Source: an archaeon | GTDB taxonomy: Archaea > Nanobdellota > Nanobdellia > SCGC-AAA011-G17 > GW2011-AR20 | NCBI GenBank assembly: GCA_043808705.1 | Contig: JAZDEO010000021.1 | Span: 1 to 63,493, forward strand | Direction of reading: 5' to 3' | Length of the DNA stretch: 63,493 nucleotides | In this document: piece after piece, positions 1 through 63,493 of the stretch | Layout: each line of letters begins with the position of its first letter | Position numbering within the stretch: the stretch's first letter is position 1 | Notes under the pieces: generated by a model | Database searches by the model: none | What the model was told of the DNA's origin: nothing | Seen by the model: only the letters and a program-made list of their open reading frames with translations | Translations under genes and position numbers: made by a program

Positions 1-192
1 GCTGGAGATGGAGATGGTATTGATTGGCATCCTACTGGACCTATAGAATATTATATAGACAATTCTGACCCACAGTTCTTTATATTATCTGGAAGATGGA
101 ATCTAAGAAACCTTCAAAATGCTTATAACAATGAAACAAGACATAATGATGCAGGATTTGGACTGGAGAAAGCAGGATGGAGAGTAAAATAA
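1..192 (+). CDS. 3' end of a truncated CDS (hypothetical protein)
   Basis: Frame 1 is open from the window edge to TAA at 190-192 (…DGDGIDWHPTGPIEYY…AGWRVK*). No start codon lies in the window. Confidence 0.4.
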   Translation, partial: AGDGDGIDWHPTGPIEYYIDNSDPQFFILSGRWNLRNLQNAYNNETRHNDAGFGLEKAGWRVK

Positions 193-195
193 AAG

Positions 196-312
196 CGGGC
201 CCGAAGGGATTTGAACCCTCGGCCTACTCCTTTCTTCTCTGTTTAGGAGAGAGTCGCTCTATTTGCTCAATCTTTTTCTTTTTTTCAGATTTCCAAGCTG
301 AGCTACGAGCCC
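196..312 (-). tRNA. tRNA, tentatively Arg(CCT), with two putative introns
   Basis: Minus strand reads GGGCTCGTAGCTCAGC…GAGGGTTCAAATCCCTTCGGGCCCG. Acceptor is GGGCTCG/CGGGCCC and the T arm is GAGGG-TTCAAAT-CCCTT. The gene is 117 nt. Removing ~31 nt from the D-loop and 12 nt after CTCCTA gives a ~74-nt cloverleaf with anticodon stem ACTCT/GGAGT. Confidence 0.7.
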
Positions 313-379
313 TTACTTTAAAATTTAAGAAAATTGGTTTATTTAAAATTAACTTTTATGGAATTATAGAATTATTGAA

Positions 380-2197
380 TTAAATCCTTAAACTTACTTT
401 CTTATTTGAATCAAAGCTTTTCATAATTTCCTGGCCTGTCTTGCTTCTCTTATTTATCTTTAGTTCTCCTTTCTTTCCGATTCTAGCAGAAAAGAGATAG
501 GTGTCATCACTAAAAATATCAATTTCTTTTCCTCTTAAGGAGTTATCAACATAAAAGATTATGACATTGCTTTTTTCATTTAAATTATAGCTTATATCTT
601 CCTTGCCTTTACTCTCGTATAGAGGCTCAACATTTATATGAAGCCCTAGTTTTTTCTCTATGGCTTCAATATTTTTGCCATCTTTTCCAATAACCTTTCC
701 AATTTCTGATTCAGGAACATAAATATTTGCTTTACTTTCACTAATTAATTCAGCTTTAACATTTGGAATAAATTTTCTTAGTTCATTTTCAATATGTCTA
801 GAAGCTAGCTCTTTTGAAGCTGATTTTTTTTCTATATTTACTGGAATTACAACTGTTTCTTCACCATAGCTATAGATTTCAAATTCCAATTTGTTATTTT
901 CAAAGTCTCTTACTTCTACTACAGGTCTTGCAAGATCTTCTTCAACCATACCAGAAGGAACTTTGACAACCATCTGTAGATTTAAGACTTTATTAACAAA
1001 GCCGTCTTTAATAAAAATTACTGTATCAATAATTTGAGGAATAACTCCCAGCTCTGTTTTTCCAATAAATCTCTGGATAGCATCTATAGGATTTTTTGCA
1101 TGTAAAACTCCAGCAAGCCCTATTCCACTCAATCTTAGATCAGAAAACAATCTAAAGTCTTCAAAATTTCTCATTTCATCAAATAGAGTATAATCTGGCC
1201 TGCTTAAAAGTAAGACGTCATGAATTTCCTGAGCGCTTCCATGGGTTATAGAATATTGCGTTATATTCTCACTAAGCTGCAAGTCTCGAGGAGATTCTAT
1301 TGTTTTAACTATTCTACCCTTTGAAGCGTAAAATTCAGCTAAACTGCTGCAAAAAGTACTTTTTCCTTCACCTGGAGAACCTGCAATTAAAATTCCTTCC
1401 GCTTGTTTTTCAATTCTTAATTTAAGCTTGTCACTTAATTTGTAATCCTCTAAATTCATTTTTTTAATCGGTTTTACAGCTGTAATTTCATATGCATCTG
1501 AAAAAGGTGGCCTTGTAATAACAATTCTATAGTCTCCTAATTGAACTACTGTTGAGCCTCTTCTTTCTATTTCCAAGAAAGCGTCCTTTCTCATTTTAGC
1601 CTCTTCAATTATCTCTTTTGCTATATCAACTATATCTTCCTGTTGCATCTCTTTATCATCCAAACTTAAAAATTTCCAGTTTCCAGGCATTCCCTTTTTT
1701 GCATAAGGTTTTAGATTTTCTCTTAAATGAACGCTCATTGTTGTTTTATCAAAATATTTTTCAAGTTTTAGTTTTCTTTTTTTGATTACAGGCTCAATAT
1801 ACATAACCTTCATTCCTTTTGCCTCTCCAACTTTGCTTTGAACTTTATCTCCTGTAATTAGAACTGCATCTTCTGTATAGGCTAGCTCTCTTATTAAAGC
1901 GTCTATCTCTCCTAGAGAGGCATTTTTTATTTCAACTGCAGTTGGCCTTCTTCCTTTATACTCTATCTTGAATAATCCTTTATCGCTCAAATCCTTTAAT
2001 TTTTTTAGTTCGTCTAAACCAAGAAGCCCTATTGTTCTTCCAAGATTGGCTTGATGCTCTAGTTCAGCTAGAACAGCCTCGTGAATTATAACCTCATTTA
2101 CTGAAATTTCTTTCTTTCCTATCTTTTCAGATAATAAATTCTCAATTATTATTGAAGTGTCTGGTACTATTTTTTCTAATTTTTCTGTCTTTTCCAT
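380..2197 (-). CDS. PilT-family ATPase with N-terminal PIN and C-terminal KH domain (archaeal COG1855 type)
   Basis: PIN-like N-terminus (VPDTSIIIE), Walker A GSPGEGKST, and a C-terminal KH-like GKVIGKDGKNI motif. Confidence 0.85.
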   Translation of the reverse strand: MEKTEKLEKIVPDTSIIIENLLSEKIGKKEISVNEVIIHEAVLAELEHQANLGRTIGLLGLDELKKLKDLSDKGLFKIEYKGRRPTAVEIKNASLGEIDALIRELAYTEDAVLITGDKVQSKVGEAKGMKVMYIEPVIKKRKLKLEKYFDKTTMSVHLRENLKPYAKKGMPGNWKFLSLDDKEMQQEDIVDIAKEIIEEAKMRKDAFLEIERRGSTVVQLGDYRIVITRPPFSDAYEITAVKPIKKMNLEDYKLSDKLKLRIEKQAEGILIAGSPGEGKSTFCSSLAEFYASKGRIVKTIESPRDLQLSENITQYSITHGSAQEIHDVLLLSRPDYTLFDEMRNFEDFRLFSDLRLSGIGLAGVLHAKNPIDAIQRFIGKTELGVIPQIIDTVIFIKDGFVNKVLNLQMVVKVPSGMVEEDLARPVVEVRDFENNKLEFEIYSYGEETVVIPVNIEKKSASKELASRHIENELRKFIPNVKAELISESKANIYVPESEIGKVIGKDGKNIEAIEKKLGLHINVEPLYESKGKEDISYNLNEKSNVIIFYVDNSLRGKEIDIFSDDTYLFSARIGKKGELKINKRSKTGQEIMKSFDSNKKVSLRI

Positions 2198-2309
2198 AAA
2201 GTAAAATTAAGAAAAGGTGTTTTTAAAGGTTATGATTGAACATATTTTGATATTAGAAAATTATATAAAGTGGTTTTTACTTTATATTTATATGAAAAGA
2301 GGTAATTTA

Positions 2310-5300
2310 ATGAAATTTTTCTCTTTATTTATTATTTTAATATTAACAACATCTTTTCCTGTTAAAGCTAATGAACCGGGAGATAATCAAAGTGGAGATA
2401 ATAATGGTGAAGAAATAAACTCATCTGATATTGAAGCTAAGATTAATTCCATAATAACATATGCAGAAAGGTATGAAGCAGGCGTTATTGATTACTTACA
2501 GCTTATTATTCATGCTAATTCTATAAGAGAAGAGATAAATGAAATGCTGGGGGAAGATGCTTTTGAGATTATTGTAGAGAATGAATCAAGGGGTCTTGGT
2601 TTAACAGAAGAGGCTGTCAGAAATATTTTTGGAGACCCAACATATTATGAAGAATGGGTTTGGGTTGAAAATCTCGAACAAGATATGAAGATTGATAAGG
2701 CTGTACCAAGATGGGAAAAAAATGTATTTGATGGTAATAAAATACATATGAGTTTTAATGCCTGGCCGCATGTTCTGAAAGAGGGTGATGAATTAATCTT
2801 TTTCTACAGAGTTGATTTTGATATAAAATTCAAAAAGAATTATGATATAGATATAGACAATATTATTTCTGATGTTAAAGGAGATGCTGAGAATTATTAC
2901 AATACCGGCGAGGGAGAGGATAAGCTTATTGAAAAGATGATGTTTCATCAGAATATATTAATAGGTTATTTAGACCAGAACAGAGAGGATTGTATTAATA
3001 TCATGGATGAGTTATTGGGGAGTGAGAATAAAAAGAAAAAAGAGAACAGAATTGTCTGGAGGCTTGATTTTTATCATGATGAAAACTATAATTTAATATG
3101 TGAAGTTCATATGTGCGATGAATGTGAATGGCCCTGGGTGAATATAGACTTCAGAATTGAGGGAAATATGCCTATTGAAAAGGAATTTATGGATACAGGG
3201 TCTGATAAGGAATATTACAGGGGACTTGAAATTGTTGAATTAAATAATATGCTGGAAAAAGATATTGAGGAGATAAGTAGAATATCCTCTGATATGGAAA
3301 ATAATCTTGAGAGGTTTTTTGTATTAAAAAGCGAAATTGATAAGATAAGCCAGATTCTTGATGAAAAATATTACAATAATTTGAATGAAGATGAGAAAAA
3401 AGAGATATTTAAAGAAAGGCTTAATTTTCTGGATGGGGTTTTAAATAAATATGGAAATATTGAAAAATCCCCGTTTGATGAAACAAGATATGAAATTGCT
3501 ATTTTCAAAGATGTTATTGAAAGGCAGGATTCTTGGTGCATGTATATTGAAGATGAACAGTGCGGATTGGAAGAGGGTTGTTATAATGGAGAATGTATTT
3601 ATGCTTTGGGTGGTGTAGAAGATTGCGGCAATGGTATTGATGATGACAATGATAATATAATTGATTGTAATGATCCTGACTGTGCAAGGGACTGCGGAAG
3701 ATTATGCGAGGGGGTTTGCACAGGAGAAGAGGGTTGTTGGAGTAATACTGATGAATTATGCAAAGATACTTGTAAAAGCAGCGGATGTTGGGATTGTAAG
3801 GAAAATTGCGACAGTGTATGTGGGGAATGTTGGAAATGCACAAATTCTGATGATTTAAAAGAGGTTTGTCATGATTGCTGGATATGCCAAGATGATTCAT
3901 ATGGCCATGGATGCAGAGAGGAATGCGAATCTTGCAATGAATGCAGGGAAAATTTAGAAGATGGTGAAGAAGGATGCGAGAGTGAATGCGAATCTTGCAA
4001 TGAATGCGAGAGTGAATGGAACAATAAGAATTGCAAGGAAAAGTGCGGAGAAGATGAATTATGCTTAAATGCTTGTAAAGGAGAAATTATAGAATGTGAA
4101 GAAGGATTTTTTGATTGCGATTTTAATGGAGAATGCGAATCAAAAGAACCTTGTAAATCTGATATGGAGATTTGTGATGATAAAACAGATAATAATAATG
4201 ATGGTTTTATAGATTGCGAAGACATAGGGGCATGTCAAGATAAAAGATGTGATGAAGGTAAATCTTGTTCTGATGGTATGTGTACAGAAATTTATGTGGA
4301 AGAGATTGGAGAGGAATTAGAAGAAGGAGAGGAAGGGACAGGAATTGAAGAAGATGTGCTTGAAGAAGAACATGAAGAAGGAGAAGAATCTGGATGCGAA
4401 CGTGTTGAAAACTGTGGGGAAAATTCAATTTGTTCTAATGCTAGGTGCAGATATATTGATGTTATAATTGAAGAATATGAAGAAGATGTTGGGAGAGAAG
4501 TTAGTGGGAGTATAGAAGAGACAGTAGAAGAGGTTACTGAAGAAGTGCCTGGCAGGGAGCCAGAGGAAATAGAGTCTGAGGCAGAACCAGAACCTGAAAG
4601 AGAATCTTCACCAGAACCTTCACCTGAAGTAACTAGTGAGTCTGTATTAGATATAATGCTTGGGCGAGTAATCGGATGGGTTACACAGGAGGGATGTGAA
4701 AGTGATGAAGATTGTGGCAAAGGGAGATCTTGCGATACATTTAGGAATAAATGTTATTGTGAATATGGACTTTTTGATTGTAATGGCGGGGGTGAAGGAA
4801 ATGATAAAGATGGTTGCGAGAGCGAAGATCCCACATGTGGTGGTAAGAGAGAGCTCTGTCCTGGTGGATGCCGTGAACATCAATATTGCAATGAAAAGGT
4901 TGGTTGGTGCGAATGTGAAAAGGGTTTTAGGGATTGTGATGGAGACTGGATGAATGGTTGTGAAATAACTGAAGAGGAATGCAAGGGTTGCAAAACAGAC
5001 GAGGATTGCGCAGAGCCGAGATGCTCTGAACAGGGCAATGTTATACAAAAATTTGGGTGCATGAAAGGAGAATCATGGATAGAGGAAAAAGGGCAGTTTG
5101 GACTGGGCGGTGGATGTGTTGTGAATCCCACTGGAAGAATAGATCCTTATATTGATTTTTATGCATGGGGCGAAAAATTTGACAGGTTGGAACAGAGAAG
5201 GAGAATTGAGCAAATGAGCATGCATAAGGGCTGGTGCGAATGGGAACTTGAAAATGTTAAAAAAGAGAGGAAAGAGATTGAAGATTCCTTAAATGAAGAA

Positions 5301-6146
5301 TTTTACCAATGGTTTTTTGAAGAATATGTAAATATAGATCCTGAGAATTTCGAGAGATATATTGGAGGAATATGGGATATTTATTGGAGGATAGTTGATG
5401 TTGATAGAAAAACAGCCGAGATGCTGAATTGTTTAGATATAGAAACATGGCCAGAAGAATATAAAGAGATTAATATAAAATATGAGGGGGATTACGGAAA
5501 TGTTGAAATCTGGGAAGAAAGAAAAGAAGTTGATTTTAATATGGGCTCTAAAGAGTTTCGCGACAAAAGAGAGATGTTTTCGCCTTATATGAAGGCGTGG
5601 ATATTCCCTAATAAAGAATTTGTTAAAAATATGTTTATTGAAAAAATGAAGACGGGTGAATTTTTAGGACCACCAGATGAGCATAGAAGTAGTTTAAGTC
5701 CAAGTGATTTAGAAAAAATAAGGCAGGATGAAGAAGTAATGGGGATTATTAATGAATTAATTGAAAAATATAAAGATGCTGAATTATTTTTTGTTATAAA
5801 GGATAATGAGGAGATCTTATTCAAAATGTTGATAAATGTAAATGAAAATGTTCTTATTAATGCCCAAGTCAATAAAGATCCTGTAGATGAGCCTGATGTT
5901 TATTTCGAGGCTGATTTTGATTTTATTTATAACATGATTGAAAAACAAGAAAAAAGTATAAATGGTGACAAAGTAGAGAATCCGCCATGGGAAAAAAAGG
6001 AGGGAATTGGAAATACTATAAAAGAGATAACAAATAATGCAGAGATGGCAACTGTAATTTTTGGCGGTATTGTATCTGGTGACGTCAAGATAAAACCTTT
6101 AACTGGTCTAAAGTATATGAGATTAATGGATTATATTCTTAAATAA
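2310..6146 (+). CDS. Large secreted Cys/Asp/Glu-rich protein
   Basis: Start moved to the in-frame ATG at 2310, which gives signal peptide MKFFSLFIILILTTSFPVKA. The central ~500 aa are packed with Cys motifs (CESCNEC twice, DCGNGIDDDNDNIIDCNDPDC) and acidic linkers. Confidence 0.85.
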   Translation: MKFFSLFIILILTTSFPVKANEPGDNQSGDNNGEEINSSDIEAKINSIITYAERYEAGVIDYLQLIIHANSIREEINEMLGEDAFEIIVENESRGLGLTEEAVRNIFGDPTYYEEWVWVENLEQDMKIDKAVPRWEKNVFDGNKIHMSFNAWPHVLKEGDELIFFYRVDFDIKFKKNYDIDIDNIISDVKGDAENYYNTGEGEDKLIEKMMFHQNILIGYLDQNREDCINIMDELLGSENKKKKENRIVWRLDFYHDENYNLICEVHMCDECEWPWVNIDFRIEGNMPIEKEFMDTGSDKEYYRGLEIVELNNMLEKDIEEISRISSDMENNLERFFVLKSEIDKISQILDEKYYNNLNEDEKKEIFKERLNFLDGVLNKYGNIEKSPFDETRYEIAIFKDVIERQDSWCMYIEDEQCGLEEGCYNGECIYALGGVEDCGNGIDDDNDNIIDCNDPDCARDCGRLCEGVCTGEEGCWSNTDELCKDTCKSSGCWDCKENCDSVCGECWKCTNSDDLKEVCHDCWICQDDSYGHGCREECESCNECRENLEDGEEGCESECESCNECESEWNNKNCKEKCGEDELCLNACKGEIIECEEGFFDCDFNGECESKEPCKSDMEICDDKTDNNNDGFIDCEDIGACQDKRCDEGKSCSDGMCTEIYVEEIGEELEEGEEGTGIEEDVLEEEHEEGEESGCERVENCGENSICSNARCRYIDVIIEEYEEDVGREVSGSIEETVEEVTEEVPGREPEEIESEAEPEPERESSPEPSPEVTSESVLDIMLGRVIGWVTQEGCESDEDCGKGRSCDTFRNKCYCEYGLFDCNGGGEGNDKDGCESEDPTCGGKRELCPGGCREHQYCNEKVGWCECEKGFRDCDGDWMNGCEITEEECKGCKTDEDCAEPRCSEQGNVIQKFGCMKGESWIEEKGQFGLGGGCVVNPTGRIDPYIDFYAWGEKFDRLEQRRRIEQMSMHKGWCEWELENVKKERKEIEDSLNEEFYQWFFEEYVNIDPENFERYIGGIWDIYWRIVDVDRKTAEMLNCLDIETWPEEYKEINIKYEGDYGNVEIWEERKEVDFNMGSKEFRDKREMFSPYMKAWIFPNKEFVKNMFIEKMKTGEFLGPPDEHRSSLSPSDLEKIRQDEEVMGIINELIEKYKDAELFFVIKDNEEILFKMLINVNENVLINAQVNKDPVDEPDVYFEADFDFIYNMIEKQEKSINGDKVENPPWEKKEGIGNTIKEITNNAEMATVIFGGIVSGDVKIKPLTGLKYMRLMDYILK

Positions 6147-6147
6147 A

Positions 6148-6873
6148 TTAAAACTTCCTAAAAAAAACTAAGAAAGCTGTATGACCTAACATCTCGTTTT
6201 TTGGCCTTACCTTTAGGTCTTCAACAAACCATTCTCTTTCTAAGATTTCTGTGCATTTTTCAAAATACAAATTAAAACTTTTAGCTTCTTCGACTAATTT
6301 GTCTACTTGTTTTATTGTTGGTAAATAACAAACTAAATAAGAGCCTGATTTTAATATGTTAATGTTCTTTAAAAATCTCCATGGCTCATTTAAGTCAAGA
6401 ACAATCAAATCAAAAAAAGATTCTTTTTTCTCCTCTACATCTTCATAAACATCCTTTAGTTTTAAATCAACATTTTTTATCTCAAGTTTTTCAATATTTT
6501 TTTTAACAATATCGTAAAAATCTTTCTTTATTTCATAACTATAGACTTTTTTTACAAAATTTGCCAACATAATACAAAGTTGACCTGAGCCAGAGCCAGC
6601 TTCTAAAACTATTGAATCTTTGCCTATGCCTGTATAAGCCAATATTATCCCAATGTCTTTTAGATGTGTGGTAGCTGCTCCTCTCTTTATTTTTTCTAGA
6701 TTGTCTTTAAAATTAGCATCAAAAATCAAAAATTCTTTATCCCAATTTGAATATACTTTTTCTTTACCTTTTATAATGTCTTCTTCTTTTATGACACCAA
6801 ACATAGTATGTAAATCAGATTTTTCCCAATAAATCTTGTTGTCCTTTCTGTCTATTAAGATTTTTTTAATCAT
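6148..6873 (-). CDS. trmI: tRNA (adenine-N1)-methyltransferase, TrmI/GCD14 family
   Basis: SAM motif VLEAGSGSGQL, with length and layout typical of TrmI. Confidence 0.75.
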   Translation of the reverse strand: MIKKILIDRKDNKIYWEKSDLHTMFGVIKEEDIIKGKEKVYSNWDKEFLIFDANFKDNLEKIKRGAATTHLKDIGIILAYTGIGKDSIVLEAGSGSGQLCIMLANFVKKVYSYEIKKDFYDIVKKNIEKLEIKNVDLKLKDVYEDVEEKKESFFDLIVLDLNEPWRFLKNINILKSGSYLVCYLPTIKQVDKLVEEAKSFNLYFEKCTEILEREWFVEDLKVRPKNEMLGHTAFLVFFRKF

Positions 6874-6878
6874 TTTTC

Positions 6879-7328
6879 TTATTTTATATATTTAATAAAT
6901 TCATAATATAATTGGCCTTTTTCATAGTTATGTTTTTGAAGTAGATTTAAAACCTTCTTACTTTTTGAGAACCCATAAATTGTAATTACTTTTAATTTTC
7001 TTTTCTTGCATTCTTCCTCAGCTTTTAATAAAAGTCTTTCCCCTATACCTCTACCTTGAAACTGTTTTTTTACTGCTGACATCCAAAAAATACAACAATT
7101 TCCAGTTATTCTTTCTCCTAATATAAAACCTATAACCTTTTTATTAATTTCAGCAACAAAAAAAATTTGATTTTCTTTAATGAAAGATTGAATCCACCAT
7201 AATTTTGGCGGTTCTCCAGAAGGATCTAATAATTCTGGAGTTTTACACAAGTCATAAACTACTTTACAATCTTTTTGATTAGCTGCTCTTATTATCATTT
7301 TATTTATTATGTATACTTTGTTAATCAA
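6879..7328 (-). CDS. GNAT family N-acetyltransferase
   Basis: Acetyl-CoA motif QFQGRGIGERLL. The true start may be the internal MIIRAA at 7298. Confidence 0.8.
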   Translation of the reverse strand: MINKVYIINKMIIRAANQKDCKVVYDLCKTPELLDPSGEPPKLWWIQSFIKENQIFFVAEINKKVIGFILGERITGNCCIFWMSAVKKQFQGRGIGERLLLKAEEECKKRKLKVITIYGFSKSKKVLNLLQKHNYEKGQLYYEFIKYIK

Positions 7329-7390
7329 TTTTAACAGATGTAAATTATATTTAACATACCCCGTGCTCTTATCTGTAATTTTAGGTTAAA

Positions 7391-7502
7391 ATGTGGGAGA
7401 CAGGGATCGAACCTGCGTAGGGACTAACCCAGTAGGTATCTCATAGCGATCTTGAGCTTGGGCAATTTCTTTCTACCCCGTTTGACCGCTCCGGCACTCC
7501 CA
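7391..7502 (-). tRNA. Type II tRNA, tentatively Leu(CAA), with ~28 nt of intronic sequence
   Basis: Minus strand reads GTGGGAG-TG-CCG-GAGCGGTCAAA-CGG…GCAGG-TTCGATC-CCTGT-CTCCCAC-A. It has a long variable arm (TGGGTTAGTCCCTAC). A CTCAAGA heptamer fits a Leu(CAA) loop only if 15 nt and 13 nt flanking segments are removed. Confidence 0.65.
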
Positions 7503-7614
7503 CATGGTATTTAATAAAAAGTGCTTGTTTTAAAAGGTTTTTATTTTATAGTATGTATGAAAATAGATTGAAAATTTAGTTAAATTTATTAATTAGATTG
7601 TAAGTATTAATAAC

Positions 7615-7860
7615 ATGATTGATTATTCACGGGCGAAGAAAAAAATATTTAATACAAAATGGCACAGATGGGCTAATATGTCTCTTTTAATAGCAATTGT
7701 ATCTATCTGTTTTTTTCTTCTTTTTCTTATGTTGATTTATACTTATAACTTAAACTTTCTAATTTTTTACTTACTTCTAACTTTATATGCTATAATCGCT
7801 TGTATTTCTCTGATTTGTGTTATGTTTTTTTCTGTAAAATCTTTTGAGAAGTATCCTTAG
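7615..7860 (+). CDS. Small membrane protein (hypothetical)
   Basis: 81-aa ORF with two hydrophobic segments. No recognisable family. Confidence 0.4.
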   Translation: MIDYSRAKKKIFNTKWHRWANMSLLIAIVSICFFLLFLMLIYTYNLNFLIFYLLLTLYAIIACISLICVMFFSVKSFEKYP

Positions 7861-7891
7861 TTAAAGTATCCTACCGCATAACATATCGATT

Positions 7892-7918
7892 TAGATATAT
7901 CTAGTTTGATATATCTAG
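7892..7918. promoter_or_regulatory. Candidate operator: two copies of GATATATCTAG, each containing the palindrome AGATATATCT
   Basis: Copies at 7894-7904 and 7908-7918, about 50 nt upstream of the PadR start. Further ATATCG repeats flank them. Confidence 0.3.
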
Positions 7919-7968
7919 AACAATATATCGAAAGCTTTATATATCAGTTTAGACATATCGATGTTGAT

Positions 7969-8454
7969 ATGAAATTAGACATTATAATATTAAGTGTATT
8001 GGAAAAGGGAGATAGAACTGGATATTCTTTAATGAAACTTATAAAAGAGGATATGGGCTGGAAACCTTCTCCAGGCTCTATGTATCCTAGTTTAAAATCT
8101 TTATTAGAAAAGAAATATGTTACTGTAATTAAAAAAGAGAACAAAAAAATATATAACATAACTGAAGATGGAAGAAATATATTAAGTGAATTTAAGAAGG
8201 GAAAGGATATTTATTTAAATGAAGTAAAAAAACATATGAGTATATTTAATCATGTTTGTGATTCAAAGGAAATCAAGATAATATCAGATATGTTGGATAA
8301 AATAAAGGAGGATGGTGGGCTTTTAAACTTGATTAATAAAGATTTTATTGATTTTAAGATGGAGATAATAAAGAAGGCATCAAATCCAAAAACGAGAGAT
8401 AGATTAAAGTTGTTTATTAAAAAATCATTAAAAGAATTGAAGAGGATAGAATGA
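7969..8454 (+). CDS. PadR family transcriptional regulator
   Basis: wHTH motif LSVLEKGDRTGYSLMKLI…PSPGSMYPSLKSLLEKKYV. Start chosen at the in-frame ATG 7969. Confidence 0.8.
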   Translation: MKLDIIILSVLEKGDRTGYSLMKLIKEDMGWKPSPGSMYPSLKSLLEKKYVTVIKKENKKIYNITEDGRNILSEFKKGKDIYLNEVKKHMSIFNHVCDSKEIKIISDMLDKIKEDGGLLNLINKDFIDFKMEIIKKASNPKTRDRLKLFIKKSLKELKRIE

Positions 8455-9149
8455 TAAAAAGATATCCTGAAAGATTAAAAACCTTAATACAGTTAAGGAA
8501 TGTTGAAAAGATATATAAGATTGGAGAAGTGGAAGTTCCTGCATTACGAGGACTTAATCTAATCGTGAGAGAAGGTGAATTTTTAGCTGTACTAGGTCCT
8601 AGTGGATCTGGAAAATCGACAATGTTAAACTCTGTAGGCTGTTTAGATATTCCTACAAGAGGAACTATACATTTAGGTGAATTTGATATTGAATCATTAT
8701 CTGAATCTGATTTGGCCCAAATAAGAGGGAAAAAAATTGGATTTATTTTTCAATCATTTAATTTAATAGATAGCTTAACTGCCTTAGAAAATGTTATGTT
8801 ACCTATGGTCTTTCAAAAGGTTCCTGAAGAAAAAAGAAGGAAGAGAGCAATAATGTTATTAGAAAAAGTTGGACTAGGCCATAGAATTAATCATAGACCC
8901 TCGGAAATCTCGGGCGGCCAGCAGCAGCGAGTTGCTATTGCAAGAGCTTTATCAAATAATCCTGAAGTCATATTAGCTGATGAACCTACTGGAAATTTGG
9001 ATAGTAAGACTAGTGATGAGATTTTAAGATTTTTAAAGGAATTAAATGATAAAGAAGGAAAAACAATAGTTATGATAACTCATGATAGTGATTCAGCTTC
9101 TTATGCAAAAAGAATAGTTCATTTAAAAGATGGGAGGATAGAAGAATGA
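8451..9149 (+). CDS. ABC transporter ATP-binding protein (MacB/LolD-like)
   Basis: Walker A GPSGSGKST, signature LSGGQQQRVAIARAL, Walker B ILADEPT. Its start overlaps the PadR stop. Confidence 0.9.
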   Translation: MIKRYPERLKTLIQLRNVEKIYKIGEVEVPALRGLNLIVREGEFLAVLGPSGSGKSTMLNSVGCLDIPTRGTIHLGEFDIESLSESDLAQIRGKKIGFIFQSFNLIDSLTALENVMLPMVFQKVPEEKRRKRAIMLLEKVGLGHRINHRPSEISGGQQQRVAIARALSNNPEVILADEPTGNLDSKTSDEILRFLKELNDKEGKTIVMITHDSDSASYAKRIVHLKDGRIEE

Positions 9150-10501
9150 AAAAGATAATCTTATTGTTAATACCTTTATTTTTATTGTTGGGTTTATTTA
9201 ATGTATATGGGTATGAAACTAATTTAAGTGCTTTTGGTTTTTATCCATCATCAAGTTCCAGTAGTTTTAGATTTGAGGCTTTAAAATATACTCCGTATCC
9301 TGTTACGCCTGGTGATTATTTTGAGATATGGGTTAAGGTTACAAATACTGGAAATAATGATATGAGCAATGTTGAATTTCAATTAGTTGAGGAATATCCT
9401 TTTTCTGTATATGAATCTGACACTGTTGAAAGAAATTTTGGAGAACTTAACAAAAATACTCAGGTGATATTAAAATATAAAGTTAGGGTTGCTGATTCTG
9501 CTATTGAGAGTACTGAAAACTTAAAGATAAAGGCTAGAAGTGATTCTTCTTCAAGCTGGCTTATTTATTATTTACCTATTGAAATTAGAACAAGACAGTC
9601 TACTGTTGAAGCTATAATAACAAGTGAACCTGAAAGAATTGTCCCTGGAGAACCTGCTAAGATAAATGTAAAAATACAGAATACGCAAAATTCTTTGATG
9701 AGAGATATAAATGTAAAAATAGATTTTAGTGGAATGCCCTTCACTCCTTTAAATTCAATAAATGAAAAAAAAATAAATAAATTATCTGCTGATGAATTTG
9801 AAATATTAACATTTGACATAATCACAGATGCTGATGCAGTTCCTAAGCCTTATAAAATTTCTTTAATTGTTAATTTTTATGATAGTGGTGATCATTTAAA
9901 CTCAAGAAATTATACTATGGGATTACTAATAGAATCCATTCCAGAGATTCAGGTTGATCTAGAAGAAACTAAAGTCTATAAAGAGGGGGACAAGGGAAAG
10001 ATTACTGTATCTGTAAGCAATATAGGACCTTCAAGTCTTAAGTTTTTAAGTTTACAATTAAAAGAATCTGATAAATATGATATAATCTCTAATCCAAGGG
10101 TTTATTTGGGTAATTTAAATTCTGATGATTATGAAACAGCTGAATTTGATATTTACTCTAAAAATTCTCAAGATATAGAACTAGAATTGTTAGTTACATA
10201 TAAGAATGCATATAATGAAGAATTTAACAAAATAGAAACCTTAAAGTTACCTATGTATTCTAAATCTAAGGCATTAGCCTATGGTTTAGTAACTCAAAAA
10301 AGTAGTTCATTTATGATTCTTGTGTATATATTAATAGTAATATTCTTGTATGCTGTGTATAAAGAGTTTAAGATACAAAAGGATGTTGGAAGATCTTTTA
10401 AGGTAGTAATTTTAAGATGGATCAAAAACTTCTTTAATTTATTTAGGCCAAGTAATCTTAGATCTTTACCTAAAAGGATAAGAAACTTTTTTAGACAATG
10501 A
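9146..10501 (+). CDS. Extracellular beta-rich protein with signal peptide and C-terminal TM anchor (COG1361/CARDB-like)
   Basis: N-terminal signal, repeated beta-strand-like domains, C-terminal hydrophobic helix and a basic tail. Translationally overlapped with both neighbouring genes. Confidence 0.7.
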   Translation: MKKIILLLIPLFLLLGLFNVYGYETNLSAFGFYPSSSSSSFRFEALKYTPYPVTPGDYFEIWVKVTNTGNNDMSNVEFQLVEEYPFSVYESDTVERNFGELNKNTQVILKYKVRVADSAIESTENLKIKARSDSSSSWLIYYLPIEIRTRQSTVEAIITSEPERIVPGEPAKINVKIQNTQNSLMRDINVKIDFSGMPFTPLNSINEKKINKLSADEFEILTFDIITDADAVPKPYKISLIVNFYDSGDHLNSRNYTMGLLIESIPEIQVDLEETKVYKEGDKGKITVSVSNIGPSSLKFLSLQLKESDKYDIISNPRVYLGNLNSDDYETAEFDIYSKNSQDIELELLVTYKNAYNEEFNKIETLKLPMYSKSKALAYGLVTQKSSSFMILVYILIVIFLYAVYKEFKIQKDVGRSFKVVILRWIKNFFNLFRPSNLRSLPKRIRNFFRQ

Positions 10502-11679
10502 TCAAGGATTATTTTTCCCTTGCATTTAAAAGTATAGCGCATAGAAAATTAAGGGCCTGGCTTACTGTAATAGGCATTATAATTGGTGTAGGATCAATTA
10601 TAGCTTTAGTTGCAATATCTATGGGTTTAAAGACTTCTATAGAAACAGAATTTGAAAAGATGGGTGTTGACAAGATATTTATTGGACCTAAGGGTTATAT
10701 TAATGTTGGTAGTCAAGGCCTAACAACAGATGATATGGAAACAATAGATGCCATAGGTGATGTTGAATGGTCTCTTTCTCTTGTTTTTGCTCAGGGTAAA
10801 AAAGTAGAATTCAATAAAAAAGAGGTTTATGCTCAGATAGCTGGATATCAAACAAAAGATTTGGATAAAAAATTTGAAGATATGAATCTAAAAGCAGAAA
10901 GCGGTTCATTATTTAAGGGTGGGGAAACAGATAAAGTAATAGTAGGATCTAGAGTTGGAGAGGATTTTTTTGATAAAACAATAAGAGTAAAAGAGAATAT
11001 AGAGATAAGCGGGAAGAGATTTACTGTTGTTGGTGTTCTTGCAGAAATAGGAAATACCCAAGATGATACTATGATAATAATTCCTGAAGATACTGCCAGA
11101 GATTTATTTGACAAGCCCAATGAAGTAAGTTACATAGAGGTAAAAATAAAACCAGGAAATGATATAAATACTGTTGCTGCTAAAATAAAGAAGGAATTAA
11201 AGGACAAAAGAAATGATGAAAACTTTGAGGTAATAACTCCTGAACAGCTTTTAAAGACATTTGGAGATATATTAATGATAATTCAGGTTGTCTTAATTGG
11301 AATAGCTGCTATCTCTTTATTAGTTGGAGCAATTGGAATAATGAATTCTATGTATACTAGTGTTTTAGAAAGAACAAAAGAGATTGGAATCATGAAGAGT
11401 GTAGGAGCTAGGAATTCTGATATATTAAACTTGTTTTTAATAGAATCTGGAATAATTGGATTAGTTGGTGGATTTTTTGGAATAATATTAGGAATCTTAA
11501 TAGCAAAATTAGTTGAGGTGCTTGCTAAAAATGCTGGTTTTGGAATCTTAAAGATTAATGTTTCAATATATTTAATGATTGGTGGTTTATTATTTGCTTT
11601 TATAATTGGATCATTATCTGGGTTATGGCCTGCTTATAAGGCAGCTAAACTTAAACCAGTAGATGCATTAAGAAAATGA
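10498..11679 (+). CDS. ABC transporter permease, FtsX/MacB family (paralogue 1)
   Basis: N-terminal TM, large extracytoplasmic domain, and a C-terminal FtsX-like 3-TM block (IGIMKSVGARNSDIL). Confidence 0.9.
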   Translation: MIKDYFSLAFKSIAHRKLRAWLTVIGIIIGVGSIIALVAISMGLKTSIETEFEKMGVDKIFIGPKGYINVGSQGLTTDDMETIDAIGDVEWSLSLVFAQGKKVEFNKKEVYAQIAGYQTKDLDKKFEDMNLKAESGSLFKGGETDKVIVGSRVGEDFFDKTIRVKENIEISGKRFTVVGVLAEIGNTQDDTMIIIPEDTARDLFDKPNEVSYIEVKIKPGNDINTVAAKIKKELKDKRNDENFEVITPEQLLKTFGDILMIIQVVLIGIAAISLLVGAIGIMNSMYTSVLERTKEIGIMKSVGARNSDILNLFLIESGIIGLVGGFFGIILGILIAKLVEVLAKNAGFGILKINVSIYLMIGGLLFAFIIGSLSGLWPAYKAAKLKPVDALRK

Positions 11680-12863
11680 ACAAAGAAATATTCAGATTAG
11701 TAATAAGTTATATTATACATAGAAAGACAAGAATTTTATTGACTACATTAGGAATAGTTATTGGAATAGCAGCTATAGTATCTTTATTTTCTCTAGGTCA
11801 AGGACTTGAAAACGCTATTACAGCTCAATTCTCTACAATGGGTTCAAATAGATTAATGGTGGCATCTAAAGGTTTGCAAGGACCACCTATAGGTACACAA
11901 GGATTAACAACAGATGATGAAGATGTTCTGAAAGGGGATAGTGATTTTGAATATGTGTCTGGAATTTTATGGCTTCTTGGAAAGATAGAATATAATAAAG
12001 AGACAAGTTATAGAAATATACAGGCTATAAATCCTGAAAACGTAGACAAGGAATTTAAAGATATGGCCAGGTCATTTTATAAAGGTAAGGGTTTAGGAGG
12101 ATCTGGAAAATATTCTGCTGTTATTGGTTATAGATTAGCTAAGGACGAATTTGATAAAGAGATAAAAGTTAACAGTAAGATCTATATCGATGATATTCCT
12201 TTTAAGGTTGTAGGAATAGTAGAAGAACAAGGGGATCAAACAGAGGATTATATGATTAGGATTCCTATTGAAGCAGGGAGAGAAGTCTTTAATAAACCTA
12301 AAGAGGTTAATGTTATTACTGCTGTTGTTAAAGATGGAGTAGATATTGAAAGAGCAAAAGAAAGGGCAACTAAATTACTAGAGAAACATAGGGGAGAAGA
12401 AGATTTTCAAGTTATATCGCCTAAGGAAATACAGGAACAAATAAGTTCTATTTTAGGCATTGTCAGATCTGTTTTAATTGGAATAGCTGCTATATCTTTA
12501 TTAGTTGGAGCTATTGGCATAATGAATTCTATGTATACTAGTGTTTTAGAAAGAACTCGAGATATAGGAATTATGAAGAGTGTTGGAGCTAGAAATTCTG
12601 ATATATTAAGCTTGTTTTTAATTGAATCTGGAATAATTGGATTTATAGGAGGATTAATTGGGATTGTTATTGGATCTTTACTTGCTTTCTCTGTTCAGTT
12701 TGGGGCTACACAAGCTGGGTTTACTTTATTGAAGGTAACTATAGACTATAAAGTTATGTTGTTTGGACTGGGCTTTGCTTTCCTGTTAGGGATGTTTTCC
12801 GGAATACTTCCTGCTTACAGGGCAGCTAAATTAAAGCCTGTTGATGCACTAAGATATGAATAA
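11676..12863 (+). CDS. ABC transporter permease, FtsX/MacB family (paralogue 2)
   Basis: Same architecture as 10498-11679, ending in the same motif …AAKLKPVDALR. Confidence 0.9.
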   Translation: MNKEIFRLVISYIIHRKTRILLTTLGIVIGIAAIVSLFSLGQGLENAITAQFSTMGSNRLMVASKGLQGPPIGTQGLTTDDEDVLKGDSDFEYVSGILWLLGKIEYNKETSYRNIQAINPENVDKEFKDMARSFYKGKGLGGSGKYSAVIGYRLAKDEFDKEIKVNSKIYIDDIPFKVVGIVEEQGDQTEDYMIRIPIEAGREVFNKPKEVNVITAVVKDGVDIERAKERATKLLEKHRGEEDFQVISPKEIQEQISSILGIVRSVLIGIAAISLLVGAIGIMNSMYTSVLERTRDIGIMKSVGARNSDILSLFLIESGIIGFIGGLIGIVIGSLLAFSVQFGATQAGFTLLKVTIDYKVMLFGLGFAFLLGMFSGILPAYRAAKLKPVDALRYE

Positions 12864-12889
12864 TTTTATGGATAGATTATATTAATTTT

Positions 12890-13453
12890 TTATAAGACTC
12901 TTTTTAGGCTTTTTTCTAAGAAAGGAAGAATATCAAATTTTCTGATTTCTTTAGGATATATCCATCTATATTCTGTATGCTCAAAATCCAGCTTTATTTT
13001 TGGTTTATCTTTAAGTTCAATTAATACTGGATGAATCAACCAGGCTTTTTTTATTTTTTTATCATAGATTTTAATTGGTTTGCCTATTTTCATAGACAAA
13101 ACATTATTTTCTTTAATGTCAAGCTCTTCTTTAATTTCCTCTAAGGATTTCTCTTTTAATGTTTTATCTTCATCTATATAACCGGCAACAGAACTCCATT
13201 TTTCTTTATAGTTTTTAACTTTTGAACTTCTCTTTAATAACAATATCTTATTTTTATATTTTACAAAACAATTTATTGTAGGAGCTCTATTAGAATTTGA
13301 ATAATTAATTCTACCATCTTTAAATCTTGGAAGTTTTTTAAATTCTAAAATGAGATTGCCTACATAACCACAATCTTTACACATATAGCTGTTAAATATG
13401 CCTCCTGTATAAAAAAAGATATCAGAGGATTTACATTTAGGGCATAATTTCAT
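12890..13453 (-). CDS. NUDIX hydrolase with N-terminal zinc ribbon
   Basis: CPKC…CKDC ribbon followed by a Nudix-box-like GYIDEDKTLKEKSLEEIKEELDI. Start set at MKLCPKC. Confidence 0.7.
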   Translation of the reverse strand: MKLCPKCKSSDIFFYTGGIFNSYMCKDCGYVGNLILEFKKLPRFKDGRINYSNSNRAPTINCFVKYKNKILLLKRSSKVKNYKEKWSSVAGYIDEDKTLKEKSLEEIKEELDIKENNVLSMKIGKPIKIYDKKIKKAWLIHPVLIELKDKPKIKLDFEHTEYRWIYPKEIRKFDILPFLEKSLKRVL

Positions 13454-13634
13454 TTTTAAGATTCTTTTTAACAATCTTTTTTTTATCTTTCTTGTACATT
13501 CTCTCAAGTTCTTTATCAACCATTATAGTGCTTATATTCCCGCATGTATTGCATCTATATGTTGTGATTAATGAATCAACATTAACAAATATTTTTGTTG
13601 ACCCACATTTTGCACATCTTATTTTTTTAACCAT
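13437..13634 (-). CDS. Small zinc-ribbon protein
   Basis: CAKCGS…CNTCGN in a 65-aa ORF. Short overlaps with both neighbouring genes. Confidence 0.5.
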   Translation of the reverse strand: MVKKIRCAKCGSTKIFVNVDSLITTYRCNTCGNISTIMVDKELERMYKKDKKKIVKKNLKNEIMP

Positions 13635-14371
13635 AAAAAATACGCTCCTACTATTGCTAAGATAATACTAAGTATCTGACCTAGGGGAATTCCAAAATAT
13701 AAAGTTATTGGTTCTTTAAAGAATTCTATTATGAATCTTAATAAGCCGTATATGAAGATAAAGGTCCAAAATAATGTGCCTTCTTTTAAATTTTTATTTT
13801 TAGAACTATTTTTAAAGTAAAGCAATGTAAAAAATATTACTAGATTTTTAAATGCTTCATAAAGCTGTGTTGGGTGCCTGCATCCTTCATAATTGGAAAA
13901 TTTAACACACCATTTTACATTTGTAATTTTTCCCACAAGTTCCCCATTTATGAAATTCATTATCCTTCCTAAGAATAGGAAAAATGCTAAAGGTAAAATA
14001 ATGATATCTGCTATTTTATAGAAACTAATCTTCTTTTTTTTGGAATATACTAAAGTAACTATTATGCCTCCTAAAAAACCTCCGTGAAAGCTCATGCCTC
14101 CATGCCAAAAGGCTATTATCTCTTTAAGATTTGTAAAATAGTAATAAGGTTCATAAAACAATACTTCAAATAATCTGGCTCCTATTATTGATCCTAAAAT
14201 AAAATAGAAAACAAAATCATATATGTTATCTTTGCTTAATCCTATTTTCTCTCTGTTAATCATTAAATACCAAAGCAAGAATAAAAAACCCAGAACATAA
14301 ATAATTCCATAGTATCTTATTTCTAGTCCAAATATACTAAAGAGTACTGGATTTATGTTATGAATAAACAT
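13619..14371 (-). CDS. lgt: Prolipoprotein diacylglyceryl transferase (Lgt) homologue
   Basis: Polytopic membrane protein carrying the Lgt signatures HGGMSFHGGFLGG and RHPTQLYEA. Confidence 0.85.
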   Translation of the reverse strand: MFIHNINPVLFSIFGLEIRYYGIIYVLGFLFLLWYLMINREKIGLSKDNIYDFVFYFILGSIIGARLFEVLFYEPYYYFTNLKEIIAFWHGGMSFHGGFLGGIIVTLVYSKKKKISFYKIADIIILPLAFFLFLGRIMNFINGELVGKITNVKWCVKFSNYEGCRHPTQLYEAFKNLVIFFTLLYFKNSSKNKNLKEGTLFWTFIFIYGLLRFIIEFFKEPITLYFGIPLGQILSIILAIVGAYFLWLKK

Positions 14372-14889
14372 CTTATTTTTTTAATTGTTTTTTGCTTTTA
14401 TAAGTATTTTGGTGGCTATGACTTTTAGTCCTAAAACTGCTCCTCTGGAAAAGGTAAGCATTTTTAATAATCTGTGATTATTTGTTTATGTGCAAATCTG
14501 TGCAAAGCCGATGACTATAATTCAGGAAACCATACAATCTGGGCTAAAAATAGCTTTAATTTTGTAAAAAAAGCCTAATTTCTTCTTTTTTTTATTTTTT
14601 TTTATTTTTTGGGTTATTTTAAGCCTTTTTTAAGTTTTTTTGAATATTTTCTAGTTAAGCATTAATTAGGGGTAATTTATGAATAGATTAGATTTATATT
14701 TCTTTTTTATTAAAAGGTAAATATTTCTCTATTTTTGGATAAATTTAAAAAAAATGATAAGATAATTATAAATAGTCTAATATACTTAAGATTATAATAA
14801 GATTGGTGTTAAAATATAGTGAACTTGGTGTTAAAGATAATAAAACTAGATATAATAATAAAACCGTATAATAATAAAACCAATATACA

Positions 14890-15654
14890 ATGGGGTTAAA
14901 TGTGATAAAAATGAATGGGAAAAAAGGGGCTTTAGCTTTAGAAGAGATTGTTGGAGCAGAGCAGTTATTGACTCTTAATTCAGATATAAACCCTTATTTA
15001 AGAAATAAACTTTTACAATATTTGTATAATATCAAAGTAGACTTTAGAGATAGAAGGATAAAGAAAAAAGAAGGGGGTTTTTTAAAGAACATAGTCAGTT
15101 ATGTAACAAATTATGTGAGCCAATTGTTCTCTCATAAGAAATGTGGCGCTATTGTTGTTTTAGGCTATAAACAAGATCATGATGCCTGCTTTTATCCAAT
15201 GCATACAGATTTAGTAGAAGAAAGAGGATTGGAATACAATCTTAGGTATCAAGATGCAGCAGAGGGCCTATTGATGGATGCTGCAACAGGCACAGATGGG
15301 GCTGTATTAATTGACTCAGATGGAAATATTGCTGCTACTGGTATTTACTTAAATGGTTTTTCATTAAGAGATGTTGTTAAAACAAGGGATCCAAACTATG
15401 TTTTTAAAGGAAGAGGTTCAAAAACAAAAAGAAATTTGTCTCAATTATTTGGGTTTAGAGAAAAGGTAGGAACAAGGCATATAAATGCTTCAGCTGTCTC
15501 GCAAATTTTGCCTGATGTATTAGTTTATACACTAAGTGAAGAGTGCCCTGATCCCAAGATAAGGATTTTTTATCAAGGCAATATAGTAGCAAGCATTTAT
15601 GAAGATGAGGTTGTGAACCTTAATGATCCAGCCAGATATAGGTTAGCAGCTTAA
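14890..15654 (+). CDS. Diadenylate cyclase (DAC/DisA_N) domain protein, DacZ-like
   Basis: DAC motifs TDGAVLIDSDGNI and GTRHINASAVS, the latter being a variant of the RHR motif. Confidence 0.7.
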   Translation: MGLNVIKMNGKKGALALEEIVGAEQLLTLNSDINPYLRNKLLQYLYNIKVDFRDRRIKKKEGGFLKNIVSYVTNYVSQLFSHKKCGAIVVLGYKQDHDACFYPMHTDLVEERGLEYNLRYQDAAEGLLMDAATGTDGAVLIDSDGNIAATGIYLNGFSLRDVVKTRDPNYVFKGRGSKTKRNLSQLFGFREKVGTRHINASAVSQILPDVLVYTLSEECPDPKIRIFYQGNIVASIYEDEVVNLNDPARYRLAA

Positions 15655-15689
15655 TTATTTCTAATTTCTTATTAATCTTTTTATGTTTT

Positions 15690-16343
15690 TTATCCTCTTG
15701 ATCTCTTGATTAATAATCTTATTATAAAACTAGAGGCAATTAAGAATATTGAAGTAATTAATATATTTAATATTAATGTCTTAAAGAAATCATAGAAGAA
15801 ATATTCTGGAAACATCTTGATTAAATTATCTTTTAATGGATCTAGTAACCATAAGTCATTATTAAAGATAAGAAGATGAAAATTATAAAATAAATTATTA
15901 AAGTTGAATAAGCTTACTATTATTAAAAAGATTATTAAAGAAAGTCCTGAAATCATAAAAGAATCTAAAATTGTTAGATATTCTTTCTTGTATAATAAAT
16001 AAGATGTTAATATTACAAAGATTATTAATAGAATGTACAGAAGAATAAAGGCTATGTTTATTAAATTTTTAACATCTATTAAATGAAGTTTCTCTTTTTC
16101 ATTGAAGAAGCTATTGTCTAAATTATCATTGTTTTTAAAATAATTAAACAAAACATTTTTGTTGTATTCTAAAACGCTTTTATTAATGTTGTTATTAATG
16201 CTGTTTTTTTCAAATTCCTTTTCATAGAAATTATTGTTAAATACTAAAAGTTTGAAATTTAATAAAATTATTAATAAGATAATTAATAAATCTAAGATAA
16301 TTAAAAAAGTATATTTTTTTGTTTTTATGTTACTTAGAACCAT
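15690..16343 (-). CDS. Integral membrane protein (hypothetical, Asn-rich loop)
   Basis: Several hydrophobic helices. 10-nt overlap with the upstream gene. Confidence 0.6.
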   Translation of the reverse strand: MVLSNIKTKKYTFLIILDLLIILLIILLNFKLLVFNNNFYEKEFEKNSINNNINKSVLEYNKNVLFNYFKNNDNLDNSFFNEKEKLHLIDVKNLINIAFILLYILLIIFVILTSYLLYKKEYLTILDSFMISGLSLIIFLIIVSLFNFNNLFYNFHLLIFNNDLWLLDPLKDNLIKMFPEYFFYDFFKTLILNILITSIFLIASSFIIRLLIKRSRG

Positions 16344-17581
16344 CCTAAAAGCATTCCAATACCTAATATTAATAATAATAGACCCATTAATAATTTCATC
16401 AAGCTTCTTTGTGATTTTCTCCAGCTCTCTATGTGTTCTGTTTTCATGCCTTTTGTTACTAAAACCAAGATAACTATTAATGGAATTATGAACATTAGGT
16501 TATAAATCAATAAATAGATTGTTGCCTGAACTGTTGTTACTGAATTTGCTAGCATAGCTAAGATTGCTAGGTAAATCCCTCCTGTACAAGGAAGCTCAAA
16601 CATACTAACTAGAAAGCCTAAAACTATGGCAGCAGGAATATTTGCTTTTTCTGTCCATTTTTGGATAATTCCTTTCTTGCTTTCTGGAATCTGTAAAGAA
16701 ATGCCTTTACCATACCAGAAATAATCTTTTATATTTATTAGCCCAAATATTATTGCCAGAACAGCTGCTATCTTAAATATAATAGAGGAAAATCCAGTAA
16801 GCTGTATTATGCTTAATATTCCGAAACCTGCTAAAAAATATGTAACATAAACTGTAATTACATAAGCTATTCCTGCTTTTATCATTCTACTTCTATTATT
16901 TGAGATTTCTAGTAAAAACATTAACAAAAAGATTAGAACAGCAAATGCACATGGATTAATACCATCTATTAAACCAGATAAAAGGATTAAAGGCATAGAA
17001 ACTTTCTTTTCTATGATTGGTTGATTATCGCTTACTGTTATATTAGTATCGTGACATACCATGCCTTCTAAAGAACAGATTCTGACATTGCTGTTTAAGG
17101 CTTCCTGGATTTTTGGCTCTAGATTTTCTTTTATTGCTGAAGTACCCATTAGATATTCATTGTTTATAACAACTAAAGGGATTCCTCTTTCTTCTAGAGG
17201 TATATTGTTTATACCACAATAATTATTATAAGAATTATAGTTATTTAGGTTATGATAAATTTCTAGTCTAGTAATGTGTATTTCTCCTTTGTACTTGTCT
17301 TCGATTTCATCTATATAGGACTTTATTTGGGCACATTTACTGCATTCCTGACCATAAAAATAAACTACACATAATTCTTTGTTATCATGTCCTATAGAAT
17401 AATTATTTGTTGTTGATATATTCGAGCTACTATTTGAGCTGCTATTCGAGCTACTAATTGAGTTACTAATTAAACTACTATTTATTGAACATAAATCCTG
17501 ATTTGTACATGTATCATTAAAATCTGCATTAACAAAGCTTACAAGTAAAATAAAAAAAAACAATATTAATAATTTCTTCAT
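16334..17581 (-). CDS. Thioredoxin-like domain fused to a CcdA/DsbD-type transmembrane thiol:disulfide transfer domain
   Basis: Signal peptide, Ser/Asn repeat linker, CxxC (GQECSKCAQ), then a TM domain with INPCAF and ELPCTGG Cys motifs. Confidence 0.8.
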   Translation of the reverse strand: MKKLLILFFFILLVSFVNADFNDTCTNQDLCSINSSLISNSISSSNSSSNSSSNISTTNNYSIGHDNKELCVVYFYGQECSKCAQIKSYIDEIEDKYKGEIHITRLEIYHNLNNYNSYNNYCGINNIPLEERGIPLVVINNEYLMGTSAIKENLEPKIQEALNSNVRICSLEGMVCHDTNITVSDNQPIIEKKVSMPLILLSGLIDGINPCAFAVLIFLLMFLLEISNNRSRMIKAGIAYVITVYVTYFLAGFGILSIIQLTGFSSIIFKIAAVLAIIFGLINIKDYFWYGKGISLQIPESKKGIIQKWTEKANIPAAIVLGFLVSMFELPCTGGIYLAILAMLANSVTTVQATIYLLIYNLMFIIPLIVILVLVTKGMKTEHIESWRKSQRSLMKLLMGLLLLILGIGMLLGWF

Positions 17582-17707
17582 AACCTTTTTTATAAATCCT
17601 GGTTTTTTAAATTTAACTAAAATGCTTGTTTATGTCATTTGATTGTTTTTATTGTTTTATTTATAGCACCAAAAAATTTAAATATTATAAAATATTTAAT
17701 TAATTAA

Positions 17708-17803
17708 GGTTAGATGGAGGCAACTTAGAGCTAAAATTAATATCTTCGGATATTAAAGATGATTCTTCGGAATCAAAATATCTAAGCCTTGACCATCATA
17801 ACC
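17708..17803 (+). ncRNA. Unclassified structured RNA candidate
   Basis: Nested helices: GGTTAGATGG/CCATC(A)TAACC, CTTAGA/TCTAAG, and two TTCG-capped hairpins (TTAATATC-TTCG-GATATTAA and GATTC-TTCG-GAATC). A TTTAAATAT box lies ~25-30 nt upstream. Confidence 0.4.
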
Positions 17804-17840
17804 TTTAAATATGCATTCTTACTTTTAATTACTGAAAAAA

Positions 17841-18911
17841 ATGGGTGTGTTAAAAGAAAAAAGAGGGCAGGTTGGTACTGAATTCTTAATTATTGTGGGT
17901 TTTGTAATTGTTGTTATGGTGCCTATTACTATAATGTATCTTCAGTATTCTGGCCAATCAAGTGATACTGTTACAGCTTCTAAAGTAGAGCATATTACAA
18001 ATGAAATTGCTGCTGCAGCTAGTTCTGTTTTTGCTTATGGAGAAGGTTCTCAAACAAAACTTACATTGGATTTTCCTTCCAATATTAAAGAAATAAGATT
18101 TGAGGGAAATGAGGTAATCTTTATTGTAATTAATTCACAGAGTCTGGAGCAGGAAATTGTTCAAGTAACTGATGTTGAATTTATGGGAAATAGTAATATA
18201 TATGTAATGCCTGGTAAAAAAGATATTATTGTAAAGGCTGTTTATGATCCTGTATCTCAAACAAATAAGGTTAGTGTTACAATGCCTTGTGAAGATGGCG
18301 ATATTAGATGTTGTACAACATCTGAAGAGAATCAGATTAATAATGTTTATACTACAAATTATGATTGTAATTATAAATGTTCAAACAAAGCTTGGATATT
18401 AAACTCTTTATGTGATTCTGGTTCTTGTACTGTGGGAGAGGATTGTGTTGCGTCCAGTATAGATTGTCAAGCTGAAGGAGGTACTTGTGTTCAAGTTTAT
18501 GACCCTTGTCCAATAGATCCAATATTAACATACCCTATAGGCATATGTCAAAACACCTTACAGGTATGTTGTAAAGGTGTAGAAATAGCACCCGCATGTA
18601 ATGACGGAGATACCCAATGTAAAACTGGAATTGATTGTCAATATGCTGGATTTTCTGTTCAGTCCTGTGTGTATACATGCCTAAATAACGCTTTTTACCT
18701 ATCTAGTCTTTGTGACAGTTGTCCAGAAGGAGGAGGCAACTGTGTAATAAATGATAATGGGGGTCCTGGTGGTTGTTTCCCTTATGCAATTGGTTGTAGA
18801 GATCCAGGAGAACAAACTTGTAATGGTGGAGGTATGATGTGGAGTTATCCTCCTGATGTTTGTGGTTCTGTATCCTCTTTTAGCATATGTTGCGTTTCTG
18901 ATGGATCATAA
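17841..18911 (+). CDS. Pilin-like protein (class III signal peptide) with Cys-rich C-terminal domain
   Basis: N-terminus KRGQVGTEFLIIVGFVIVV is prepilin-type. From aa 150 onward there are ~36 Cys, including two copies of the module C-x-DGD-x-x-C…C-x-Y-x-C-x-N-x-A-[WF]-x-L-x-S-L-C-D-S. Confidence 0.7.
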   Translation: MGVLKEKRGQVGTEFLIIVGFVIVVMVPITIMYLQYSGQSSDTVTASKVEHITNEIAAAASSVFAYGEGSQTKLTLDFPSNIKEIRFEGNEVIFIVINSQSLEQEIVQVTDVEFMGNSNIYVMPGKKDIIVKAVYDPVSQTNKVSVTMPCEDGDIRCCTTSEENQINNVYTTNYDCNYKCSNKAWILNSLCDSGSCTVGEDCVASSIDCQAEGGTCVQVYDPCPIDPILTYPIGICQNTLQVCCKGVEIAPACNDGDTQCKTGIDCQYAGFSVQSCVYTCLNNAFYLSSLCDSCPEGGGNCVINDNGGPGGCFPYAIGCRDPGEQTCNGGGMMWSYPPDVCGSVSSFSICCVSDGS

Positions 18912-18924
18912 AATTTTTTAAAAT

Positions 18925-19632
18925 ATGAAAAAAACTCAGGTTTCAACGGAATTTTTGATTTTTGTAAGCATGTCTGTAGTTTTGTTAATGGTTTATATGG
19001 CAATAGCCAATAATTTCCTGAATATAGCTTATCAGCAGAAGGAGGTAATATCTGCTCAAGATCTGGCTAAAATATTAAGAAATGAATTTAACCTTGCTTC
19101 AAGGGTTGAGAATGGATATATAAAAGAATTTCAACTGCCTTATCAAGTTGATTATAAAGACTATGATATTGAAATTCCTCCTAGTGGAAGAGAGATTTCT
19201 ATATCCTATGCAGATGATCCTAATATAGACTTTACTGAGATGCTGTCTACTAATGTAAGTGTTATTGGTGCTGTATTAAAACCTGGAAACACCATATTTA
19301 TTAAAAAACAAAATGACAATGTTGTTGTATCATCACCATATTGTGTCAGTTCACAACAAAATACAATAGAGTGTAGATCTGGTAAAGATGTTTGTGTAAG
19401 TGGTACTTTTTCTGTTGAAAAATGCGCCTACAAATGTGTTTTCGGTAACTGGATACTTTGGAGTTTCTGTGATATTTGTGACTCTACTTGTATCATTAAT
19501 GAACCAGACTGTAGTCCTCCATTTACTGCTTGCAGTACTATATCTCCCGGCCTTTCTTGGACTAATGATCCTTGTGGGATTTTTTCAACAGAACTTCCTA
19601 ATCTTAAGCTTTGTTATCAAACAGGAACATAA
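18925..19632 (+). CDS. Pilin-like protein (class III signal peptide-like) with Cys-rich C-terminal domain
   Basis: N-terminus MKKTQVSTEFLIFVSMSVVLL. The C-terminal third contains CAYKCVFGNWILWSFCDIC, related to the module in 17841-18911. Confidence 0.65.
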   Translation: MKKTQVSTEFLIFVSMSVVLLMVYMAIANNFLNIAYQQKEVISAQDLAKILRNEFNLASRVENGYIKEFQLPYQVDYKDYDIEIPPSGREISISYADDPNIDFTEMLSTNVSVIGAVLKPGNTIFIKKQNDNVVVSSPYCVSSQQNTIECRSGKDVCVSGTFSVEKCAYKCVFGNWILWSFCDICDSTCIINEPDCSPPFTACSTISPGLSWTNDPCGIFSTELPNLKLCYQTGT

Positions 19633-19668
19633 AATAAGATTATAAGAGGAATTAATCTTTTTATTAAT

Positions 19669-20883
19669 CTAGTAATTCATCAACTGAATCTTTCTAACAT
19701 TATCCTTGATGTATTTGTCCTTTAATAAAGAAATGATGAAATCATTAAGCTTTGTGAATCTTCTTTTTATTTCTATATAAACTCTATCTTCATCTTTCTT
19801 AATTTCGTAGTTCTGCCATTTTTTAACAAATTCTTCAACATACTTTTCCTCATTTTGTGGGGGCCCATAATGTTTTTTTAATGAACTTAAATTATTATTC
19901 TTAATATAAAACCAAAAGAAAGCTTGTTTATCAAAGCTCCAATCAGATTTTGTAACTTTAAAGCCCTCTTCATTAAGTTTCTTGTTAATGTAAACAAATG
20001 ATTTAAGTAATTTAGATCCAATTACATCTTTTTTACCATCTAAAGGCCAGGCCTTTATTATTAATAAAGTATTATTTCCTGATTCTAGTTTTAATTCAGT
20101 AATGTCTATTTTTTTCTCAATGAAAAAATCATTGCTGGGATTTTTCATAAATTCCTTACAGCTCTTAATGAATTTTTCAAATTTGTCTTCTGATAAAGCA
20201 GCTGCTGCATTTCTATCTTGTTGTACTGGATCTATTACTATTAAAGGACTTAATTTAGCCTTGTTTAATTTTTTAAAAGCTTCTTGATTGTTTTTATAGA
20301 ATTTTGATACATCTATTAGTGTTGATTTATCCCAAGAAGATGCTTTCTCAACTAAGTTAAAAAAGGTTTTATAATAAACTGTTAAGATCTCTAGAACATA
20401 ACCTGAAAATCCCCTTATATATGATTCTGCCCCATAAACATTTTGGGCTTTACAGAATTTTTTAATTAATCTTACTTGATCTGGATCTTTTAAACTAGCT
20501 TTAACCCATTTAGTGTGTAAAGGGCTTACATCAGTTATGTTTTTGGCTTGTTTTGAATCTTCTATGTCTAGAACAGGAATAAGCTCTATTACATAATCTC
20601 CTTTTTTGATTTGAAAATAATCTCTAGAACCGTGAACTAGCTTATATTTCTTTAATCTGCCTTTTAATATATTACTTAGATCCTTATCTTTGTACTTTTC
20701 ATAAGGGAATCTTACAAATACATCTATATCATGACTGTTTTTGAGCCAGGTGTTTTTAGCAAAACTGCCTCCTAGCTCTAGATTTAAATCATCTAGTTTT
20801 AAGCTCTTAAGAACCTTATTTACTATATCTAATACTAGTCTTTCATCTTCTTTACTAGGTTTTATTTCTTCTAGTATTTTCAT
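19669..20883 (-). CDS. cca: CCA-adding tRNA nucleotidyltransferase, archaeal class I
   Basis: GGSFAKNTWLKNSHDIDVFV nucleotidyltransferase motif, with length typical of archaeal CCA enzymes. Confidence 0.85.
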   Translation of the reverse strand: MKILEEIKPSKEDERLVLDIVNKVLKSLKLDDLNLELGGSFAKNTWLKNSHDIDVFVRFPYEKYKDKDLSNILKGRLKKYKLVHGSRDYFQIKKGDYVIELIPVLDIEDSKQAKNITDVSPLHTKWVKASLKDPDQVRLIKKFCKAQNVYGAESYIRGFSGYVLEILTVYYKTFFNLVEKASSWDKSTLIDVSKFYKNNQEAFKKLNKAKLSPLIVIDPVQQDRNAAAALSEDKFEKFIKSCKEFMKNPSNDFFIEKKIDITELKLESGNNTLLIIKAWPLDGKKDVIGSKLLKSFVYINKKLNEEGFKVTKSDWSFDKQAFFWFYIKNNNLSSLKKHYGPPQNEEKYVEEFVKKWQNYEIKKDEDRVYIEIKRRFTKLNDFIISLLKDKYIKDNVRKIQLMNY

Positions 20884-20935
20884 AAAACAGATAAAGAATT
20901 TGTATTATATAAACTTTTAGTTAACCTAGTTAATT

Positions 20936-21211
20936 TTAATTAAGACCAAAAGAATCCATAAATTCTAATATGACATTATACTTACTTAGAAAGTTAAAAC
21001 CCTTATCTGTTAGAGAATATGTTCTGCCCTGTTTTGTTTGGAGTTCAACTATAAAATTCTTAGATATAAGCTCTTTTAAATAGATATCCATCATCTTGTG
21101 AGAAAGGTTTGATTTGTACATTATATGTGTTGGTTTTATCTTTCCATTTTTTAATTTAATAGATTCCAGAATATCATGAATGACCTGAATCCTGTCTCTT
21201 TTCTTATTCAT
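20936..21211 (-). CDS. Winged-helix DNA-binding protein
   Basis: 91 aa. RDRIQVIHDILESI…IMYKSNLSHKMMDIYLKELISKNFI resembles small archaeal wHTH regulators. Confidence 0.65.
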   Translation of the reverse strand: MNKKRDRIQVIHDILESIKLKNGKIKPTHIMYKSNLSHKMMDIYLKELISKNFIVELQTKQGRTYSLTDKGFNFLSKYNVILEFMDSFGLN

Positions 21212-21870
21212 TTTTTTAATACTAATATTAAATCTATCAAGATAAGTAAATAAGCAATAAACTCAAGCAGATGGGCTATTACATAAAAGCTTCCATAGGT
21301 TAATGAAAAGATAAAATGAATATGCGCAAATAACAAAAATATGAATGCTATTAATACTAGGAGATTTTTAGTATGTTTTGTTTTAAGGTACACAAATAGA
21401 TAATATAATGAGATGTACACAAAAAATATTGATGAAAGTATATAAAATAGGTTTATTTTATTTAAGCTGAATATTAAAGATAAAAATGATAAAATAAATA
21501 ATAATGAAAGTACTCTTGTGTCTTTAATTTTAAGTGTGGTGTATGTTAATACAATTAGTCCTGCAATAAAAAAGAATATGTGGGTATAAATACCTATTAG
21601 ATTTAGAGTTGTAACACTCTTTATTTGTAACATAGTACATATATTGTCATTTAATTTATTGAGAATTAGAAAATTTAAAATTGATTGAATCAAGTATGAT
21701 ATTGATATTAAAAAGAAGGATAATGCAAATAATTTTGATTGCCTTTGTTCTGTAAACTTATAAACTTTATAAGCATATAATGCTACTAGTAATGTAACTA
21801 CTGCAAATACAACTTCAAGCAGGATATCATAGCCTAAGAACCAATTAGGAATTATATATATATTAGCCAT
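21208..21870 (-). CDS. Polytopic membrane protein (hypothetical)
   Basis: About 7 hydrophobic helices. Start/stop overlap with the wHTH gene. Confidence 0.65.
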   Translation of the reverse strand: MANIYIIPNWFLGYDILLEVVFAVVTLLVALYAYKVYKFTEQRQSKLFALSFFLISISYLIQSILNFLILNKLNDNICTMLQIKSVTTLNLIGIYTHIFFFIAGLIVLTYTTLKIKDTRVLSLLFILSFLSLIFSLNKINLFYILSSIFFVYISLYYLFVYLKTKHTKNLLVLIAFIFLLFAHIHFIFSLTYGSFYVIAHLLEFIAYLLILIDLILVLKK

Positions 21871-21993
21871 ATTGTTAAAATGCTTCTTTCATTTTTAAGC
21901 TTTATGTATTCTGGTTCTTTATTTATCTTTAATAAGGGATATATAAGAGCTTTACTTATAATATAATAACAAAGTTTTTAGGAGGTTGTAAAA

Positions 21994-22122
21994 ATGGCGA
22001 AGAAAGATGATATTGAAGAGGAGCTGGTTATAAAAGAGTTAAGGATAATTTATTGGGAAAAATATAATACTGTTCCAAGCAGAGGAGAATTAATGAATCT
22101 TGTTGAAGGATGGGAAGAATGA
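21994..22122 (+). CDS. Small ORF (42 aa), hypothetical
   Basis: GGAGGT sits 8 nt upstream of the ATG. ATGA overlap with the next small ORF. Below the ORF-track size cutoff. Confidence 0.3.
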   Translation: MAKKDDIEEELVIKELRIIYWEKYNTVPSRGELMNLVEGWEE

Positions 22123-22226
22123 AATATAGAAAACAACGTTATAATAGATTATTAATAAATGAGATTTATGGTTATGATAGAATCTATGAACCTGAAGAAC
22201 TTGAAGAGGATCTAGACATAAAATAA
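22119..22226 (+). CDS. Small ORF (35 aa), hypothetical
   Basis: Start overlaps the stop of 21994-22122 (ATGA). Basic N-terminus and acidic C-terminus. Confidence 0.25.
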   Translation: MKYRKQRYNRLLINEIYGYDRIYEPEELEEDLDIK

Positions 22227-22267
22227 TAATAAAATAAATGATAAACAAATAAGGAGTTTTAAGTAAG

Positions 22268-22527
22268 ATGAAGAAGAATATTTTTGGTTTAATTTTGTTA
22301 TTCCTTTTGTTATCAATAGTAACTGTTTATGCATATCAAAGCAGTTACATAGATAATATGATGAATAATAATGGGGTAAATAGTAATATGATGAATAATG
22401 GTATGATGAATATATGGATAATATGCATGAATCTATGATAAAAAATATTGATGATTCTGAACTTATTGAAGATATGAATGAAATGCATGAAAGATGTGAA
22501 AAAATTCATGAAAATTATGCTCAATGA
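22268..22527 (+). pseudogene. Small secreted Met/Asn/His-rich protein, apparently split by a frameshift
   Basis: ORF 22268-22438 has a signal peptide (MKKNIFGLILLFLLLSIVTVYA) followed by NMMNNN repeats. ORF 22414-22527, in another frame, continues the same composition (MDNMHESM…MNEMHERCEKIHENYAQ). Confidence 0.3.
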
Positions 22528-22560
22528 ATGACCTGTACTCACCTCTTTTTTCCCAGGAAG

Positions 22561-22581
22561 GCCCTTATATGATATAAGGGC
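22561..22581. terminator. Perfect 10-bp inverted repeat between convergent genes
   Basis: GCCCTTATAT-G-ATATAAGGGC followed by a T-rich stretch. Lies between the plus-strand small ORFs and the minus-strand glycosyltransferase. Confidence 0.35.
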
Positions 22582-22662
22582 TTTCGTGGGTTTTAAAACT
22601 TAAGAATATTATTAATAATGTAAGTTGATTAATAATGTAAGGTTACTTCTTAAACTTCTTGA

Positions 22663-23772
22663 TCATTCACCGAGATTTTTTTCAGCTTCAGAAATTAATA
22701 TTCCAACAACCTCTTTTGTAGAATTGTTTATATTTAAATTCTTTATTTTATTCTCTAATTTTATCTTGTTCTTTAAAAAGTTCTTTATATGATAATAAAT
22801 ATGCTCTTCAGTACAATCTAATCTTTTATGAATTATATAGGGTTCAAATTCATTAATGACTGATAGTTGTTCAATATGGTTTTCTATTGGAAATACTAGA
22901 CATGGTTTTTTATAAAGCAATGCCTCTGATAATGTTGAGAATCCAGCTAATGTTATGACTCCTTTGCATACCTTTAGATATTCTAAGAAGTTTTCTTTAA
23001 ACTTAAAACCAGTAATATTTTCCTTTTCTATTTCATAACCAAATATAACAAATTGTTCATCAAAATCTTCTACAACATTAATTATTTTTTCAACAAGCTG
23101 CAGTCCAAATTTAGAGCCGCCTAACATGATAAGTATTGGCTCTTTTTTTAGATTTAATTTCTTCATTAAAGCTTCTTTAGATCCTAGTTCTTCTTTATCT
23201 CTTCTTATTATTAGGTCAACGGGCCTTATAAACTCTGCATTATCTTTGTTAGTATTATCTCTGTTAGTTATCTCTTTGTTAATGCTCTCTTTGTTAATAC
23301 AGGGCACTATGATTGTTTTCCTAAATAATTTTAAAAGCTTGAACTGAAAGTTAAGAAGTGTTTTTTGGAATTTTAAACTTGTGTTTAAGTCTAGACCTTT
23401 TATTTTTTCAGGGCTATAGTTAAAGATAAATATTGATTTTTTAAAGAACAGTCCTATTGGCTCAAAATCAGATATTATTAAGTCTGGCTTATTCTTCATT
23501 ACGTATATTTTTAGTTTTATCAAGTTGTAAAACCATTTTAAAAAAAGGCTCCAATTTATTATTAAATTCTTTATCAGTTTGAATTCTTGGTCATTATTTG
23601 AAAAACCAACAGATGCTAGTTTTATTGTATCATATCTATCTTTAAAATAGTTATAAGAGATATTGTAACAGGCTATTGTTACATCATTATCCTTTTCTAA
23701 GAATCTTATAAGTGCCTCATCTCTTGTACAATGGCCTAGAGCAATTCCTGTTGTTAGGAAGAGGTATTTCAT
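22663..23772 (-). CDS. Glycosyltransferase (GT28/MurG-like C-terminal domain)
   Basis: N-terminal GIALGHCTRD, then LGGSKFG and AGFSTLSEAL…KPCLVFP motifs. Confidence 0.75.
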   Translation of the reverse strand: MKYLFLTTGIALGHCTRDEALIRFLEKDNDVTIACYNISYNYFKDRYDTIKLASVGFSNNDQEFKLIKNLIINWSLFLKWFYNLIKLKIYVMKNKPDLIISDFEPIGLFFKKSIFIFNYSPEKIKGLDLNTSLKFQKTLLNFQFKLLKLFRKTIIVPCINKESINKEITNRDNTNKDNAEFIRPVDLIIRRDKEELGSKEALMKKLNLKKEPILIMLGGSKFGLQLVEKIINVVEDFDEQFVIFGYEIEKENITGFKFKENFLEYLKVCKGVITLAGFSTLSEALLYKKPCLVFPIENHIEQLSVINEFEPYIIHKRLDCTEEHIYYHIKNFLKNKIKLENKIKNLNINNSTKEVVGILISEAEKNLGE

Positions 23773-23855
23773 AGTATATACTTTAATTTAAATAGTATAT
23801 TAAGATTTCTATTGAATATGTCCTTATAATTTAAAAGATTAGTTTTTTATATTTT

Positions 23856-24251
23856 ATGAATTTAGATAATTTTATGATTAGGACAAGAATTGTAAAGAAT
23901 ATATGTTTATTATTAGCTCCAATTATAATTGGTTGTAGCTCTGGCAGTAAAGAAATAAGGGCTGATTTTAATCTTGATGGACTAGAAGACATAGTTTTTG
24001 TTGATGAAAGAAAAGGTAGTAATAAGGTTTTAATTAATTATCAAGATAGAGTTATTAAACCTGTTGTAGAGATATCTTATGATCAGGGTATTAGTGGTTT
24101 AGAACTAAAAGATTATAATAATGATGGAAGACCTGATGTGGGTGTATTTGTTCATCAAAAAGGACTAATTGAGAAGTTAACAATAAGAAAAAAGGTCTAC
24201 AATGAAGGAAATGATGTTTATGACAATACTACAATCTTTTCTGAAGAATAA
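23856..24251 (+). CDS. Predicted lipoprotein with FG-GAP/VCBS-like repeats
   Basis: Lipobox LLAPIIIGC after a hydrophobic stretch. Repeats DFNLDGLEDIVFVD and DYNNDGRPDVGVFV. Confidence 0.65.
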   Translation: MNLDNFMIRTRIVKNICLLLAPIIIGCSSGSKEIRADFNLDGLEDIVFVDERKGSNKVLINYQDRVIKPVVEISYDQGISGLELKDYNNDGRPDVGVFVHQKGLIEKLTIRKKVYNEGNDVYDNTTIFSEE

Positions 24252-24283
24252 TAATAGATTAAATTTAAATATTTTTGAATAAT

Positions 24284-24907
24284 TTACTGTAACTTGTAAA
24301 ATTTCTCAGCATACTTACACTTGTTTTTAAAACCGTAAAGCCTGCTTCTTACATACATTGGAAGAATTAAAGTGTACATGAAATGCCATTGGCTCTTAAA
24401 TTCTTTCATAATTTGGATTTTTTTCTTAGCGTATTTATCTATATTTATATAAATTGAGGGATTATCTTCATTAACTATGTTCCATACCTCATATGAATAA
24501 AGATCTTTATCATAATTTCTCTTTTTTAGCAAAATTGATATTATTTCGTTAACAGACCTATGATCTATATGGGGATCTTTGCTTGATGGAATAAATATCT
24601 TTTCAGGATTGTATTGCTCTAGAACTTCAATAATTCTCTTTTCTGCATTTTCATTAAATGATTCTTTTATTTTAGCATCTTCTATATTTAGAAATAGAAC
24701 TTCTCTTAGATTTATCTCTTTGCTTATCTTTAAGGTTTCACGAACTCTTCTTTTTATTATTACCTCTTCCTTAAAATGTGGTTGAGATTTTTCCCCCGAT
24801 GAAAAAACAACTTTTATTACATTATTACCTTCATCAATATACTTTAGAATAGTACCCATCATTCCAGTTTCATCATCTGAATGTGCTGTAAATACTACTA
24901 TGTTCAT
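24284..24907 (-). CDS. PIG-L/LmbE family deacetylase
   Basis: N-terminal FTAHSDDE motif and a later HIDH motif. Confidence 0.85.
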   Translation of the reverse strand: MNIVVFTAHSDDETGMMGTILKYIDEGNNVIKVVFSSGEKSQPHFKEEVIIKRRVRETLKISKEINLREVLFLNIEDAKIKESFNENAEKRIIEVLEQYNPEKIFIPSSKDPHIDHRSVNEIISILLKKRNYDKDLYSYEVWNIVNEDNPSIYINIDKYAKKKIQIMKEFKSQWHFMYTLILPMYVRSRLYGFKNKCKYAEKFYKLQ

Positions 24908-24937
24908 AACCTATTTATAGAATTTAGATTTATAAAC

Positions 24938-25888
24938 TTAATTATAATGTATTATTTTAGAGAATCTTTTCATTTCTGATATTAATTTTTTTTCTATCTC
25001 TCTTTCTGAGCTTGAATGGCCTGCGCATACTATATATAGTTTAGAATTCTTTAATCTGCTATGAAGATTGAATGCATTTATTGCAGGACATACAAAATCA
25101 TATCTTCCATGAATAATTGATACTGGTATAGAAGAAATTTTATTACAATTATTAAGTATATAATTATTATGAATAAAACAATTGTTCTTAAGATAATAAG
25201 CCTCTAAAGGCGCTAATGATTTATATGAAAATTCTTTCATTAGTTTTAATATTTTCTCTTCTTTTGTTTTTAATTTAAGTATAGACATCTCGTAAAAGGC
25301 CCATTCAAATGTGTATTTCTCTTTAACTTTTTTATCTTTAGAGTTCATCATCTTCAGATAATAAGAAGGGATGCCTTTTTCGTTTCTATATTGTTTGGGG
25401 ACATTTGAAACAAATCTCTCCCATACCTCTGGAAAGAAGTTTTTAATGTCGCCTCCAAAATAATGTTTTATGTCATTTTTTGAACATAAAAAGATTCCTC
25501 TAAGTAACATGCCTGAAACTGTTTTTGGATATTTTATAGCATAAACTAAAGCTAAAGTAGAACCCCAAGATCCTCCAAACAAGAATGTCTTTTTTATTTT
25601 TAGAAATGTTAATAGTTTTTTTATGTCTTCAACTAAGTCAAAAGTGGTGTTTTCTTTTAAAGAGGCAAAGGGTTTACTTCTTCCAGAACCTCTTTGATCA
25701 AATAATATTAATTTATAGACTCGTGGATTAAAGAATCTCTTATCCCTTTCAGAAAAACCGCCTCCAGGACCCCCATGTAAAAATAGAACTGGTTTGCCTT
25801 TAGGGTTCCCATACAGCTCATAATATAGGCTGTGTATTTTTGAAACTTTTAAGTAACCTCTTTTATATGATCTTTTTATTACATTCAT
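24938..25888 (-). CDS. pip: Proline iminopeptidase (alpha/beta hydrolase)
   Basis: LHGGPGGG oxyanion motif and GGSWGS nucleophile elbow. Confidence 0.9.
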   Translation of the reverse strand: MNVIKRSYKRGYLKVSKIHSLYYELYGNPKGKPVLFLHGGPGGGFSERDKRFFNPRVYKLILFDQRGSGRSKPFASLKENTTFDLVEDIKKLLTFLKIKKTFLFGGSWGSTLALVYAIKYPKTVSGMLLRGIFLCSKNDIKHYFGGDIKNFFPEVWERFVSNVPKQYRNEKGIPSYYLKMMNSKDKKVKEKYTFEWAFYEMSILKLKTKEEKILKLMKEFSYKSLAPLEAYYLKNNCFIHNNYILNNCNKISSIPVSIIHGRYDFVCPAINAFNLHSRLKNSKLYIVCAGHSSSEREIEKKLISEMKRFSKIIHYN

Positions 25889-25936
25889 ATATATAATTAG
25901 TATTTGTATGTATAAAAGGGTTTTTATTTTTATATC

Positions 25937-26392
25937 TTATTTATTTTCACAAATAAACATTTCTTCTTGTTTATTAGGGTTAAAATGTAATACAAGGTTA
26001 TTTATTATAAAGAAATCTGTACCAATAATAGAAGGAAAATTATGTGATTCTCTTTTTGCTTCATCAGTTTTTTTACTCGCTTTCGAAACTGAAAACTTTT
26101 CAAGATTTATCTTATGTAATTTTTTATCATCTGTTTTAAAAAGAAGTGAGATTGGTTTGGTGGTAAAGAGATGATATTTGGATCCCCCCATTCTTATTAT
26201 GGGTTCTGAAATTGTAAGAGAATTAAGTGGAAAATTTATTCTTAAAGCTTCACCTTCAGATAAAAATGATTTTGGGCTACCTGTGTCTATAATAAAAGAG
26301 ATGGGTTTGTATGTAACTCTATAATTGGGTGCGTATAATAATGCATTTACCCTTACTTGATTATCTACAAACATTAAGGGTATTCTTATCAT
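25937..26392 (-). CDS. Retropepsin-like aspartic protease
   Basis: FIIDTGSPKS (D-T-G) and IIGTDFF motifs in a 151-aa protein. Confidence 0.65.
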   Translation of the reverse strand: MIRIPLMFVDNQVRVNALLYAPNYRVTYKPISFIIDTGSPKSFLSEGEALRINFPLNSLTISEPIIRMGGSKYHLFTTKPISLLFKTDDKKLHKINLEKFSVSKASKKTDEAKRESHNFPSIIGTDFFIINNLVLHFNPNKQEEMFICENK

Positions 26393-26394
26393 TC

Positions 26395-26625
26395 TCAGAG
26401 TATTATTTTTGTTTTAGAAATAAATTGAATAAAAGTTCCTGAAGGGTCAATTTTCTTTAATTCTAAATTCTTTATTACCTCTTCCATTATAGTACCTACT
26501 GCAACTATCTCATTATCTTTAATTGCTATAAACTTTTCATCATATTTTTCTTTAAGTTTTTTAGAGTTTTTATTAAAAAAGTTCATATCTTCTTCAAATT
26601 TATTTAATAATTCTAAATGTTGCAT
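26395..26625 (-). CDS. Small protein, DUF5678-like (recollection), directly upstream of the protease
   Basis: 76 aa. The stretch KFIAIKDNEIVAVGTIMEEVIKNLE is its recognisable segment. A 2-nt gap separates it from the protease gene. Confidence 0.5.
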   Translation of the reverse strand: MQHLELLNKFEEDMNFFNKNSKKLKEKYDEKFIAIKDNEIVAVGTIMEEVIKNLELKKIDPSGTFIQFISKTKIIL

Positions 26626-26721
26626 TTTTATTATTCAACCTCCTTCTCTCAAAAGTTAAGTAATTATAATAATATATAAATTTATCTTTTAGTTAACTAG
26701 GGACTCTAACCGAAAGGCTTA

Positions 26722-26807
26722 TGCGCCAGCTGGGATTTGAACCCAGGTCACAAGCTTACTTCTTTAAAAATGGAAGGCTCGAATACTAACCACTGTACTA
26801 CTGGCGC
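26722..26807 (-). tRNA. tRNA-Gly(TCC) with a 14-nt intron at 37/38
   Basis: GCGCCAG-TA-GTAC-AGTGGTTA-GTAT-T-CGAGC-CTTCCA[TTTTTAAAGAAGTA]A-GCTTG-TGAC-CTGGG-TTCAAAT-CCCAG-CTGGCGC-A. That is 72 nt of mature tRNA plus 14 nt of intron. Confidence 0.85.
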
Positions 26808-26831
26808 TTAACGTTATTGAGAAAATTTTAA

Positions 26832-26840
26832 TTTATAAAG
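26832..26840 (-). promoter_or_regulatory. TATA-like box for tRNA-Gly
   Basis: Minus-sense CTTTATAAA lies ~25-33 nt upstream of the tRNA 5' end. Confidence 0.3.
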
Positions 26841-26891
26841 ATATTTATTTTAGAAATAGTTGTTAGAAATGTTAGAAGGATATATATCAAA

Positions 26892-27092
26892 TTATTTTAA
26901 GAAGGTTATAAGATCATCCAGTAATCTTACATGTCTGTCTTTATCATTCTTTATTTCAGTAATTATTGTTAATACCCCTTTATTCTTATAATTACTTAAA
27001 TCTTCCTGATAGGCTCTTCTTGCAAGTATTTCAACACCCTTAATATTTTTTAGCCTTTCTATAATATCTAGTTTAGTAATTATCTTCTCCAT
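26892..27092 (-). CDS. Hypothetical helical protein (66 aa)
   Basis: ORF overlapping the upstream gene by 20 nt. No confident family. Confidence 0.45.
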   Translation of the reverse strand: MEKIITKLDIIERLKNIKGVEILARRAYQEDLSNYKNKGVLTIITEIKNDKDRHVRLLDDLITFLK

Positions 27093-27369
27093 TTTCTCCC
27101 AGATCTTGTATCAATATATTTAGAGTATCACTATTCTTTAAGCAGTCCCTTATAATTAGATTGATAACTTCAGATAGCCTTTTTCTTTCATATTCTGACA
27201 TATTCTTTACAGAGTCTATTGAATTGAGAAATTGCTCTTTAAGATGTAGAACTAATTTTTCTTCATATTCCCTTTCTTTTTTTAGTCTTCCTATAGTTTC
27301 TACCTTAGTTACCATAATATTAATAGATTCCAATAAATATAAAAATCTGTCTAATTTGGGTTCTGTCAC
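27073..27369 (-). CDS. Hypothetical helical protein (98 aa)
   Basis: ORF with charged helical composition. No confident family. Confidence 0.45.
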   Translation of the reverse strand: MTEPKLDRFLYLLESINIMVTKVETIGRLKKEREYEEKLVLHLKEQFLNSIDSVKNMSEYERKRLSEVINLIIRDCLKNSDTLNILIQDLGENGEDNY

Positions 27370-27452
27370 ATATTAGTTATTTTTGATTAAGTGTCGCTTT
27401 CGTCAGTTCATGATACAATAAATTTTTATACTCTTAATTGTTATTAAAACTT

Positions 27453-28019
27453 ATGGATGATAATCTAAAAAAAGATATTTTACAAGTTCTTAAAGAAAGT
27501 ATAGAATCAATACAGTCTAATAATATAATAAATCTTAAGGATTTAAGTAATAGGTTAATTCATAGTTCTAGTATCATGCAGGAAGAGGATAGCATAATTG
27601 TTACTGTTTTGATATATTCCTTAAGCAAGGCTTTTGAAAGACCAAACTATGCTCAATTCAAGGATTGGAATTTTTTTGTTGAAACCTGTACTAGTAATTT
27701 AAAGAAGGCTTATGATAGTCTATTGAATAATAAACTGGAAGATTATAGAAAAAACATTAAAGATATTTTACAAGTTATTGATAAATTAGAGAGTAAATTA
27801 AAGATATATATAGGTGATGTATTCCATAACGCATTTATTGCAAAGGGAAGTAGGCTTTATGAGCATGGTATTTCTGCTGGAAGAACTGCTGAATTGCTTG
27901 GGATAAATCAATTTGAGCTTATGGATTACATTGGAAAGACTGGAATAGCTGACATTAAGGAAGGTGTTACATTAAGTGCATCTAAAAGACTAAATATTGC
28001 AAGGAGTTTATTTAAATAA
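27453..28019 (+). CDS. Protein with C-terminal UPF0175-like HTH (antitoxin-like)
   Basis: C-terminal GISAGRTAELLGINQFELMDYIGKTGI. Start set at ATG 27453. Confidence 0.55.
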   Translation: MDDNLKKDILQVLKESIESIQSNNIINLKDLSNRLIHSSSIMQEEDSIIVTVLIYSLSKAFERPNYAQFKDWNFFVETCTSNLKKAYDSLLNNKLEDYRKNIKDILQVIDKLESKLKIYIGDVFHNAFIAKGSRLYEHGISAGRTAELLGINQFELMDYIGKTGIADIKEGVTLSASKRLNIARSLFK

Positions 28020-28023
28020 TAAA

Positions 28024-28698
28024 ATGAAAGCCTTAGTATTTGATACAAGTTCGATAATAAGCATTATAACTAATGACTTACTGAATGTTCTTGTTAAATT
28101 AAAAGAAAAATTTGATGGAGAATTTTATATAACAAAGGCTGTTAAAAATGAGCTAATAGATTATCCTATGCAGAGTAAAAGGTTTAAATTAGAAGCTTTG
28201 GTTTTGGAAAAATTTCTTAATGATAAACAGATAAATTTATACTATAAGCAGGAATTAGAACAGAAAAGTAAGGAGCTTTTAGATATTGCAAATAACATAT
28301 TCATGGCTGATAACAATTATATTAGAATAACTCATAAGGGAGAAATGGAAAGCCTATGCTTATGCATAATACTTGATGCCATATTTGTTGTTGATGAAAG
28401 AACAATAAGGATACTTGTTGAGAATTATAAAAACTTAAGAAGATTATTAGAGAGTAAATTACATACTAAGGTTGGGGTTAATGAAAAGAATCTAAAGTTA
28501 TTTTTGAATGAGGTTAAAAATATTAAAGTAATAAGAAGCTCTGAGCTTATGACTGTTGCATTTGAACTGGGATTATTTAAAGAATATAAAAACAAGAAAG
28601 AGCTTCTTGACGGATTGTTATGGGGTTTACGCTTGAGAGGGTGTGCTATTTCTACTGACGAGATTAATGAAATTGAAGAATTAGAGAACAGAAAATAA
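28024..28698 (+). CDS. PIN-like domain protein (COG2405-like)
   Basis: MKALVFDTSSIISI N-terminus, with later acidic positions GEMESL and VVDERT. Start set at ATG 28024, 4 nt after the upstream stop. Confidence 0.55.
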   Translation: MKALVFDTSSIISIITNDLLNVLVKLKEKFDGEFYITKAVKNELIDYPMQSKRFKLEALVLEKFLNDKQINLYYKQELEQKSKELLDIANNIFMADNNYIRITHKGEMESLCLCIILDAIFVVDERTIRILVENYKNLRRLLESKLHTKVGVNEKNLKLFLNEVKNIKVIRSSELMTVAFELGLFKEYKNKKELLDGLLWGLRLRGCAISTDEINEIEELENRK

Positions 28699-28713
28699 TA
28701 GTTAAAAGATAAT

Positions 28714-28722
28714 TTTATATAT
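28714..28722 (+). promoter_or_regulatory. TATA-like box for tRNA-Trp
   Basis: TTTATATAT lies ~24-32 nt upstream of the tRNA 5' end at 28746. Confidence 0.3.
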
Positions 28723-28745
28723 TGGAAAAATTCATTTTAGTCATA

Positions 28746-28886
28746 GGGGGCGTAGTATAAATCATCTAAATTAATTTTAAGATGAGTATAACCCGGCAGT
28801 GCGGCCGTTATTAAAGCCGAAGCTCCAGAATATATTCAGAATATGAGAGAAACCGGCTAATGGGGGTTCAAATCCCTCCGTCCCCA
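28746..28886 (+). tRNA. tRNA, tentatively Trp(CCA), with three putative introns
   Basis: Acceptor GGGGGCG/CGTCCCC plus discriminator A, T arm GGGGG-TTCAAAT-CCCTC. The gene is 141 nt. Removing 31, 14 and 23 nt yields a 73-nt cloverleaf with D arm GTAT-AACCCGGCA-GTGC and anticodon arm GCCGG-CTCCAGA-CCGGC. Confidence 0.7.
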
Positions 28887-28962
28887 CTTATAGTTTATTG
28901 TTCATCTAATATTTTTTTTATAGATTCTTCAAGTTTTAATCTTTCTATAGCTCCTTCACCTT

Positions 28963-29241
28963 TTAATTTTTTATAACCGTTTCAAGTTTAGAATAATAAG
29001 AACCGAAAAAAGGTGGGATAACTTTACTTTGACATGCGTTAAGGTTTATCATCATCTTTACATATTCATCACGAACTCTAAGGTATTCTTCGTCCCTTTC
29101 TCCTTCTTTAAAATCAAATAGCCTCTCTCTTCCCTGGTTATCTCTACTTAGATCTAAATCAAGTTCGTAAGCCTTCTGAAATCTTTGATAAAATTTTGAC
29201 CTTAGGCTTTCTTCTTGTTGAGTTGAAATTCTGTCTGTCAT
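28963..29241 (-). CDS. Hypothetical protein (92 aa)
   Basis: ORF only. Charged composition. Confidence 0.45.
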   Translation of the reverse strand: MTDRISTQQEESLRSKFYQRFQKAYELDLDLSRDNQGRERLFDFKEGERDEEYLRVRDEYVKMMINLNACQSKVIPPFFGSYYSKLETVIKN

Positions 29242-29499
29242 ATTTTTTAAAGATTTATTATTATTTATTATTAGTCTAATTATTAATCTATATAGTATGT
29301 ATAATTAGAACTTATTTATAAGTTTACAATATATATAATATAGTAAATTATAGGAAATATTTTATGATTTATTTTTAGATTTCTTTAAATTATTCTGTTA
29401 CCTTTGTTAAATGGTTAAAAATAAAAAGGTTTATATATTAGTTTATTTCTTACTTTGAAGTAATCATTATAAAATTATATTAATAGGGGGTTGTAAAAA

Positions 29500-30408
29500 A
29501 TGAAAAACCATTCTGGAATGAAAGAAGTTTATCATAGTTTAGTTGATAATTTGGGATCTTTTGTAAGACATCCAATAATGTCTTCTATGATTTTTGCTGG
29601 TGTTTTATTACCTTTGGAATATGGTATAGCTCTTGGAGCTGATAGACAAACACAGCACAATAAAACACAGATTTATTCTAATCAACCAAGTACAAATGTA
29701 TTTTTAGATGGAGCCACATTAGCAAATTATCAATTTGATGTGTTTATGGATGAAAAAGGTCCTGCCCCTTTAAGTGGATGCATCTTTAAAACAAGTAATG
29801 ATTCACTTGCTATGAAATACTCTGTAGTAAATGACCCTGTACAATATTTGGGAAGAGTGATTGGAAATAAAGAAAATGATGATGGCACAAAAAGGGTTGC
29901 AAAGGATGTTTTAGCTAGGGGTGGATTAGTACAAGATTCTAGCTCTATTAAAAAGTTAGAAGATGCTTTAAGAGATGGTTTTATTTATTCTGAAGAGTTA
30001 GATGGTGTTTTACCTGGAGGTTATATTGTTAATCCTAAGACAGGTGATTGGGAATACTGTAAAAAAGGTTCTAGCGTAATTAAATATTTAAGATTAGTAA
30101 AAGGAAAGAGTCCAGATTATTCAGCTGGTGAAATGATACCTAGTTTATTTGGAAGTACTTCAAAAACAGAATTAGAAAGAAGATTAAGAGAAGAGGTAAC
30201 TGGTCCTGATTCTACACAAGAAGTAGCTGCTGGTGTTGCTGGTGCTATTAAAGATGAAAAATCTTGGATTGGTAAACATTGGTATTTGATTCCATTAGGA
30301 GTTATTGTTGCTGGCGGTATTGGATACTGGATAGCATCAGGACATAATGAGGAAGAGACTAGAGTAAGTGGTGGAGAAATAGATGGTAATGGCTGGGGAC
30401 ACCAATAA
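29500..30408 (+). CDS. Membrane-anchored hypothetical protein
   Basis: AGGGGG RBS-like motif upstream. Hydrophobic segments at both the N- and C-termini. Confidence 0.6.
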   Translation: MKNHSGMKEVYHSLVDNLGSFVRHPIMSSMIFAGVLLPLEYGIALGADRQTQHNKTQIYSNQPSTNVFLDGATLANYQFDVFMDEKGPAPLSGCIFKTSNDSLAMKYSVVNDPVQYLGRVIGNKENDDGTKRVAKDVLARGGLVQDSSSIKKLEDALRDGFIYSEELDGVLPGGYIVNPKTGDWEYCKKGSSVIKYLRLVKGKSPDYSAGEMIPSLFGSTSKTELERRLREEVTGPDSTQEVAAGVAGAIKDEKSWIGKHWYLIPLGVIVAGGIGYWIASGHNEEETRVSGGEIDGNGWGHQ

Positions 30409-30420
30409 AGGAGGACAAAG

Positions 30421-32865
30421 ATGAAAACTAAAATTTTATTATTACCTTTATTCTTTTTACTAGCTGTAAATTTTGTATTTGCAGCTGTTGAAGTAGAATA
30501 TATTTATACTGATTATGAAACAGGAAATCATTTAGAGGATGTTGATTATATTGTCTATACGTGTGAAAATTCTGATTGTTCTGATGTAAGAATGATAGGA
30601 TTGCCAAATCCTAATTTTCCTTGGAACTCTAATGAAGTTCCTCCAAACTGGAATTTAATTGTACAATATCCTACACAACTTGAAACTCAATATGGGTATG
30701 CTGTTTATTTTTTTAAGGATGAATATGCTCCTATAGAGGGGTTTGCAGATTGGAGTGGAAATGGTGAATTAGATTGGGATGTTGAATTCCAACAGGGAGA
30801 AGATTGTCAGGCTTTAATACAAAATTTTGATGTTACTAATGAGGTATATCCTAATATGCCTTTAATGATAAATGTAAATGCAATAATAGACTGGGATACA
30901 TACAGTCCTTTTGAACCAAATGGAGAAACTCCTGAGTTTATTCCTGTAGTGTATGATCCAAGCAATCCTGATGTTCAGATTTTTCCAGAATTTTATAATT
31001 TGTATGCTGGAGAAACAGAGATAACATTAAAGATTTATGATGAAAGCAATAATGTTGTATTTGAACAAACAAATACTGAAAATATATTCATGGGTGAATC
31101 TGTTCAAACAACTTATGTATGGGTGCCTACACAACTAGGGCAATATACTGCACGTGTTGAAGCAGATGTTGTTGATAATCAATGTGCTTCATCTATAATG
31201 AGTTATGCTGAAGATGAATTTAGTGTTATTGAACAAAATCCAGATGAGATGTGCTATACTTTAATACATGATTTTGAGATATCTGAGATTTATCCTCAAG
31301 TTGGAGATGATATTGTATTAAGTGCTAAAAAGATAAGCAATCACTTGAATAATGAAACAGGTGTTTTAACCCCTGTAGAAACTGATGTTGAGCTTACAAT
31401 ATACAAAAAATTATCAAATAATAATTATGAAGAGATATTTAATGAATTACAGCATCTTCCAGAAAATCCTAATCCTAATGTAGAGGTTCCTTTTGAATTT
31501 GACTGGACAGCACAGGAAGAGGGAATTTATAGTTTTGAATTGTATGGAATAGCAAATGATCCTTTATGTGAGGGAATAGAAAATCTTGGTGAAACAAAAA
31601 CAATTGGAGATACTGTAATTGGTGAAATTGAGAATAATGAGCCTACAATTGAGATAGTTGCTCCTATTGAAAATCAAATCATAGATGATACATATACTAT
31701 TGTATGGTATGCAAATGATTCTGATCAAGCATCAAGTACATTAGACATAAAAATAGAGTATAAAGAATATAATAGTAATAATTGGATTATATTAGAAGAT
31801 GAAATAAATAATAATGATGGAATGTTTTATTGGAATACAGAAACTGTTGATGATGGACATTATACAATAAAGATTACTGTTACAGACGATGAAAGTGCAT
31901 CTGCTTATGATCAAGTAAGCATTTATGTGAATAATGAAATAATTATAAATGAACCTCCTGCTGTTGATATCACAAGTCCAATAAATTTTGAGATAATATC
32001 TGGACTATATAATATAGAATGGGAAGCTTCTGATCTTGAACAACCATCAGATACATTAGATGTTAAGGTAGAATATAAAGAGGATAATTGGATGGCTTTT
32101 ATGTATCCTTGGATTACTATATTTGAAAGCCCTAATAATCCTGGAAATCATTTATGGAATACTCTTCCTATAGAAGATGGAAATTATAAATTAAGAGTTA
32201 CTGTTACTGATAATGAAGGAGAAGAGGATGAAGATGAAATAATGTTTACTATAAATAATGAGATTGCATTAAATCATAATCCAGAAATAATTTCAAGTCC
32301 TGTAACAATAGCCTATGTAAATCAATTATATAATTATGATGTTAATGCAATTGACATAGATGGTGATTCCTTGATCTATATGTTTGATTCATCTATTCCT
32401 CAGGGAATGACAATAGATTATTTAACTGGATTAATAACTTGGACACCTACAGAAGAAGGGAGTCATGTTATTGTTGCTAAGGTTTCAGATGAACATGGTG
32501 CTTATGATACTCAACAGTATGTATTAAATGTTTACACTCAACAAGAACCTGAACCGCAACCAGAAATACAGGAAAGAGAAAAACACAAGTTTTTAATATC
32601 CAATGTTATTGCAAAAAAGAGAGGAAATTTCCTTGACGTCTATGTTGATATAGATAACAAAGGTAACAAAAAAGAAAACGTAAACTTAAAAGCAACTATA
32701 ATGGAGACGGGAGATACTGTTTATGATACTTTTAATTTATATGTTTATGACGGATATTGGAGACAATTAAGGTTTAATAAACCTTCAAAAGGAACTTATG
32801 TTATAAGAGTTGAAGCACAAAGTTCAGATTATGACGAGATAAAGTATATTTATGTGAGGGTATAA
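30421..32865 (+). CDS. Large secreted surface protein with tandem Ig-like domains and a cadherin-like (He_PIG-type) domain
   Basis: Signal peptide. Two ~100-aa tandem domains (…IVWYANDSDQASSTLDIKIEYK… and …IEWEASDLEQPSDTLDVKVEYK…), then NPEIISSP…YNYDVNAIDIDGDSL…GLITWTP. Confidence 0.8.
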   Translation: MKTKILLLPLFFLLAVNFVFAAVEVEYIYTDYETGNHLEDVDYIVYTCENSDCSDVRMIGLPNPNFPWNSNEVPPNWNLIVQYPTQLETQYGYAVYFFKDEYAPIEGFADWSGNGELDWDVEFQQGEDCQALIQNFDVTNEVYPNMPLMINVNAIIDWDTYSPFEPNGETPEFIPVVYDPSNPDVQIFPEFYNLYAGETEITLKIYDESNNVVFEQTNTENIFMGESVQTTYVWVPTQLGQYTARVEADVVDNQCASSIMSYAEDEFSVIEQNPDEMCYTLIHDFEISEIYPQVGDDIVLSAKKISNHLNNETGVLTPVETDVELTIYKKLSNNNYEEIFNELQHLPENPNPNVEVPFEFDWTAQEEGIYSFELYGIANDPLCEGIENLGETKTIGDTVIGEIENNEPTIEIVAPIENQIIDDTYTIVWYANDSDQASSTLDIKIEYKEYNSNNWIILEDEINNNDGMFYWNTETVDDGHYTIKITVTDDESASAYDQVSIYVNNEIIINEPPAVDITSPINFEIISGLYNIEWEASDLEQPSDTLDVKVEYKEDNWMAFMYPWITIFESPNNPGNHLWNTLPIEDGNYKLRVTVTDNEGEEDEDEIMFTINNEIALNHNPEIISSPVTIAYVNQLYNYDVNAIDIDGDSLIYMFDSSIPQGMTIDYLTGLITWTPTEEGSHVIVAKVSDEHGAYDTQQYVLNVYTQQEPEPQPEIQEREKHKFLISNVIAKKRGNFLDVYVDIDNKGNKKENVNLKATIMETGDTVYDTFNLYVYDGYWRQLRFNKPSKGTYVIRVEAQSSDYDEIKYIYVRV

Positions 32866-33001
32866 AACTTATAAATCGACGGTAAAATTGATAATATAAA
32901 ATAATATAAAGTAACCACCGAAAGGTTTATAAATAAGTTTTAACTTCAAAATAACAACATAAAAAATCATAATAAAATTGAAAACTAGGGGGTTTTAAAA
33001 A

Positions 33002-34357
33002 ATGAAAAAGTTATTGACAATATTTTTAGGGCTATTTTTATTAGCAAGTTTGTTTTTAGTTAAAGAGGTAAACGCACAAGATTTTGATATAACAAGTGCA
33101 GAAATAAATGGCATTGAATTTGAAAGTTTAGATCCAAGTATTATACCAGCAGATATTATACAAGCTGATAGAGGAGAGAGCTTGACTGTTAAGGTAAATG
33201 TACATAGTATAACAGAAGGTAATAATACAGGTAATGATACTGTAGAAGGTTTGAAGGTTAAGGCTTGGATTGGTGGTTATGAATATGAAGATATTGAAGC
33301 AACAAGTTCTATGTTTGATTTAAGTTATGGTGTTACAACACAAAAAACATTAACACTAGATTTACCTGAAGACATGGATGCAAGTCAAGATTACACATTA
33401 CATGTTAAGGCTTATACTGAAGATCAAGATGTGGAATATGAATTTACATTACAAATAGAGGAAGCAAGACACTCATTAGAGATAATAGATGTAATGTTCA
33501 CTCCTAGTTTGACATTAAATATGAATCAAGACCAAGATTCTTTATTTGTTACAACAAGAGTAAAGAATTGGGGTGACAAAAAAGAAGAAGATGTAAAGGT
33601 TACTGTAAGTGTTCCTGAATTAGGAATTTCACAGTCTACATATATTGATGAGTTAGTAGCTCATGAGAATAGTTGTGATGATAATGAAGAAAATTGTGAT
33701 GATAATGAGGAAGACTCTGAAAGCAGTAATGCATTATATTTAGACTTGGCTGGAAAAGAAGCTGGATCATATCCTTTAACTGTTACAGTTGAATATAACA
33801 ATGGATATAGTGAAGAAGAAAAAGAATATACTTTAACATTAACAGGAAGCTCTGGAACATCAACTGGAGCACAAGAAGCAATTATTGCTGCAGCAACATC
33901 ATCTAAAAGCATAGCACAAGGTGAGGGTGTTGTTTATACAATAGATTTAGCTAATTTAGGAGATTCAAGTAAGGTTTATACTGCTGAAGTTACTGGATTA
34001 GATACTTGGGCAACATATAGAATAGATCCAAGTGTTGTAACTGTTAGTGCAGGAGATAATGGACAACTTTACATATATGTTTCAGCTAAGGATGATGCAG
34101 CTTTAGGCTCACATATGTTTACAGTAAAGGTTAAAGAGAATGGAGAATCTGTCAAGGATATTAACTTAAGTGCTAATGTGTCTGGAGAAACAGAACAAGC
34201 TGGACAATGGGACAACATAATAACAGGATTAGAGATTGGCTTTATTGTCTTATTAATAATATTAGTAATCTTAGGATTAATAATAGCTATTGGTAAGATG
34301 ACAAAAAAGGAAGGAACAGAAGAGCCAACAAGCGGTAGTGGAGAAACTTATTACTAA
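33002..34357 (+). CDS. Secreted CARDB/COG1361-like surface protein with C-terminal TM anchor
   Basis: Signal peptide, beta-rich repeats, C-terminal hydrophobic helix. AGGGGG RBS upstream. Confidence 0.75.
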   Translation: MKKLLTIFLGLFLLASLFLVKEVNAQDFDITSAEINGIEFESLDPSIIPADIIQADRGESLTVKVNVHSITEGNNTGNDTVEGLKVKAWIGGYEYEDIEATSSMFDLSYGVTTQKTLTLDLPEDMDASQDYTLHVKAYTEDQDVEYEFTLQIEEARHSLEIIDVMFTPSLTLNMNQDQDSLFVTTRVKNWGDKKEEDVKVTVSVPELGISQSTYIDELVAHENSCDDNEENCDDNEEDSESSNALYLDLAGKEAGSYPLTVTVEYNNGYSEEEKEYTLTLTGSSGTSTGAQEAIIAAATSSKSIAQGEGVVYTIDLANLGDSSKVYTAEVTGLDTWATYRIDPSVVTVSAGDNGQLYIYVSAKDDAALGSHMFTVKVKENGESVKDINLSANVSGETEQAGQWDNIITGLEIGFIVLLIILVILGLIIAIGKMTKKEGTEEPTSGSGETYY

Positions 34358-34423
34358 ACTTATTAAGTTTTTTCTTTTTTTATTTTATTTCTAATCTAAT
34401 TAATATGACCAATACATTTTAAG

Positions 34424-34699
34424 ATGGCAAAACTATTTTGTTGGTATAACCCTAATAGACCTAAAAGAATAAGTGAATTAAGTATTATACTTATTAGAGA
34501 TGAAACCACTACTTTTGGAGAAATTAGAACAGCTTTGGGTGCTCAACAGATTAAATCAAGACTATATAAAGACCCTATAGATGATTCTAAATCTGTTAGG
34601 TGTGGTTCTTTTAATTTTTTGTATGAAAAAATTTTAAAAGAGGGAGAATTTGAAGAAAGATGTGAAAATTACAGGAAAGTGTGTTTAGAATTAAAATAA
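34424..34699 (+). CDS. Hypothetical protein (91 aa)
   Basis: ORF only. Confidence 0.4.
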   Translation: MAKLFCWYNPNRPKRISELSIILIRDETTTFGEIRTALGAQQIKSRLYKDPIDDSKSVRCGSFNFLYEKILKEGEFEERCENYRKVCLELK

Positions 34700-34906
34700 A
34701 ATTAGTTTATTGTTAATTATTTCTGTTATTTTCTATTATTTGTTTATTGTTTAAAGTCAGCTATTAAGATTAGCTTATAAAATAATCTTTGGATTTTTAT
34801 AATATTTTATTCTATATTATTTATGATTAGATATATCTTTTTTACTATAGTAATGTTTTTATATAGCTTGTTCTTTTCATAAAGTAACAAAACAAGGTTG
34901 TTAACA

Positions 34907-37522
34907 ATGAATAACAAAAAAAAGACAGGGGTATTAATTTTCTTTGCACTATTATATATATTATGTGTATCTTTAACTAGTGTAGATGCATTTACATTAA
35001 ATGCTCAAGAAACAAGTAAAAATGTATGCCCTGGAAACACAATATTGTTTACAGCCACTGTAAATGGGGATGGTTTCTTTGAAGCAAGATTAGATGGGAG
35101 CGCTTCTTCATGGTCTACTGTTGTGCCTAATAGTTTTTCTTTAAATCAAGAAACTAAAACACTATATATTTATGTAACACCTAATTCTAATGTTATTGCT
35201 GGAAACTATAATTTAAACCTGATTGTTAATGATGAGCTAGAAACTAAAACTAAGGCATTTACAGTAAATGTCAATAGCTGCCATAATGTACAGATTACTG
35301 GTCAAGAGAATAAAGAGATGTGTTCCTGTAACTTAGATGTTTATACCTATACCTTAAAGAACAATGGTGTTTATGATGAATCCTTAGATGTAAGTGTAGA
35401 TGGAAGTGCAAAAGACTTCTTGACATTAAGCCAGAATAGTATATTATTGCACCCTAATGAACAAAAGACATTATATGCTTATGTTGATGTTCCTTGTGAA
35501 AATTATGGAAACTATGGTTTTGCTTTAAAGGTTCAGAACAATAATATAATATCTAGCTTTAATTCAAATCTAAAGGTAAATAATTGCTTTGATTTTGACT
35601 TAAATACCGATAAAGATTATGTAAATTTTTGTGAGCATTCTATAGAGAATATTGAAGTAAGTATTAAAAATTTGGGTGAAGAGAATAATGACTTTTATGC
35701 TACATTAGATGGGCCTGCCTGGGCTAATATTGATTCTAATAAACTAAATATCCAAAGCATGAAGGAAAAGAGCTTTAATATTGTATTTAATCCTGATTAT
35801 GGTGTTCAGGGAACATTTGATATTACATTAAGGGTTAAGAGTGATTATGGAGAGATTGAGAAGATAAAAAACATGGTTGTTGATGTTAGGAAATGCCATG
35901 ATGTTATTTTAGATATATTAGAAAACAAAGTGAAGATGTGCGCTGGTCTTGAGAATAGTTATGATGTTAAGATTAAGAATATTGGTGAATTTAATAAGGA
36001 ATTTATTTTAGAAAAGAGTGAAGATTGGGTTGACTTAAGTAAAAGTTCCATTACCTTAAATAAGAATGAGGAAAAGACATTTAGTTTAGAGATAAAACCT
36101 GAGATAAGTTTAGAGGGCATCTATAATGTCTATGTTAAGGCTGTTGCTTTAGATGATAGTAATATTGAAAGTGAGGATAAAATAGAGATTAATATTGTAA
36201 GCAATCAAGATTGTTATATGCCTGAAATAAAGGCTGATGATTTGGATGTAAATAGAGATAGTTCTGCTACCTTGCCTATTGTTATTGAAAATAAGGGAAA
36301 TGAGCCAGCAAGTTATAATATTATTGTAAGCGGTGATGGAAGTAGTTTTTCAAAGGTAAATCCTGCTTACATCAAAGATTTAGAACCAGGTAAATCTGAG
36401 ATTGTTTATTTGTATTCTGCTCCTAGTTTAGAGATTAATAAAGGAATTTATAGATTAAACATAGGGGTATTAAAAGATGAGACAATATTAAAGAATAAAT
36501 ATATCAATATAAATGTTAAAGAGGCTGTTGAATATACAGCTGAGAAAAAGGAAAGTTTCTTTCAAAAGATAATAAACTGGTTTAATAATCTCTTTAAGGT
36601 TCCTGAACAAGTTATAGTGTTTAAAGAAGAGAAAACAGTTACTGAGAATACTAAATTCAAGTATAAAGAGGAAGAACATAACTTAAGGATTTTGAATGTA
36701 ACTAATAGTTCTGTAACAATAGTTATTGAAAGCAATCCTGTAATTGTTCTTTTAGATGTTGGTGAAACAAGAAATATAGATATTACGGGTGATGGTGTTA
36801 ATGATCTTACTATAACATTGGATAAGGTTGAGAATAACTTACCTTACATAACTGTTGTAGAAATATCTCAAGCATCTGATGTTGTTGAGGAAACTGATGA
36901 GACGGGTGATGAATTTACATCTGATGAATTTGAAGAGGATTTGGTTAATATAAGTGAATATGAAGAAATAGAAGAAATTGGAGATGTTGATGAAGAATTA
37001 CTTAATGAAACTCCTGTTACTGAACCAATAAGTGAGCCTGTTGAAAGTCAGGAGGGAAAAACACTATTACAACAGATATGGGATTATAAAAATTATATTT
37101 TGTATGGGATCATTATTGTAATTGTTTTAATAATCTTGTTTAACATATTCAGTAAAAGCGATGAGGAAGAGGTAGATGATGAGGAAAAGGATGAGGATGA
37201 GAAAGAAAGTAAAGATGAAGAGGATGAAATAAAGGATGAGGATGAAGAAGAGCCATTAAAGGTTGGAAGATGGATCTTTGGGTTGATTATTTTAGCTGTT
37301 ATTATTTATCTTGTATACAGATATAATAATATAGTGTTTGTTTATTTAAGCGTATATAAGTATTATATTTTAATTGGAATCATTGTTTTAATTATATTAT
37401 TGTTATTGGTAAGATATTGGGATAATATTGTTGATTTCTTTGAAGAGGAAGTTGAGGAAGAAGAGAAAGTAGAAAAGAAAGTTAAAAAGACTGTTAAAAA
37501 GACTGTTAAAAAGAAAAGATAA
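34907..37522 (+). CDS. Large surface protein with multiple CARDB-like repeats, TM segments and an acidic/lysine-rich tail
   Basis: Signal peptide after ATG 34907. Repeated ~100-aa units each begin with a Cys-containing strand (NSCHNV, NNCFDF, RKCHDV, NQDCYMP). The C-terminal region has TM helices flanked by poly-D/E and KKTVKK repeats. Confidence 0.8.
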   Translation: MNNKKKTGVLIFFALLYILCVSLTSVDAFTLNAQETSKNVCPGNTILFTATVNGDGFFEARLDGSASSWSTVVPNSFSLNQETKTLYIYVTPNSNVIAGNYNLNLIVNDELETKTKAFTVNVNSCHNVQITGQENKEMCSCNLDVYTYTLKNNGVYDESLDVSVDGSAKDFLTLSQNSILLHPNEQKTLYAYVDVPCENYGNYGFALKVQNNNIISSFNSNLKVNNCFDFDLNTDKDYVNFCEHSIENIEVSIKNLGEENNDFYATLDGPAWANIDSNKLNIQSMKEKSFNIVFNPDYGVQGTFDITLRVKSDYGEIEKIKNMVVDVRKCHDVILDILENKVKMCAGLENSYDVKIKNIGEFNKEFILEKSEDWVDLSKSSITLNKNEEKTFSLEIKPEISLEGIYNVYVKAVALDDSNIESEDKIEINIVSNQDCYMPEIKADDLDVNRDSSATLPIVIENKGNEPASYNIIVSGDGSSFSKVNPAYIKDLEPGKSEIVYLYSAPSLEINKGIYRLNIGVLKDETILKNKYININVKEAVEYTAEKKESFFQKIINWFNNLFKVPEQVIVFKEEKTVTENTKFKYKEEEHNLRILNVTNSSVTIVIESNPVIVLLDVGETRNIDITGDGVNDLTITLDKVENNLPYITVVEISQASDVVEETDETGDEFTSDEFEEDLVNISEYEEIEEIGDVDEELLNETPVTEPISEPVESQEGKTLLQQIWDYKNYILYGIIIVIVLIILFNIFSKSDEEEVDDEEKDEDEKESKDEEDEIKDEDEEEPLKVGRWIFGLIILAVIIYLVYRYNNIVFVYLSVYKYYILIGIIVLIILLLLVRYWDNIVDFFEEEVEEEEKVEKKVKKTVKKTVKKKR

Positions 37523-37559
37523 TAAAGAGAAAATAATAATCTTTAATAAAAATTAAGTT

Positions 37560-40500
37560 TTATATCTTCAGAGAAACTACTTTTGAAATTCCTTGTTGCA
37601 TTGAAACTCCATAGATTTGATCTGCTTCTGAGATAACAGCATCATTATGAGAAACAACTATGTATTGGGCATCTTTAGAATATTGTGTTATTAATTTAGA
37701 GAGTTTATCGGAATTTGTTTTATCAAGAGCTGCATCTACCTCATCAAGTAGATAAAATGAAGCTGGTTGATACTCTTGTATGGCAAATATAAATGCTAAA
37801 GCTGTTAATGTTTTTTCTCCTCCTGATAAGGATCTCACATCTAAGTATTTGTTACCGGATATCTTTACTATAACGTCAATACCTGCATTTAAAGGATTTT
37901 TAGGGTCTTCTAATTCAAAATAGGCAGAACCTTTTGTGGATAATGAAACAAATATCTCTTTAAAGTTTGATGCTATAACATCGAAAGTTCTTATAAATAG
38001 GTCTGTTTTTTTGATTTCTATCTCATTCATCATTATCAAGACATCTTCTTTCTCTATCTTTAGTTTTTCAGCTTTCTCTAATAATTGATCATAATCGTTT
38101 TCAAGCTCTTCATAAATCTCTAAGGCTCTTAAGTTGACATTGCCTATGCCTTGTAATGTTTTCTCGTTTCTTTGTATCTCAAACCTTATTTCGTCTATGT
38201 TTATATTTTTCTTTATCTTTTCATTCTTTAATGGCTCGAATTCTTTGTCTAGAGCTTCTAGTTCAGCCAATAATTTTGCTTTATCAAAAGATACTGTATT
38301 TATTTTTAATTGAACAGCCTTTATTTTCTCTTCTTCCCTTACTAAAGAGGTTTCTTTTTGCTGAATAAATTCATTTATCTTGTTTCTTTTTTCAAATAAG
38401 GACTTGAAATTAGTATAGAACATCTTTTCCTTTTTCTCATTTTCCTTCAATACAGAATTTTTTTCTTTAATCAATTCATTTAATTTAGATATCTCATTTT
38501 TAAATGACTCCATCTCTTTTTCATTGTTATTCATTATTTGGTTTATTTTGTTTGTTTCTTGTTGATGGAAAGAAAGCTGTGTATTAATGTTCTTTATTTC
38601 AGAATCTAGATTAAAGATTTTTTCCCTAATGGCTTGATATTGCTTTTCTTGTTCTGTTATAGATCCTATATTTACTGTTTGTTTTTTTACCTTTAATGAC
38701 TCCAGACTTTTATTATTAGATGCTATTTCTTTTTCCTTGTCTGTTACTAATGAATTAAGCTCTTTAATCTTCTTGTTTAGCTCTTGTTTTTCTTTATTTA
38801 AATCCCCTATAGGTAAAGAACTTTTTTCTATCTTTATTATTTCAGCTTCTAAGTCTGCTTTTTCCTTCTTAAATTTATAAATTAAATTTTCATTATCAAT
38901 TCTTTTTTGCTCTGTATTTGAGACTAGTGTCTTTAAAGAAGAAACTTCTGTTTCTAATTTTTGTATTTTGTCTGAGAAGTCAATTTCTTTAAATGCAATG
39001 CCTCTAGATTTTCTAAAACCACCTATCATGGCTCCTGATGTTTCTGTTAAGTCACCATCTAAAGTGACCATTCTTATTTCACCTATACCTATATTTCTGG
39101 CTGTATTTAGATTGTCTACAACTAATGTAGAACCAAAAACATAAGAGAATATATTTTTGAATTTTGGATCAAATTTTATTAAGTCTATAGCAGAACCAAA
39201 TACATCTGATTTTTTATCAAACTTTATTGAAGGACTTGATTTTATCTTGTTTAATGGCAAGAATGTTGCTATCCCTAATTTATTGTCTTTTAGGTATTTA
39301 ATACATTTTGCTGCTATTGCATCATCCTCTACAACTATGCTCTTTAATCTAGGACCTGCTGCAACCTCTAAAGCTAATGAATATTTTTTCTCTACTTCTC
39401 CTAGTTCAGCTACTATATTATAGATTCCCTTGATTCCAGACTCTAGAATCTTTGATGTAGCCAAAGAGTCTAAAGTAAGCTGCTTAGAGGAAATGCTTTG
39501 GATGTTTAGTTTTGCTAGATCCTCATTTTTGTCTACAAGGGTTTGTCTTAGATTAGATAATTTTACAGATAATGCTGAATCCTCATTTAAGGCTTTATTT
39601 AATTCCTGATTCTTTTCCTTAAACTTATTCTTTAAGTCTTTTATGTCTACTAAAGAAGAGCTTTCAATCTTTTTGTCTATGTCTTGAAGCTGGTAGTTTA
39701 ATTTATCAAATTCTCTTACAAGATTTTGCTTTTCCTCTTGTATTTTTAGTATAGCTGATTGAATATTATCTATTGATGTTTCTATATTTTCCTGGCCCTT
39801 TACATTATACTTTTCTCGTAATGTGTTAAGTTCCTTTAGTAACTTAGATTCTGATGAAGATCTTTCTGTTCTTTCTTTCTGTAAATCCTGAATTGATTTC
39901 TTTAGTTCTTGTATCTTTAAATTAAGATCCTTATCATCTAACTTAATTTGAATATTTCTTTTCTGTATCTTTTCTACCTCAAGTTTACAATTCTCTTGTC
40001 TTGTTGTTTTCTTTAATAGGTCTGTTTTAAAGTCCTCTGTATCTTTATGAAGCTTGACTTGTTCTTGTTCCCCTTTTTGTTCTATTTCCTGATTTATTGA
40101 AGAAATTTGATCCTTATATTCCTTAATCTTTAACTTTATTTCATCTATTTTTTTTGTGATTTCATCTATCTCTTTTTGATTTGTGTTTATTTTAGAGTCT
40201 ATATCCTCTCTATTATCTGTTTTTCCCTTTATTTGTAAACTTAAGTAAGTAGCCTTATTCTCTTTAATGTTTTTTTCAATGTTTCTATATTCTAAAGCTT
40301 CGTCTCTTTCTTTCTTTAAGTCCTTTAATCTTGATTTTCTCTCATTTAGGATTATTCCAGCTTCCCCTAATTTAGATTCAACTTTATCCAGTTCATTTAA
40401 AGCCTTAAGCTTTTTTTCTTCATAAATTGAAATGCCTGCTATCTCTTCTATTATCTGTCTTCTCTCTAATGGTTTCATTTCCATGAATCTTATAATGTCA

Positions 40501-42572
40501 CCCTGAAGTATTATGTTATGGCCCTCTACATCTATCCTTGCAGATGCTAGCATGTCTGTTACTTCTTGTTTGTTCATTACTGTACCGTTTAATTTGTAAA
40601 CAGAAATGCCTGATCTTTTTAATATCCTAGTTATTTCTACTTTTTTGTCATCTATTGCAAAATCCTTACTGGAGTTATCAAATACTATTGAGACTTCTGC
40701 TTCTTTAGCTGGTTCTCCTAATTTGCCGCCATTATAGATCAAATTTATTGACTTTTCTGCCCTTAAGCTCTTGGCTGAGCTTTCCCCTAGAACAAAACAG
40801 ATCATGTCTATAACATTAGAGTTATGCACAAATATTCCATTACCAATAAAATTATGGCAATTTGGTATTGTTAAGTCATAAACATAATCTTCTCCTTTTA
40901 CCTTTTCTATAGAGGTTATTTTATCCCAGAATATATCTGAAGAGGATATGTTTTTTAATATCTGAATAATTTCTAAGGCTTTTTCTAGTCTTTCTGATGA
41001 TTCTTTTTTAAGAAAATCATAAAGATTCTTTAAATTATTTTGTTTTGCATTAAATAAGTTTTTAGACCAATTATCTGTTATTGTTGATCTTGAAACATTA
41101 ATGTTCTTGGCTACATATGCATTTGATATATTTAATTCTTTTAAAAATTTAGTTAAGTATTTTTGATCTAATTGTATATTATCATTTAGGTTTTTTATTA
41201 TTTTTACCTTGTTTTCAAATATCTTTAGAGAGTCTATAACTCCTAATCTTGTTGGATTACATCTATTCTCATTATAAGCTGCAAATCTTGGATGTTCTTT
41301 TCTTAATGGTTTATAATCTATATAGAGAAGATTTCTACATTCTTTTATAAGGAAATTTACTTGTAAAGGTAATAAATCAATATTTGGATTTGGAATTATC
41401 TTTTTATTTAGAAATTTAGAAAGCCTTTCTTTTTTATGCTTACATCTTATAGGAATGTTCTTATATAACTTTATTAAATCTTGACTATTTTGAACATAAA
41501 GAAAATAATATTTCTTTTTTATCTTCTTTTCTGTATTTGTTGCATATTTTAGCTTTTCTTTTATTGATGAAACTATTCCAAATCTTAACAAAGAAAGCTG
41601 AACTTGATTAGCTAGATTTTTGCTTTGTGTACAATATTCAAAGCCCCTAGAATCTTTACCAACATAAGCATCACAGTCAAATAATCCAGCCAAGAAGTTT
41701 GCTAATACTGATTGTTTTGCAAATAGTATTTCTGAGGGAATATGTTTGTCTTCCTTGGTGTATTTATTTTTAAATAAATCAATAAAATAATCTGACAATT
41801 CTTTAGAATAACAATAGATATTGAATGCTTTTGATTTGTTCCAATTGCTTTCTGTGATCTTGTTAAATCTTAAACTTTTTGCTATTTTTTTGAAGTCATT
41901 TATTAATTCTTTATCTTGATTTATAAAATCTATTCTTGTTGATCTTACAATATAACCGTCTCCAACAACATAGCCTAGAAATCTTGCAATTTCCTTATTA
42001 AGGAATTTAGGAATATTATATTTTTTATTACTTTTATTAGTCTTATTAGTAATTTCTGGAAGTTTTATGTCCTTTTCAGGAAAATTTAATATTCTTGGGG
42101 TGGCAATTAAATCTGATTTCTTTAGATTTCTTACAAGTTCTGATTCTATTTTATTATCTTTAAAAATCATAACTGGATGACAACCAGTAGTTGTTACTTT
42201 TTTTCCTGTGCTTGTTGTTATTTCATATAGATAAGGCTCTCCTTTTCTTTTTATAAAGGCAGATATATCTTTTTCAACAACCTTCATGCTTTTTGGCTCT
42301 AAACCCCAGGTCTTGATATTTTCCTTATTTTCCGAAGTAAATACTCCATCATCTAACTTGATATGATAATTAGAATTATTTAAGGCAGAATCTACTATTT
42401 CACCTATATATTTTAAAGAGCCATCACTTAATAGGATTTCAGTATCCCATCTTGTGCTTTTTCCTGATCCATTTGGGCCTAGAATGAGATTAAAGTTATT
42501 ACCAAAAATAAGTTCTGTTTTCTTTGCGAATGATTTAAAACCTCTAGCTGATACGGATTTTATTATTGTCAT
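37560..42572 (-). CDS. smc: SMC chromosome segregation ATPase, interrupted by an intein
   Basis: N-terminal Walker A region, long coiled coils, hinge domain (GIYNIVAELGEV…IATFLPLNKI), C-terminal LSGGEKTLTALAF signature and Walker B LLDEVDAALD. The protein is 1670 aa including a 546-aa insertion. Confidence 0.9.
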   Translation of the reverse strand: MTIIKSVSARGFKSFAKKTELIFGNNFNLILGPNGSGKSTRWDTEILLSDGSLKYIGEIVDSALNNSNYHIKLDDGVFTSENKENIKTWGLEPKSMKVVEKDISAFIKRKGEPYLYEITTSTGKKVTTTGCHPVMIFKDNKIESELVRNLKKSDLIATPRILNFPEKDIKLPEITNKTNKSNKKYNIPKFLNKEIARFLGYVVGDGYIVRSTRIDFINQDKELINDFKKIAKSLRFNKITESNWNKSKAFNIYCYSKELSDYFIDLFKNKYTKEDKHIPSEILFAKQSVLANFLAGLFDCDAYVGKDSRGFEYCTQSKNLANQVQLSLLRFGIVSSIKEKLKYATNTEKKIKKKYYFLYVQNSQDLIKLYKNIPIRCKHKKERLSKFLNKKIIPNPNIDLLPLQVNFLIKECRNLLYIDYKPLRKEHPRFAAYNENRCNPTRLGVIDSLKIFENKVKIIKNLNDNIQLDQKYLTKFLKELNISNAYVAKNINVSRSTITDNWSKNLFNAKQNNLKNLYDFLKKESSERLEKALEIIQILKNISSSDIFWDKITSIEKVKGEDYVYDLTIPNCHNFIGNGIFVHNSNVIDMICFVLGESSAKSLRAEKSINLIYNGGKLGEPAKEAEVSIVFDNSSKDFAIDDKKVEITRILKRSGISVYKLNGTVMNKQEVTDMLASARIDVEGHNIILQGDIIRFMEMKPLERRQIIEEIAGISIYEEKKLKALNELDKVESKLGEAGIILNERKSRLKDLKKERDEALEYRNIEKNIKENKATYLSLQIKGKTDNREDIDSKINTNQKEIDEITKKIDEIKLKIKEYKDQISSINQEIEQKGEQEQVKLHKDTEDFKTDLLKKTTRQENCKLEVEKIQKRNIQIKLDDKDLNLKIQELKKSIQDLQKERTERSSSESKLLKELNTLREKYNVKGQENIETSIDNIQSAILKIQEEKQNLVREFDKLNYQLQDIDKKIESSSLVDIKDLKNKFKEKNQELNKALNEDSALSVKLSNLRQTLVDKNEDLAKLNIQSISSKQLTLDSLATSKILESGIKGIYNIVAELGEVEKKYSLALEVAAGPRLKSIVVEDDAIAAKCIKYLKDNKLGIATFLPLNKIKSSPSIKFDKKSDVFGSAIDLIKFDPKFKNIFSYVFGSTLVVDNLNTARNIGIGEIRMVTLDGDLTETSGAMIGGFRKSRGIAFKEIDFSDKIQKLETEVSSLKTLVSNTEQKRIDNENLIYKFKKEKADLEAEIIKIEKSSLPIGDLNKEKQELNKKIKELNSLVTDKEKEIASNNKSLESLKVKKQTVNIGSITEQEKQYQAIREKIFNLDSEIKNINTQLSFHQQETNKINQIMNNNEKEMESFKNEISKLNELIKEKNSVLKENEKKEKMFYTNFKSLFEKRNKINEFIQQKETSLVREEEKIKAVQLKINTVSFDKAKLLAELEALDKEFEPLKNEKIKKNINIDEIRFEIQRNEKTLQGIGNVNLRALEIYEELENDYDQLLEKAEKLKIEKEDVLIMMNEIEIKKTDLFIRTFDVIASNFKEIFVSLSTKGSAYFELEDPKNPLNAGIDVIVKISGNKYLDVRSLSGGEKTLTALAFIFAIQEYQPASFYLLDEVDAALDKTNSDKLSKLITQYSKDAQYIVVSHNDAVISEADQIYGVSMQQGISKVVSLKI
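40821..42458 (-). mobile_element. Intein (546 aa) with LAGLIDADG homing endonuclease, inserted in the SMC P-loop
   Basis: GPNGSGK|S-TRWDTEILLSDG…NCHNFIGNGIFVHN|SNVIDMICFVLG. Excision restores GPNGSGKSNVID. Block B TGCH is present. LAGLIDADG motifs are LGYVVGDGYI and LAGLFDCDAYV. Confidence 0.85.
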
Positions 42573-42608
42573 CGTTAAAATTGAAATGCTTTTTATTTAT
42601 AAAGCTTT

Positions 42609-43469
42609 TTACCCCTTATTTTTTATTCTTTTATTATGCACTTTTAAATAAGTTCTTATGAAATATTTTAAAAAGTAATCTTCATCCTTTTGTAATGCTT
42701 TATAATAAGCTTTTCGCTTCTTTTTTTCTATAATCAACATAGGATAGCTATTATGCCATAATATATGGTTAATAATCAATCTTCCTATTCTTCCATTACC
42801 ATCACCAAAAGGGTGTATTCTTTCAAATCTATAATGTGCTTTAGCTGATAATTCCACTGGATTGATTTTAGATTTAGCAATAAAACTGATTAGATCATTC
42901 ATAAGTTGCTCAACATCCTGCCAGTCTGGGGCTATGTAATTGCCTATTCTTACAAGATAATCTCTATATTTTCCAGAAATATCTTGTTTTGTTTCTCCAA
43001 ATATTCTTTTGTGCCATTCTAATATTATTTTATTAGAGATTATCTCTTTATTTTTTAACATATCTAGGAATACTTTAGAATGATTTTCAGTTTCTTTTAT
43101 GTCTCTTAATGGTCTATTCGGAGCTATGTTCTCTTTGATAATCTCTCTTGTCTCTTCTAAGGTTATTGTAGAGCCCTCTATTGCATTTGTATTATAAGTA
43201 AAGGCTATAGATATTTCTTTTAATTCCTTATCTTTTACTGTTTCAGGATATTTCTTCCATTCTTCCTGGAAATTATTTTTTATCTTCTCTAGTTTAAGGT
43301 ATAAATCTTCTTTTTCTTCTTTTATTAATTCTTTTTTTAATAGATCTATATTTTTTGGAATCTCTTTCCCTAGATATTTTTCTTTGGTTATTATCTTACT
43401 TCCTTTTCTAAATGAGTGCTGCAAATAAAGATATTCTTTATTTCCTTTTATTTTTTTTATAATTCTCAT
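42609..43469 (-). CDS. Fic/DOC family protein (AMPylase-type)
   Basis: Fic motif HPFGDGNGRIGR. An upstream TNAIEG matches the (S/T)xxxE(G/N) inhibitory helix motif. Confidence 0.85.
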   Translation of the reverse strand: MRIIKKIKGNKEYLYLQHSFRKGSKIITKEKYLGKEIPKNIDLLKKELIKEEKEDLYLKLEKIKNNFQEEWKKYPETVKDKELKEISIAFTYNTNAIEGSTITLEETREIIKENIAPNRPLRDIKETENHSKVFLDMLKNKEIISNKIILEWHKRIFGETKQDISGKYRDYLVRIGNYIAPDWQDVEQLMNDLISFIAKSKINPVELSAKAHYRFERIHPFGDGNGRIGRLIINHILWHNSYPMLIIEKKKRKAYYKALQKDEDYFLKYFIRTYLKVHNKRIKNKG

Positions 43470-43621
43470 ATAATATATTACCATTACAAAATATTTAAAT
43501 GTTTCTATTTTAGGATTTTTGTAATGATAAGTTTAATGGTTCTAAAAAAATCGATTGGTCTTTTAGATTACTTATTAGTAACATAAATAACTTTTGGTAT
43601 TTTAAAATAATTAGACTAAAT

Positions 43622-44920
43622 TTAACTTGGATCAATAACTCTGCCTACAAATAGCATATTTCCTGTACTTTTTTCCTGTATTATAAATATGAAGGGATGG
43701 TCTGCATTAAATACTTTTGGTGGTTCTGGTGGTGGACCACTTGAACCAGATTTCATTTCAACTACTGTTGCTGCTGCCGCCTCTGTCCCATATTCTGCGA
43801 CCTCTACAAATGTCTGATGAATTACTTCATCAATATAAAGTTCGCCATTTGGACTCATAACTGTTGGTGGGCTCATTCCAGTAAAATCAGCATCGGGGTA
43901 CTTAAATGCTGTTGGCATTCCCATTTCTTTAAGGTCTTCTGCCATGAAATACTTGGTTTCAAACTTAAATTTGGGTAGAGCTACAACCACTTCTTCATTT
44001 TTCATGTTATCTTTCCAATCCTTAAGGTTGTTTATTGTAAATATGTTTTCGATTTCACCTATGTTATTTTCTTTTGGCAATATTATTAACATAGAAAGCT
44101 CATCTCCAAGGTAAGGCATTTCTAAAATCTGTAGATTATCTGTTTCTCCATAATTGAAATAGCTTGTTTTATGCATCATTTCAACCTCTTTATTTTGTCC
44201 TGAATTTAATCTAAAGATTCCATCTCTTGTAATTTCTACATCAAATTGATCTGACCAGTTAGCCTTAAAGTACACTGCGTTTGTAAGTACAAGTCTTGTC
44301 ATATCACTAAGAATTCCTTTGGGTATTATGTCTTTTATCTTCCCGTTTGTATTATCTTCAACCCAATTATTTATTGTTTGTCTTGATTCCTCTGTATCTG
44401 TTTTAAAATCAAGGTTTGTTACACCGCCGCCATAATACTCATTAATGGTGTTAAAGTAATCCTCAATAAATGGATAATCCTCTTGAGCCCATAGGGCATT
44501 GGCTGTACTTAGCTTATAAGGCTTATCTTCCTTGTTTAGATTATTATATATTTCCGCAAAAGAAGACCTTATTGCATTTTTGTCTGATGTTAGATGAAGG
44601 ACTTGTTGCATTTCTTGTGCTGTATTTCCTTTTGCACCTTCATAAGTCATTGTTAATGCAGATGATATACTATAAGGAGAGAAGAAGATATTTTCATCCT
44701 TAGATTTATATCTTGAATAAAGGTCAATAGCAAATTGATTATTGGCATCTACAATAGAATTTATTCCTTCTTCAGTTGATTGACTATTGTTTAAAAGTAC
44801 AATTGGAGTATCAGGAATATTATCATCTGAGGGATTATTTTGATTGCATCCATAAGAAAATATGCTTAAAATAATTATTATAAACAAAAAAGAAATCTTT
44901 ATTGAATTCTTATGACTCAT
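43622..44920 (-). CDS. Serpin (serine protease inhibitor), secreted or lipid-anchored
   Basis: Hinge GTEAAAAT and C-terminal FNADHPFIFIIQ. The N-terminal hydrophobic segment ends in SYGC. Confidence 0.9.
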   Translation of the reverse strand: MSHKNSIKISFLFIIIILSIFSYGCNQNNPSDDNIPDTPIVLLNNSQSTEEGINSIVDANNQFAIDLYSRYKSKDENIFFSPYSISSALTMTYEGAKGNTAQEMQQVLHLTSDKNAIRSSFAEIYNNLNKEDKPYKLSTANALWAQEDYPFIEDYFNTINEYYGGGVTNLDFKTDTEESRQTINNWVEDNTNGKIKDIIPKGILSDMTRLVLTNAVYFKANWSDQFDVEITRDGIFRLNSGQNKEVEMMHKTSYFNYGETDNLQILEMPYLGDELSMLIILPKENNIGEIENIFTINNLKDWKDNMKNEEVVVALPKFKFETKYFMAEDLKEMGMPTAFKYPDADFTGMSPPTVMSPNGELYIDEVIHQTFVEVAEYGTEAAAATVVEMKSGSSGPPPEPPKVFNADHPFIFIIQEKSTGNMLFVGRVIDPS

Positions 44921-44977
44921 AATATTTAGTTCTAATAGAAGTATATAAATTTATTTAATTTAATGTAATTTGCTTAT

Positions 44978-45646
44978 CTAGAACTCATCTAGCTTCTTTT
45001 GTGCCTGGCTATTATTATGGTTCTTCCAAGTACTCCATGATTTTCTGAAGATTTCAGGATATTTATCATAGTTTTCTTTAATAAATCTCTGAGTAACTTC
45101 ATTCGAAGTGTAGCCGGGGCCTATATTTCCGTATTTTCTTTTTAGTTGTTCAACTTCTTCTTCACGTGCGCATTTTGCTAAAATCGAGGCTGCTCCTACT
45201 GGTTCAAATTTTTCGGCGTGGTGCTCTACTACAAGTTCAACATCTTTATTTTTCAAAAGTTTTTTAACATAATTCTTATATTTTTCAATATTAGGACTAG
45301 GACAATCTAAAATTACTTTGTCTGGATTTAGTTCATTTATTATTTGGGCTGTTTTATGTGCTTCCAACCAGTTTAGATTTAAACCTGTTCCCCCATCAAT
45401 TGCATGATCAATCTCTTGAGGACTTACCTTGATTATTTTATATTTTTTAGCCAGTCTTTTAATTTGTGTTTCTAGTTCAAGTCTTCTTTTATGTGTTAAT
45501 AATTTAGAATCTTTTACTCCTATTTTCTTTAATTTAGGAATGTCTTTTTCTTCAAATAAAGCTCCTGCTATGAACAAAGAACCGATTACGGGCCCCTTCC
45601 CAGCTTCATCCAAGCCAAGCACTAATTTACCTTTGTTTTCAACCAT
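44978..45646 (-). CDS. rnhB: Ribonuclease HII
   Basis: GLDEAGKGPVIGSL motif and typical length. Confidence 0.9.
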   Translation of the reverse strand: MVENKGKLVLGLDEAGKGPVIGSLFIAGALFEEKDIPKLKKIGVKDSKLLTHKRRLELETQIKRLAKKYKIIKVSPQEIDHAIDGGTGLNLNWLEAHKTAQIINELNPDKVILDCPSPNIEKYKNYVKKLLKNKDVELVVEHHAEKFEPVGAASILAKCAREEEVEQLKRKYGNIGPGYTSNEVTQRFIKENYDKYPEIFRKSWSTWKNHNNSQAQKKLDEF

Positions 45647-45647
45647 T

Positions 45648-46559
45648 TTATTCTTCTTTAGTTTTTAATGAATTTATAATCTTAACTATTTCCTCTTCAT
45701 TTTTACATTTACTCAATTCCAATCTCTTTTTTCTAGAATTAGGAAGTGATTTTGTAAAGTTTAAGGCATGATTCAACAAAATTCTATAATTATTTATTTT
45801 ATATTTCTTATATAGTTTGTAGTATTCTTTAAATATCTCTATCTTGTTCTCTTTTTTGTATTTCTTGTTTTTGAAATAATCCTGAATTTGAGTAAATATA
45901 TAAGGATTTGATAATGCTCCTCTTCCTATCATTATATAATCACATTTAGTATAGTTTAGCATTTTATAGGCATCTTCAGGAGTAAAAAGATTACCGTTTC
46001 CTATTACAATAAGATCTGTTTTTTCTTTTAGTCTCTTAATTGCATCTAAGTCAACTTCTTCTGAATATCCTTTTTTTATGCTTCTTGCATGTAAACATAT
46101 AGCACTTACATTGTTCTTTTCAGCTATTTTTACTATCTTGTCTAAGTTTTTATGAATCCTTAGTTTTATGCTTAATGGAATTTTTAAAGAAGATAATCTT
46201 TTCAAAATCTTGTCTATTTTTTCAGGATGATTTAATAAAAAGCTTCCAGATTCTGATCTTATGATATTATAAGAGGGGCATCCTAGATTTAAGTCTAGAA
46301 CATCAATTTTATTTTTAAACAATAAGGCTGTTTTATACAAAATTTCAGAATTGTTTCCGGCTAATTGTAATGTTAATGGTTTATCTTTTTTGTCTAGCTG
46401 TAATAAACTTTTATTATGAATAAGGGAATTTGCATTAAGCATTTCTGTATATGCTAAAGATGCTCCATAATACCTACATAACATTCTAAAGGCTATATCT
46501 GAGTAGTTTGCTATTGGAGCAAGAACTAATTTGTTTTTTAATCTTGGAAATTTCATCAT
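45648..46559 (-). CDS. dus: tRNA-dihydrouridine synthase (Dus family)
   Basis: TIM-barrel flavoenzyme motifs LAPIANYSD, LNLGCP and HARS. Confidence 0.8.
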   Translation of the reverse strand: MMKFPRLKNKLVLAPIANYSDIAFRMLCRYYGASLAYTEMLNANSLIHNKSLLQLDKKDKPLTLQLAGNNSEILYKTALLFKNKIDVLDLNLGCPSYNIIRSESGSFLLNHPEKIDKILKRLSSLKIPLSIKLRIHKNLDKIVKIAEKNNVSAICLHARSIKKGYSEEVDLDAIKRLKEKTDLIVIGNGNLFTPEDAYKMLNYTKCDYIMIGRGALSNPYIFTQIQDYFKNKKYKKENKIEIFKEYYKLYKKYKINNYRILLNHALNFTKSLPNSRKKRLELSKCKNEEEIVKIINSLKTKEE

Positions 46560-46592
46560 AGTTCCTTAAAGAATTCATGTTTAAAAATATTG

Positions 46593-46856
46593 TGAGTGAT
46601 TAGCGGGGGTTCTCCAAAGTTAAGAACCCTTGAACTTTTCTGGATTTGAATTCGTCAGTTATTTACTAACTTCCAACGACCTTTACCCAAATCTTTTACG
46701 ATTTTCCGGGTATCCTAGGGCATCTTACCCATATGAGCCTTCCGCACCATATTGATTGGATGATTCGACGGGCATTCAGGCATTTATTATGTCTCCTGGC
46801 TGCCCTATTGCAGTTATTTTCTTTTAAAAAATAATCCCCGCTGAGCAACCACTCAA
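46593..46856 (-). ncRNA. Structured RNA, candidate SRP (7S) RNA; strand and ends tentative
   Basis: GC-enriched 341-nt gap between CDSs. The ends pair (TGAGTG…GCGGGG / CCCCGC…CACTCA). The minus sense contains ATCAATATGGTGC-GGAA-GGC and GGGCAGCCAGGAG, reminiscent of SRP S-domain elements. Confidence 0.45.
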
Positions 46857-46900
46857 TTAATATTAAAAATACAGTCTTTTTAAATGTTTTTATAACACAC

Positions 46901-47605
46901 TTAAGAATATCCTGTTAATTTTCCAACAATAAAGCCGACAAATGCAGCTGCCATTCCTATCAACATTAATTGTAAACCTTTTTTAAACCAACTTCCTACT
47001 GTCATTTTTCCCTCTATTGCTCCTGTAATAAATAAGGCAATTGCTGAAATTATTAAAGAAACTATTATTGCTATATTAATTGGAAGAAAGAAGAATGATG
47101 TTAAAGGAATAAAAGAACCTATTATTGATGCAATAAAAACAATTATTGCTGCCTTAAAGGGGTTTGTAAAATTTTTACTTAATTCAAGTTCTTCCTTCAT
47201 CATAATATCAAGCCATCTTTTTTTATCAGAAATAATATGTTTAGTTATTTGATCTAGTAATTTTCCCCTAAAACCTTTTTTATAGTAAATATCATATATC
47301 TCTTTTTTCTCTAAATTAGGCATATCTTTTATTTCATCTTTCTCTCTTTTTTCCTCGCTTTGATAATAGTCTATCTCTGCCTTTGTTGATGTATATGCTA
47401 CTGCACCCATTGAAACAGATTCTGCAAATGTTGCTGCTAATCCGGCTATTATGACTATTTTATGATCATTTGTAGCTATTGCCATTCCAAGAATAATTCC
47501 TAGAACATTTACAAGGCCATCTTGACCTCCTAGAATAAATTCCCTAAATAAAGAAAGTGCTTTCTTGTGTTGCTCTTCTATCCTCTTTTTTAAGGTTCTA
47601 TGCAT
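46901..47605 (-). CDS. VIT1/CCC1 family iron/manganese transporter
   Basis: GGQDGLVNVLGIILG motif, a central acidic helical loop, and C-terminal TM helices. Confidence 0.8.
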   Translation of the reverse strand: MHRTLKKRIEEQHKKALSLFREFILGGQDGLVNVLGIILGMAIATNDHKIVIIAGLAATFAESVSMGAVAYTSTKAEIDYYQSEEKREKDEIKDMPNLEKKEIYDIYYKKGFRGKLLDQITKHIISDKKRWLDIMMKEELELSKNFTNPFKAAIIVFIASIIGSFIPLTSFFFLPINIAIIVSLIISAIALFITGAIEGKMTVGSWFKKGLQLMLIGMAAAFVGFIVGKLTGYS

Positions 47606-47654
47606 ACAGAGATATAATGTAAGGGTTATATAAAAGGGTTTTGAAATATGAATT

Positions 47655-47870
47655 TTAGATCAAAGAAAGGGCATTATGTTTGCATGCATTAATACATGCA
47701 CCACAGTTTATACATTTATTTCTATCAATTGTTACTTTATCTTTTCTTGACAATGCATTTACAGGACAGGCTTCAACACAACCTACACAAGCACCTTTAC
47801 AAGTACAACTAGTGCATCTGCCGTATTTCCAGCAGCACTTTTTATAATCAATTTTTATGCTCATAATCAA
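47655..47870 (-). CDS. Small 4Fe-4S ferredoxin-type protein
   Basis: Motifs CVGCVEACP and CINCGACINAC. Confidence 0.8.
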   Translation of the reverse strand: MIMSIKIDYKKCCWKYGRCTSCTCKGACVGCVEACPVNALSRKDKVTIDRNKCINCGACINACKHNALSLI

Positions 47871-47943
47871 AATTAAATGTTAATTGTTTATATATGTTAC
47901 TAAATCAATTATGGTTTATTATTAGTTATAAACTAAGAATCTT

Positions 47944-47975
47944 TTTTAAAGCAAGAAACCAAGGTTTCTTAGGAA
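47944..47975. repeat. Direct repeat copy A flanking the vapBC cassette
   Basis: TTTTAAAGCAAGAAAC (16/16 identical to copy B), followed by CAAGGTTTCTTAGGA. Contains the hairpin AAGAAACC/GGTTTCTT. Confidence 0.45.
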
Positions 47976-47981
47976 CTTCCT

Positions 47982-48395
47982 TTAATCAAATAATTTTAAG
48001 AATTCTTCAGGACTTATTATCTTTATACTCCTAAATTCCTTTAGCTTTAATAAATGCTTATCTTTAGTTATTATGTAATCAACTTTTCCCTCAAAAGCAG
48101 ATTCAATAATTATATTATCTTTAACATCATCTTTTATAATATCAAATTTTTGTTGTGGTTCTATAACTATTGAAATAGAAATAATATCTTCAACTGTTTT
48201 TTGCATTTCAAGATTTTTGTCTTTTATTTTATCTTGAATTTCTTCATAATTTAATACGCCTATAAATTCTTTAATTATATCCTTAGACAATACAAGTTCT
48301 AATTCCTTGTTTTCAACTTTTTCTATAATCCTAAAAGAATTACCCTTCCAAAAAGTAGCAGAAATTAGTATATTTGTGTCTACTGTAATCCTCAT
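47982..48395 (-). CDS. vapC: PIN domain toxin (VapC-like)
   Basis: MRITVDTNILISA N-terminus. 137 aa. 4-nt overlap with the upstream AbrB gene. Confidence 0.8.
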   Translation of the reverse strand: MRITVDTNILISATFWKGNSFRIIEKVENKELELVLSKDIIKEFIGVLNYEEIQDKIKDKNLEMQKTVEDIISISIVIEPQQKFDIIKDDVKDNIIIESAFEGKVDYIITKDKHLLKLKEFRSIKIISPEEFLKLFD

Positions 48396-48649
48396 TTTTT
48401 GTTTCTAAATCTATGAATCATATCTGTAACACCCTCTTCTTTCATACCTGATTTTTTAGCAGCTTCTCTTAAGGGTCTTGTAATTTCTTCAAAGCTCTTT
48501 GTGTTTACCTTCTTCATTAACAAAGAATCATCTGTCAAAAAGAATAACACTTTATTGCCTTCCTTTAAGTCCATTTCTTCTCTTATGCTATTAGGTATGC
48601 AGATTTGACCTCTTGCACTTACAGTTCCCATTTCAACTCTTTCAACCAT
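48392..48649 (-). CDS. vapB: AbrB/SpoVT-type antitoxin (VapB-like)
   Basis: VSARGQICIPNSIREEMDLKEGNKV looped-hinge motif. Confidence 0.8.
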   Translation of the reverse strand: MVERVEMGTVSARGQICIPNSIREEMDLKEGNKVLFFLTDDSLLMKKVNTKSFEEITRPLREAAKKSGMKEEGVTDMIHRFRNKK

Positions 48650-48726
48650 TTTAAACCTCCGATAAGTTATATCTTATTAATAAGATATATCTTATATATA
48701 AACCTTTCTATTTTTTATCATTAAAA

Positions 48727-48758
48727 TTTTAAAGCAAGAAACTAAAGATTTCAGAGGA
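48727..48758. repeat. Direct repeat copy B flanking the vapBC cassette
   Basis: TTTTAAAGCAAGAAAC followed by TAAAGATTTCAGAGGA. Lies between the antitoxin start and the stop of the next gene. Confidence 0.45.
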
Positions 48759-48774
48759 GTTTAAATTATTTGTA

Positions 48775-49203
48775 TTATTTTTTCTTTTTGAACCACCCAA
48801 TTAGAAATAGAATTCCTATAAAGAAAGCTGGACCAGCAATTATAAAAGAATATGATAACATATCCCATTCATTTGGGTTTTTTAGTGCTCTTAATATCAT
48901 TAAAAAAATATAAAACAATCCAGCTAAAATAAAAACAATTCCTCCTACCCATTCATATTTCCAGGAGATTATTACAATTGCTAACAAAATAAATACTGGA
49001 ATATTATGTATTAATAGTCCAAGAACAGTCCCCCAAAAATCCATTTTCGAGTCAAAGACATCTAATGAAAATAAGGCCAGGAATAGGAGAAATAATATTG
49101 ATAAAATCCTTGGTGTCCAATACACAAATTTGCTAACTTTGTTAGTTTTTTTAATCTTGTTACTCTTTTTAATTTTACTAATCTTTTTAATTCTTTTTTT
49201 CAT
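48775..49203 (-). CDS. Membrane protein (hypothetical)
   Basis: Lys-rich N-terminus followed by four hydrophobic helices. Confidence 0.55.
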   Translation of the reverse strand: MKKRIKKISKIKKSNKIKKTNKVSKFVYWTPRILSILFLLFLALFSLDVFDSKMDFWGTVLGLLIHNIPVFILLAIVIISWKYEWVGGIVFILAGLFYIFLMILRALKNPNEWDMLSYSFIIAGPAFFIGILFLIGWFKKKK

Positions 49204-49322
49204 ATGCTATTAACATAAGATTTAGATATTTAAAACTGCTGTTTTAAAGATAATAAAAGATATTATCACAAGTACATCAATAATGTAATCAATTTTTGAT
49301 GTTTCTAATTTTTATCATTTTA

Positions 49323-49529
49323 TCAGGCCCCTAAAAATTTAAGCAATCCGTAAACGACAAAAACTGGCCAGACAATAGCTTTTAAAAATCCCAAGACTCC
49401 CATCCAAAAACCTGTTGCTGTAGATATATAATAAACTGCAGCGCCTACAAATCCAAGACCATATACTGCATTAGATGTACTTGGTTTAGGGCAACAGTAT
49501 TTGAAATTTTCTTTTATTTTTTTCTTCAT
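49323..49529 (-). CDS. Small membrane protein with N-terminal CCPK motif
   Basis: 68 aa with two TM helices. ATGA overlap with the upstream gene, and GAGGTGG lies 5 nt before the ATG. Confidence 0.55.
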   Translation of the reverse strand: MKKKIKENFKYCCPKPSTSNAVYGLGFVGAAVYYISTATGFWMGVLGFLKAIVWPVFVVYGLLKFLGA

Positions 49530-49999
49530 TTTTCCACCTCACTAAGAATAACAACATAATTTTTTCCATATTTCATAGCGCATTTTGGGCATGTTGTATA
49601 CCACATGTACTGTTTTTTGATGTTTAAATTTTTGTTTTTTGCGTAATCTTCAAAGTCTTTGCACCATTTGCCTGTATTTTTATATGGGCCTTCATATACC
49701 TTGCTTAGAAATTTTCCTGATAATGTGACATTTTCTGCATCAGGAATTTTCTTGTCAACTGCTAGATATAAATTCATGTTAAACTTAGATGTATGATCTG
49801 AGAGACATAACCAATCTGGTATTTTTGCATTTGCCTTCTCTACTTTTTCATTAAGTCTTTTCATAACACTGCCAAAGTTTAAAGGCATAAAGAAAATAGT
49901 AAACACCTTATCTTTTATGAATCTCTTGTTTTTCCATTCAATTATTTTTCCATCCCATGGTTTTGGATTAAATTTTGGACAACATTCATCCTTATCCAT
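49526..49999 (-). CDS. Cytosolic hypothetical protein with N-terminal CCPK motif and C-terminal CPKC
   Basis: 157-aa ORF, MDKDECCPKFNPKPW…TTCPKCAMKYG. Confidence 0.6.
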   Translation of the reverse strand: MDKDECCPKFNPKPWDGKIIEWKNKRFIKDKVFTIFFMPLNFGSVMKRLNEKVEKANAKIPDWLCLSDHTSKFNMNLYLAVDKKIPDAENVTLSGKFLSKVYEGPYKNTGKWCKDFEDYAKNKNLNIKKQYMWYTTCPKCAMKYGKNYVVILSEVEK

Positions 50000-50144
50000 A
50001 TTTTCACCCCCATTAAAAATTAATAAAAAAGAGTATATAAATATTTCCTAATAAGATTTAATAAAACCTTTTAATCTATTATAAAATATGATTAATAAAG
50101 CATGATTAGAAAGCTTTAAATTTTTTAAAATACTTAAAAGAGAT

Positions 50145-51113
50145 ATGACAAATAAAACAAATAAAGAGATTAGTGATATTTTCTTTGAAATTGCTGATAT
50201 TTTAGAGATTGAAAAAGTAGATTGGAAGCCTCAAGCATATAGAAAGGCTGCAAGAACAATACGAGATATGAAGGAAGATATTAAAGAAATTTACAAAAGA
50301 GAAGGCACTAAAGGTTTAGATAATATTCCTGGTGTTGGATCTGGTATTTGTAAAAAGATTATAGAGTATATTGAAACTGGAAAAATTAAAGAGTATGAAA
50401 GATTAAAGAAAGGAATTCCTAAAGGCTTAGATGAATTAATGAATATAAGAAGTTTAGGACCTAGAAAAGTAGATTATCTGAATAAAAAATTAAACATAAA
50501 AAATCTGGATGATTTGAAAAAGGCTTTGAAAGAACATAGATTAAGAAATTTGTATGGATTTGGAGAGAAAACTGAAAATAATTTAATTCAAGAACTAAAT
50601 CTTCCTAAAAAAACTGTCAAGAGATTTCCTTATAAAAAAGCATTTAAGGAAGCTAATTTTATTTTAAATAAACTTAAAAAATCAAAAGAGGTTCAGAGGA
50701 TTGATATTGGTGGAAGTTTAAGGAGAAAAGAAGAAACTATTGGGGATATTGACATTATTGTTGCCTCTGAAAAACCTGAAATTGTTATTGAAAAATTTAC
50801 TAGCCTTAAAAATGTTAAAAGAATCATTTCTAAAGGCAATAAAAAAGCTATTGTTATCTTAAAAAATAATATGCAGGCTGATATTAGAATTTTCAATATT
50901 AATGGTTACGGAGCTGCTTTACAGTATATTACAGGAAACAAGATTCATAATATAAGAATGAGAGAAATAGCTAGAAAAAAAGGTCTAAAATTAAATGAGT
51001 ATGGATTATTTAATTTAAAAACAGGAAAAATGCTGAAGAGTAATGATGAAGATTCTATCTATAAAGAATTGGGCTTTGACAAAGCTCCTTTGCCTGAGGA
51101 AAGGAAGAAATAA
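50145..51113 (+). CDS. Family X DNA polymerase (Pol beta-like), short form without PHP domain
   Basis: HhH motifs (IPGVGSGICKKI, IRSLGPRKV) and the nucleotidyltransferase motif GGSLRRKEETIGDIDIIV. Confidence 0.85.
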   Translation: MTNKTNKEISDIFFEIADILEIEKVDWKPQAYRKAARTIRDMKEDIKEIYKREGTKGLDNIPGVGSGICKKIIEYIETGKIKEYERLKKGIPKGLDELMNIRSLGPRKVDYLNKKLNIKNLDDLKKALKEHRLRNLYGFGEKTENNLIQELNLPKKTVKRFPYKKAFKEANFILNKLKKSKEVQRIDIGGSLRRKEETIGDIDIIVASEKPEIVIEKFTSLKNVKRIISKGNKKAIVILKNNMQADIRIFNINGYGAALQYITGNKIHNIRMREIARKKGLKLNEYGLFNLKTGKMLKSNDEDSIYKELGFDKAPLPEERKK

Positions 51114-51234
51114 TTCTTGTTTAATTCTTTTTTATTTTATTTAATACCATTTTAGAATAGTAACAAAATGGTAAGCTTTAAATACTTGAATATTGTCCTT
51201 ATTTTAGTAGTTTTTGAGGTGATAGGAATAAAAA

Positions 51235-52290
51235 TTGAAGGGTCCTATCAAGATATTAAAGACATTAAGTTTATGTAATTGTTTTATAGTATTAGTTAGT
51301 ATTATTTTTTTGCTTAGCATTATTTCTTTAAATTCCTTAGATGTTTATGCATCAGAAAGTTATACTGCTTATGTTCCTTTTAATAGTAAAACTTTAATGA
51401 GCGATGATGGAAATATAAATTATTATCATCATGACTATTTGGGGAATGTTGTTGTTAAAACAGATAATGAAGCTGATATAGTATGGGAAGCTGACTATGA
51501 GCCTTTTGGAGACACATTTAATGAGCAAGGAAGCAATGAATTTAGATTTACTGGAAAGGAACTAGATGGTTCTGGATTGCATTATTTTGGAGCTCGTTAT
51601 TATGACAAGGAAACTGGAAGATTCATTTCTGCTGATAGTATTGAAGGGAATATTGAAAAGCCTCAAACATTGAACAGATATTCTTATGTTTTGAATAATC
51701 CTTTAAAGTATAATGATCCTACTGGAAATGTTCCTGGTAATGCAAATAGTGATTTTGTAAATCCTAGTGTACAAAATCTTGTGGTTGAAGGTTCTATGCC
51801 TGATGCACCACAGTCTATTAAAAATACATTTGAGGGGGCTTTAGTTTATGGTTCTATATTTGATTCTATTCATGTTAACGTTGGAGCAGGTGTTAGAGCT
51901 AGTGCATTAGAATTCACTCCTGTAAACTTCTTATGGAGCAGTGAAAGTGAAAATCCTTATTTAACAACTGATTTTAATCCTGGACTTAATGTTAATGGTG
52001 TTAAAGGAAAAGTAACAGATGATAGTTATGGCTTTGGTGTTAGTGGACCTCCTGGTTCTCTTAGTGTTAGAAGTTATAATAATGGTGCTAGATCAGTTAC
52101 TGTAGGAATACCTGGTTTAAATGCCGCTACTCCTGACAACACATTTAGCGTTGGTGTTAGTCCCTCTGTAACATTTTATACATCTGAAAAGGGTTTAGAA
52201 AAAAATCTTGGCAGATTAAGAAATACTGATATTAATCTGCCTTTTTTTGATTTCTCAGGTGAAGATCCTTGGATGGGTGGTGGAGAATGA
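51235..52290 (+). CDS. Signal-anchored mini-Rhs: RHS repeat-associated core tip plus ~190-aa C-terminal variable domain
   Basis: TTG start with GAGGTGA upstream and a hydrophobic N-terminus. YYHHDYLGNVV…ADYEPFGD…FRFTGKELD…HYFGARYYDKETGRFISADS…LNRYSYVLNNPLKYNDPTG is the canonical Rhs core ending in DPxG. A Gly-rich unknown domain follows. Confidence 0.8.
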   Translation: MKGPIKILKTLSLCNCFIVLVSIIFLLSIISLNSLDVYASESYTAYVPFNSKTLMSDDGNINYYHHDYLGNVVVKTDNEADIVWEADYEPFGDTFNEQGSNEFRFTGKELDGSGLHYFGARYYDKETGRFISADSIEGNIEKPQTLNRYSYVLNNPLKYNDPTGNVPGNANSDFVNPSVQNLVVEGSMPDAPQSIKNTFEGALVYGSIFDSIHVNVGAGVRASALEFTPVNFLWSSESENPYLTTDFNPGLNVNGVKGKVTDDSYGFGVSGPPGSLSVRSYNNGARSVTVGIPGLNAATPDNTFSVGVSPSVTFYTSEKGLEKNLGRLRNTDINLPFFDFSGEDPWMGGGE

Positions 52291-53099
52291 AGAGATTTTT
52301 AGCTTATACAGGTTTAACAGCATTATTATCAACACTTTTACTTATACCTAAAGATAGTTCAACAGGTGATTTTAGGAAAGTTCAAAATTCTCCTATTGGT
52401 CCGTATGCAAGTGGTCTTTTAAATGCAGAAACTGTTGGTGAACAAATTGGATATTCAAAAGGCATTGATTCTATTTTAGTTAAGGAAAATAATCAAATTA
52501 TGAAGGATAGTACTGTAACTCCTGAAGAGGCTTCTATGTTTATTAAAGATTATAGAGATGAATTAGAACAAAGGTTAAGGACTGGGAAGGATGGCAATCC
52601 ACAATTTTTTTATTCAACAGCTCATGCTTATCTATTTTCAGGAATTCATTCATTACTTCTAGAAAATAATAAAGGATTTAATGAATTGTATATTTCAAGA
52701 GATTGTTTTAAAAGCGCATTTGAGAGATATTATGCTTCTATTGTTTCTGGAGGAGTACAGAATGATTCTGATAAAGTAAAGCTTCATGATGCAACCATTT
52801 CTGCTGGATCAGGATATTATCAAACTTCATATTATTTGGCAGTTAATTTCCTTAAACAAGCTGAATCTTTTGCAAGTGATGATTCTTTAGACACTGTTGC
52901 TGTAAAAGAATATTATGGATTAGCTAAAAAAGAATTAGATGATTTATATCTTACCATGAAGGGAATTTATAACATGAAATTAACAGGAATAAATCCTCAA
53001 TGGAGAAATAGTCTTTCATTTGATGATAATAAATTACAAGAATTATATCAAAGGTTAGATGATATAGGACAAGAGATCGGTGTTTATGGGGAAAAATAG
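52287..53099 (+). CDS. Hypothetical helical protein with N-terminal hydrophobic segment, translationally coupled to the Rhs-core gene
   Basis: ATGA start/stop overlap at 52287-52290. Begins MKRFLAYTGLTALLSTLLLIP. No recognisable family. Confidence 0.6.
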   Translation: MKRFLAYTGLTALLSTLLLIPKDSSTGDFRKVQNSPIGPYASGLLNAETVGEQIGYSKGIDSILVKENNQIMKDSTVTPEEASMFIKDYRDELEQRLRTGKDGNPQFFYSTAHAYLFSGIHSLLLENNKGFNELYISRDCFKSAFERYYASIVSGGVQNDSDKVKLHDATISAGSGYYQTSYYLAVNFLKQAESFASDDSLDTVAVKEYYGLAKKELDDLYLTMKGIYNMKLTGINPQWRNSLSFDDNKLQELYQRLDDIGQEIGVYGEK

Positions 53100-53102
53100 A
53101 AA

Positions 53103-56100
53103 ATGATGAAGATAAAATCAAAAATAAAATCAAAGATATTAGAATTAAGATCTTGTTTATTTTGTTTATCTTTAATTTTTATTTTAATGAGTTCTGTTTC
53201 AGCAACATTAGAAATTTCTGGTGCTAATGATTATGAATCTGGTTTTGATCCTGATAATGTTTATAAGTTATCTGAAACTGATATTGTTAGCCCATCTTCG
53301 GGAACATTTATTATTAAGGATACAGATGTCTATTTACCTGGAAAAAATGGTCTGGATTTAAAATTAGAGAGAACTTATAATTCTGGAGTATGGATCAATA
53401 GGATTAATGGAGATCCTTCTAATGACAATATTGGACAATTAAAGGAGTTTAGTTATTTAGGGATAGGATGGCAGCCGTTTAGTTTTGGCATGTTAAGATT
53501 AACCTGGTCACAAGGACCATCATCAAGTTTCTTTTATCCTGGCGGGAGTTATTTAGAATTTGGAGATGGTAATCAGTATAAAATCTTTTTAGATCAAACA
53601 GGAACAGGTTATTTAATAGAAAATCATCCAGACTGGAAACTTGAAGTAATTCCTGGAGGTAGTTGGCCTGATTACAGACTCATTAAAGAGGACGGTACAA
53701 TTTATTTCTTTGAGGGGAATGGATGTATGGCAAATACTATAACCTTATCTTTTATGGGTTCTCCCACCAATGTTGGAACATCTAAATATTGTTATGTTAC
53801 TTCAATAACAGATACTAATGAAAATAGTATAAGCATACATTATAAAGATATACCGGCACATTATGGTTCTACTTGTGAAACTGGTTGGAGTGGAACTAAT
53901 GAAAATGTAATACTACCACAAAATTCTGGGGCAATAGATTATATTGTAGATAGCTTAGGAAGAGAGGTTCATTTTTATTATAACATAATACAGGATGACC
54001 CTTATCTTGTTTATGGATACGGTACTTGTTATATTGAGCATTATATTCTTGATAAATTAACATATAGTAATACAAATAATGAGTTGATAACTGTAGATTA
54101 TACTGTAACACAGTCTGATGAAGGAACATCTTTTCCATTAGGTAATACATTAGCCTGGGATGAACATGAATATAAATTAGATAAAGTTGAGATAAAGAAA
54201 GGAAACACTTTATTAAAACCAAAAACATATTATTATTATAATAATTATGGTGAACTTGAAACAGTAATATATAATAAGAAAAGTGAGTTGCCTGACTCTC
54301 ATTTAACTCAAGACAGTAAAGTTGTTTATGGATATGATAAAGTAAAAAACCAATATAGTGATGTATCTGCTATAAATCAAGCAGGTTATAGCAGTAGATT
54401 AAAAGATAAAAAAGTATATGATGGTATGAATAATATGTATGAATGGCAGTATAAATATGGAAACGGCCAAACATATTATGATAGTTCAAATGGTGCTTTA
54501 ACTCAAAGAACATTTTTACATTGCGATGACACGGCTAGTCCAACAGCCACAAATTGTGCTAGCTCATCAACAAGAGTAGGTCCTACAGAGACTGGTGGTA
54601 CAGTAATAAATAGTTATAAACAGGTTAAGGTAATAAATCCAAATGGTGATTATGTTGTCAATAATTATTATGGAACAAACCAAGATTTAACTAATATATA
54701 TCAAGGATGGTGTGCTATTAGGGATACTTCTGGATTATTAAAAAATAGTACATTTTTTGAATCTAACGGAAATACTTTAAAGATTGATCAGTATGGGAAT
54801 GATTTTTATGAAGTTGACATTGATGTAAATGGATGGATAATAGTTCCTTATGGTGACAAATACTGTAAAGCATTATTAAAGGAAAAAAAGATAATAGAAT
54901 ATGACTCTTTAGGAAATAGTAAATTAAAACATTCTGAATCTTATAGTTATGGACATTATGTAAGTGGTGTTGTGCCTTGGATGCCTGTTTGGGTTCCTGA
55001 TCCATATGATAATATAAAATCATATAGTGGGGGCGGTTATATAGTTGATAGAGCAGAATCTTCAGGAATAGCATATACTTTAAATTATACCTATGAGAGC
55101 AATGAAGATTATAAAGAAAAGAACGTTCTTAATAAGGTTGAATTAAAAAAGAGTATTGCTGGATATTCTGCTCCTTGTCTTGGTGGTGGAAGTTATAATG
55201 TCTCAAAGATAAATAATGAATATGATTCTGAAATAAAAGGTAATATTATATCTGAAGAGCAAACAGGAATACAATATATTAATTTTATAGAAAAAGATAT
55301 TACTATTACTAAAAATTATGAGTATGATGATTATGGTAATGTAATAAACGAGATATATCCTAATGGAAATAATTTTGAAACAAGATATGATAATGGTTTT
55401 GATGCATATCCAAGTTCTGGATGGAATGATGAATATGGCTCTGAAAGCAATCCTGCATGGGAAAAAGAATATTATGATAATGGGTTATTAAAGCAGGAAA
55501 ACAATAAGAATAATGGAATTACAAAATATTATTATGATGATTTAAACAGAATAAAAAAGATTGTTTATCCTGGAGATACTGAAACTCAGTCAAGTTTAGA
55601 ATACACTTATTATGATTTTAAGAATAGTGTAAAGGTTAAAAGTAAAAAAACGAATAATGTTTACAATAACGACATTTATTACTTTTATGATGGTCTCGGA
55701 AGATTGATACAAAATAAACAGAATAATGTTGATGGAGATGTTCTTGTTTCAAGCATAAAATATGATGGTATTAATAATAAAATTTATACTTCTGAAAACT
55801 ATGTTGTTAGTGGCAGCTCTTCTACTTACAGTGTGCCTAATTGGTTTAATCTAATATCTCAAAATAAGGTTAATAGTTATGAATATGATTTTCTTAGTAG
55901 AGTAACAAAGAAAACAGATTTTGATAATACTTTTATTCAAATAAAATACGGTCCTTTATGGAAAATAGTAATAGATGAAAATGGAATTAAAACAAAATAT
56001 GATTATGATGCATATGATAGATTAGTAATGGTTGAGGAAAATTATGTTGAATGTAATAATAATGATGTAAGACCTTGTCCTAAACAAATTGGCGTATGTG

Positions 56101-57272
56101 AAGATAGTGAACAGACATGTAGCAATGGGGTGTGGCAAGATTGTGATTATGGAAATAATTATTGGTATTATGAAGTAATGTACGGAGAAAATACATTTAA
56201 ATGTGTAGATGATTTAGATAATGACTGTGATGGTTTTACAGATAATGAAGATAAAGATTGTTCTGAATGTGAATATACTCTTCATATGCCTGGCAGTTAT
56301 GGAACTTATAAACAAACATCTAATTATTGTGTAAAGCAGGCTGGTGTGTGTGAAAATTCACAGGGTTCTATGAAATATGAATTTGGAGATAGTTTAGTTT
56401 ATCTTTGTACAGTCTATGATTATGGGCAAGATTATCAAAGAATTGAGGTTAATTGTAATGATGACCTAGACAATGATTGTGATGGATTAACTGACGAGAG
56501 TGATGACTGCAATAAAATAATAACACAGTATCATTATGATTCTTTAAATAATTTAATAAGGGTTGTTGATCCTCGGGGAAAGATAATTGAAAAATACTAT
56601 GATGGATTAAACAGATTAAAATATAGTATAAGTTATGACAAGGGATTAACAGAATACATGTATGATAATAATGCAAATATAGTTGAGAAGATCACAAACA
56701 ATCTTTTAAAAAATAATAATTTTGAAAATTTAGATGAGTTTTGGATTTTTGATTCTGGAGTTAGTCTGAATAGTAATTCTTATTTTGGTGAATATAGTGT
56801 AAAGGCTAGTGGAAATTATAAATACGCTAATCAGGAAGCTTATATTTTAGGTTCTCAGGAATATATCTTGAGTTTATATGCAGAAGCTGAAAGTAAAAAC
56901 TTAGGAGTTATAATATACTTATATGATAAATATGGAAATGAAATAGACCCTGATTCTGTATCTATAGGAACTGGTTGGAGTCCTGGTTGTGGTGCTGATC
57001 ATCATTGCTGGTATTCTGGATCTATTCCAGTAGAAGAACAGTATTCAAGAATAATCTTGCCTTATTTTAATACTCCTAGTGGTGCTAATAAAATTAAGAT
57101 AGGAATAGGGGCATCTGTTACTGGTTCTGGTTATATTTATATTGATGCTATACAATTAGAAAAGGGAACAGAAGCAAAACCTTATTCCTTAACAGGATAT
57201 GAGTATAATGCATTAAATGAAGTTATTGAAACAAGTTATCCTGGATTGGTTGAAAATTGGGTTGGGATATAA
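53103..57272 (+). CDS. Secreted YD/RHS-repeat protein (1389 aa) with inserted Cys/Asp-rich modules and a CBM-like domain
   Basis: Signal peptide. Many YD repeats (YEYDDYGNVINEIYPNG, YYYDDLNRIKKIVYPG, YFYDGLGRLIQ, YDYDAYDRLVMVEE, YHYDSLNNLIRVVDPRG). Motifs CVDDLDNDCDGFTDNEDKDC and CNDDLDNDCDGLTDESDDC. A jelly-roll-like segment ends YIDAIQLEKG. Confidence 0.85.
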   Translation: MMKIKSKIKSKILELRSCLFCLSLIFILMSSVSATLEISGANDYESGFDPDNVYKLSETDIVSPSSGTFIIKDTDVYLPGKNGLDLKLERTYNSGVWINRINGDPSNDNIGQLKEFSYLGIGWQPFSFGMLRLTWSQGPSSSFFYPGGSYLEFGDGNQYKIFLDQTGTGYLIENHPDWKLEVIPGGSWPDYRLIKEDGTIYFFEGNGCMANTITLSFMGSPTNVGTSKYCYVTSITDTNENSISIHYKDIPAHYGSTCETGWSGTNENVILPQNSGAIDYIVDSLGREVHFYYNIIQDDPYLVYGYGTCYIEHYILDKLTYSNTNNELITVDYTVTQSDEGTSFPLGNTLAWDEHEYKLDKVEIKKGNTLLKPKTYYYYNNYGELETVIYNKKSELPDSHLTQDSKVVYGYDKVKNQYSDVSAINQAGYSSRLKDKKVYDGMNNMYEWQYKYGNGQTYYDSSNGALTQRTFLHCDDTASPTATNCASSSTRVGPTETGGTVINSYKQVKVINPNGDYVVNNYYGTNQDLTNIYQGWCAIRDTSGLLKNSTFFESNGNTLKIDQYGNDFYEVDIDVNGWIIVPYGDKYCKALLKEKKIIEYDSLGNSKLKHSESYSYGHYVSGVVPWMPVWVPDPYDNIKSYSGGGYIVDRAESSGIAYTLNYTYESNEDYKEKNVLNKVELKKSIAGYSAPCLGGGSYNVSKINNEYDSEIKGNIISEEQTGIQYINFIEKDITITKNYEYDDYGNVINEIYPNGNNFETRYDNGFDAYPSSGWNDEYGSESNPAWEKEYYDNGLLKQENNKNNGITKYYYDDLNRIKKIVYPGDTETQSSLEYTYYDFKNSVKVKSKKTNNVYNNDIYYFYDGLGRLIQNKQNNVDGDVLVSSIKYDGINNKIYTSENYVVSGSSSTYSVPNWFNLISQNKVNSYEYDFLSRVTKKTDFDNTFIQIKYGPLWKIVIDENGIKTKYDYDAYDRLVMVEENYVECNNNDVRPCPKQIGVCEDSEQTCSNGVWQDCDYGNNYWYYEVMYGENTFKCVDDLDNDCDGFTDNEDKDCSECEYTLHMPGSYGTYKQTSNYCVKQAGVCENSQGSMKYEFGDSLVYLCTVYDYGQDYQRIEVNCNDDLDNDCDGLTDESDDCNKIITQYHYDSLNNLIRVVDPRGKIIEKYYDGLNRLKYSISYDKGLTEYMYDNNANIVEKITNNLLKNNNFENLDEFWIFDSGVSLNSNSYFGEYSVKASGNYKYANQEAYILGSQEYILSLYAEAESKNLGVIIYLYDKYGNEIDPDSVSIGTGWSPGCGADHHCWYSGSIPVEEQYSRIILPYFNTPSGANKIKIGIGASVTGSGYIYIDAIQLEKGTEAKPYSLTGYEYNALNEVIETSYPGLVENWVGI

Positions 57273-57274
57273 AA

Positions 57275-58936
57275 ATGATTAAACATAAAATAAAATCAAA
57301 GATTTTGGCTTTAATATTTGCAACTTTTCTATTAATTGGTGTTTTTTTTGTTGGTGCTGATGGAGAATTGATTAGTGATGATAATGGAAATAACAATATT
57401 AATTACGGTGAATCTATTGATACTAATATAGAACCGGGGTCTTGTACTTGTACTATAATAGGAACGGGATATATATGGCAGGGTTCTTATTGTGATTTGG
57501 CACCTAATGGAGACCATTGTACTGGAATTAATCAACCAAGTTGTAGTACTATAATAAATCCTCAATATCCTCAACTAATAGAGAGTTGTGGTTGTAATTG
57601 TATAGGACCAGATCCTGCATGTATTGAGGGACAAACACAACCTTGTCCTAATCAAAATGGGGTTTGTTCTGGATCTTTTGAGGTATGTAACCAATATGGA
57701 CAATGGCCTGGATGCAATACAAATACTTATACTAATTGGGCAAATTCTCATAATTGGGTATATCAGGCAAATAATGAGTTAACATGTAATGATAATCAAG
57801 ACAATGATTGTGATAATTTCTCAGATTGTTTGGACAGCAATTGTAATATTGATCCTTATTGTTTACAGGGAATCTGTTTAAACATAAATTATTATTACAA
57901 TGATGAATGTGATGATGCAGATGAAAGAAATAGCTGGGGGAAAATTTGTAAAGTTGAAGATTGTTCTAGCACTATAGAGTATTGGTATGATGACAGAGGA
58001 AATGTAATAGAGCAAAATTTTACAATTGATGGTTATTCTTTTATAATTGAATATGAATATGACTCCAGTAATAATTTAATAAAAGAGGAATTACCGAACG
58101 ACAAAGATATAGAATATTTTTATAATGAACTTAATCAGGTTGAAAGAGTTGAATATGATAATAAGGATGTAAGTATTTATTATACACAAGAAGGTTTTTT
58201 AGATAATCTAATTTATGAAAATGATGTTGATGTTGATTATAGTTATAATAATAGAAATATAGTTGATGAAATAAATATTGACTCTGGTGCTGAGAACTTA
58301 TTCAATAAGGAATATGAATATGATAATGTTGGGAATTTAAGATTTTTGAATGAGGATGGAAATTTACTGGCTGAATTTGTTTATGATAATTTATACAGAT
58401 TGATTAGTGTTGATGATGATAATTATTATGATTTTAATATATTAAATTTTCAATATGATAAATCTGGAAACAGGTTAAATAAAAATCAAGATGGAAATAA
58501 TGCTGTTTATAGTTATGAAAGTTCTAGCAATAGATTATTGTCTGTAAATTCTGGTTCTGGTTATAACCTTGAAATTTACGATAATGCAGTAGACAGTTTA
58601 CTTAGTTTTGATTATGATAGTTCTGGCAATTTAGTTAAGGTAAATAATGTCAAAAAATATTATTATAATATTGATAATATGCTTGTTTCTGTAGACATAA
58701 ATAATAATGGTTATGCAGATGAACAATATTCCTATAATTACAAAAATCAGAGAGTTAAGAAGGCTTATGGTTTAAGCCAGGGTCCTTATTTTTATGAAAA
58801 TTCTGGAACAATCTATTATGTTTATGACTACAAGGGAGATTTAGTATATTCTTTAAAGAAGACTTTGGGAAATACTCCTGTTACTGCTCCCACTACTGGA
58901 GCTATTTTAATGCCTGATACAGATGATGGTATTTAG
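57275..58936 (+). CDS. Secreted Cys-rich plus YD-repeat protein (553 aa)
   Basis: ATG at 57275 gives MIKHKIKSKILALIF, a paralogous leader to 53103. Has a Cys-rich N-domain with CNDNQDNDCDNFSDCLDSNC, then YD repeats (YWYDDRGNVIEQ, YEYDSSNNLIKE, FQYDKSGNRLNK, FDYDSSGNLVKV). No Rhs core motif at its end. Confidence 0.8.
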   Translation: MIKHKIKSKILALIFATFLLIGVFFVGADGELISDDNGNNNINYGESIDTNIEPGSCTCTIIGTGYIWQGSYCDLAPNGDHCTGINQPSCSTIINPQYPQLIESCGCNCIGPDPACIEGQTQPCPNQNGVCSGSFEVCNQYGQWPGCNTNTYTNWANSHNWVYQANNELTCNDNQDNDCDNFSDCLDSNCNIDPYCLQGICLNINYYYNDECDDADERNSWGKICKVEDCSSTIEYWYDDRGNVIEQNFTIDGYSFIIEYEYDSSNNLIKEELPNDKDIEYFYNELNQVERVEYDNKDVSIYYTQEGFLDNLIYENDVDVDYSYNNRNIVDEINIDSGAENLFNKEYEYDNVGNLRFLNEDGNLLAEFVYDNLYRLISVDDDNYYDFNILNFQYDKSGNRLNKNQDGNNAVYSYESSSNRLLSVNSGSGYNLEIYDNAVDSLLSFDYDSSGNLVKVNNVKKYYYNIDNMLVSVDINNNGYADEQYSYNYKNQRVKKAYGLSQGPYFYENSGTIYYVYDYKGDLVYSLKKTLGNTPVTAPTTGAILMPDTDDGI

Positions 58937-59025
58937 TAAGGGTATTTAGTCTTTAATTTTATTAAATAAAAACCTTTAAAAGTATTCTATTTCACTTTCT
59001 TTATAGCATATAATGCATTTATAAT

Positions 59026-59109
59026 GCCGAGGTCGCATAATCTGGTAGTGCGCAGGACTGCTAATCCTGTTTCCTTCGGGATATCGGGGTTCAAATCCCC
59101 GCCTCGGCG
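59026..59109 (+). tRNA. tRNA-Ser(GCT), no intron
   Basis: GCCGAGG-TC-GCAT-AATCTGGTA-GTGC-G-CAGGA-CTGCTAA-TCCTG-TTTCCTTCGGGATAT-CGGGG-TTCAAAT-CCCCG-CCTCGGC-G. Long variable arm, discriminator G, 84 nt. Confidence 0.9.
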
Positions 59110-59253
59110 CTCTATTATAAATGGTGGCGTATTATTTTGAGTTAAAATTTAGAAAAAGAATTCTAGGTGTCTACAAAACAGTATAGATATAGTCACCCAA
59201 AAACGAAAGATTTATATACTACTATTAACTTTTAATTAATAGTTATTAACAAA

Positions 59254-59847
59254 ATGGAAATAGCAAGATTTAAGCAAATATTAAGAGTACTTTTAAAGGA
59301 TTTTTCAGTAAAACACACTATAACCTCTTTAGCAGAAGAGATTAATATAAGCAGAGTAGGCATTTGGAAAATTCTTAAAAAGATGGAGTCTGAAAATCTT
59401 ATTGTTTTATCTCAAATAGGAAGAGGAAAAACTAGTACTTTTATAATAAGATTAAACTTTGAAAATATCCTTACAGAAAAAAATCTTGAGTTAATACTTA
59501 CTGAGAATTCATTGAAACATGAGAGATGGTTAAACAGTTTTTCTGAGCTTAAAGAAAGAGTAGACTTTTTAATCATATATGGGAGCATTTTACATTCAAA
59601 AGACGCTAGTGATATTGATATTTTGGGTATTGTTTCTGAAAAGAAAAAATTTAAGGAGATTGAAGAAGTTCTTTTAAAGATTCAAAAAACTCAAATAAAA
59701 AAGATACATATTTTGAACTTTACAAATACTGAATTCAAGAATGAGTTATTAAAGAACAACAAAGTATTCATTGATGCAGTAAAGAAAGGAATTATTCTAT
59801 TTGGACAGGAAAGATTTATTAAGTTTATTAAAGATATTACAAAATGA
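59254..59847 (+). CDS. wHTH plus minimal nucleotidyltransferase (MNT-type) protein
   Basis: N-terminal HTH (ITSLAEEINISRVGIWKILKKME) and NTase motif IIYGSILHSKDASDIDILGIV. Confidence 0.75.
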   Translation: MEIARFKQILRVLLKDFSVKHTITSLAEEINISRVGIWKILKKMESENLIVLSQIGRGKTSTFIIRLNFENILTEKNLELILTENSLKHERWLNSFSELKERVDFLIIYGSILHSKDASDIDILGIVSEKKKFKEIEEVLLKIQKTQIKKIHILNFTNTEFKNELLKNNKVFIDAVKKGIILFGQERFIKFIKDITK

Positions 59848-60380
59848 TGAAAGAAGTAAAAGAATGCTTTATGAATGCATTAAAAGATGAGAAAAAAGGC
59901 AAAAAGCATAAAGGCCTTCTTATTGTTAAACAAGATATTAACAAAGCAAAGGAATATCTAAATAAGGCAAAGAAAAATTTGGAGTTATGTGATTTATACA
60001 GAAAAGAAGGTTATGATTACAAAATTCCAGAAGAATGGTTCTATACATTATATTATTGTGCATTAGCTATAATCTCAAGATTCGGAATAGAAAGCAGAAG
60101 CTAAAGATGTACAGCAGCCTTCTTGAGGTATGCAAAAGACAATAATTTAATAGATTATGATGACGAGTTTATTGACAGAATTATTGTATACGAGGAAAAG
60201 GATGAAAAATCAGATGTTGATGAAAGAGAAAAATCAAGGTATGGCTCTTCTGTAAAGAGTGAAGAGATAGCTAACAAATACAATTATATGACTGATGTGT
60301 GCAAAAGAGCAATTTCACAATGTGAAGAAATAGTGTTTTCTGAAAAACAGTTTAAGGTTCCTAAAGAGTTAATCCAATAA
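59844..60380 (+). pseudogene. HEPN-like partner gene interrupted by one in-frame TAA
   Basis: ORFs 59844-60104 and 60123-60380 are in the same frame, separated only by TAA at 60102-60104 (…FGIESRS*RCTAAFLRYAKDN…). ATGA overlap with the NTase gene. Confidence 0.5.
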
Positions 60381-60516
60381 GTTAGTTTATTAATTTTGTA
60401 AAAAAATTCTATAAAAAATTTAGAAATCAATAGAAGAGACTATTTTGTCTATTAAAACTCTATAGTAAGGCGCTTTAATTTTTATTTTTCTTTTATTCTC
60501 TCTTATGTTTATTAAA

Positions 60517-60771
60517 TTATTTCTCATCTCTAAACAAAAACAGTATAAAAGGCAAATTCTCTTCTTTTACTAAGTTGTTTATTCTTAATTGGAATTCTTC
60601 CTTTGTCCTATAATATTCCATAATGTATTTTATGTCTTTTTTTGAGCTGTCCACAAATTCGTTTCTTATCTCTTTTTTAAGCCTTAGTATGCTGTTAGAT
60701 CTATCGCCTTCACAATAATAGAGTTTACCTTCTACCTTTATAGGATTTAGTCTGGGTTTTAATAAATGCAT
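60517..60771 (-). CDS. Hypothetical protein (84 aa)
   Basis: ORF only. Degenerate ACCTCTATA-type repeats lie upstream at about 60800-60850. Confidence 0.4.
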   Translation of the reverse strand: MHLLKPRLNPIKVEGKLYYCEGDRSNSILRLKKEIRNEFVDSSKKDIKYIMEYYRTKEEFQLRINNLVKEENLPFILFLFRDEK

Positions 60772-61083
60772 ATTTCCTCAAAGCAACTTTATATGATATT
60801 ATCACCTCTATACTATTACCTCTATATTACTACCTCAAATACTCAAATAACAAATCACCCAAAGGATATATGTAATAAGGCAATGTAATTTATAAGTATT
60901 TTCCTTATAGCTTATATAAAACCTTAAAATTTATAAGATAGCTTATATTTTTATAGAAAACACAAGATTTATATATTTTAATGCCTTTATAGAATATAAA
61001 GAGGTGATAAACCTCTAGATTAGTTCTAGAGAAATTTAATGTAAATAATCTAATATAAATATTTGCATAATTGGGGGTGCAAT

Positions 61084-61983
61084 ATGAAAAGAAAAGTAAT
61101 TCAAATAGCTAAGAGTACAAGTGTTGTATCTCTGCCTAAATCATGGACACAAGAATACAATATAAATAAGGGTGATGAAGTTTTCTTGTATCAAATTAAA
61201 AACAATATACTGATTAAGACATTAAATCAAAAGTCTGATGAGGTTGTTTTAGATATTACTGGATTGGATTCTGACTTGACTTGGAGATATCTAATTACAG
61301 CCTATAGAAAAGGAAGTGAGATAATAAAGATAAGATACAATCAAGATGCTACTGAAATATTACAGACTTATATTAAGGATTTAGTTGGAATGGCAGCAAT
61401 AAAGCAGAAAGAGAACATTATTGTTCTTAAGGATTTCTTTTATAATTACTCTGAGATAAATGCAAATAGCTTGATTAAGAGGATATTTAAATTAGTCATT
61501 GACATGTCTAATGACATCTTAGTTGCTATAAAAGATAAAGACGTAAATTCATTAAAAGGCGTAAATTATAGAGATTACAATATAAACAAGTTCACTAATC
61601 TTTGTTTAAGGATCTTAAATAAGAATATGTGTGAAGATTATAATAAATCCTTAAGTATGTACAAATTTGTTTCTCTTTTAGAAGAGATAGGTGATGAATA
61701 CAGAAGAATGGCATTAGTGTTTTCAAGAAATGTAACTAATTTGGATAATGAGACATTAGAATTATTTAATGAAGTAAATATTTTATTGAATGAATGTTAC
61801 AATTTGTTTTATGGATACTCTAAAGATAAATTAATTATCTTCCATGATAAGGCTAATGTTACATTAGACAGATTAAAGAAAAGCTATAAAGCCAGGAAAA
61901 ATGGACAGGTTTTAAGCAGCTTAGATACTATATTGCATTTAATTAAGAACTTGTGTGAGGAATCTTTAGTTGTGAGCATTTAA
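61084..61983 (+). CDS. AbrB/SpoVT-domain plus PhoU-like regulator
   Basis: MKRKVIQIAKSTSVVSLPKSWTQEYNINKGDEV (AbrB type), followed by a helical PhoU-like region with LEEIGDEYRRMA. Confidence 0.75.
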   Translation: MKRKVIQIAKSTSVVSLPKSWTQEYNINKGDEVFLYQIKNNILIKTLNQKSDEVVLDITGLDSDLTWRYLITAYRKGSEIIKIRYNQDATEILQTYIKDLVGMAAIKQKENIIVLKDFFYNYSEINANSLIKRIFKLVIDMSNDILVAIKDKDVNSLKGVNYRDYNINKFTNLCLRILNKNMCEDYNKSLSMYKFVSLLEEIGDEYRRMALVFSRNVTNLDNETLELFNEVNILLNECYNLFYGYSKDKLIIFHDKANVTLDRLKKSYKARKNGQVLSSLDTILHLIKNLCEESLVVSI

Positions 61984-61991
61984 TAATTATT

Positions 61992-62363
61992 TTAGATAAG
62001 AGGTATAGATTTAGCCTTATATCCTTTACCAGGAACATATAGAGTTAGGGAATAGTTTGTACCATATCCTTCATTAAGGGCTAATACAGCCAGTTTTACA
62101 GTATCTGCCAGAGATTCATCAAAAACATCAATAAGTTGTGTTTTTGTCCTATATTGGATATGCCTGACATTTAAGATTCTTTGTTTTTTCTCTCCACTTT
62201 CTTCATTACTAACACTGTCTAAAGAATAACTTGCAGTACATAATCCTAAACCTTTAGATTCAGAACAGCTTAAATTAACTATAAGCCTTAAATCTGGTCT
62301 TGATCTTTTTAGTCTATTTAATAGAAAGGTTCCATGAGCCCCGATTTCTGACCTTAGAGACAT
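61992..62363 (-). CDS. Hypothetical protein (123 aa)
   Basis: ORF with mixed alpha/beta composition. Family not recognised. Confidence 0.5.
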   Translation of the reverse strand: MSLRSEIGAHGTFLLNRLKRSRPDLRLIVNLSCSESKGLGLCTASYSLDSVSNEESGEKKQRILNVRHIQYRTKTQLIDVFDESLADTVKLAVLALNEGYGTNYSLTLYVPGKGYKAKSIPLI

Positions 62364-62401
62364 ATTACTATTTAAAAAAAAGAAAAAGTATTTAATTTCT
62401 T

Positions 62402-62683
62402 TTATTTCTTTCTTCTACGGGCTTTTGCTTTTTTTCTAACTCTTCTAATTGGCGTTTTAATCTTTTTAATCTTTTTAATTTCCTTAGTTTCTAATTCTTT
62501 CTGCTTCTTTCTTCCTTTATGTTGCTTATACACTAGGTATAGAACAAATAATATTATTATTATACCTGCTAGCAGAAGTAGTTTTGCAAGTACAGCCAAT
62601 ATTATTAGAACAATAGCCAGAAAGAACCATATCTTTGGATCTCTTTCTTTTAAGCCTCTTTTTATTTTTTGTTCGTACTTCAT
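62402..62683 (-). CDS. Small membrane protein with Lys/Arg-rich tail
   Basis: Two TM helices followed by a KKQKELETKEIKKIKKIK…RRRKK tail. Confidence 0.5.
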   Translation of the reverse strand: MKYEQKIKRGLKERDPKIWFFLAIVLIILAVLAKLLLLAGIIIILFVLYLVYKQHKGRKKQKELETKEIKKIKKIKTPIRRVRKKAKARRRKK

Positions 62684-62773
62684 TTTTATTATTTTAAGTA
62701 TAAATTTAATGATATATAAGGTTTTCTTTTTATTTGTTTATATTTTTAAAAAAAAAGAAAAATTAAAATATAG

Positions 62774-62995
62774 TTACTTAGAAAACATTTTGCTTAATAA
62801 AGGTATCATTAATATTACAGTTATTATAAGATATATGTACCACTCAAATCCTAGAATAAAATTCAAAAACCCTGGCCATGCTGTTATTAAGAATAATGTT
62901 GTGAAAAAAACACTTAGCTTTAGAAGTGAGAAATCATACCACTTCATCTTTTTCTTGCATTTTTCAAGCATCTTTGATAGACACATTAAAAACAC
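62774..62995 (-). CDS. Small two-TM membrane protein
   Basis: Preferred over the overlapping plus-strand ORF because it has coherent TM helices and runs co-directionally with its neighbours. Confidence 0.4.
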   Translation of the reverse strand: MFLMCLSKMLEKCKKKMKWYDFSLLKLSVFFTTLFLITAWPGFLNFILGFEWYIYLIITVILMIPLLSKMFSK

Positions 62996-63035
62996 CTCCT
63001 TTTTTATTTAATTTCTTTTTAATTTCTTTTTAATT

Positions 63036-63356
63036 TTAAACAGATTCTAGTTGTTCTATCCTTTTTTCTATTATTTCTATGTATTTTTCCCTATCTAAGA
63101 CATTTTGTAATTTATCTGCTAGTTCATTATCACCTAAAGAATTCCTAATCCATTTTGCAAAATCATTTTTCTTATTATCACTATTTATGTGATATATGAA
63201 TGTTTTATCTGAACATGATTGGATATCGGTTAATAGTTCATGTATGTTTCTTGCAACAACACCATCAGAGAACCAGAAGGCATCTTCAGGTTTTGTATCT
63301 GATAATATCTTTCTGCTTAATTCCTTTAGATTTTGATTGGACATTTGATTGGCCAT
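63036..63356 (-). CDS. Hypothetical protein (106 aa)
   Basis: ORF …PEDAFWFSDGVVARNIHELLTDIQSC…. Family not confidently recognised. Confidence 0.55.
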   Translation of the reverse strand: MANQMSNQNLKELSRKILSDTKPEDAFWFSDGVVARNIHELLTDIQSCSDKTFIYHINSDNKKNDFAKWIRNSLGDNELADKLQNVLDREKYIEIIEKRIEQLESV

Positions 63357-63363
63357 TACATTT

Positions 63364-63469
63364 GTCGCAGGGTACCCAACAGTTTAGTGTTGGGAGGAAT
63401 GCGACCCTCCGTTAAGTTTTTCTTTAACATTTTGATCATAATGTATGCGCAAGGAATTTCGCGCATACA
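63364..63469. other. GC-enriched hairpin cluster at the window edge (unassigned)
   Basis: GTCGCA/TGCGAC encloses CCCAACA-GTTTAG-TGTTGGG. There is a competing GGAGG/CCTCC pairing. A separate 9-bp hairpin TGTATGCGC-N10-GCGCATACA follows. Confidence 0.25.
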
Positions 63470-63493
63470 CCAAGTTTTGTGTAGCGTGAGCTA

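Follow-up and report, generated by a model that had tools for sequence, protein, structure and literature searches.

Tandem archaeal pilin-like proteins that share a repeated, cysteine-rich module

We analysed a 63,493-nt stretch of archaeal DNA (the window) and found a tandem pair of genes, A and B, whose products combine a pilin-like body with a dense cysteine module that is shared between them and repeated in A. We consider it probable, with modest confidence, that A and B are modular pilins presenting a candidate binding module that is scaffolded by disulfides and diversifies rapidly. The prevailing view is that DPANN archaea live in attachment to other cells, although few mediators of contact and partner choice are known. 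The A-B pair, which its family conserves outside the assembly operon and which bears a private, quickly evolving module with a cysteine scaffold, offers a tangible candidate for the DPANN contact surface that is small and can be expressed.

Results

Gene layout and leaders

We recovered the two tandem reading frames, and the leaders quoted for them in an earlier note on this DNA, on the forward strand at the positions listed in Table 1; 13 nt of sequence separate the stop codon of A from the start codon of B. The organism has a small, low-GC genome of DPANN type. Upstream of A, the motif TTTAAATA is a candidate TATA-box-like element. For an intergenic RNA-like element, we found no Rfam match, no tRNA and no homologue in its own genome or in 26 family genomes.

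Table 1. Features of the A-B locus, with positions in the window
Feature	Position	Strand	Evidence
Gene A, 356 aa with 28 Cys; pilin-like, modular and stand-alone	17841..18911	+	ORF, homologues, family tree, AF2 model
A leader, aa 1-9 (MGVLKEKRG), inferred cleavage before Q10	17841..17867	+	sequence, family conservation
Pilin-like body of A, aa 10-148, with predicted hydrophobic alpha-1 helix and beta-sheet	17868..18284	+	alignment, AF2 model
A Cys module 1 (type 1), aa 149-252, 14 Cys	18285..18596	+	module alignments
A Cys module 2 (type 2), aa 253-356, 14 Cys	18597..18908	+	module alignments
Gene B, 235 aa with 12 Cys; the second pilin-like protein	18925..19632	+	ORF
B leader, aa 1-4 (MKKT), Thr at -1	18925..18936	+	sequence
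B pilin body, aa 5-139	18937..19341	+	alignment
B Cys module (type 2), aa 140-235, 12 Cys	19342..19629	+	module alignments
TTTAAATA, candidate TATA-box-like motif lying 29 nt before the start codon of A	17804..17811	+	read from sequence; region very AT-rich
Neighbour: signal peptide, thioredoxin (CSKC) and CcdA/DsbD_2 membrane domain	16334..17581	-	Pfam; divergent from A

Judged by their alignment, A and B are paralogous proteins: BLASTP aligns 231 residues (E 2e-12), and a second segment pairs A 259-305 with B 149-193 at 38% identity (E 3e-6). The cysteine fraction of A (7.9%) ranks seventh among the 1001 ORFs of at least 100 aa in the genome, for which the median is 1.0% and the 99th percentile 6.9%.

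Both proteins show the class III pattern of a short charged leader, a small residue at -1, Gln at +1, Glu at +5 and then a hydrophobic helical stretch of about 20 residues. Across the junction, A reads KRG/QVGTEFLIIVGFVIVVMVPITIMY and B reads KKT/QVSTEFLIFVSMSVVLLMVYMAI, so that the mature proteins would begin with QVGTEFLII and QVSTEFLIF, respectively. In the family alignments, Q10 and E14 of A and Q5 and E9 of B are nearly invariant, and Gln is described at +1 in QXSXEXXXL/DUF361 proteins (PMC2910488). From these positions, we infer that the leaders of A and B are removed before Gln +1. The Thr at -1 that had been noticed in the second leader is real, and on sequence comparison it is atypical, lying outside the usual Gly/Ala and being rare even in its own family (1/38 and 3/40). 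The -1 residue is A in 23, G in 17, S in 9 and T in 1 of 50 A relatives, while 38 B-type relatives carry S (15), A (10), G (7), T (1) or others; B's closest relative has Ala there.

The claim of class III leaders stands as far as Q+1/E+5 and the hydrophobic helix are concerned, but neither protein reaches the Pfam gathering cut-off of the class III signal family PF04021 (23.7 bits). A scores 13 bits (E 0.11) and B has no match in the Pfam search; only relatives attain E values of 1e-5 to 1e-6. Counted at E<=0.1, 7 of 18 A-type relatives (best E 1.5e-6) and 13 of 41 B-type relatives (best E 4e-5) match the family.

Pilin-like bodies

The evidence supports both proteins as type IV pilin-like, with a body that is probably alpha-helix plus beta-sheet. 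As the earlier note had proposed, each has a body of about 140 aa followed by a cysteine-rich C-terminal extension, which comprises two modules in A and one in B. Structure prediction, which that note had suggested, was run on A and yielded a helix-and-sheet body and modules of low confidence: the AF2 model has a 59-residue helix (residues 8-66) and then a beta-sheet (71-147), with pLDDT >90 over residues 50-150. Foldseek comparison of this model with the PDB gave no match at E<=1e-3. When the whole model was aligned with VIA-align, pilins (6xxd, 8tum, 6t8s, 5v23, 3ci0, 3sok and 4d40) scored Z 3.8-4.4, which is within noise and below SH2 domains (Z 5.0). Against PDB sequences, the best match of the A-family profile was a 'Flagellin' chain (E 0.79), and the B-family profile found nothing meaningful (best E 0.66). 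A complex prediction for the truncated pair (A 34-150 with B 27-139), run without controls, scored 0.01 and speaks neither for nor against a contact.

Relatives are numerous for B, with 342 representatives at E<=1e-3 that are mostly 125-150 aa long. DUF7266 matches 22 of 41 B-type relatives (best E 2.1e-6), and B itself has no match to it in Pfam. As a single query against metagenome contigs, A retrieved no confirmed relative, and an A-type alignment used as the query retrieved 45 loci; the same type of query found nothing in genome contigs. Relatives retain the tandem order of A and B, the stop codon of the first gene usually overlapping the start codon of the second, and the stand-alone pair is present in 16 of 20 sampled family genomes. 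Since cysteine-free stand-alone pairs occur among the relatives (L016/L028), the basic role of the pair appears independent of the module.

The statement that archaeal pilins are normally cysteine-poor applies within this pilin family, where most relatives have 0-2 Cys. Published work does, however, describe Cys-bearing components of archaeal pili and one pilin that has an additional C-terminal domain (PMC4858521, PMC13705601).

A shared cysteine module

Our comparisons support the cysteine module as a real, shared and repeated unit of no known family. The module common to both C-terminal halves, which the earlier note had picked out, occurs in three copies (A 149-252, A 253-356 and B 140-235) with 16 invariant columns, 10 of them Cys, and local alignment scores between the copies lie 6-12 SD above shuffles. 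Each module directly follows the last strand of the body (..VSVTMPC..) in the alignments, and cysteines reach 14 per ~100 aa. The best partners of A module 1 are P0003, P0004 and module 1 of the A protein of the closest relative (L050); those of A module 2 are module 2 of that same protein and the B module. Among relatives, the number of modules ranges from 0 to 2, and module length also varies between close relatives. The cysteine load is the largest in the family here (40) and in L050 (42).

The modules and the bodies diverge at very different rates. Compared to L050, the modules are only ~29% identical, versus 73% for the A body, and the B body is 86% identical to its closest relative; the aligned cysteines are nevertheless kept in 23 of 27 cases for A and in 11 of 11 for B (85-100%). 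The cysteine count is even in all 20 of 20 module segments. Over whole proteins, it is odd in two relatives (7 and 9), and the 7 is explained by a leader Cys.

The module is restricted to the A/B pilin lineage in the searches that we made. The earlier note had held out the prospect of a known, widely annotated domain and had suggested looking in other genomes: the module belongs to no Pfam or NCBIfam family, its profile has 0 matches among PDB sequences at E<=10, and across 27 family genomes the profile matches only A/B-type pilins, in 12 of them. Apart from A and B, the profile retrieved just 10 proteins from 5.8 billion protein clusters; each is 197-215 aa long, and 5 carry PF04021. A word-indexed search with A 146-356 returned only A itself, and for the cysteine half of A the ESM Atlas gave no usable feature match and structural hits at TM 0.21-0.32. 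AF2 confidence is low in this region (pLDDT 60 for the module alone and <35 over the last ~50 aa of A); VIA-align of the low-confidence module model found nothing that rose above noise, the best Z being 3.3, with FnI/EGF folds at Z 2.0-2.3 over 31-33 residues. Fsx1 (7p4l) was considered as a fold match (Z 3.3-3.8, rmsd up to 8.8 Å) and rejected.

The modules contain no His and thus no CxxCH motif. Together with at most one CxxC per module and the even cysteine counts, this led us to reject a metal or heme role as the main reading of the cysteines. Many other signal-peptide proteins with 20-86 Cys are encoded in the genome, so extracellular disulfide-rich proteins appear usual for this organism; VKOR was not found in its genome. 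The tails are probably disulfide-braced surface modules displayed by a pilus for attachment.

The thioredoxin-CcdA neighbour

The adjacent gene, a thioredoxin-CcdA/DsbD fusion that had been mentioned alongside the pair, is real: both its Thioredoxin (E 1.4e-5) and DsbD_2 (E 9.9e-6) matches lie above the Pfam cut-off. The cysteine tails could be clients of this protein, within a dedicated unit of two pilins and a disulfide isomerase. In keeping with that idea, the fusion gene and A are divergent neighbours 259 bp apart, the thioredoxin domain comes with a signal peptide and contains CSKC, both CcdA-type Cys are present in the membrane domain, and the two largest cysteine loads of the family are found in this genome and in L050. 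Yet no homologue of the fusion adjoins an A-type gene at any of 60 loci (15 genome, 45 metagenome), and L050 itself has a transposase-like gene upstream of its A-type gene instead. Nor do module and CcdA co-occur across the 27 family genomes, where we counted 5 with both, 7 with the module only, 10 with CcdA only and 5 with neither; this count covers homologues of the neighbour query only, and the genome has a second DsbD_2 gene besides. One single-contig genome of 95% completeness (G049) has the module with no match to the Trx-CcdA query. The hinted link is thereby weakened, a conserved unit of Trx-CcdA with A-B is largely refuted, and we regard a dedicated three-gene unit as very improbable.

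A stand-alone pair related to a pilus operon

The earlier note had suggested looking for a prepilin peptidase and a pilus ATPase elsewhere in the genome, and both are present. The peptidase (Peptidase_A24, PF01478, 52.6 bits) is encoded on contig C1 by an ORF with two Asp motifs. It is the sole PF01478 match of the genome, and none was seen in the 15-kb pilus locus on contig C13 (L018). One arm of that locus comprises a T2SSE ATPase (116 bits), two T2SSF platform genes and KaiC. The opposite strand encodes A' (136 aa) and B' (126 aa), a third pilin of 167 aa, a VWA protein of 862 aa and a further pilin-like protein of 308 aa, and five genes of the locus, the VWA protein among them, are class III-like. 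B' matches DUF7266 at E 2.4e-5 and 24.5 bits, under the 27.6-bit cut-off. A second T2SSE lies on contig C28. A T2SSE-like match inside the window was rejected as a pilus motor, being a PIN/KH ATPase.

This two-armed layout recurs in the metagenome loci: at least one operon partner lies beside an A'-type gene in 28 of 45, and the full layout is found in 6. A and the A' of its own genome match at E 1.3e-14. In a tree of 49 A-type bodies, a split with 100/100 support separates two clades, one stand-alone and one from the operon. The former has 18 members including A, 14 of which carry at least 6 Cys; the latter has 31 members including A', none of which does (0/31), and 23 of the 31 have operon neighbours. 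By sequence relationship, the A-B pair is a stand-alone duplicate of A'-B', the leading two pilin genes of a pilus operon that is widely conserved.

A and/or B could be major shaft-forming subunits, either of their own filament or of an alternative C13 pilus, in which case cysteine-rich knobs would cover the whole fibre, to stabilise it or to coat its surface, in place of a low-copy tip or adhesin complex. Major pilin genes are frequently located outside the assembly locus, the stand-alone pair is widely kept (16/20 sampled family genomes), and the cysteine-free pair of one sampled genome (L016) looks like plain pilins. Moreover, the operon's four pilin-like genes and VWA giant resemble a minor-pilin/adhesin block, so that the major pilin would be encoded elsewhere. 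However, two bulky ~100-aa modules per subunit would be hard to pack, and the variation of module length and copy number (0-2) in close relatives is easier to accommodate in a low-copy subunit. The genome also encodes other small E+5 pilins (A', B' and C51:20886) that could serve as the major subunit. On balance, we find a shaft-forming role unlikely.

The class III leaders could also serve only for export and for anchoring in the membrane or a pseudopilus, as in the substrate-binding proteins of the Sulfolobus bindosome; the cysteine part would in that case act at the surface as a receptor or ligand binder and stay out of long filaments. Archaeal surface proteins that are not pili do use class III leaders (PMC2910488; functionalised T4F in PMC13705601), and the A-B pair never adjoins assembly genes at the loci examined. 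Against this stand the bodies, which are clear paralogues of the operon's A'/B' and keep Q+1, E+5 and the helix-and-sheet body, and the module, which resembles no binding-protein family in Pfam, fold and PDB-sequence searches. We accordingly judge anchoring alone to be improbable.

Discussion

Several mechanistic steps would follow if A and B are modular pilins with a diversifying binding module. Both proteins would be made with a class III leader, and the genome's A24-type prepilin peptidase would cleave it before Gln +1. Their hydrophobic N-terminal helix and Glu +5 would then bring the mature proteins into a type IV filament. That filament may be assembled by the System-1/Epd-like machine on C13 (the ATPase, two platform proteins and KaiC), as the paralogy of A-B with that operon's A'-B' suggests. 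The two cysteine modules on A and the one on B would fold extracellularly into small disulfide-braced units for the filament to display. Because the modules evolve several-fold faster than the bodies while the cysteine scaffold stays fixed, we read them as the ligand-contacting part, which would form an attachment or recognition surface toward a host cell or substrate.

The gene structure, the A/B-A'/B' paralogy, the stand-alone/operon split, and the parity and conservation pattern of the cysteines are observed here; a tip-adhesin role of A and B would be a proposal drawn, reasonably, from the bacterial modular pilins. The two proteins may cap the tip as minor pilins, or they may decorate the shaft. 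A more specific and distinctly tentative possibility is that the stand-alone pair serves the pilus of this DPANN lineage as its cassette for host or surface specificity: an operon-escaped duplicate with a lineage-private disulfide scaffold and hypervariable recognition heads that choose the partner cell. The scaffold would have been duplicated, passed between adjacent genes (A and B each carry a type-2 module) and diversified at every position other than Cys. If so, the modules would decide which partner cell the episymbiont can hold.

In the Epd pilus of Methanococcus maripaludis, class III pilins with the QXSXEXXXL signal (DUF361, PF04021) are processed by EppA. A and B resemble these in their short basic leader and in the Gln at +1 and Glu at +5 (QVGTEFLII and QVSTEFLIF). 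System 1 archaeal T4F are described as having one ATPase, two platform-protein genes, and varied pilins and accessory genes, and are reported in Nanobdellati (DPANN) (PMC13705601). The C13 locus likewise has one ATPase, two platform genes and many pilin-like genes; by gene content, its machine appears System-1/Epd-like. In contrast, A and B score under the PF04021 cut-off, and the peptidase, which in System 1 is a dedicated enzyme (EppA/EpdA) of the cluster alongside a clade 1 ATPase, lies here on C1 and the pilus locus on C13. The Epd major pilin is described as having no globular domain (PMC13705601), in contrast to the ~130-140-aa body and added cysteine modules of A and B. DUF7266 (PF23928) is related through its weak matches to B' and to the 22 of 41 B-type relatives. 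However, it does not match B, it is a family of no known function, and it does not cover the cysteine module.

Also comparable are T4P components of Thermoproteales, whose conserved cysteines are thought to form stabilising disulfides, and a pilin of Pyrobaculum arsenaticum that has an additional C-terminal domain (PMC4858521, PMC13705601). As presented in those sources, they belong to hyperthermophile subsystems 4E/4G and their cysteines are read as thermostabilising, while the organism here has a low-GC, small DPANN-type genome. The cysteine density of A and B is also far higher (14 per ~100 aa), and their module is repeated and fast-evolving.

Bacterial modular pilins consist of a pilin module and, after a short linker, a grafted module that is probably exposed at the tip, and a role in adhesion has been proposed for them (PMC8179133). 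As in Streptococcus sanguinis PilB (with vWA) and PilC (with a lectin module) and in ETEC CofB, a small N-terminal pilin module is joined in A and B to a C-terminal module, and the number of modules is variable (PMC8179133). A and B differ in being archaeal; that survey is bacterial, and the word 'archaea' is absent from its text (PMC8179133). They differ also in the nature of the module: the extra modules described by Raynaud et al. (2021) are recognisable domains found beyond pilus biology, whereas the A/B module is uncatalogued and occurs only on a pilin lineage. A and B would also extend the modular pilin idea, documented in bacteria, to archaea, with a module type that is absent from databases.

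Two paralogous pilin-like genes with cysteine-rich C-termini

The earlier note described tandem genes with prepilin-type leaders and Cys-rich C-termini, and the ORFs and their N-termini (MGVLKEKRG/QVGTEFLIIVGF... for A and MKKT/QVSTEFLIFVSM... for B) are as it claimed. The two genes are co-directional, separated by a 13-nt spacer, and their cysteines are confined to the C-terminal parts. BLASTP aligns A with B across 231 residues (E 2e-12), with a second segment pairing A 259–305 with B 149–193 at 38% identity; A and B are paralogues. The source assembly, in which the window is contig C21, spans 971 kb in 62 contigs (GC ~27–33%; rated 100% complete, 0.91% contaminated). Judging from the NCBI label of one homologue (P0004, below), it belongs to a DPANN-type archaeon.

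Features in the window and at related loci (window coordinates unless a contig or locus is named)
Feature	Location	Strand	Description
PIN + T2SSE-like ATPase + KH protein	380–2197	−	accounts for the window's T2SSE match
Cys-rich protein	2217–6146	+	1309 aa, signal peptide, 75 Cys, no Pfam family
Lgt (prolipoprotein diacylglyceryl transferase) homologue	13619–14371	−	E 6e-68
Lit (lipoprotein intramolecular transacylase) homologue	15690–16343	−	E 1.3e-30
Thioredoxin/CcdA fusion gene	16334–17581	−	upstream of A/B, divergent (Pfam)
Intergenic element	17708–17803	+	~96 nt; cUUCGg tetraloop hairpins at 17740–17753 and 17761–17774
A	17841–18911	+	ORF, 356 aa, 28 Cys
B	18925–19632	+	ORF, 235 aa, 12 Cys
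Archaeal CCA-adding enzyme gene	19669–20883	−	downstream of A/B, convergent
SMC protein	37560–42572	−	interrupted by intein with LAGLIDADG endonuclease domain
Fic-domain protein and serpin	42609–44920	−	adjoining; serpin E 7e-124
Two RHS-repeat proteins	53103–58936	+	adjacent, 1389 and 559 aa
Class III-type protein	C51:20886–21344	+	152 aa
Class III-type protein	C28:22496–23704	+	402 aa
Transposase-like gene	L050:1069–2271	−	400 aa, upstream of A
Two small unrelated genes	L050:3852–4894	+	between A and B

Probable pilin identity of the bodies

The Pfam class III signal model matches A below threshold (13 bits, E 0.11) and does not match B, whereas the families behind the two proteins give a clearer signal. 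PF04021 is matched by 7 of 18 A-family members (best E 1.5e-6) and by 13 of 41 aligned B relatives; 22 of the 41 match DUF7266 (both E ≤ 0.1). A search of 1.84 billion representatives gave 342 relatives of B at E ≤ 1e-3, most of them 125–150 aa long and aligning to B 1–135. Q5 and E9, at positions +1 and +5, are nearly invariant across the 41 B relatives, as are Q10 and E14 in the A family. In QXSXEXXXL/DUF361 proteins, according to the portion of PMC2910488 consulted, Gln is the +1 residue of the cleavage site and EppA is the processing enzyme.

Thr instead of Gly or Ala at the presumed position −1 of B had been noted. After removal of N-termini lacking the Q-x3-E motif and of duplicates, the −1 residue is Ala in 23, Gly in 17, Ser in 9 and Thr in 1 of 50 unique A-type N-termini; among 38 B-type relatives it is Ser in 15, Ala in 10, Gly in 7, Thr in 1 and other in five. 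The closest relative, L050, has Ala. These tallies indicate that Thr is unusual, yet sits in a family that tolerates small residues there.

An AlphaFold2 model of A, built from an 18-row alignment, contains a helix (residues 8–66) followed by a beta-sheet (71–147), with pLDDT >90 for residues 50–150. Structure searches with this model returned no match above noise; the basis for assigning the fold is therefore its topology together with the sequence motifs.

A private cysteine module with a fixed framework and variable loops

The proposed shared module was borne out: an alignment of its three copies (A 149–252, A 253–356 and B 140–235) contains 16 invariant columns, of which 10 are Cys. The module starts directly after the final strand of the body (..VSVTMPC..), and its copies contain no His. 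It belongs to no Pfam or NCBIfam family. In the family genomes its profile matches nothing but A/B-type pilins (12 of 27 genomes), and in the source genome it retrieves just the three copies already described. Among 5.8 billion clusters (183–2000 aa), the profile matched, apart from A and B, no more than 10 proteins, each 197–215 aa long and five annotated with PF04021. The AlphaFold2 model of the module alone is weak (pLDDT 60); some confidence attaches only to a central hairpin (DCNYKCSNKAWILNSLCD, ~83), and no structural neighbour above Z 3.3 was found.

Across relatives, the module is absent (L016/G089), a core of 41–53 aa with 6–8 Cys (C-x-[LY]-x-C-x-N-x-x-W...C), a ~75–80-aa form that leads into an acidic D-x-D-x-D-G-like stretch, a ~100-aa unit with 14 Cys (L051 and the homologues P0003 and P0004, the latter labeled 'Nanoarchaeota archaeon' by NCBI), or two ~100-aa units (A and the L050 A protein). 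B-type proteins are usually Cys-free; only B, L050, G065 and a few representatives carry the module. The Cys count is even in all 20 tabulated module segments. In L009, L010, L014 and L015 (A-type genes of genomes G100, G028, G077 and G184), a short 8-Cys module precedes an acidic D-x-D-x-D-G-x-x-x-D-like stretch, which we take to resemble calcium-binding loops.

Pairwise scores define two module types, one comprising the first modules of A and L050-A together with P0003 and P0004, the other comprising the second modules of A and L050-A and both B modules. Consequently, the second A module and the B module share an origin predating the split from L050. Identity to L050 is 73% for the A body and 86% for the B body but 29% for the modules; nevertheless, L050 keeps 23 of 27 aligned cysteines in A and 11 of 11 in B, and non-Cys module positions are 27–31% identical. 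Taken together, a Cys framework that stays fixed, loops that change fast, a varying copy number and the passage of modules from one neighbouring paralogue to the other are traits expected of an exposed recognition surface.

A pilus operon elsewhere in the genome and the proposed origin of the pair

A prepilin peptidase and a pilus ATPase, sought elsewhere in the genome, were both located. The only Peptidase_A24 gene (contig C1, 52.6 bits) encodes 281 aa with both Asp motifs. Four T2SSE-type matches occur in the genome; the one inside the window was rejected as a pilus motor, being the PIN-ATPase-KH protein. The pilus ATPase lies on contig C13, in a locus with two arms. One strand carries KaiC, two T2SSF platform genes, a 502-aa T2SSE ATPase and two unknown genes; the opposite strand carries A' (136 aa), B' (126 aa), a 167-aa pilin-like protein, an 862-aa VWA protein and a 308-aa pilin-like protein. 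A' matches A at E 1.3e-14 and B' matches DUF7266 at E 2.4e-5. At least one operon partner stands beside the A'-type gene in 28 of 45 metagenome loci, and the full two-armed layout in 6. Separately, the class III-type proteins on C51 and C28 have a common N-terminus unlike that of A/B, (K)AQSAMEY[IL].TYGWAILVVL, and with a second T2SSE ATPase on C28 they probably represent a second pilus system.

We placed 49 A-type bodies in a maximum-likelihood tree, using 47 of ~60 collected ORFs; duplicates were removed, as were sequences below 125 aa and those lacking Q-x3-E within their first 45 residues. The tree, which is rooted at its midpoint only and whose rows were gathered by similarity to A, splits stand-alone from operon bodies with 100/100 support. 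At least six cysteines are present in 14 of the 18 stand-alone rows, which include A, and in none of the 31 operon rows, which include A' and have operon context in 23 cases. No Cys-bearing A-type gene has operon-type neighbours; in L030, an ATPase lies ~6 kb from the A-type gene. A is matched in 83 of 201 order-level sample genomes, mostly via the body, and in 16 of 20 same-family genomes. The A-then-B tandem persists at the loci of the family, where the stop and start codons usually overlap. The insertions at L050 indicate that this locus is undergoing rearrangement.

Genomic neighbourhood and disulfide context

The thioredoxin–CcdA protein (signal peptide, Trx domain with CSKC, CcdA/DsbD_2 membrane domain) would relay reducing equivalents to the cell exterior. 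Its adjacency to the pair, which the earlier note had pointed out, is real in the window but recurs in none of 15 family loci and 45 metagenome loci searched with phmmer. Instead, the CCA gene recurs near the pair in four loci (L025, L029, L050 and L051), and Lit or Lgt in L032, L033 and L052. Among 27 family genomes, five have both the module and a CcdA homologue, seven the module only, ten CcdA only and five neither; most relatives' CcdA is without the Trx fusion. A second DsbD_2 gene, with a stronger match, lies on C23, and VKOR was not found in the source genome. Many signal-peptide proteins with 20–86 Cys are encoded, so secreted Cys-rich proteins are general in this organism; the 75-Cys protein is one of at least 10 large ones. 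Lipobox-like '..ISGC' leaders occur on several ORFs elsewhere in the genome.

The intergenic element between the fusion gene and A is locally GC-richer and has a closed multi-branch predicted fold. Its minimum free energy is −32.4 kcal/mol, whereas shuffled sequences reach −19.2 ± 3.3 kcal/mol (z −4.05; 0 of 200 as stable). The motif TTTAAATA flanks it on both sides, one copy being 24 nt upstream of the 5′ end and the other directly 3′ of the element, 29 nt before A's ATG. There was no Rfam match at E ≤ 1 and no tRNA. The element may be a small non-coding RNA and, with no homologue in the source genome or 26 family genomes, is genome-specific as far as searched.

Comparison with known systems

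The best-supported reading is that A and B would be modular pilins: the leading two pilin genes of a System-1-like pilus operon would have been duplicated, the copies would stand apart from the operon, and each would have gained a private disulfide-scaffold module. They may serve as low-copy subunits at the tip or as subunits of the shaft. System 1, the Epd-like class of archaeal type IV filaments, is described in section 11 of PMC13705601, as far as consulted, as having one ATPase and two platform genes and is reported there in Nanobdellati; the C13 locus likewise has one ATPase and two platform genes. Our search of the literature on modular and type IV pilins and DPANN pili found no description of the module or of DPANN Cys-module pilins. 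Archaeal pilus proteins that contain cysteines have been described in Thermoproteales, according to the parts of PMC4858521 and PMC13705601 consulted. In the consulted part of PMC8179133, the definition of bacterial modular pilins requires a catalogued functional domain, which the A/B module is not, and the authors consider such pilins probably tip-exposed. By analogy, A and B would follow a like logic, joining a pilin body to an extra module.

Follow-up and report, generated by a model that had tools for sequence, protein, structure and literature searches.

In the current view of Rhs, WapA and Tc toxins, the toxin becomes enclosed during the folding of one chain or of a cytoplasmic BC pair. 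In Rhs1 the aspartate of the second core motif is catalytic (PMC8636562), and a report on Tse5 (PMC10684867) describes an Rhs C-terminal domain (CT) that can be a membrane pore-former. For the barrel of S. suis WapA, extracellular folding, with separate fragments after autocleavage, has been proposed (PMC12704120). Classical polymorphic toxins have been reported to be rare in archaea (PMC3482391).

The locus described here lies within a window of 63,493 nucleotides, the whole stretch of DNA that was analyzed. As a preliminary description of this DNA had claimed, it is an Rhs/YD locus of four tightly packed, co-directional genes (g1–g4, 51235–58936), and all four ORFs were recovered there on the plus strand (Table 1). 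The archaeal, DPANN-like origin proposed at the same time also holds: the contig derives from a Nanoarchaeota/Woesearchaeota-type DPANN archaeon, and the named best matches of the class I CCA-adding enzyme encoded in the window are from Nanoarchaeota (68%), Woesearchaeota and Aenigmarchaeota. A tRNA-Ser gene is located directly 3' of the module. Shell, core and toxin are not one polypeptide, as starts, stops, reading frames and leaders are distinct from gene to gene.

Table 1. Features of the four-gene locus. A slash marks a candidate cleavage site.
Feature	Nucleotides	Amino acids	Strand	Remarks
Candidate archaeal TATA box TTTAAATA	51177..51184		+	Motif only, ~50 nt 5' of g1 start; AT-rich region, weak
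Shine-Dalgarno-like GAGGTGA	51216..51222		+	11 nt 5' of g1 TTG start
g1	51235-52290	351 aa	+	TTG start
g1 leader	51235..51351	1-39	+	MKGPIK, hydrophobic stretch, VYA/SE; KD maximum 3.31
g1 terminal YD hairpins and RHS-associated core (putative autoprotease/C-plug)	51352..51726		+	PF03527, TIGR03696; end NDPTG/N
g1 CT, putative toxin	51727..52290	165-351 (187 aa)	+	Fast-evolving orphan; sequence comparison
g2, putative immunity/partner protein	52287..53099	270 aa	+	True start ATG 52287
g3, shell part 1	53103..57272	1389 aa	+	3 nt after g2; no core
g3 leader		1-34		
g3 candidate DUF6531-like N-plug		60-95		
g3 YD strip		to ~980		
g3 Cys-rich acidic repeats	56052-56510	984-1136		
g3 two YD repeats		1141-1190		
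g3 jelly-roll-like domain	56691-57185	1197-1361		
g4, shell part 2	57275..58936	553 aa	+	True start ATG 57275, 2 nt after g3; no core
g4 leader		1-28		
g4 Cys-rich region		57-230		22 Cys
g4 YD strip		232-530		
g4 tail YYVYDYKGDLVYS...TGAILMP	3' end of g4		+	Conserved in L086

Leaders were called heuristically, from Kyte-Doolittle (KD) maxima over 14 aa and AXA-like sites. The N-termini of g1, g3 and g4 are strongly hydrophobic (KD maxima of 3.31, 2.57 and 2.93), with candidate cleavage sites at VYA/S, VSA/T and VGA/D, respectively, while the leader of g2 is weaker (1.75). The preliminary description had placed a leader on every component, and this stands for g1, g3 and g4 but only weakly for g2. 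From these calls we infer that all of the parts are exported through Sec. Pfam scans of 44 window ORFs returned no PAAR, VgrG, T6SS, T7SS, LXG or WXG domains, in agreement with the claim that no T6SS or T7SS genes are nearby.

The core is carried by g1. TIGR03696 (Rhs_assc_core) matches aa 88–164 of g1 with 83.5 bits (cutoff 32.5), PF03527 matches aa 61–98, and 59 aa precede the core. Over the whole window the core HMM matches g1 only; it is blank on g3 and g4, neither of which had been thought to end in a core motif. The RHS_repeat family (PF05593, cutoff 22) is matched by g3 (52.6 bits, with TIGR01643 matching as well) and by g4 (27.5 bits). The HMM searches place the core in g1 and the YD repeats in g3 and g4, all above cutoff, and together with the gene order they bear out the earlier picture of a core-tip on its own leader-bearing gene, 5' of core-less shell genes. 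The core ends in ...LNNPLKYNDPTG, as had been stated. Both motif aspartates, D134 (ADSIEG) and D161 (NDPTGN), are invariant across 31 homologues, and the core is predicted to be an aspartyl autoprotease and plug that would cleave after NDPTG. The AF2 model of g1 is of low confidence (pLDDT 52) and contains a helix at aa 5–35 with pLDDT ~87.

The shell is encoded by g3 and g4. A custom YD HMM finds repeats at aa 400–970 and 1141–1190 of g3 and aa 232–518 of g4. The match of g3 aa 60–95 to the N-terminal plug family DUF6531 (PF20148; PVxxxTGE-like motif), at 22.5 bits, is under the cutoff of 24.1; the g3 orthologue P0123, from a Nanoarchaeota MAG and 53% identical, has a weak DUF6443 match. In the low-confidence AF2 model of g3 aa 35–985 (pLDDT 45), the barrel is not closed, and its Foldseek similarity to Rhs shells is local only (TM 0.1–0.2), with the best 42 matches all being YD-shell proteins. 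In the homologous loci L006 and L087, g3 and then g4 map in order onto single core-less shell genes, g4 being colinear with the C-terminal part of these shells (E=5e-24 and 1e-32), and L003 contains a natural g3-g4 fusion without the second leader. Judged by these alignments, g3 and g4 make up one shell between them rather than two independent shells. Single core-less archaeal shells share their terminal "YYVYDxKGxLVY" hairpin with g4 and adjoin a leader-core-CT gene, which in L006 and L087 directly follows the shell; the L006 shell terminates in SYYVYDLKGNLVYEK and g4 of the window in YYVYDYKGDLVYSLKK.

These data bear on whether g1 belongs to the shell at all. One could suppose that g1 and g2 are a self-contained secreted toxin-immunity pair, its core just a self-cleaving release module, and that g3 and g4 are independent YD surface adhesins that have only their origin and an operon in common with it. 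Short leader-core-CT proteins are indeed a broad class (246 matches, most of 270–600 aa), the protease residues of Tc and Rhs proteins sit inside the core, and g3 carries adhesin-like accessory domains. In addition, for some DPANN leader-core-CT genes no shell is present within 10 kb (L044, and L002 on its one visible side), and because of these genes the core-CT unit may work alone. However, what the shells lack is precisely the core supplied by the neighboring gene, and the same hairpin is the break point in distant lineages. Furthermore, a core-less shell adjoins one or more core-toxin genes in 8/10 archaeal locus types, in either order with core-first commoner, a linkage that survives changes in order and neighborhood. 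We consider the self-contained pair rather unlikely.

The order g1-g2-g3-g4 is kept in L004, L003 and L001/L086, which represent three other lineages with the same g1 N-terminus; a survey of DPANN loci for conserved gene order had been suggested in the preliminary description. The g1 start is GTG in L004 and L003 and ATG in L086. The module occurs in two unrelated neighborhoods, one with PolX and tRNA-Ser and the other a glycosylation and radical-SAM cluster, with g1 directly following the PolX or radical-SAM gene, 5' of the shell. The exact four-gene module is found in only ~4 lineages. Split shell and core-toxin genes that both bear leaders are present, in both gene orders, in Diapherotrites, Micrarchaeota, Woesearchaeota, Methanosarcinales and an unclassified archaeon, and they also occur in a Nitrospirae bacterium. 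The description of the system as differently organized is correct in that the core-toxin gene is split off and lies 5' of the shell, but the layout is not unique, as it recurs in other archaea and in a Nitrospirae bacterium.

The same comparisons address a scenario of decay, with g1 left over as an orphan rhs-CT fragment that was displaced from the 3' end of a formerly full-length gene, and the alternative that the segment stems from chimeric assembly or from a bacterial insertion. The last hairpin of g4 (YYVYDYKGDLV) duplicates the first core hairpin of g1 (YYHHDYLGNVV), as expected from 3'-end duplication; the tRNA-Ser lies directly downstream; and the tetranucleotide correlation of the locus with the rest of the window (0.936) is the lowest among the segments tested. 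However, the Shine-Dalgarno (SD) sequence, start and leader that g1 possesses are conserved in position across four lineages (45–80% identity), and classical orphans in bacterial loci are leaderless and downstream of the main gene. The g4 tail is conserved, every ORF of the module is intact, no att-like repeats were found flanking it, the RSCU correlation with the contig is 0.966, the GC content is the same, and L004, an independent assembly, spans PolX-g1-g2-g3. Since synteny is conserved, the start and leader of g1 are kept in four lineages, and codon usage is contig-like, the locus is, on sequence grounds, not a bacterial or chimeric insert, and g1 is not what is left of the 3' end of a full-length rhs gene after breakage; both were among the outcomes that would have undone the preliminary description. 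The orphan or chimera scenario is largely refuted, and we regard it as extremely improbable.

The CT of g1 matches nothing in the PDB or Pfam, and has no recognizable toxin fold or catalytic signature. Of 1.84 billion representative proteins (1.84e9), just 2 representative clusters reach E<=1e-3, which leaves the 187-aa domain practically without relatives. It is 31% identical to its L086 orthologue, with FDSxH and PGLN motifs kept. The start of g2 overlaps the stop of g1 (ATGA), such that the two are translationally coupled. No match to g2 was found in family HMM searches; it is 73% identical to its counterpart in L004 and 28% identical to that in L086, with the motifs SRDxFxxAF..Y and FLxxAE retained. 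Divergence across the module follows a gradient, from the core (74% identical to a Nanoarchaeota orthologue) through the shell (50–53%) to CT (31%) and g2 (28%). The fast, parallel divergence of CT and g2 resembles that of a toxin-immunity pair, and g2 is most likely the cognate partner of CT, a putative immunity protein. Elsewhere, one shell is accompanied by several alternative core-CT genes (L059 and L088), leader-core-CT cartridges occur up to four in tandem, and in L088 and L044 a small ORF without a leader comes after each of several alternative CTs.

It is also conceivable that the locus encodes no toxin. Its products would instead form a structure on the surface of an episymbiont, perhaps for attachment and resembling teneurins, with CT and g2 as a fast-evolving ligand-partner pair for host recognition. 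DPANN archaea rely on host contact, and the means by which they interact with hosts are largely unknown. The absence of a toxin signature in CT, the predicted extracellular location of all parts, the presence of teneurins among the Foldseek matches, and the position of the L086 copy inside a cell-surface glycosylation cluster would each be in line with such a structure. On the other hand, release of CT is favored by the autoprotease motif, which is intact and does not vary; the small leaderless ORFs behind the alternative CTs of related loci conform to the classical polymorphic-toxin pattern; and recognized toxin domains, such as PF15533, PF15607 and HNH PF01844, are joined to this core in homologues. 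An attachment structure consequently appears improbable to us.

The explanation that we prefer, and in which we place about even confidence, is an Rhs/WapA-like toxin system that is split into Sec-exported parts and in which the subunit with plug and toxin is added to the shell in trans. As one operon, the four genes would encode parts of one polymorphic toxin made as separate polypeptides: g3 and g4 a single core-less YD shell with a candidate N-plug, a long beta-strip, and Cys-rich and jelly-roll-like surface accessory domains, and g1 its missing C-terminal piece, in which the final YD hairpins are followed by the RHS core and the 187-aa variable domain. The four proteins would pass the membrane via Sec and fold extracellularly. 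The g1 hairpins would then prolong the strip at the conserved terminal hairpin of g4, and the core would close the shell, with CT enclosed or tethered, and cleave after NDPTG. The accessory shell domains would bind a neighboring cell, either host or competitor, where CT would be released. Because g2 also bears a candidate export leader, the site of action of CT is probably the external side of the envelope or membrane and not the cytoplasm. A small, separate plug-toxin-immunity cassette would allow warheads to be swapped or multiplied with the shell untouched. WapA gives a precedent for a Sec-exported Rhs barrel of separate fragments that folds extracellularly (PMC12704120); our search of the literature found no experimental precedent for separately exported subunits that enclose a toxin in trans.

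A bolder version of this model, which we offer only tentatively, is that archaea, and DPANN lineages above all, build Rhs capsules outside the cell by snapping a leader-core-toxin "cartridge" onto a core-less shell at the conserved hairpin, a new assembly mode with interchangeable warheads that an episymbiont could deploy against hosts or competitors, and that CT represents a new family of envelope-acting toxins with an exported immunity protein. If the parts are exported separately, the capsule could be completed and loaded extracellularly, which would change ideas on toxin encapsulation and exchange. If true, DPANN archaea would have a concrete, testable effector system, and the recurrent leader-core-CT cartridges would be a ready source of uncharacterized toxin and immunity domains.

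Among known systems, the T6SS-delivered Rhs effectors (RhsA, Rhs1, Tse5, Tse15 and RhsP) share the shell and core families and the autocleavage motif, and they give the strongest Foldseek matches (E ~1e-18). They differ in that this locus has no PAAR, VgrG, Eag chaperone or T6SS gene, and has Sec-type leaders, a split gene and an archaeal host. Orphan rhs-CT/immunity cassettes are likewise short ORFs from the end of the YD region, with a core and CT followed by an immunity-like gene, and g1 probably originated from a cassette of this type. Those cassettes (L007, L010, L044 and L066), however, are silent reservoirs downstream of the main gene with no start, RBS or leader, whereas the SD, start and leader of g1 are conserved and the gene lies upstream, and no core-bearing full-length gene was found in the window or the orthologous loci.

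As in TcB/TcC, where two polypeptides make up the YD cocoon, the cocoon would here come from more than one polypeptide, the core-bearing subunit also holds the variable tip, and several alternative core-tip genes may serve one shell. Tc subunits are not known to carry Sec leaders, unlike the leader-bearing parts here, and in Tc loci the C gene comes after B, while here the core gene is ahead of the shell. TcC, 97% of whose proteins are 851–1050 aa (PMC7861908), gives about half of the shell, whereas the 351 aa of g1 give one or two hairpins only. No SpvB, TcdB_toxin_midN or FG-GAP propeller was detected in g3 or g4, nor any TcA-like domain among the 44 scanned window ORFs; TcB-type N-terminal domains are present in the L088 shell and P0124, and true TcB/TcC-like pairs with leaders occur in other archaea (L029, L046 and L088).

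WapA-type proteins of Gram-positive bacteria (B. subtilis WapA; S. suis WapA-CT, PMC12704120) share with this locus a Sec-type leader, a YD shell, a core with the two aspartyl-autoprotease motifs, and the lack of a T6SS. Their DUF6531-like N-plug, and their variable C-terminal domain with a small cognate gene behind it, have putative counterparts here. WapA, however, is one polypeptide cleaved after export, whereas here there are two shell genes and a core-toxin gene, each leader-bearing, with the core-toxin-immunity pair first. No LysM or other cell-wall-binding domain, sortase or SecF-like partner was found here by Pfam, the putative immunity protein bears a leader, and CT is an orphan domain. 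Sec export of an Rhs protein is already known from Gram-positive WapA, as is a split cocoon from TcB/TcC; the cartridge-like assembly and loading of a cocoon would be a mode undescribed for Rhs, WapA or Tc toxins.

The four co-directional genes of the locus (g1 to g4) were read directly from the DNA, and all four open reading frames claimed in the preliminary description lie where it had placed them. Its Rhs core and YD-repeat calls are likewise borne out by profile searches of the four proteins. The RHS-associated core is found in g1 at aa 88–164 (TIGR03696, 83.5 bits, cut-off 32.5), together with a PF03527 match at aa 61–98, and RHS/YD repeats score above the Pfam cut-off in both g3 and g4. 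The g3 protein additionally contains acidic double-disulfide repeats, a DUF6531 N-plug match that is below threshold, and a C-terminal domain with a weak jelly-roll-like match; the profile searches gave no family match for g2. Among the six-frame ORFs of the window, an HMM of the core derived from 31 homologues matches g1 alone. The leaders of g1, g3, and g4 equal the window's membrane and secreted proteins in hydrophobicity, and their ends read VYA↓S (g1), VSA↓T (g3), and VGA↓D (g4); that of g2 is weaker. There are 22–28 cysteines in g3 and g4, on which a thioredoxin and DsbD-like membrane protein pair encoded elsewhere in the window, possibly an extracytoplasmic disulfide system, could bear.

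Features of the window and of related loci, with percent identity of module components to the copy in L086, a Nanoarchaeota contig
Locus	Feature	Coordinates	Strand	Details	Identity to L086
Window	g1	51235-52290	+	TTG start at 51235, GAGGTGA 11 nt upstream	core 73.8%; C-terminal domain 31.0%
Window	g2	52287-53099	+	ATG start, ATGA overlap with g1 stop; 270 aa	27.6%
Window	g3	53103-57272	+	ATG start, 3 nt beyond g2	52.6%
Window	g4	57275-58936	+	ATG start, 2 nt beyond g3, different frame; 553 aa	49.8%
Window	tRNA-Ser(GCT)	59026-59110	+	90 nt downstream of g4	
Window	HTH-nucleotidyltransferase gene and small overlapping ORF	59254-60104	+	small ORF without Pfam match	
Window	1309-aa ORF	2217-6146	+	GTG start, no Pfam match	
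Window	Lgt	13619-14371	-	229 bits	
Window	Lit	15690-16343	-	107 bits	
Window	thioredoxin and DsbD-like protein	16334-17581	-		
Window	tRNA	26722-26807	-	Rfam 57.6 bits	
Window	three surface proteins	30421-37522	+	814, 451, 874 aa	
Window	SMC protein	37560-42572	-	1670 aa	
Window	Fic/DOC protein and serpin	42609-44920	-	291 aa; 432 aa, 414 bits	
L003	g3-g4 single ORF	2144-3967			
L086	JAMM/MPN-like protein	15547-16080		177 aa	
L087	NTase/HEPN pair	13648-14617			
L059	four-cartridge array	2611-12836		Woesearchaeota MAG	
L039	at least four cartridges	3031-10465		Steroidobacter MAG	
L088	two cartridges	10001-13284			

The order g1-g2-g3-g4 is shared by the homologous loci L004, L003 (a Logan assembly), and L001, the last being one sequence with L086, a 128-kb contig of the Nanoarchaeota MAG GCA_018830825.1. 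The module lies between PolX and tRNA-Ser in the window and within a glycosylation and radical-SAM cluster in L086. Only about four lineages with the exact module are known: the g3 homologue search returned one close relative, GTDB species representatives gave no match, and JGI metagenomes nothing beyond the already known L001. Across the copies, the g1 N-terminus is kept (MKGPIK, a hydrophobic stretch, and an AXA-like site) and the start codons (TTG, GTG, GTG, and ATG) occupy the same position, which rules out that g1 is the broken 3′ fragment of a longer gene. Similarly, the end of g4 is by design, since its C-terminal tail is conserved, reading YYVYDYKGDLVYS...TGAILMP in the window and YYIYDIKGDMVHS...GGAIFMP in L086. 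Directly 3′ of the L086 copy of g4 is a gene whose product has a transmembrane segment at its N-terminus and a motif like that of JAMM/MPN proteins (HSHPLKHCLPSEKD); no counterpart of it occurs in the window.

As the table shows, the 187-aa C-terminal domain of g1 (CT, aa 165–351), the putative toxin, diverges along with g2. Homology between the window and L086 CTs is still detectable (E=4e-5), with FDSxH and PGLN motifs common to both, and a few motifs are retained between the g2 proteins. Judged from these alignments, CT and the gene that follows it diverge fast and in parallel, as is characteristic of toxin-immunity pairs and of other pairs in tight co-evolution. An exhaustive phmmer search with CT against 1.84e9 representatives returned two clusters, one being the orthologue and the other a spurious repeat protein (P0121). 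No PDB or Pfam match was found for CT, and neither the CT profile nor the g3 C-terminal domain gave anything significant against PDB sequences. By these searches CT is an orphan domain. The L086 orthologue of g2 has a lipobox-like LLYSC. Two enzymes of the bacterial type of lipoprotein maturation, Lgt (prolipoprotein diacylglyceryl transferase) and Lit (lipoprotein intramolecular transacylase), are encoded in the window, on a contig from a DPANN archaeon.

The locus has the GC content of its contig (0.28–0.31), and its codon usage fits as well (RSCU correlation of 0.966 against 14 other genes). With 0.936, the tetranucleotide correlation is on the low side, yet similar to that of another surface-protein segment. 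Elsewhere in the window lie genes for PolX, for an SMC with an intein, for a PIN-KH ATPase, and for a class I CCA-adding enzyme; the named best matches of the last come from MAGs of Nanoarchaeota (68%), Woesearchaeota, and Aenigmarchaeota. The independent ENA contig L004 spans PolX-g1-g2-g3, with identities of 84, 79, 73, and 65%. Finally, a domain scan of 44 window ORFs agrees with the preliminary description that no T6SS, T7SS, PAAR, or VgrG genes are nearby. On the basis of these data, the Rhs segment is native to a DPANN archaeon, and a chimera was considered and rejected. The junction from g4 to tRNA-Ser is without independent assembly support, as a database look-up found no record of the exact g4 protein. 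An integrated element was also considered and dropped, since no att-like direct repeat was shared between tRNA-Ser and the module's left border; the L086 module is not adjacent to any tRNA. Just 3′ of the window module is the HTH-nucleotidyltransferase gene with its small overlapping ORF, and an NTase/HEPN pair follows the Rhs module of the Diapherotrites locus L087. Such pairs are abundant, so the likeness is probably coincidental.

Several other features of the contig were recorded. The minus-strand tRNA receives no ARAGORN assignment (four-base anticodon 'ttcc') and could contain an intron or have an anticodon loop of increased size. The SMC intein lies near the N-terminus and carries a LAGLIDADG homing-endonuclease domain, and the Fic/DOC protein adjoins a full-length serpin, which is unusual cargo in a small archaeal genome. 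The 1309-aa ORF has a moderately hydrophobic N-terminus and lies in a region of GC 0.37 (vs ∼0.28) with strong GC skew. Three large leader-bearing proteins in a row, with Ig-like, PKD, He_PIG, and FixG_C-type domains, make up a second cell-surface gene cluster of the contig.

Alignments indicate that g3 and g4 together are a single shell. The core-less shells of L006 (an unclassified archaeon, 2091 aa) and L087 (1758 aa) align to g3 and then to g4, with g4 aa 219–525 matching L087 aa 1212–1521 at E=1e-32. In L003, a single ORF joins g3 (to ∼aa 557) to g4 (from ∼aa 35), with the second leader absent and without the last ∼830 aa of g3, including the Cys-rich and jelly-roll-like domains; this would be a natural fusion or deletion variant, though it is based on one Logan contig and may be a misassembly. 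Over 41 nt, the coding sequences of the g3 and g4 leaders share 78% identity, an indication that the g4 leader was copied from that of g3.

The great majority of the best g1 relatives are short proteins (270–600 aa), with a leader, a few YD repeats at most, the core, and a variable CT, and many are from DPANN MAGs. Among 80 genome loci retrieved with the core alignment, the bacterial ones are mostly classical, with a full-length Rhs of 1300–3400 aa followed by leaderless orphan fragments; a core-first bacterial locus occurs in Nitrospirae (L049). The archaeal loci depart from this pattern. A core-less shell followed by a leader-core-CT gene (cartridge) is seen in L006 and L087, cartridges precede the shell in L017 (Micrarchaeota) and L059 (Woesearchaeota, in tandem), and TcB-like/TcC-like pairs with leaders occur in either order in L029 and L046 (both Methanosarcinales) and in L088, where two alternative cartridges precede one shell. 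The L006 shell terminates in SYYVYDLKGNLVYEK, nearly the same motif as the g4 end, and the following gene provides YYFHSDNLGS and the core; therefore, L006 and the window are split at the same structural position. A core-less shell adjoins the core-toxin gene or genes in 8 of the 10 distinct archaeal locus types, the exceptions being L044 and L002 (only one side visible). Small ORFs follow each cartridge in the arrays of L059, L039, and L088, the last with identical N-parts and different CTs; these arrays are likely a reservoir of new toxin-immunity pairs.

AF2 modeling of g1 (31-sequence alignment) is confident for the leader helix and core hairpins alone, with CT at pLDDT <50. The model of g3 aa 35–985 (6-sequence alignment) has a pLDDT of 45 and no closed barrel, and Foldseek finds only local YD-shell similarity for this low-confidence model. 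Neither aspartate of the two-motif autoprotease varies across the g1 family (31 homologues), and a catalytic role of the second-motif Asp has been demonstrated in Rhs1 (PMC8636562). Streptococcal (S. suis) WapA provides a precedent for a Sec-exported Rhs barrel with separate fragments and proposed extracellular folding (PMC12704120).

The locus may, with about even probability in our estimate, encode a split Rhs/WapA-like system, in which the parts would be exported by Sec, g1 would join in trans to complete the g3+g4 shell, CT would be cut loose at NDPTG↓N, and g2 would protect the producer. The leader of g2 suggests that the CT target would be on the envelope side. The main rival, that g1-g2 is a stand-alone secreted toxin pair beside unrelated YD adhesins, strikes us as rather improbable. 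The split reading is favored because g1 provides exactly the core that the shell genes are without, because the aspartates are invariant, and because the core/shell linkage persists despite altered gene order and neighborhood.

The sequence comparisons thus describe a locus that is real, conserved, and natively archaeal. The survey of Makarova et al. 2019 (mBio) is reportedly the main one of archaeal polymorphic toxins. In the literature searched, which did not extend to that survey, no description of split Rhs loci was found, and the locus exemplifies a broader practice among archaea, apparently not yet described, of placing shell and plug-toxin on different genes. Compared with the known Rhs/YD polymorphic toxins, the window locus belongs to the same kind and differs from them as a variant.
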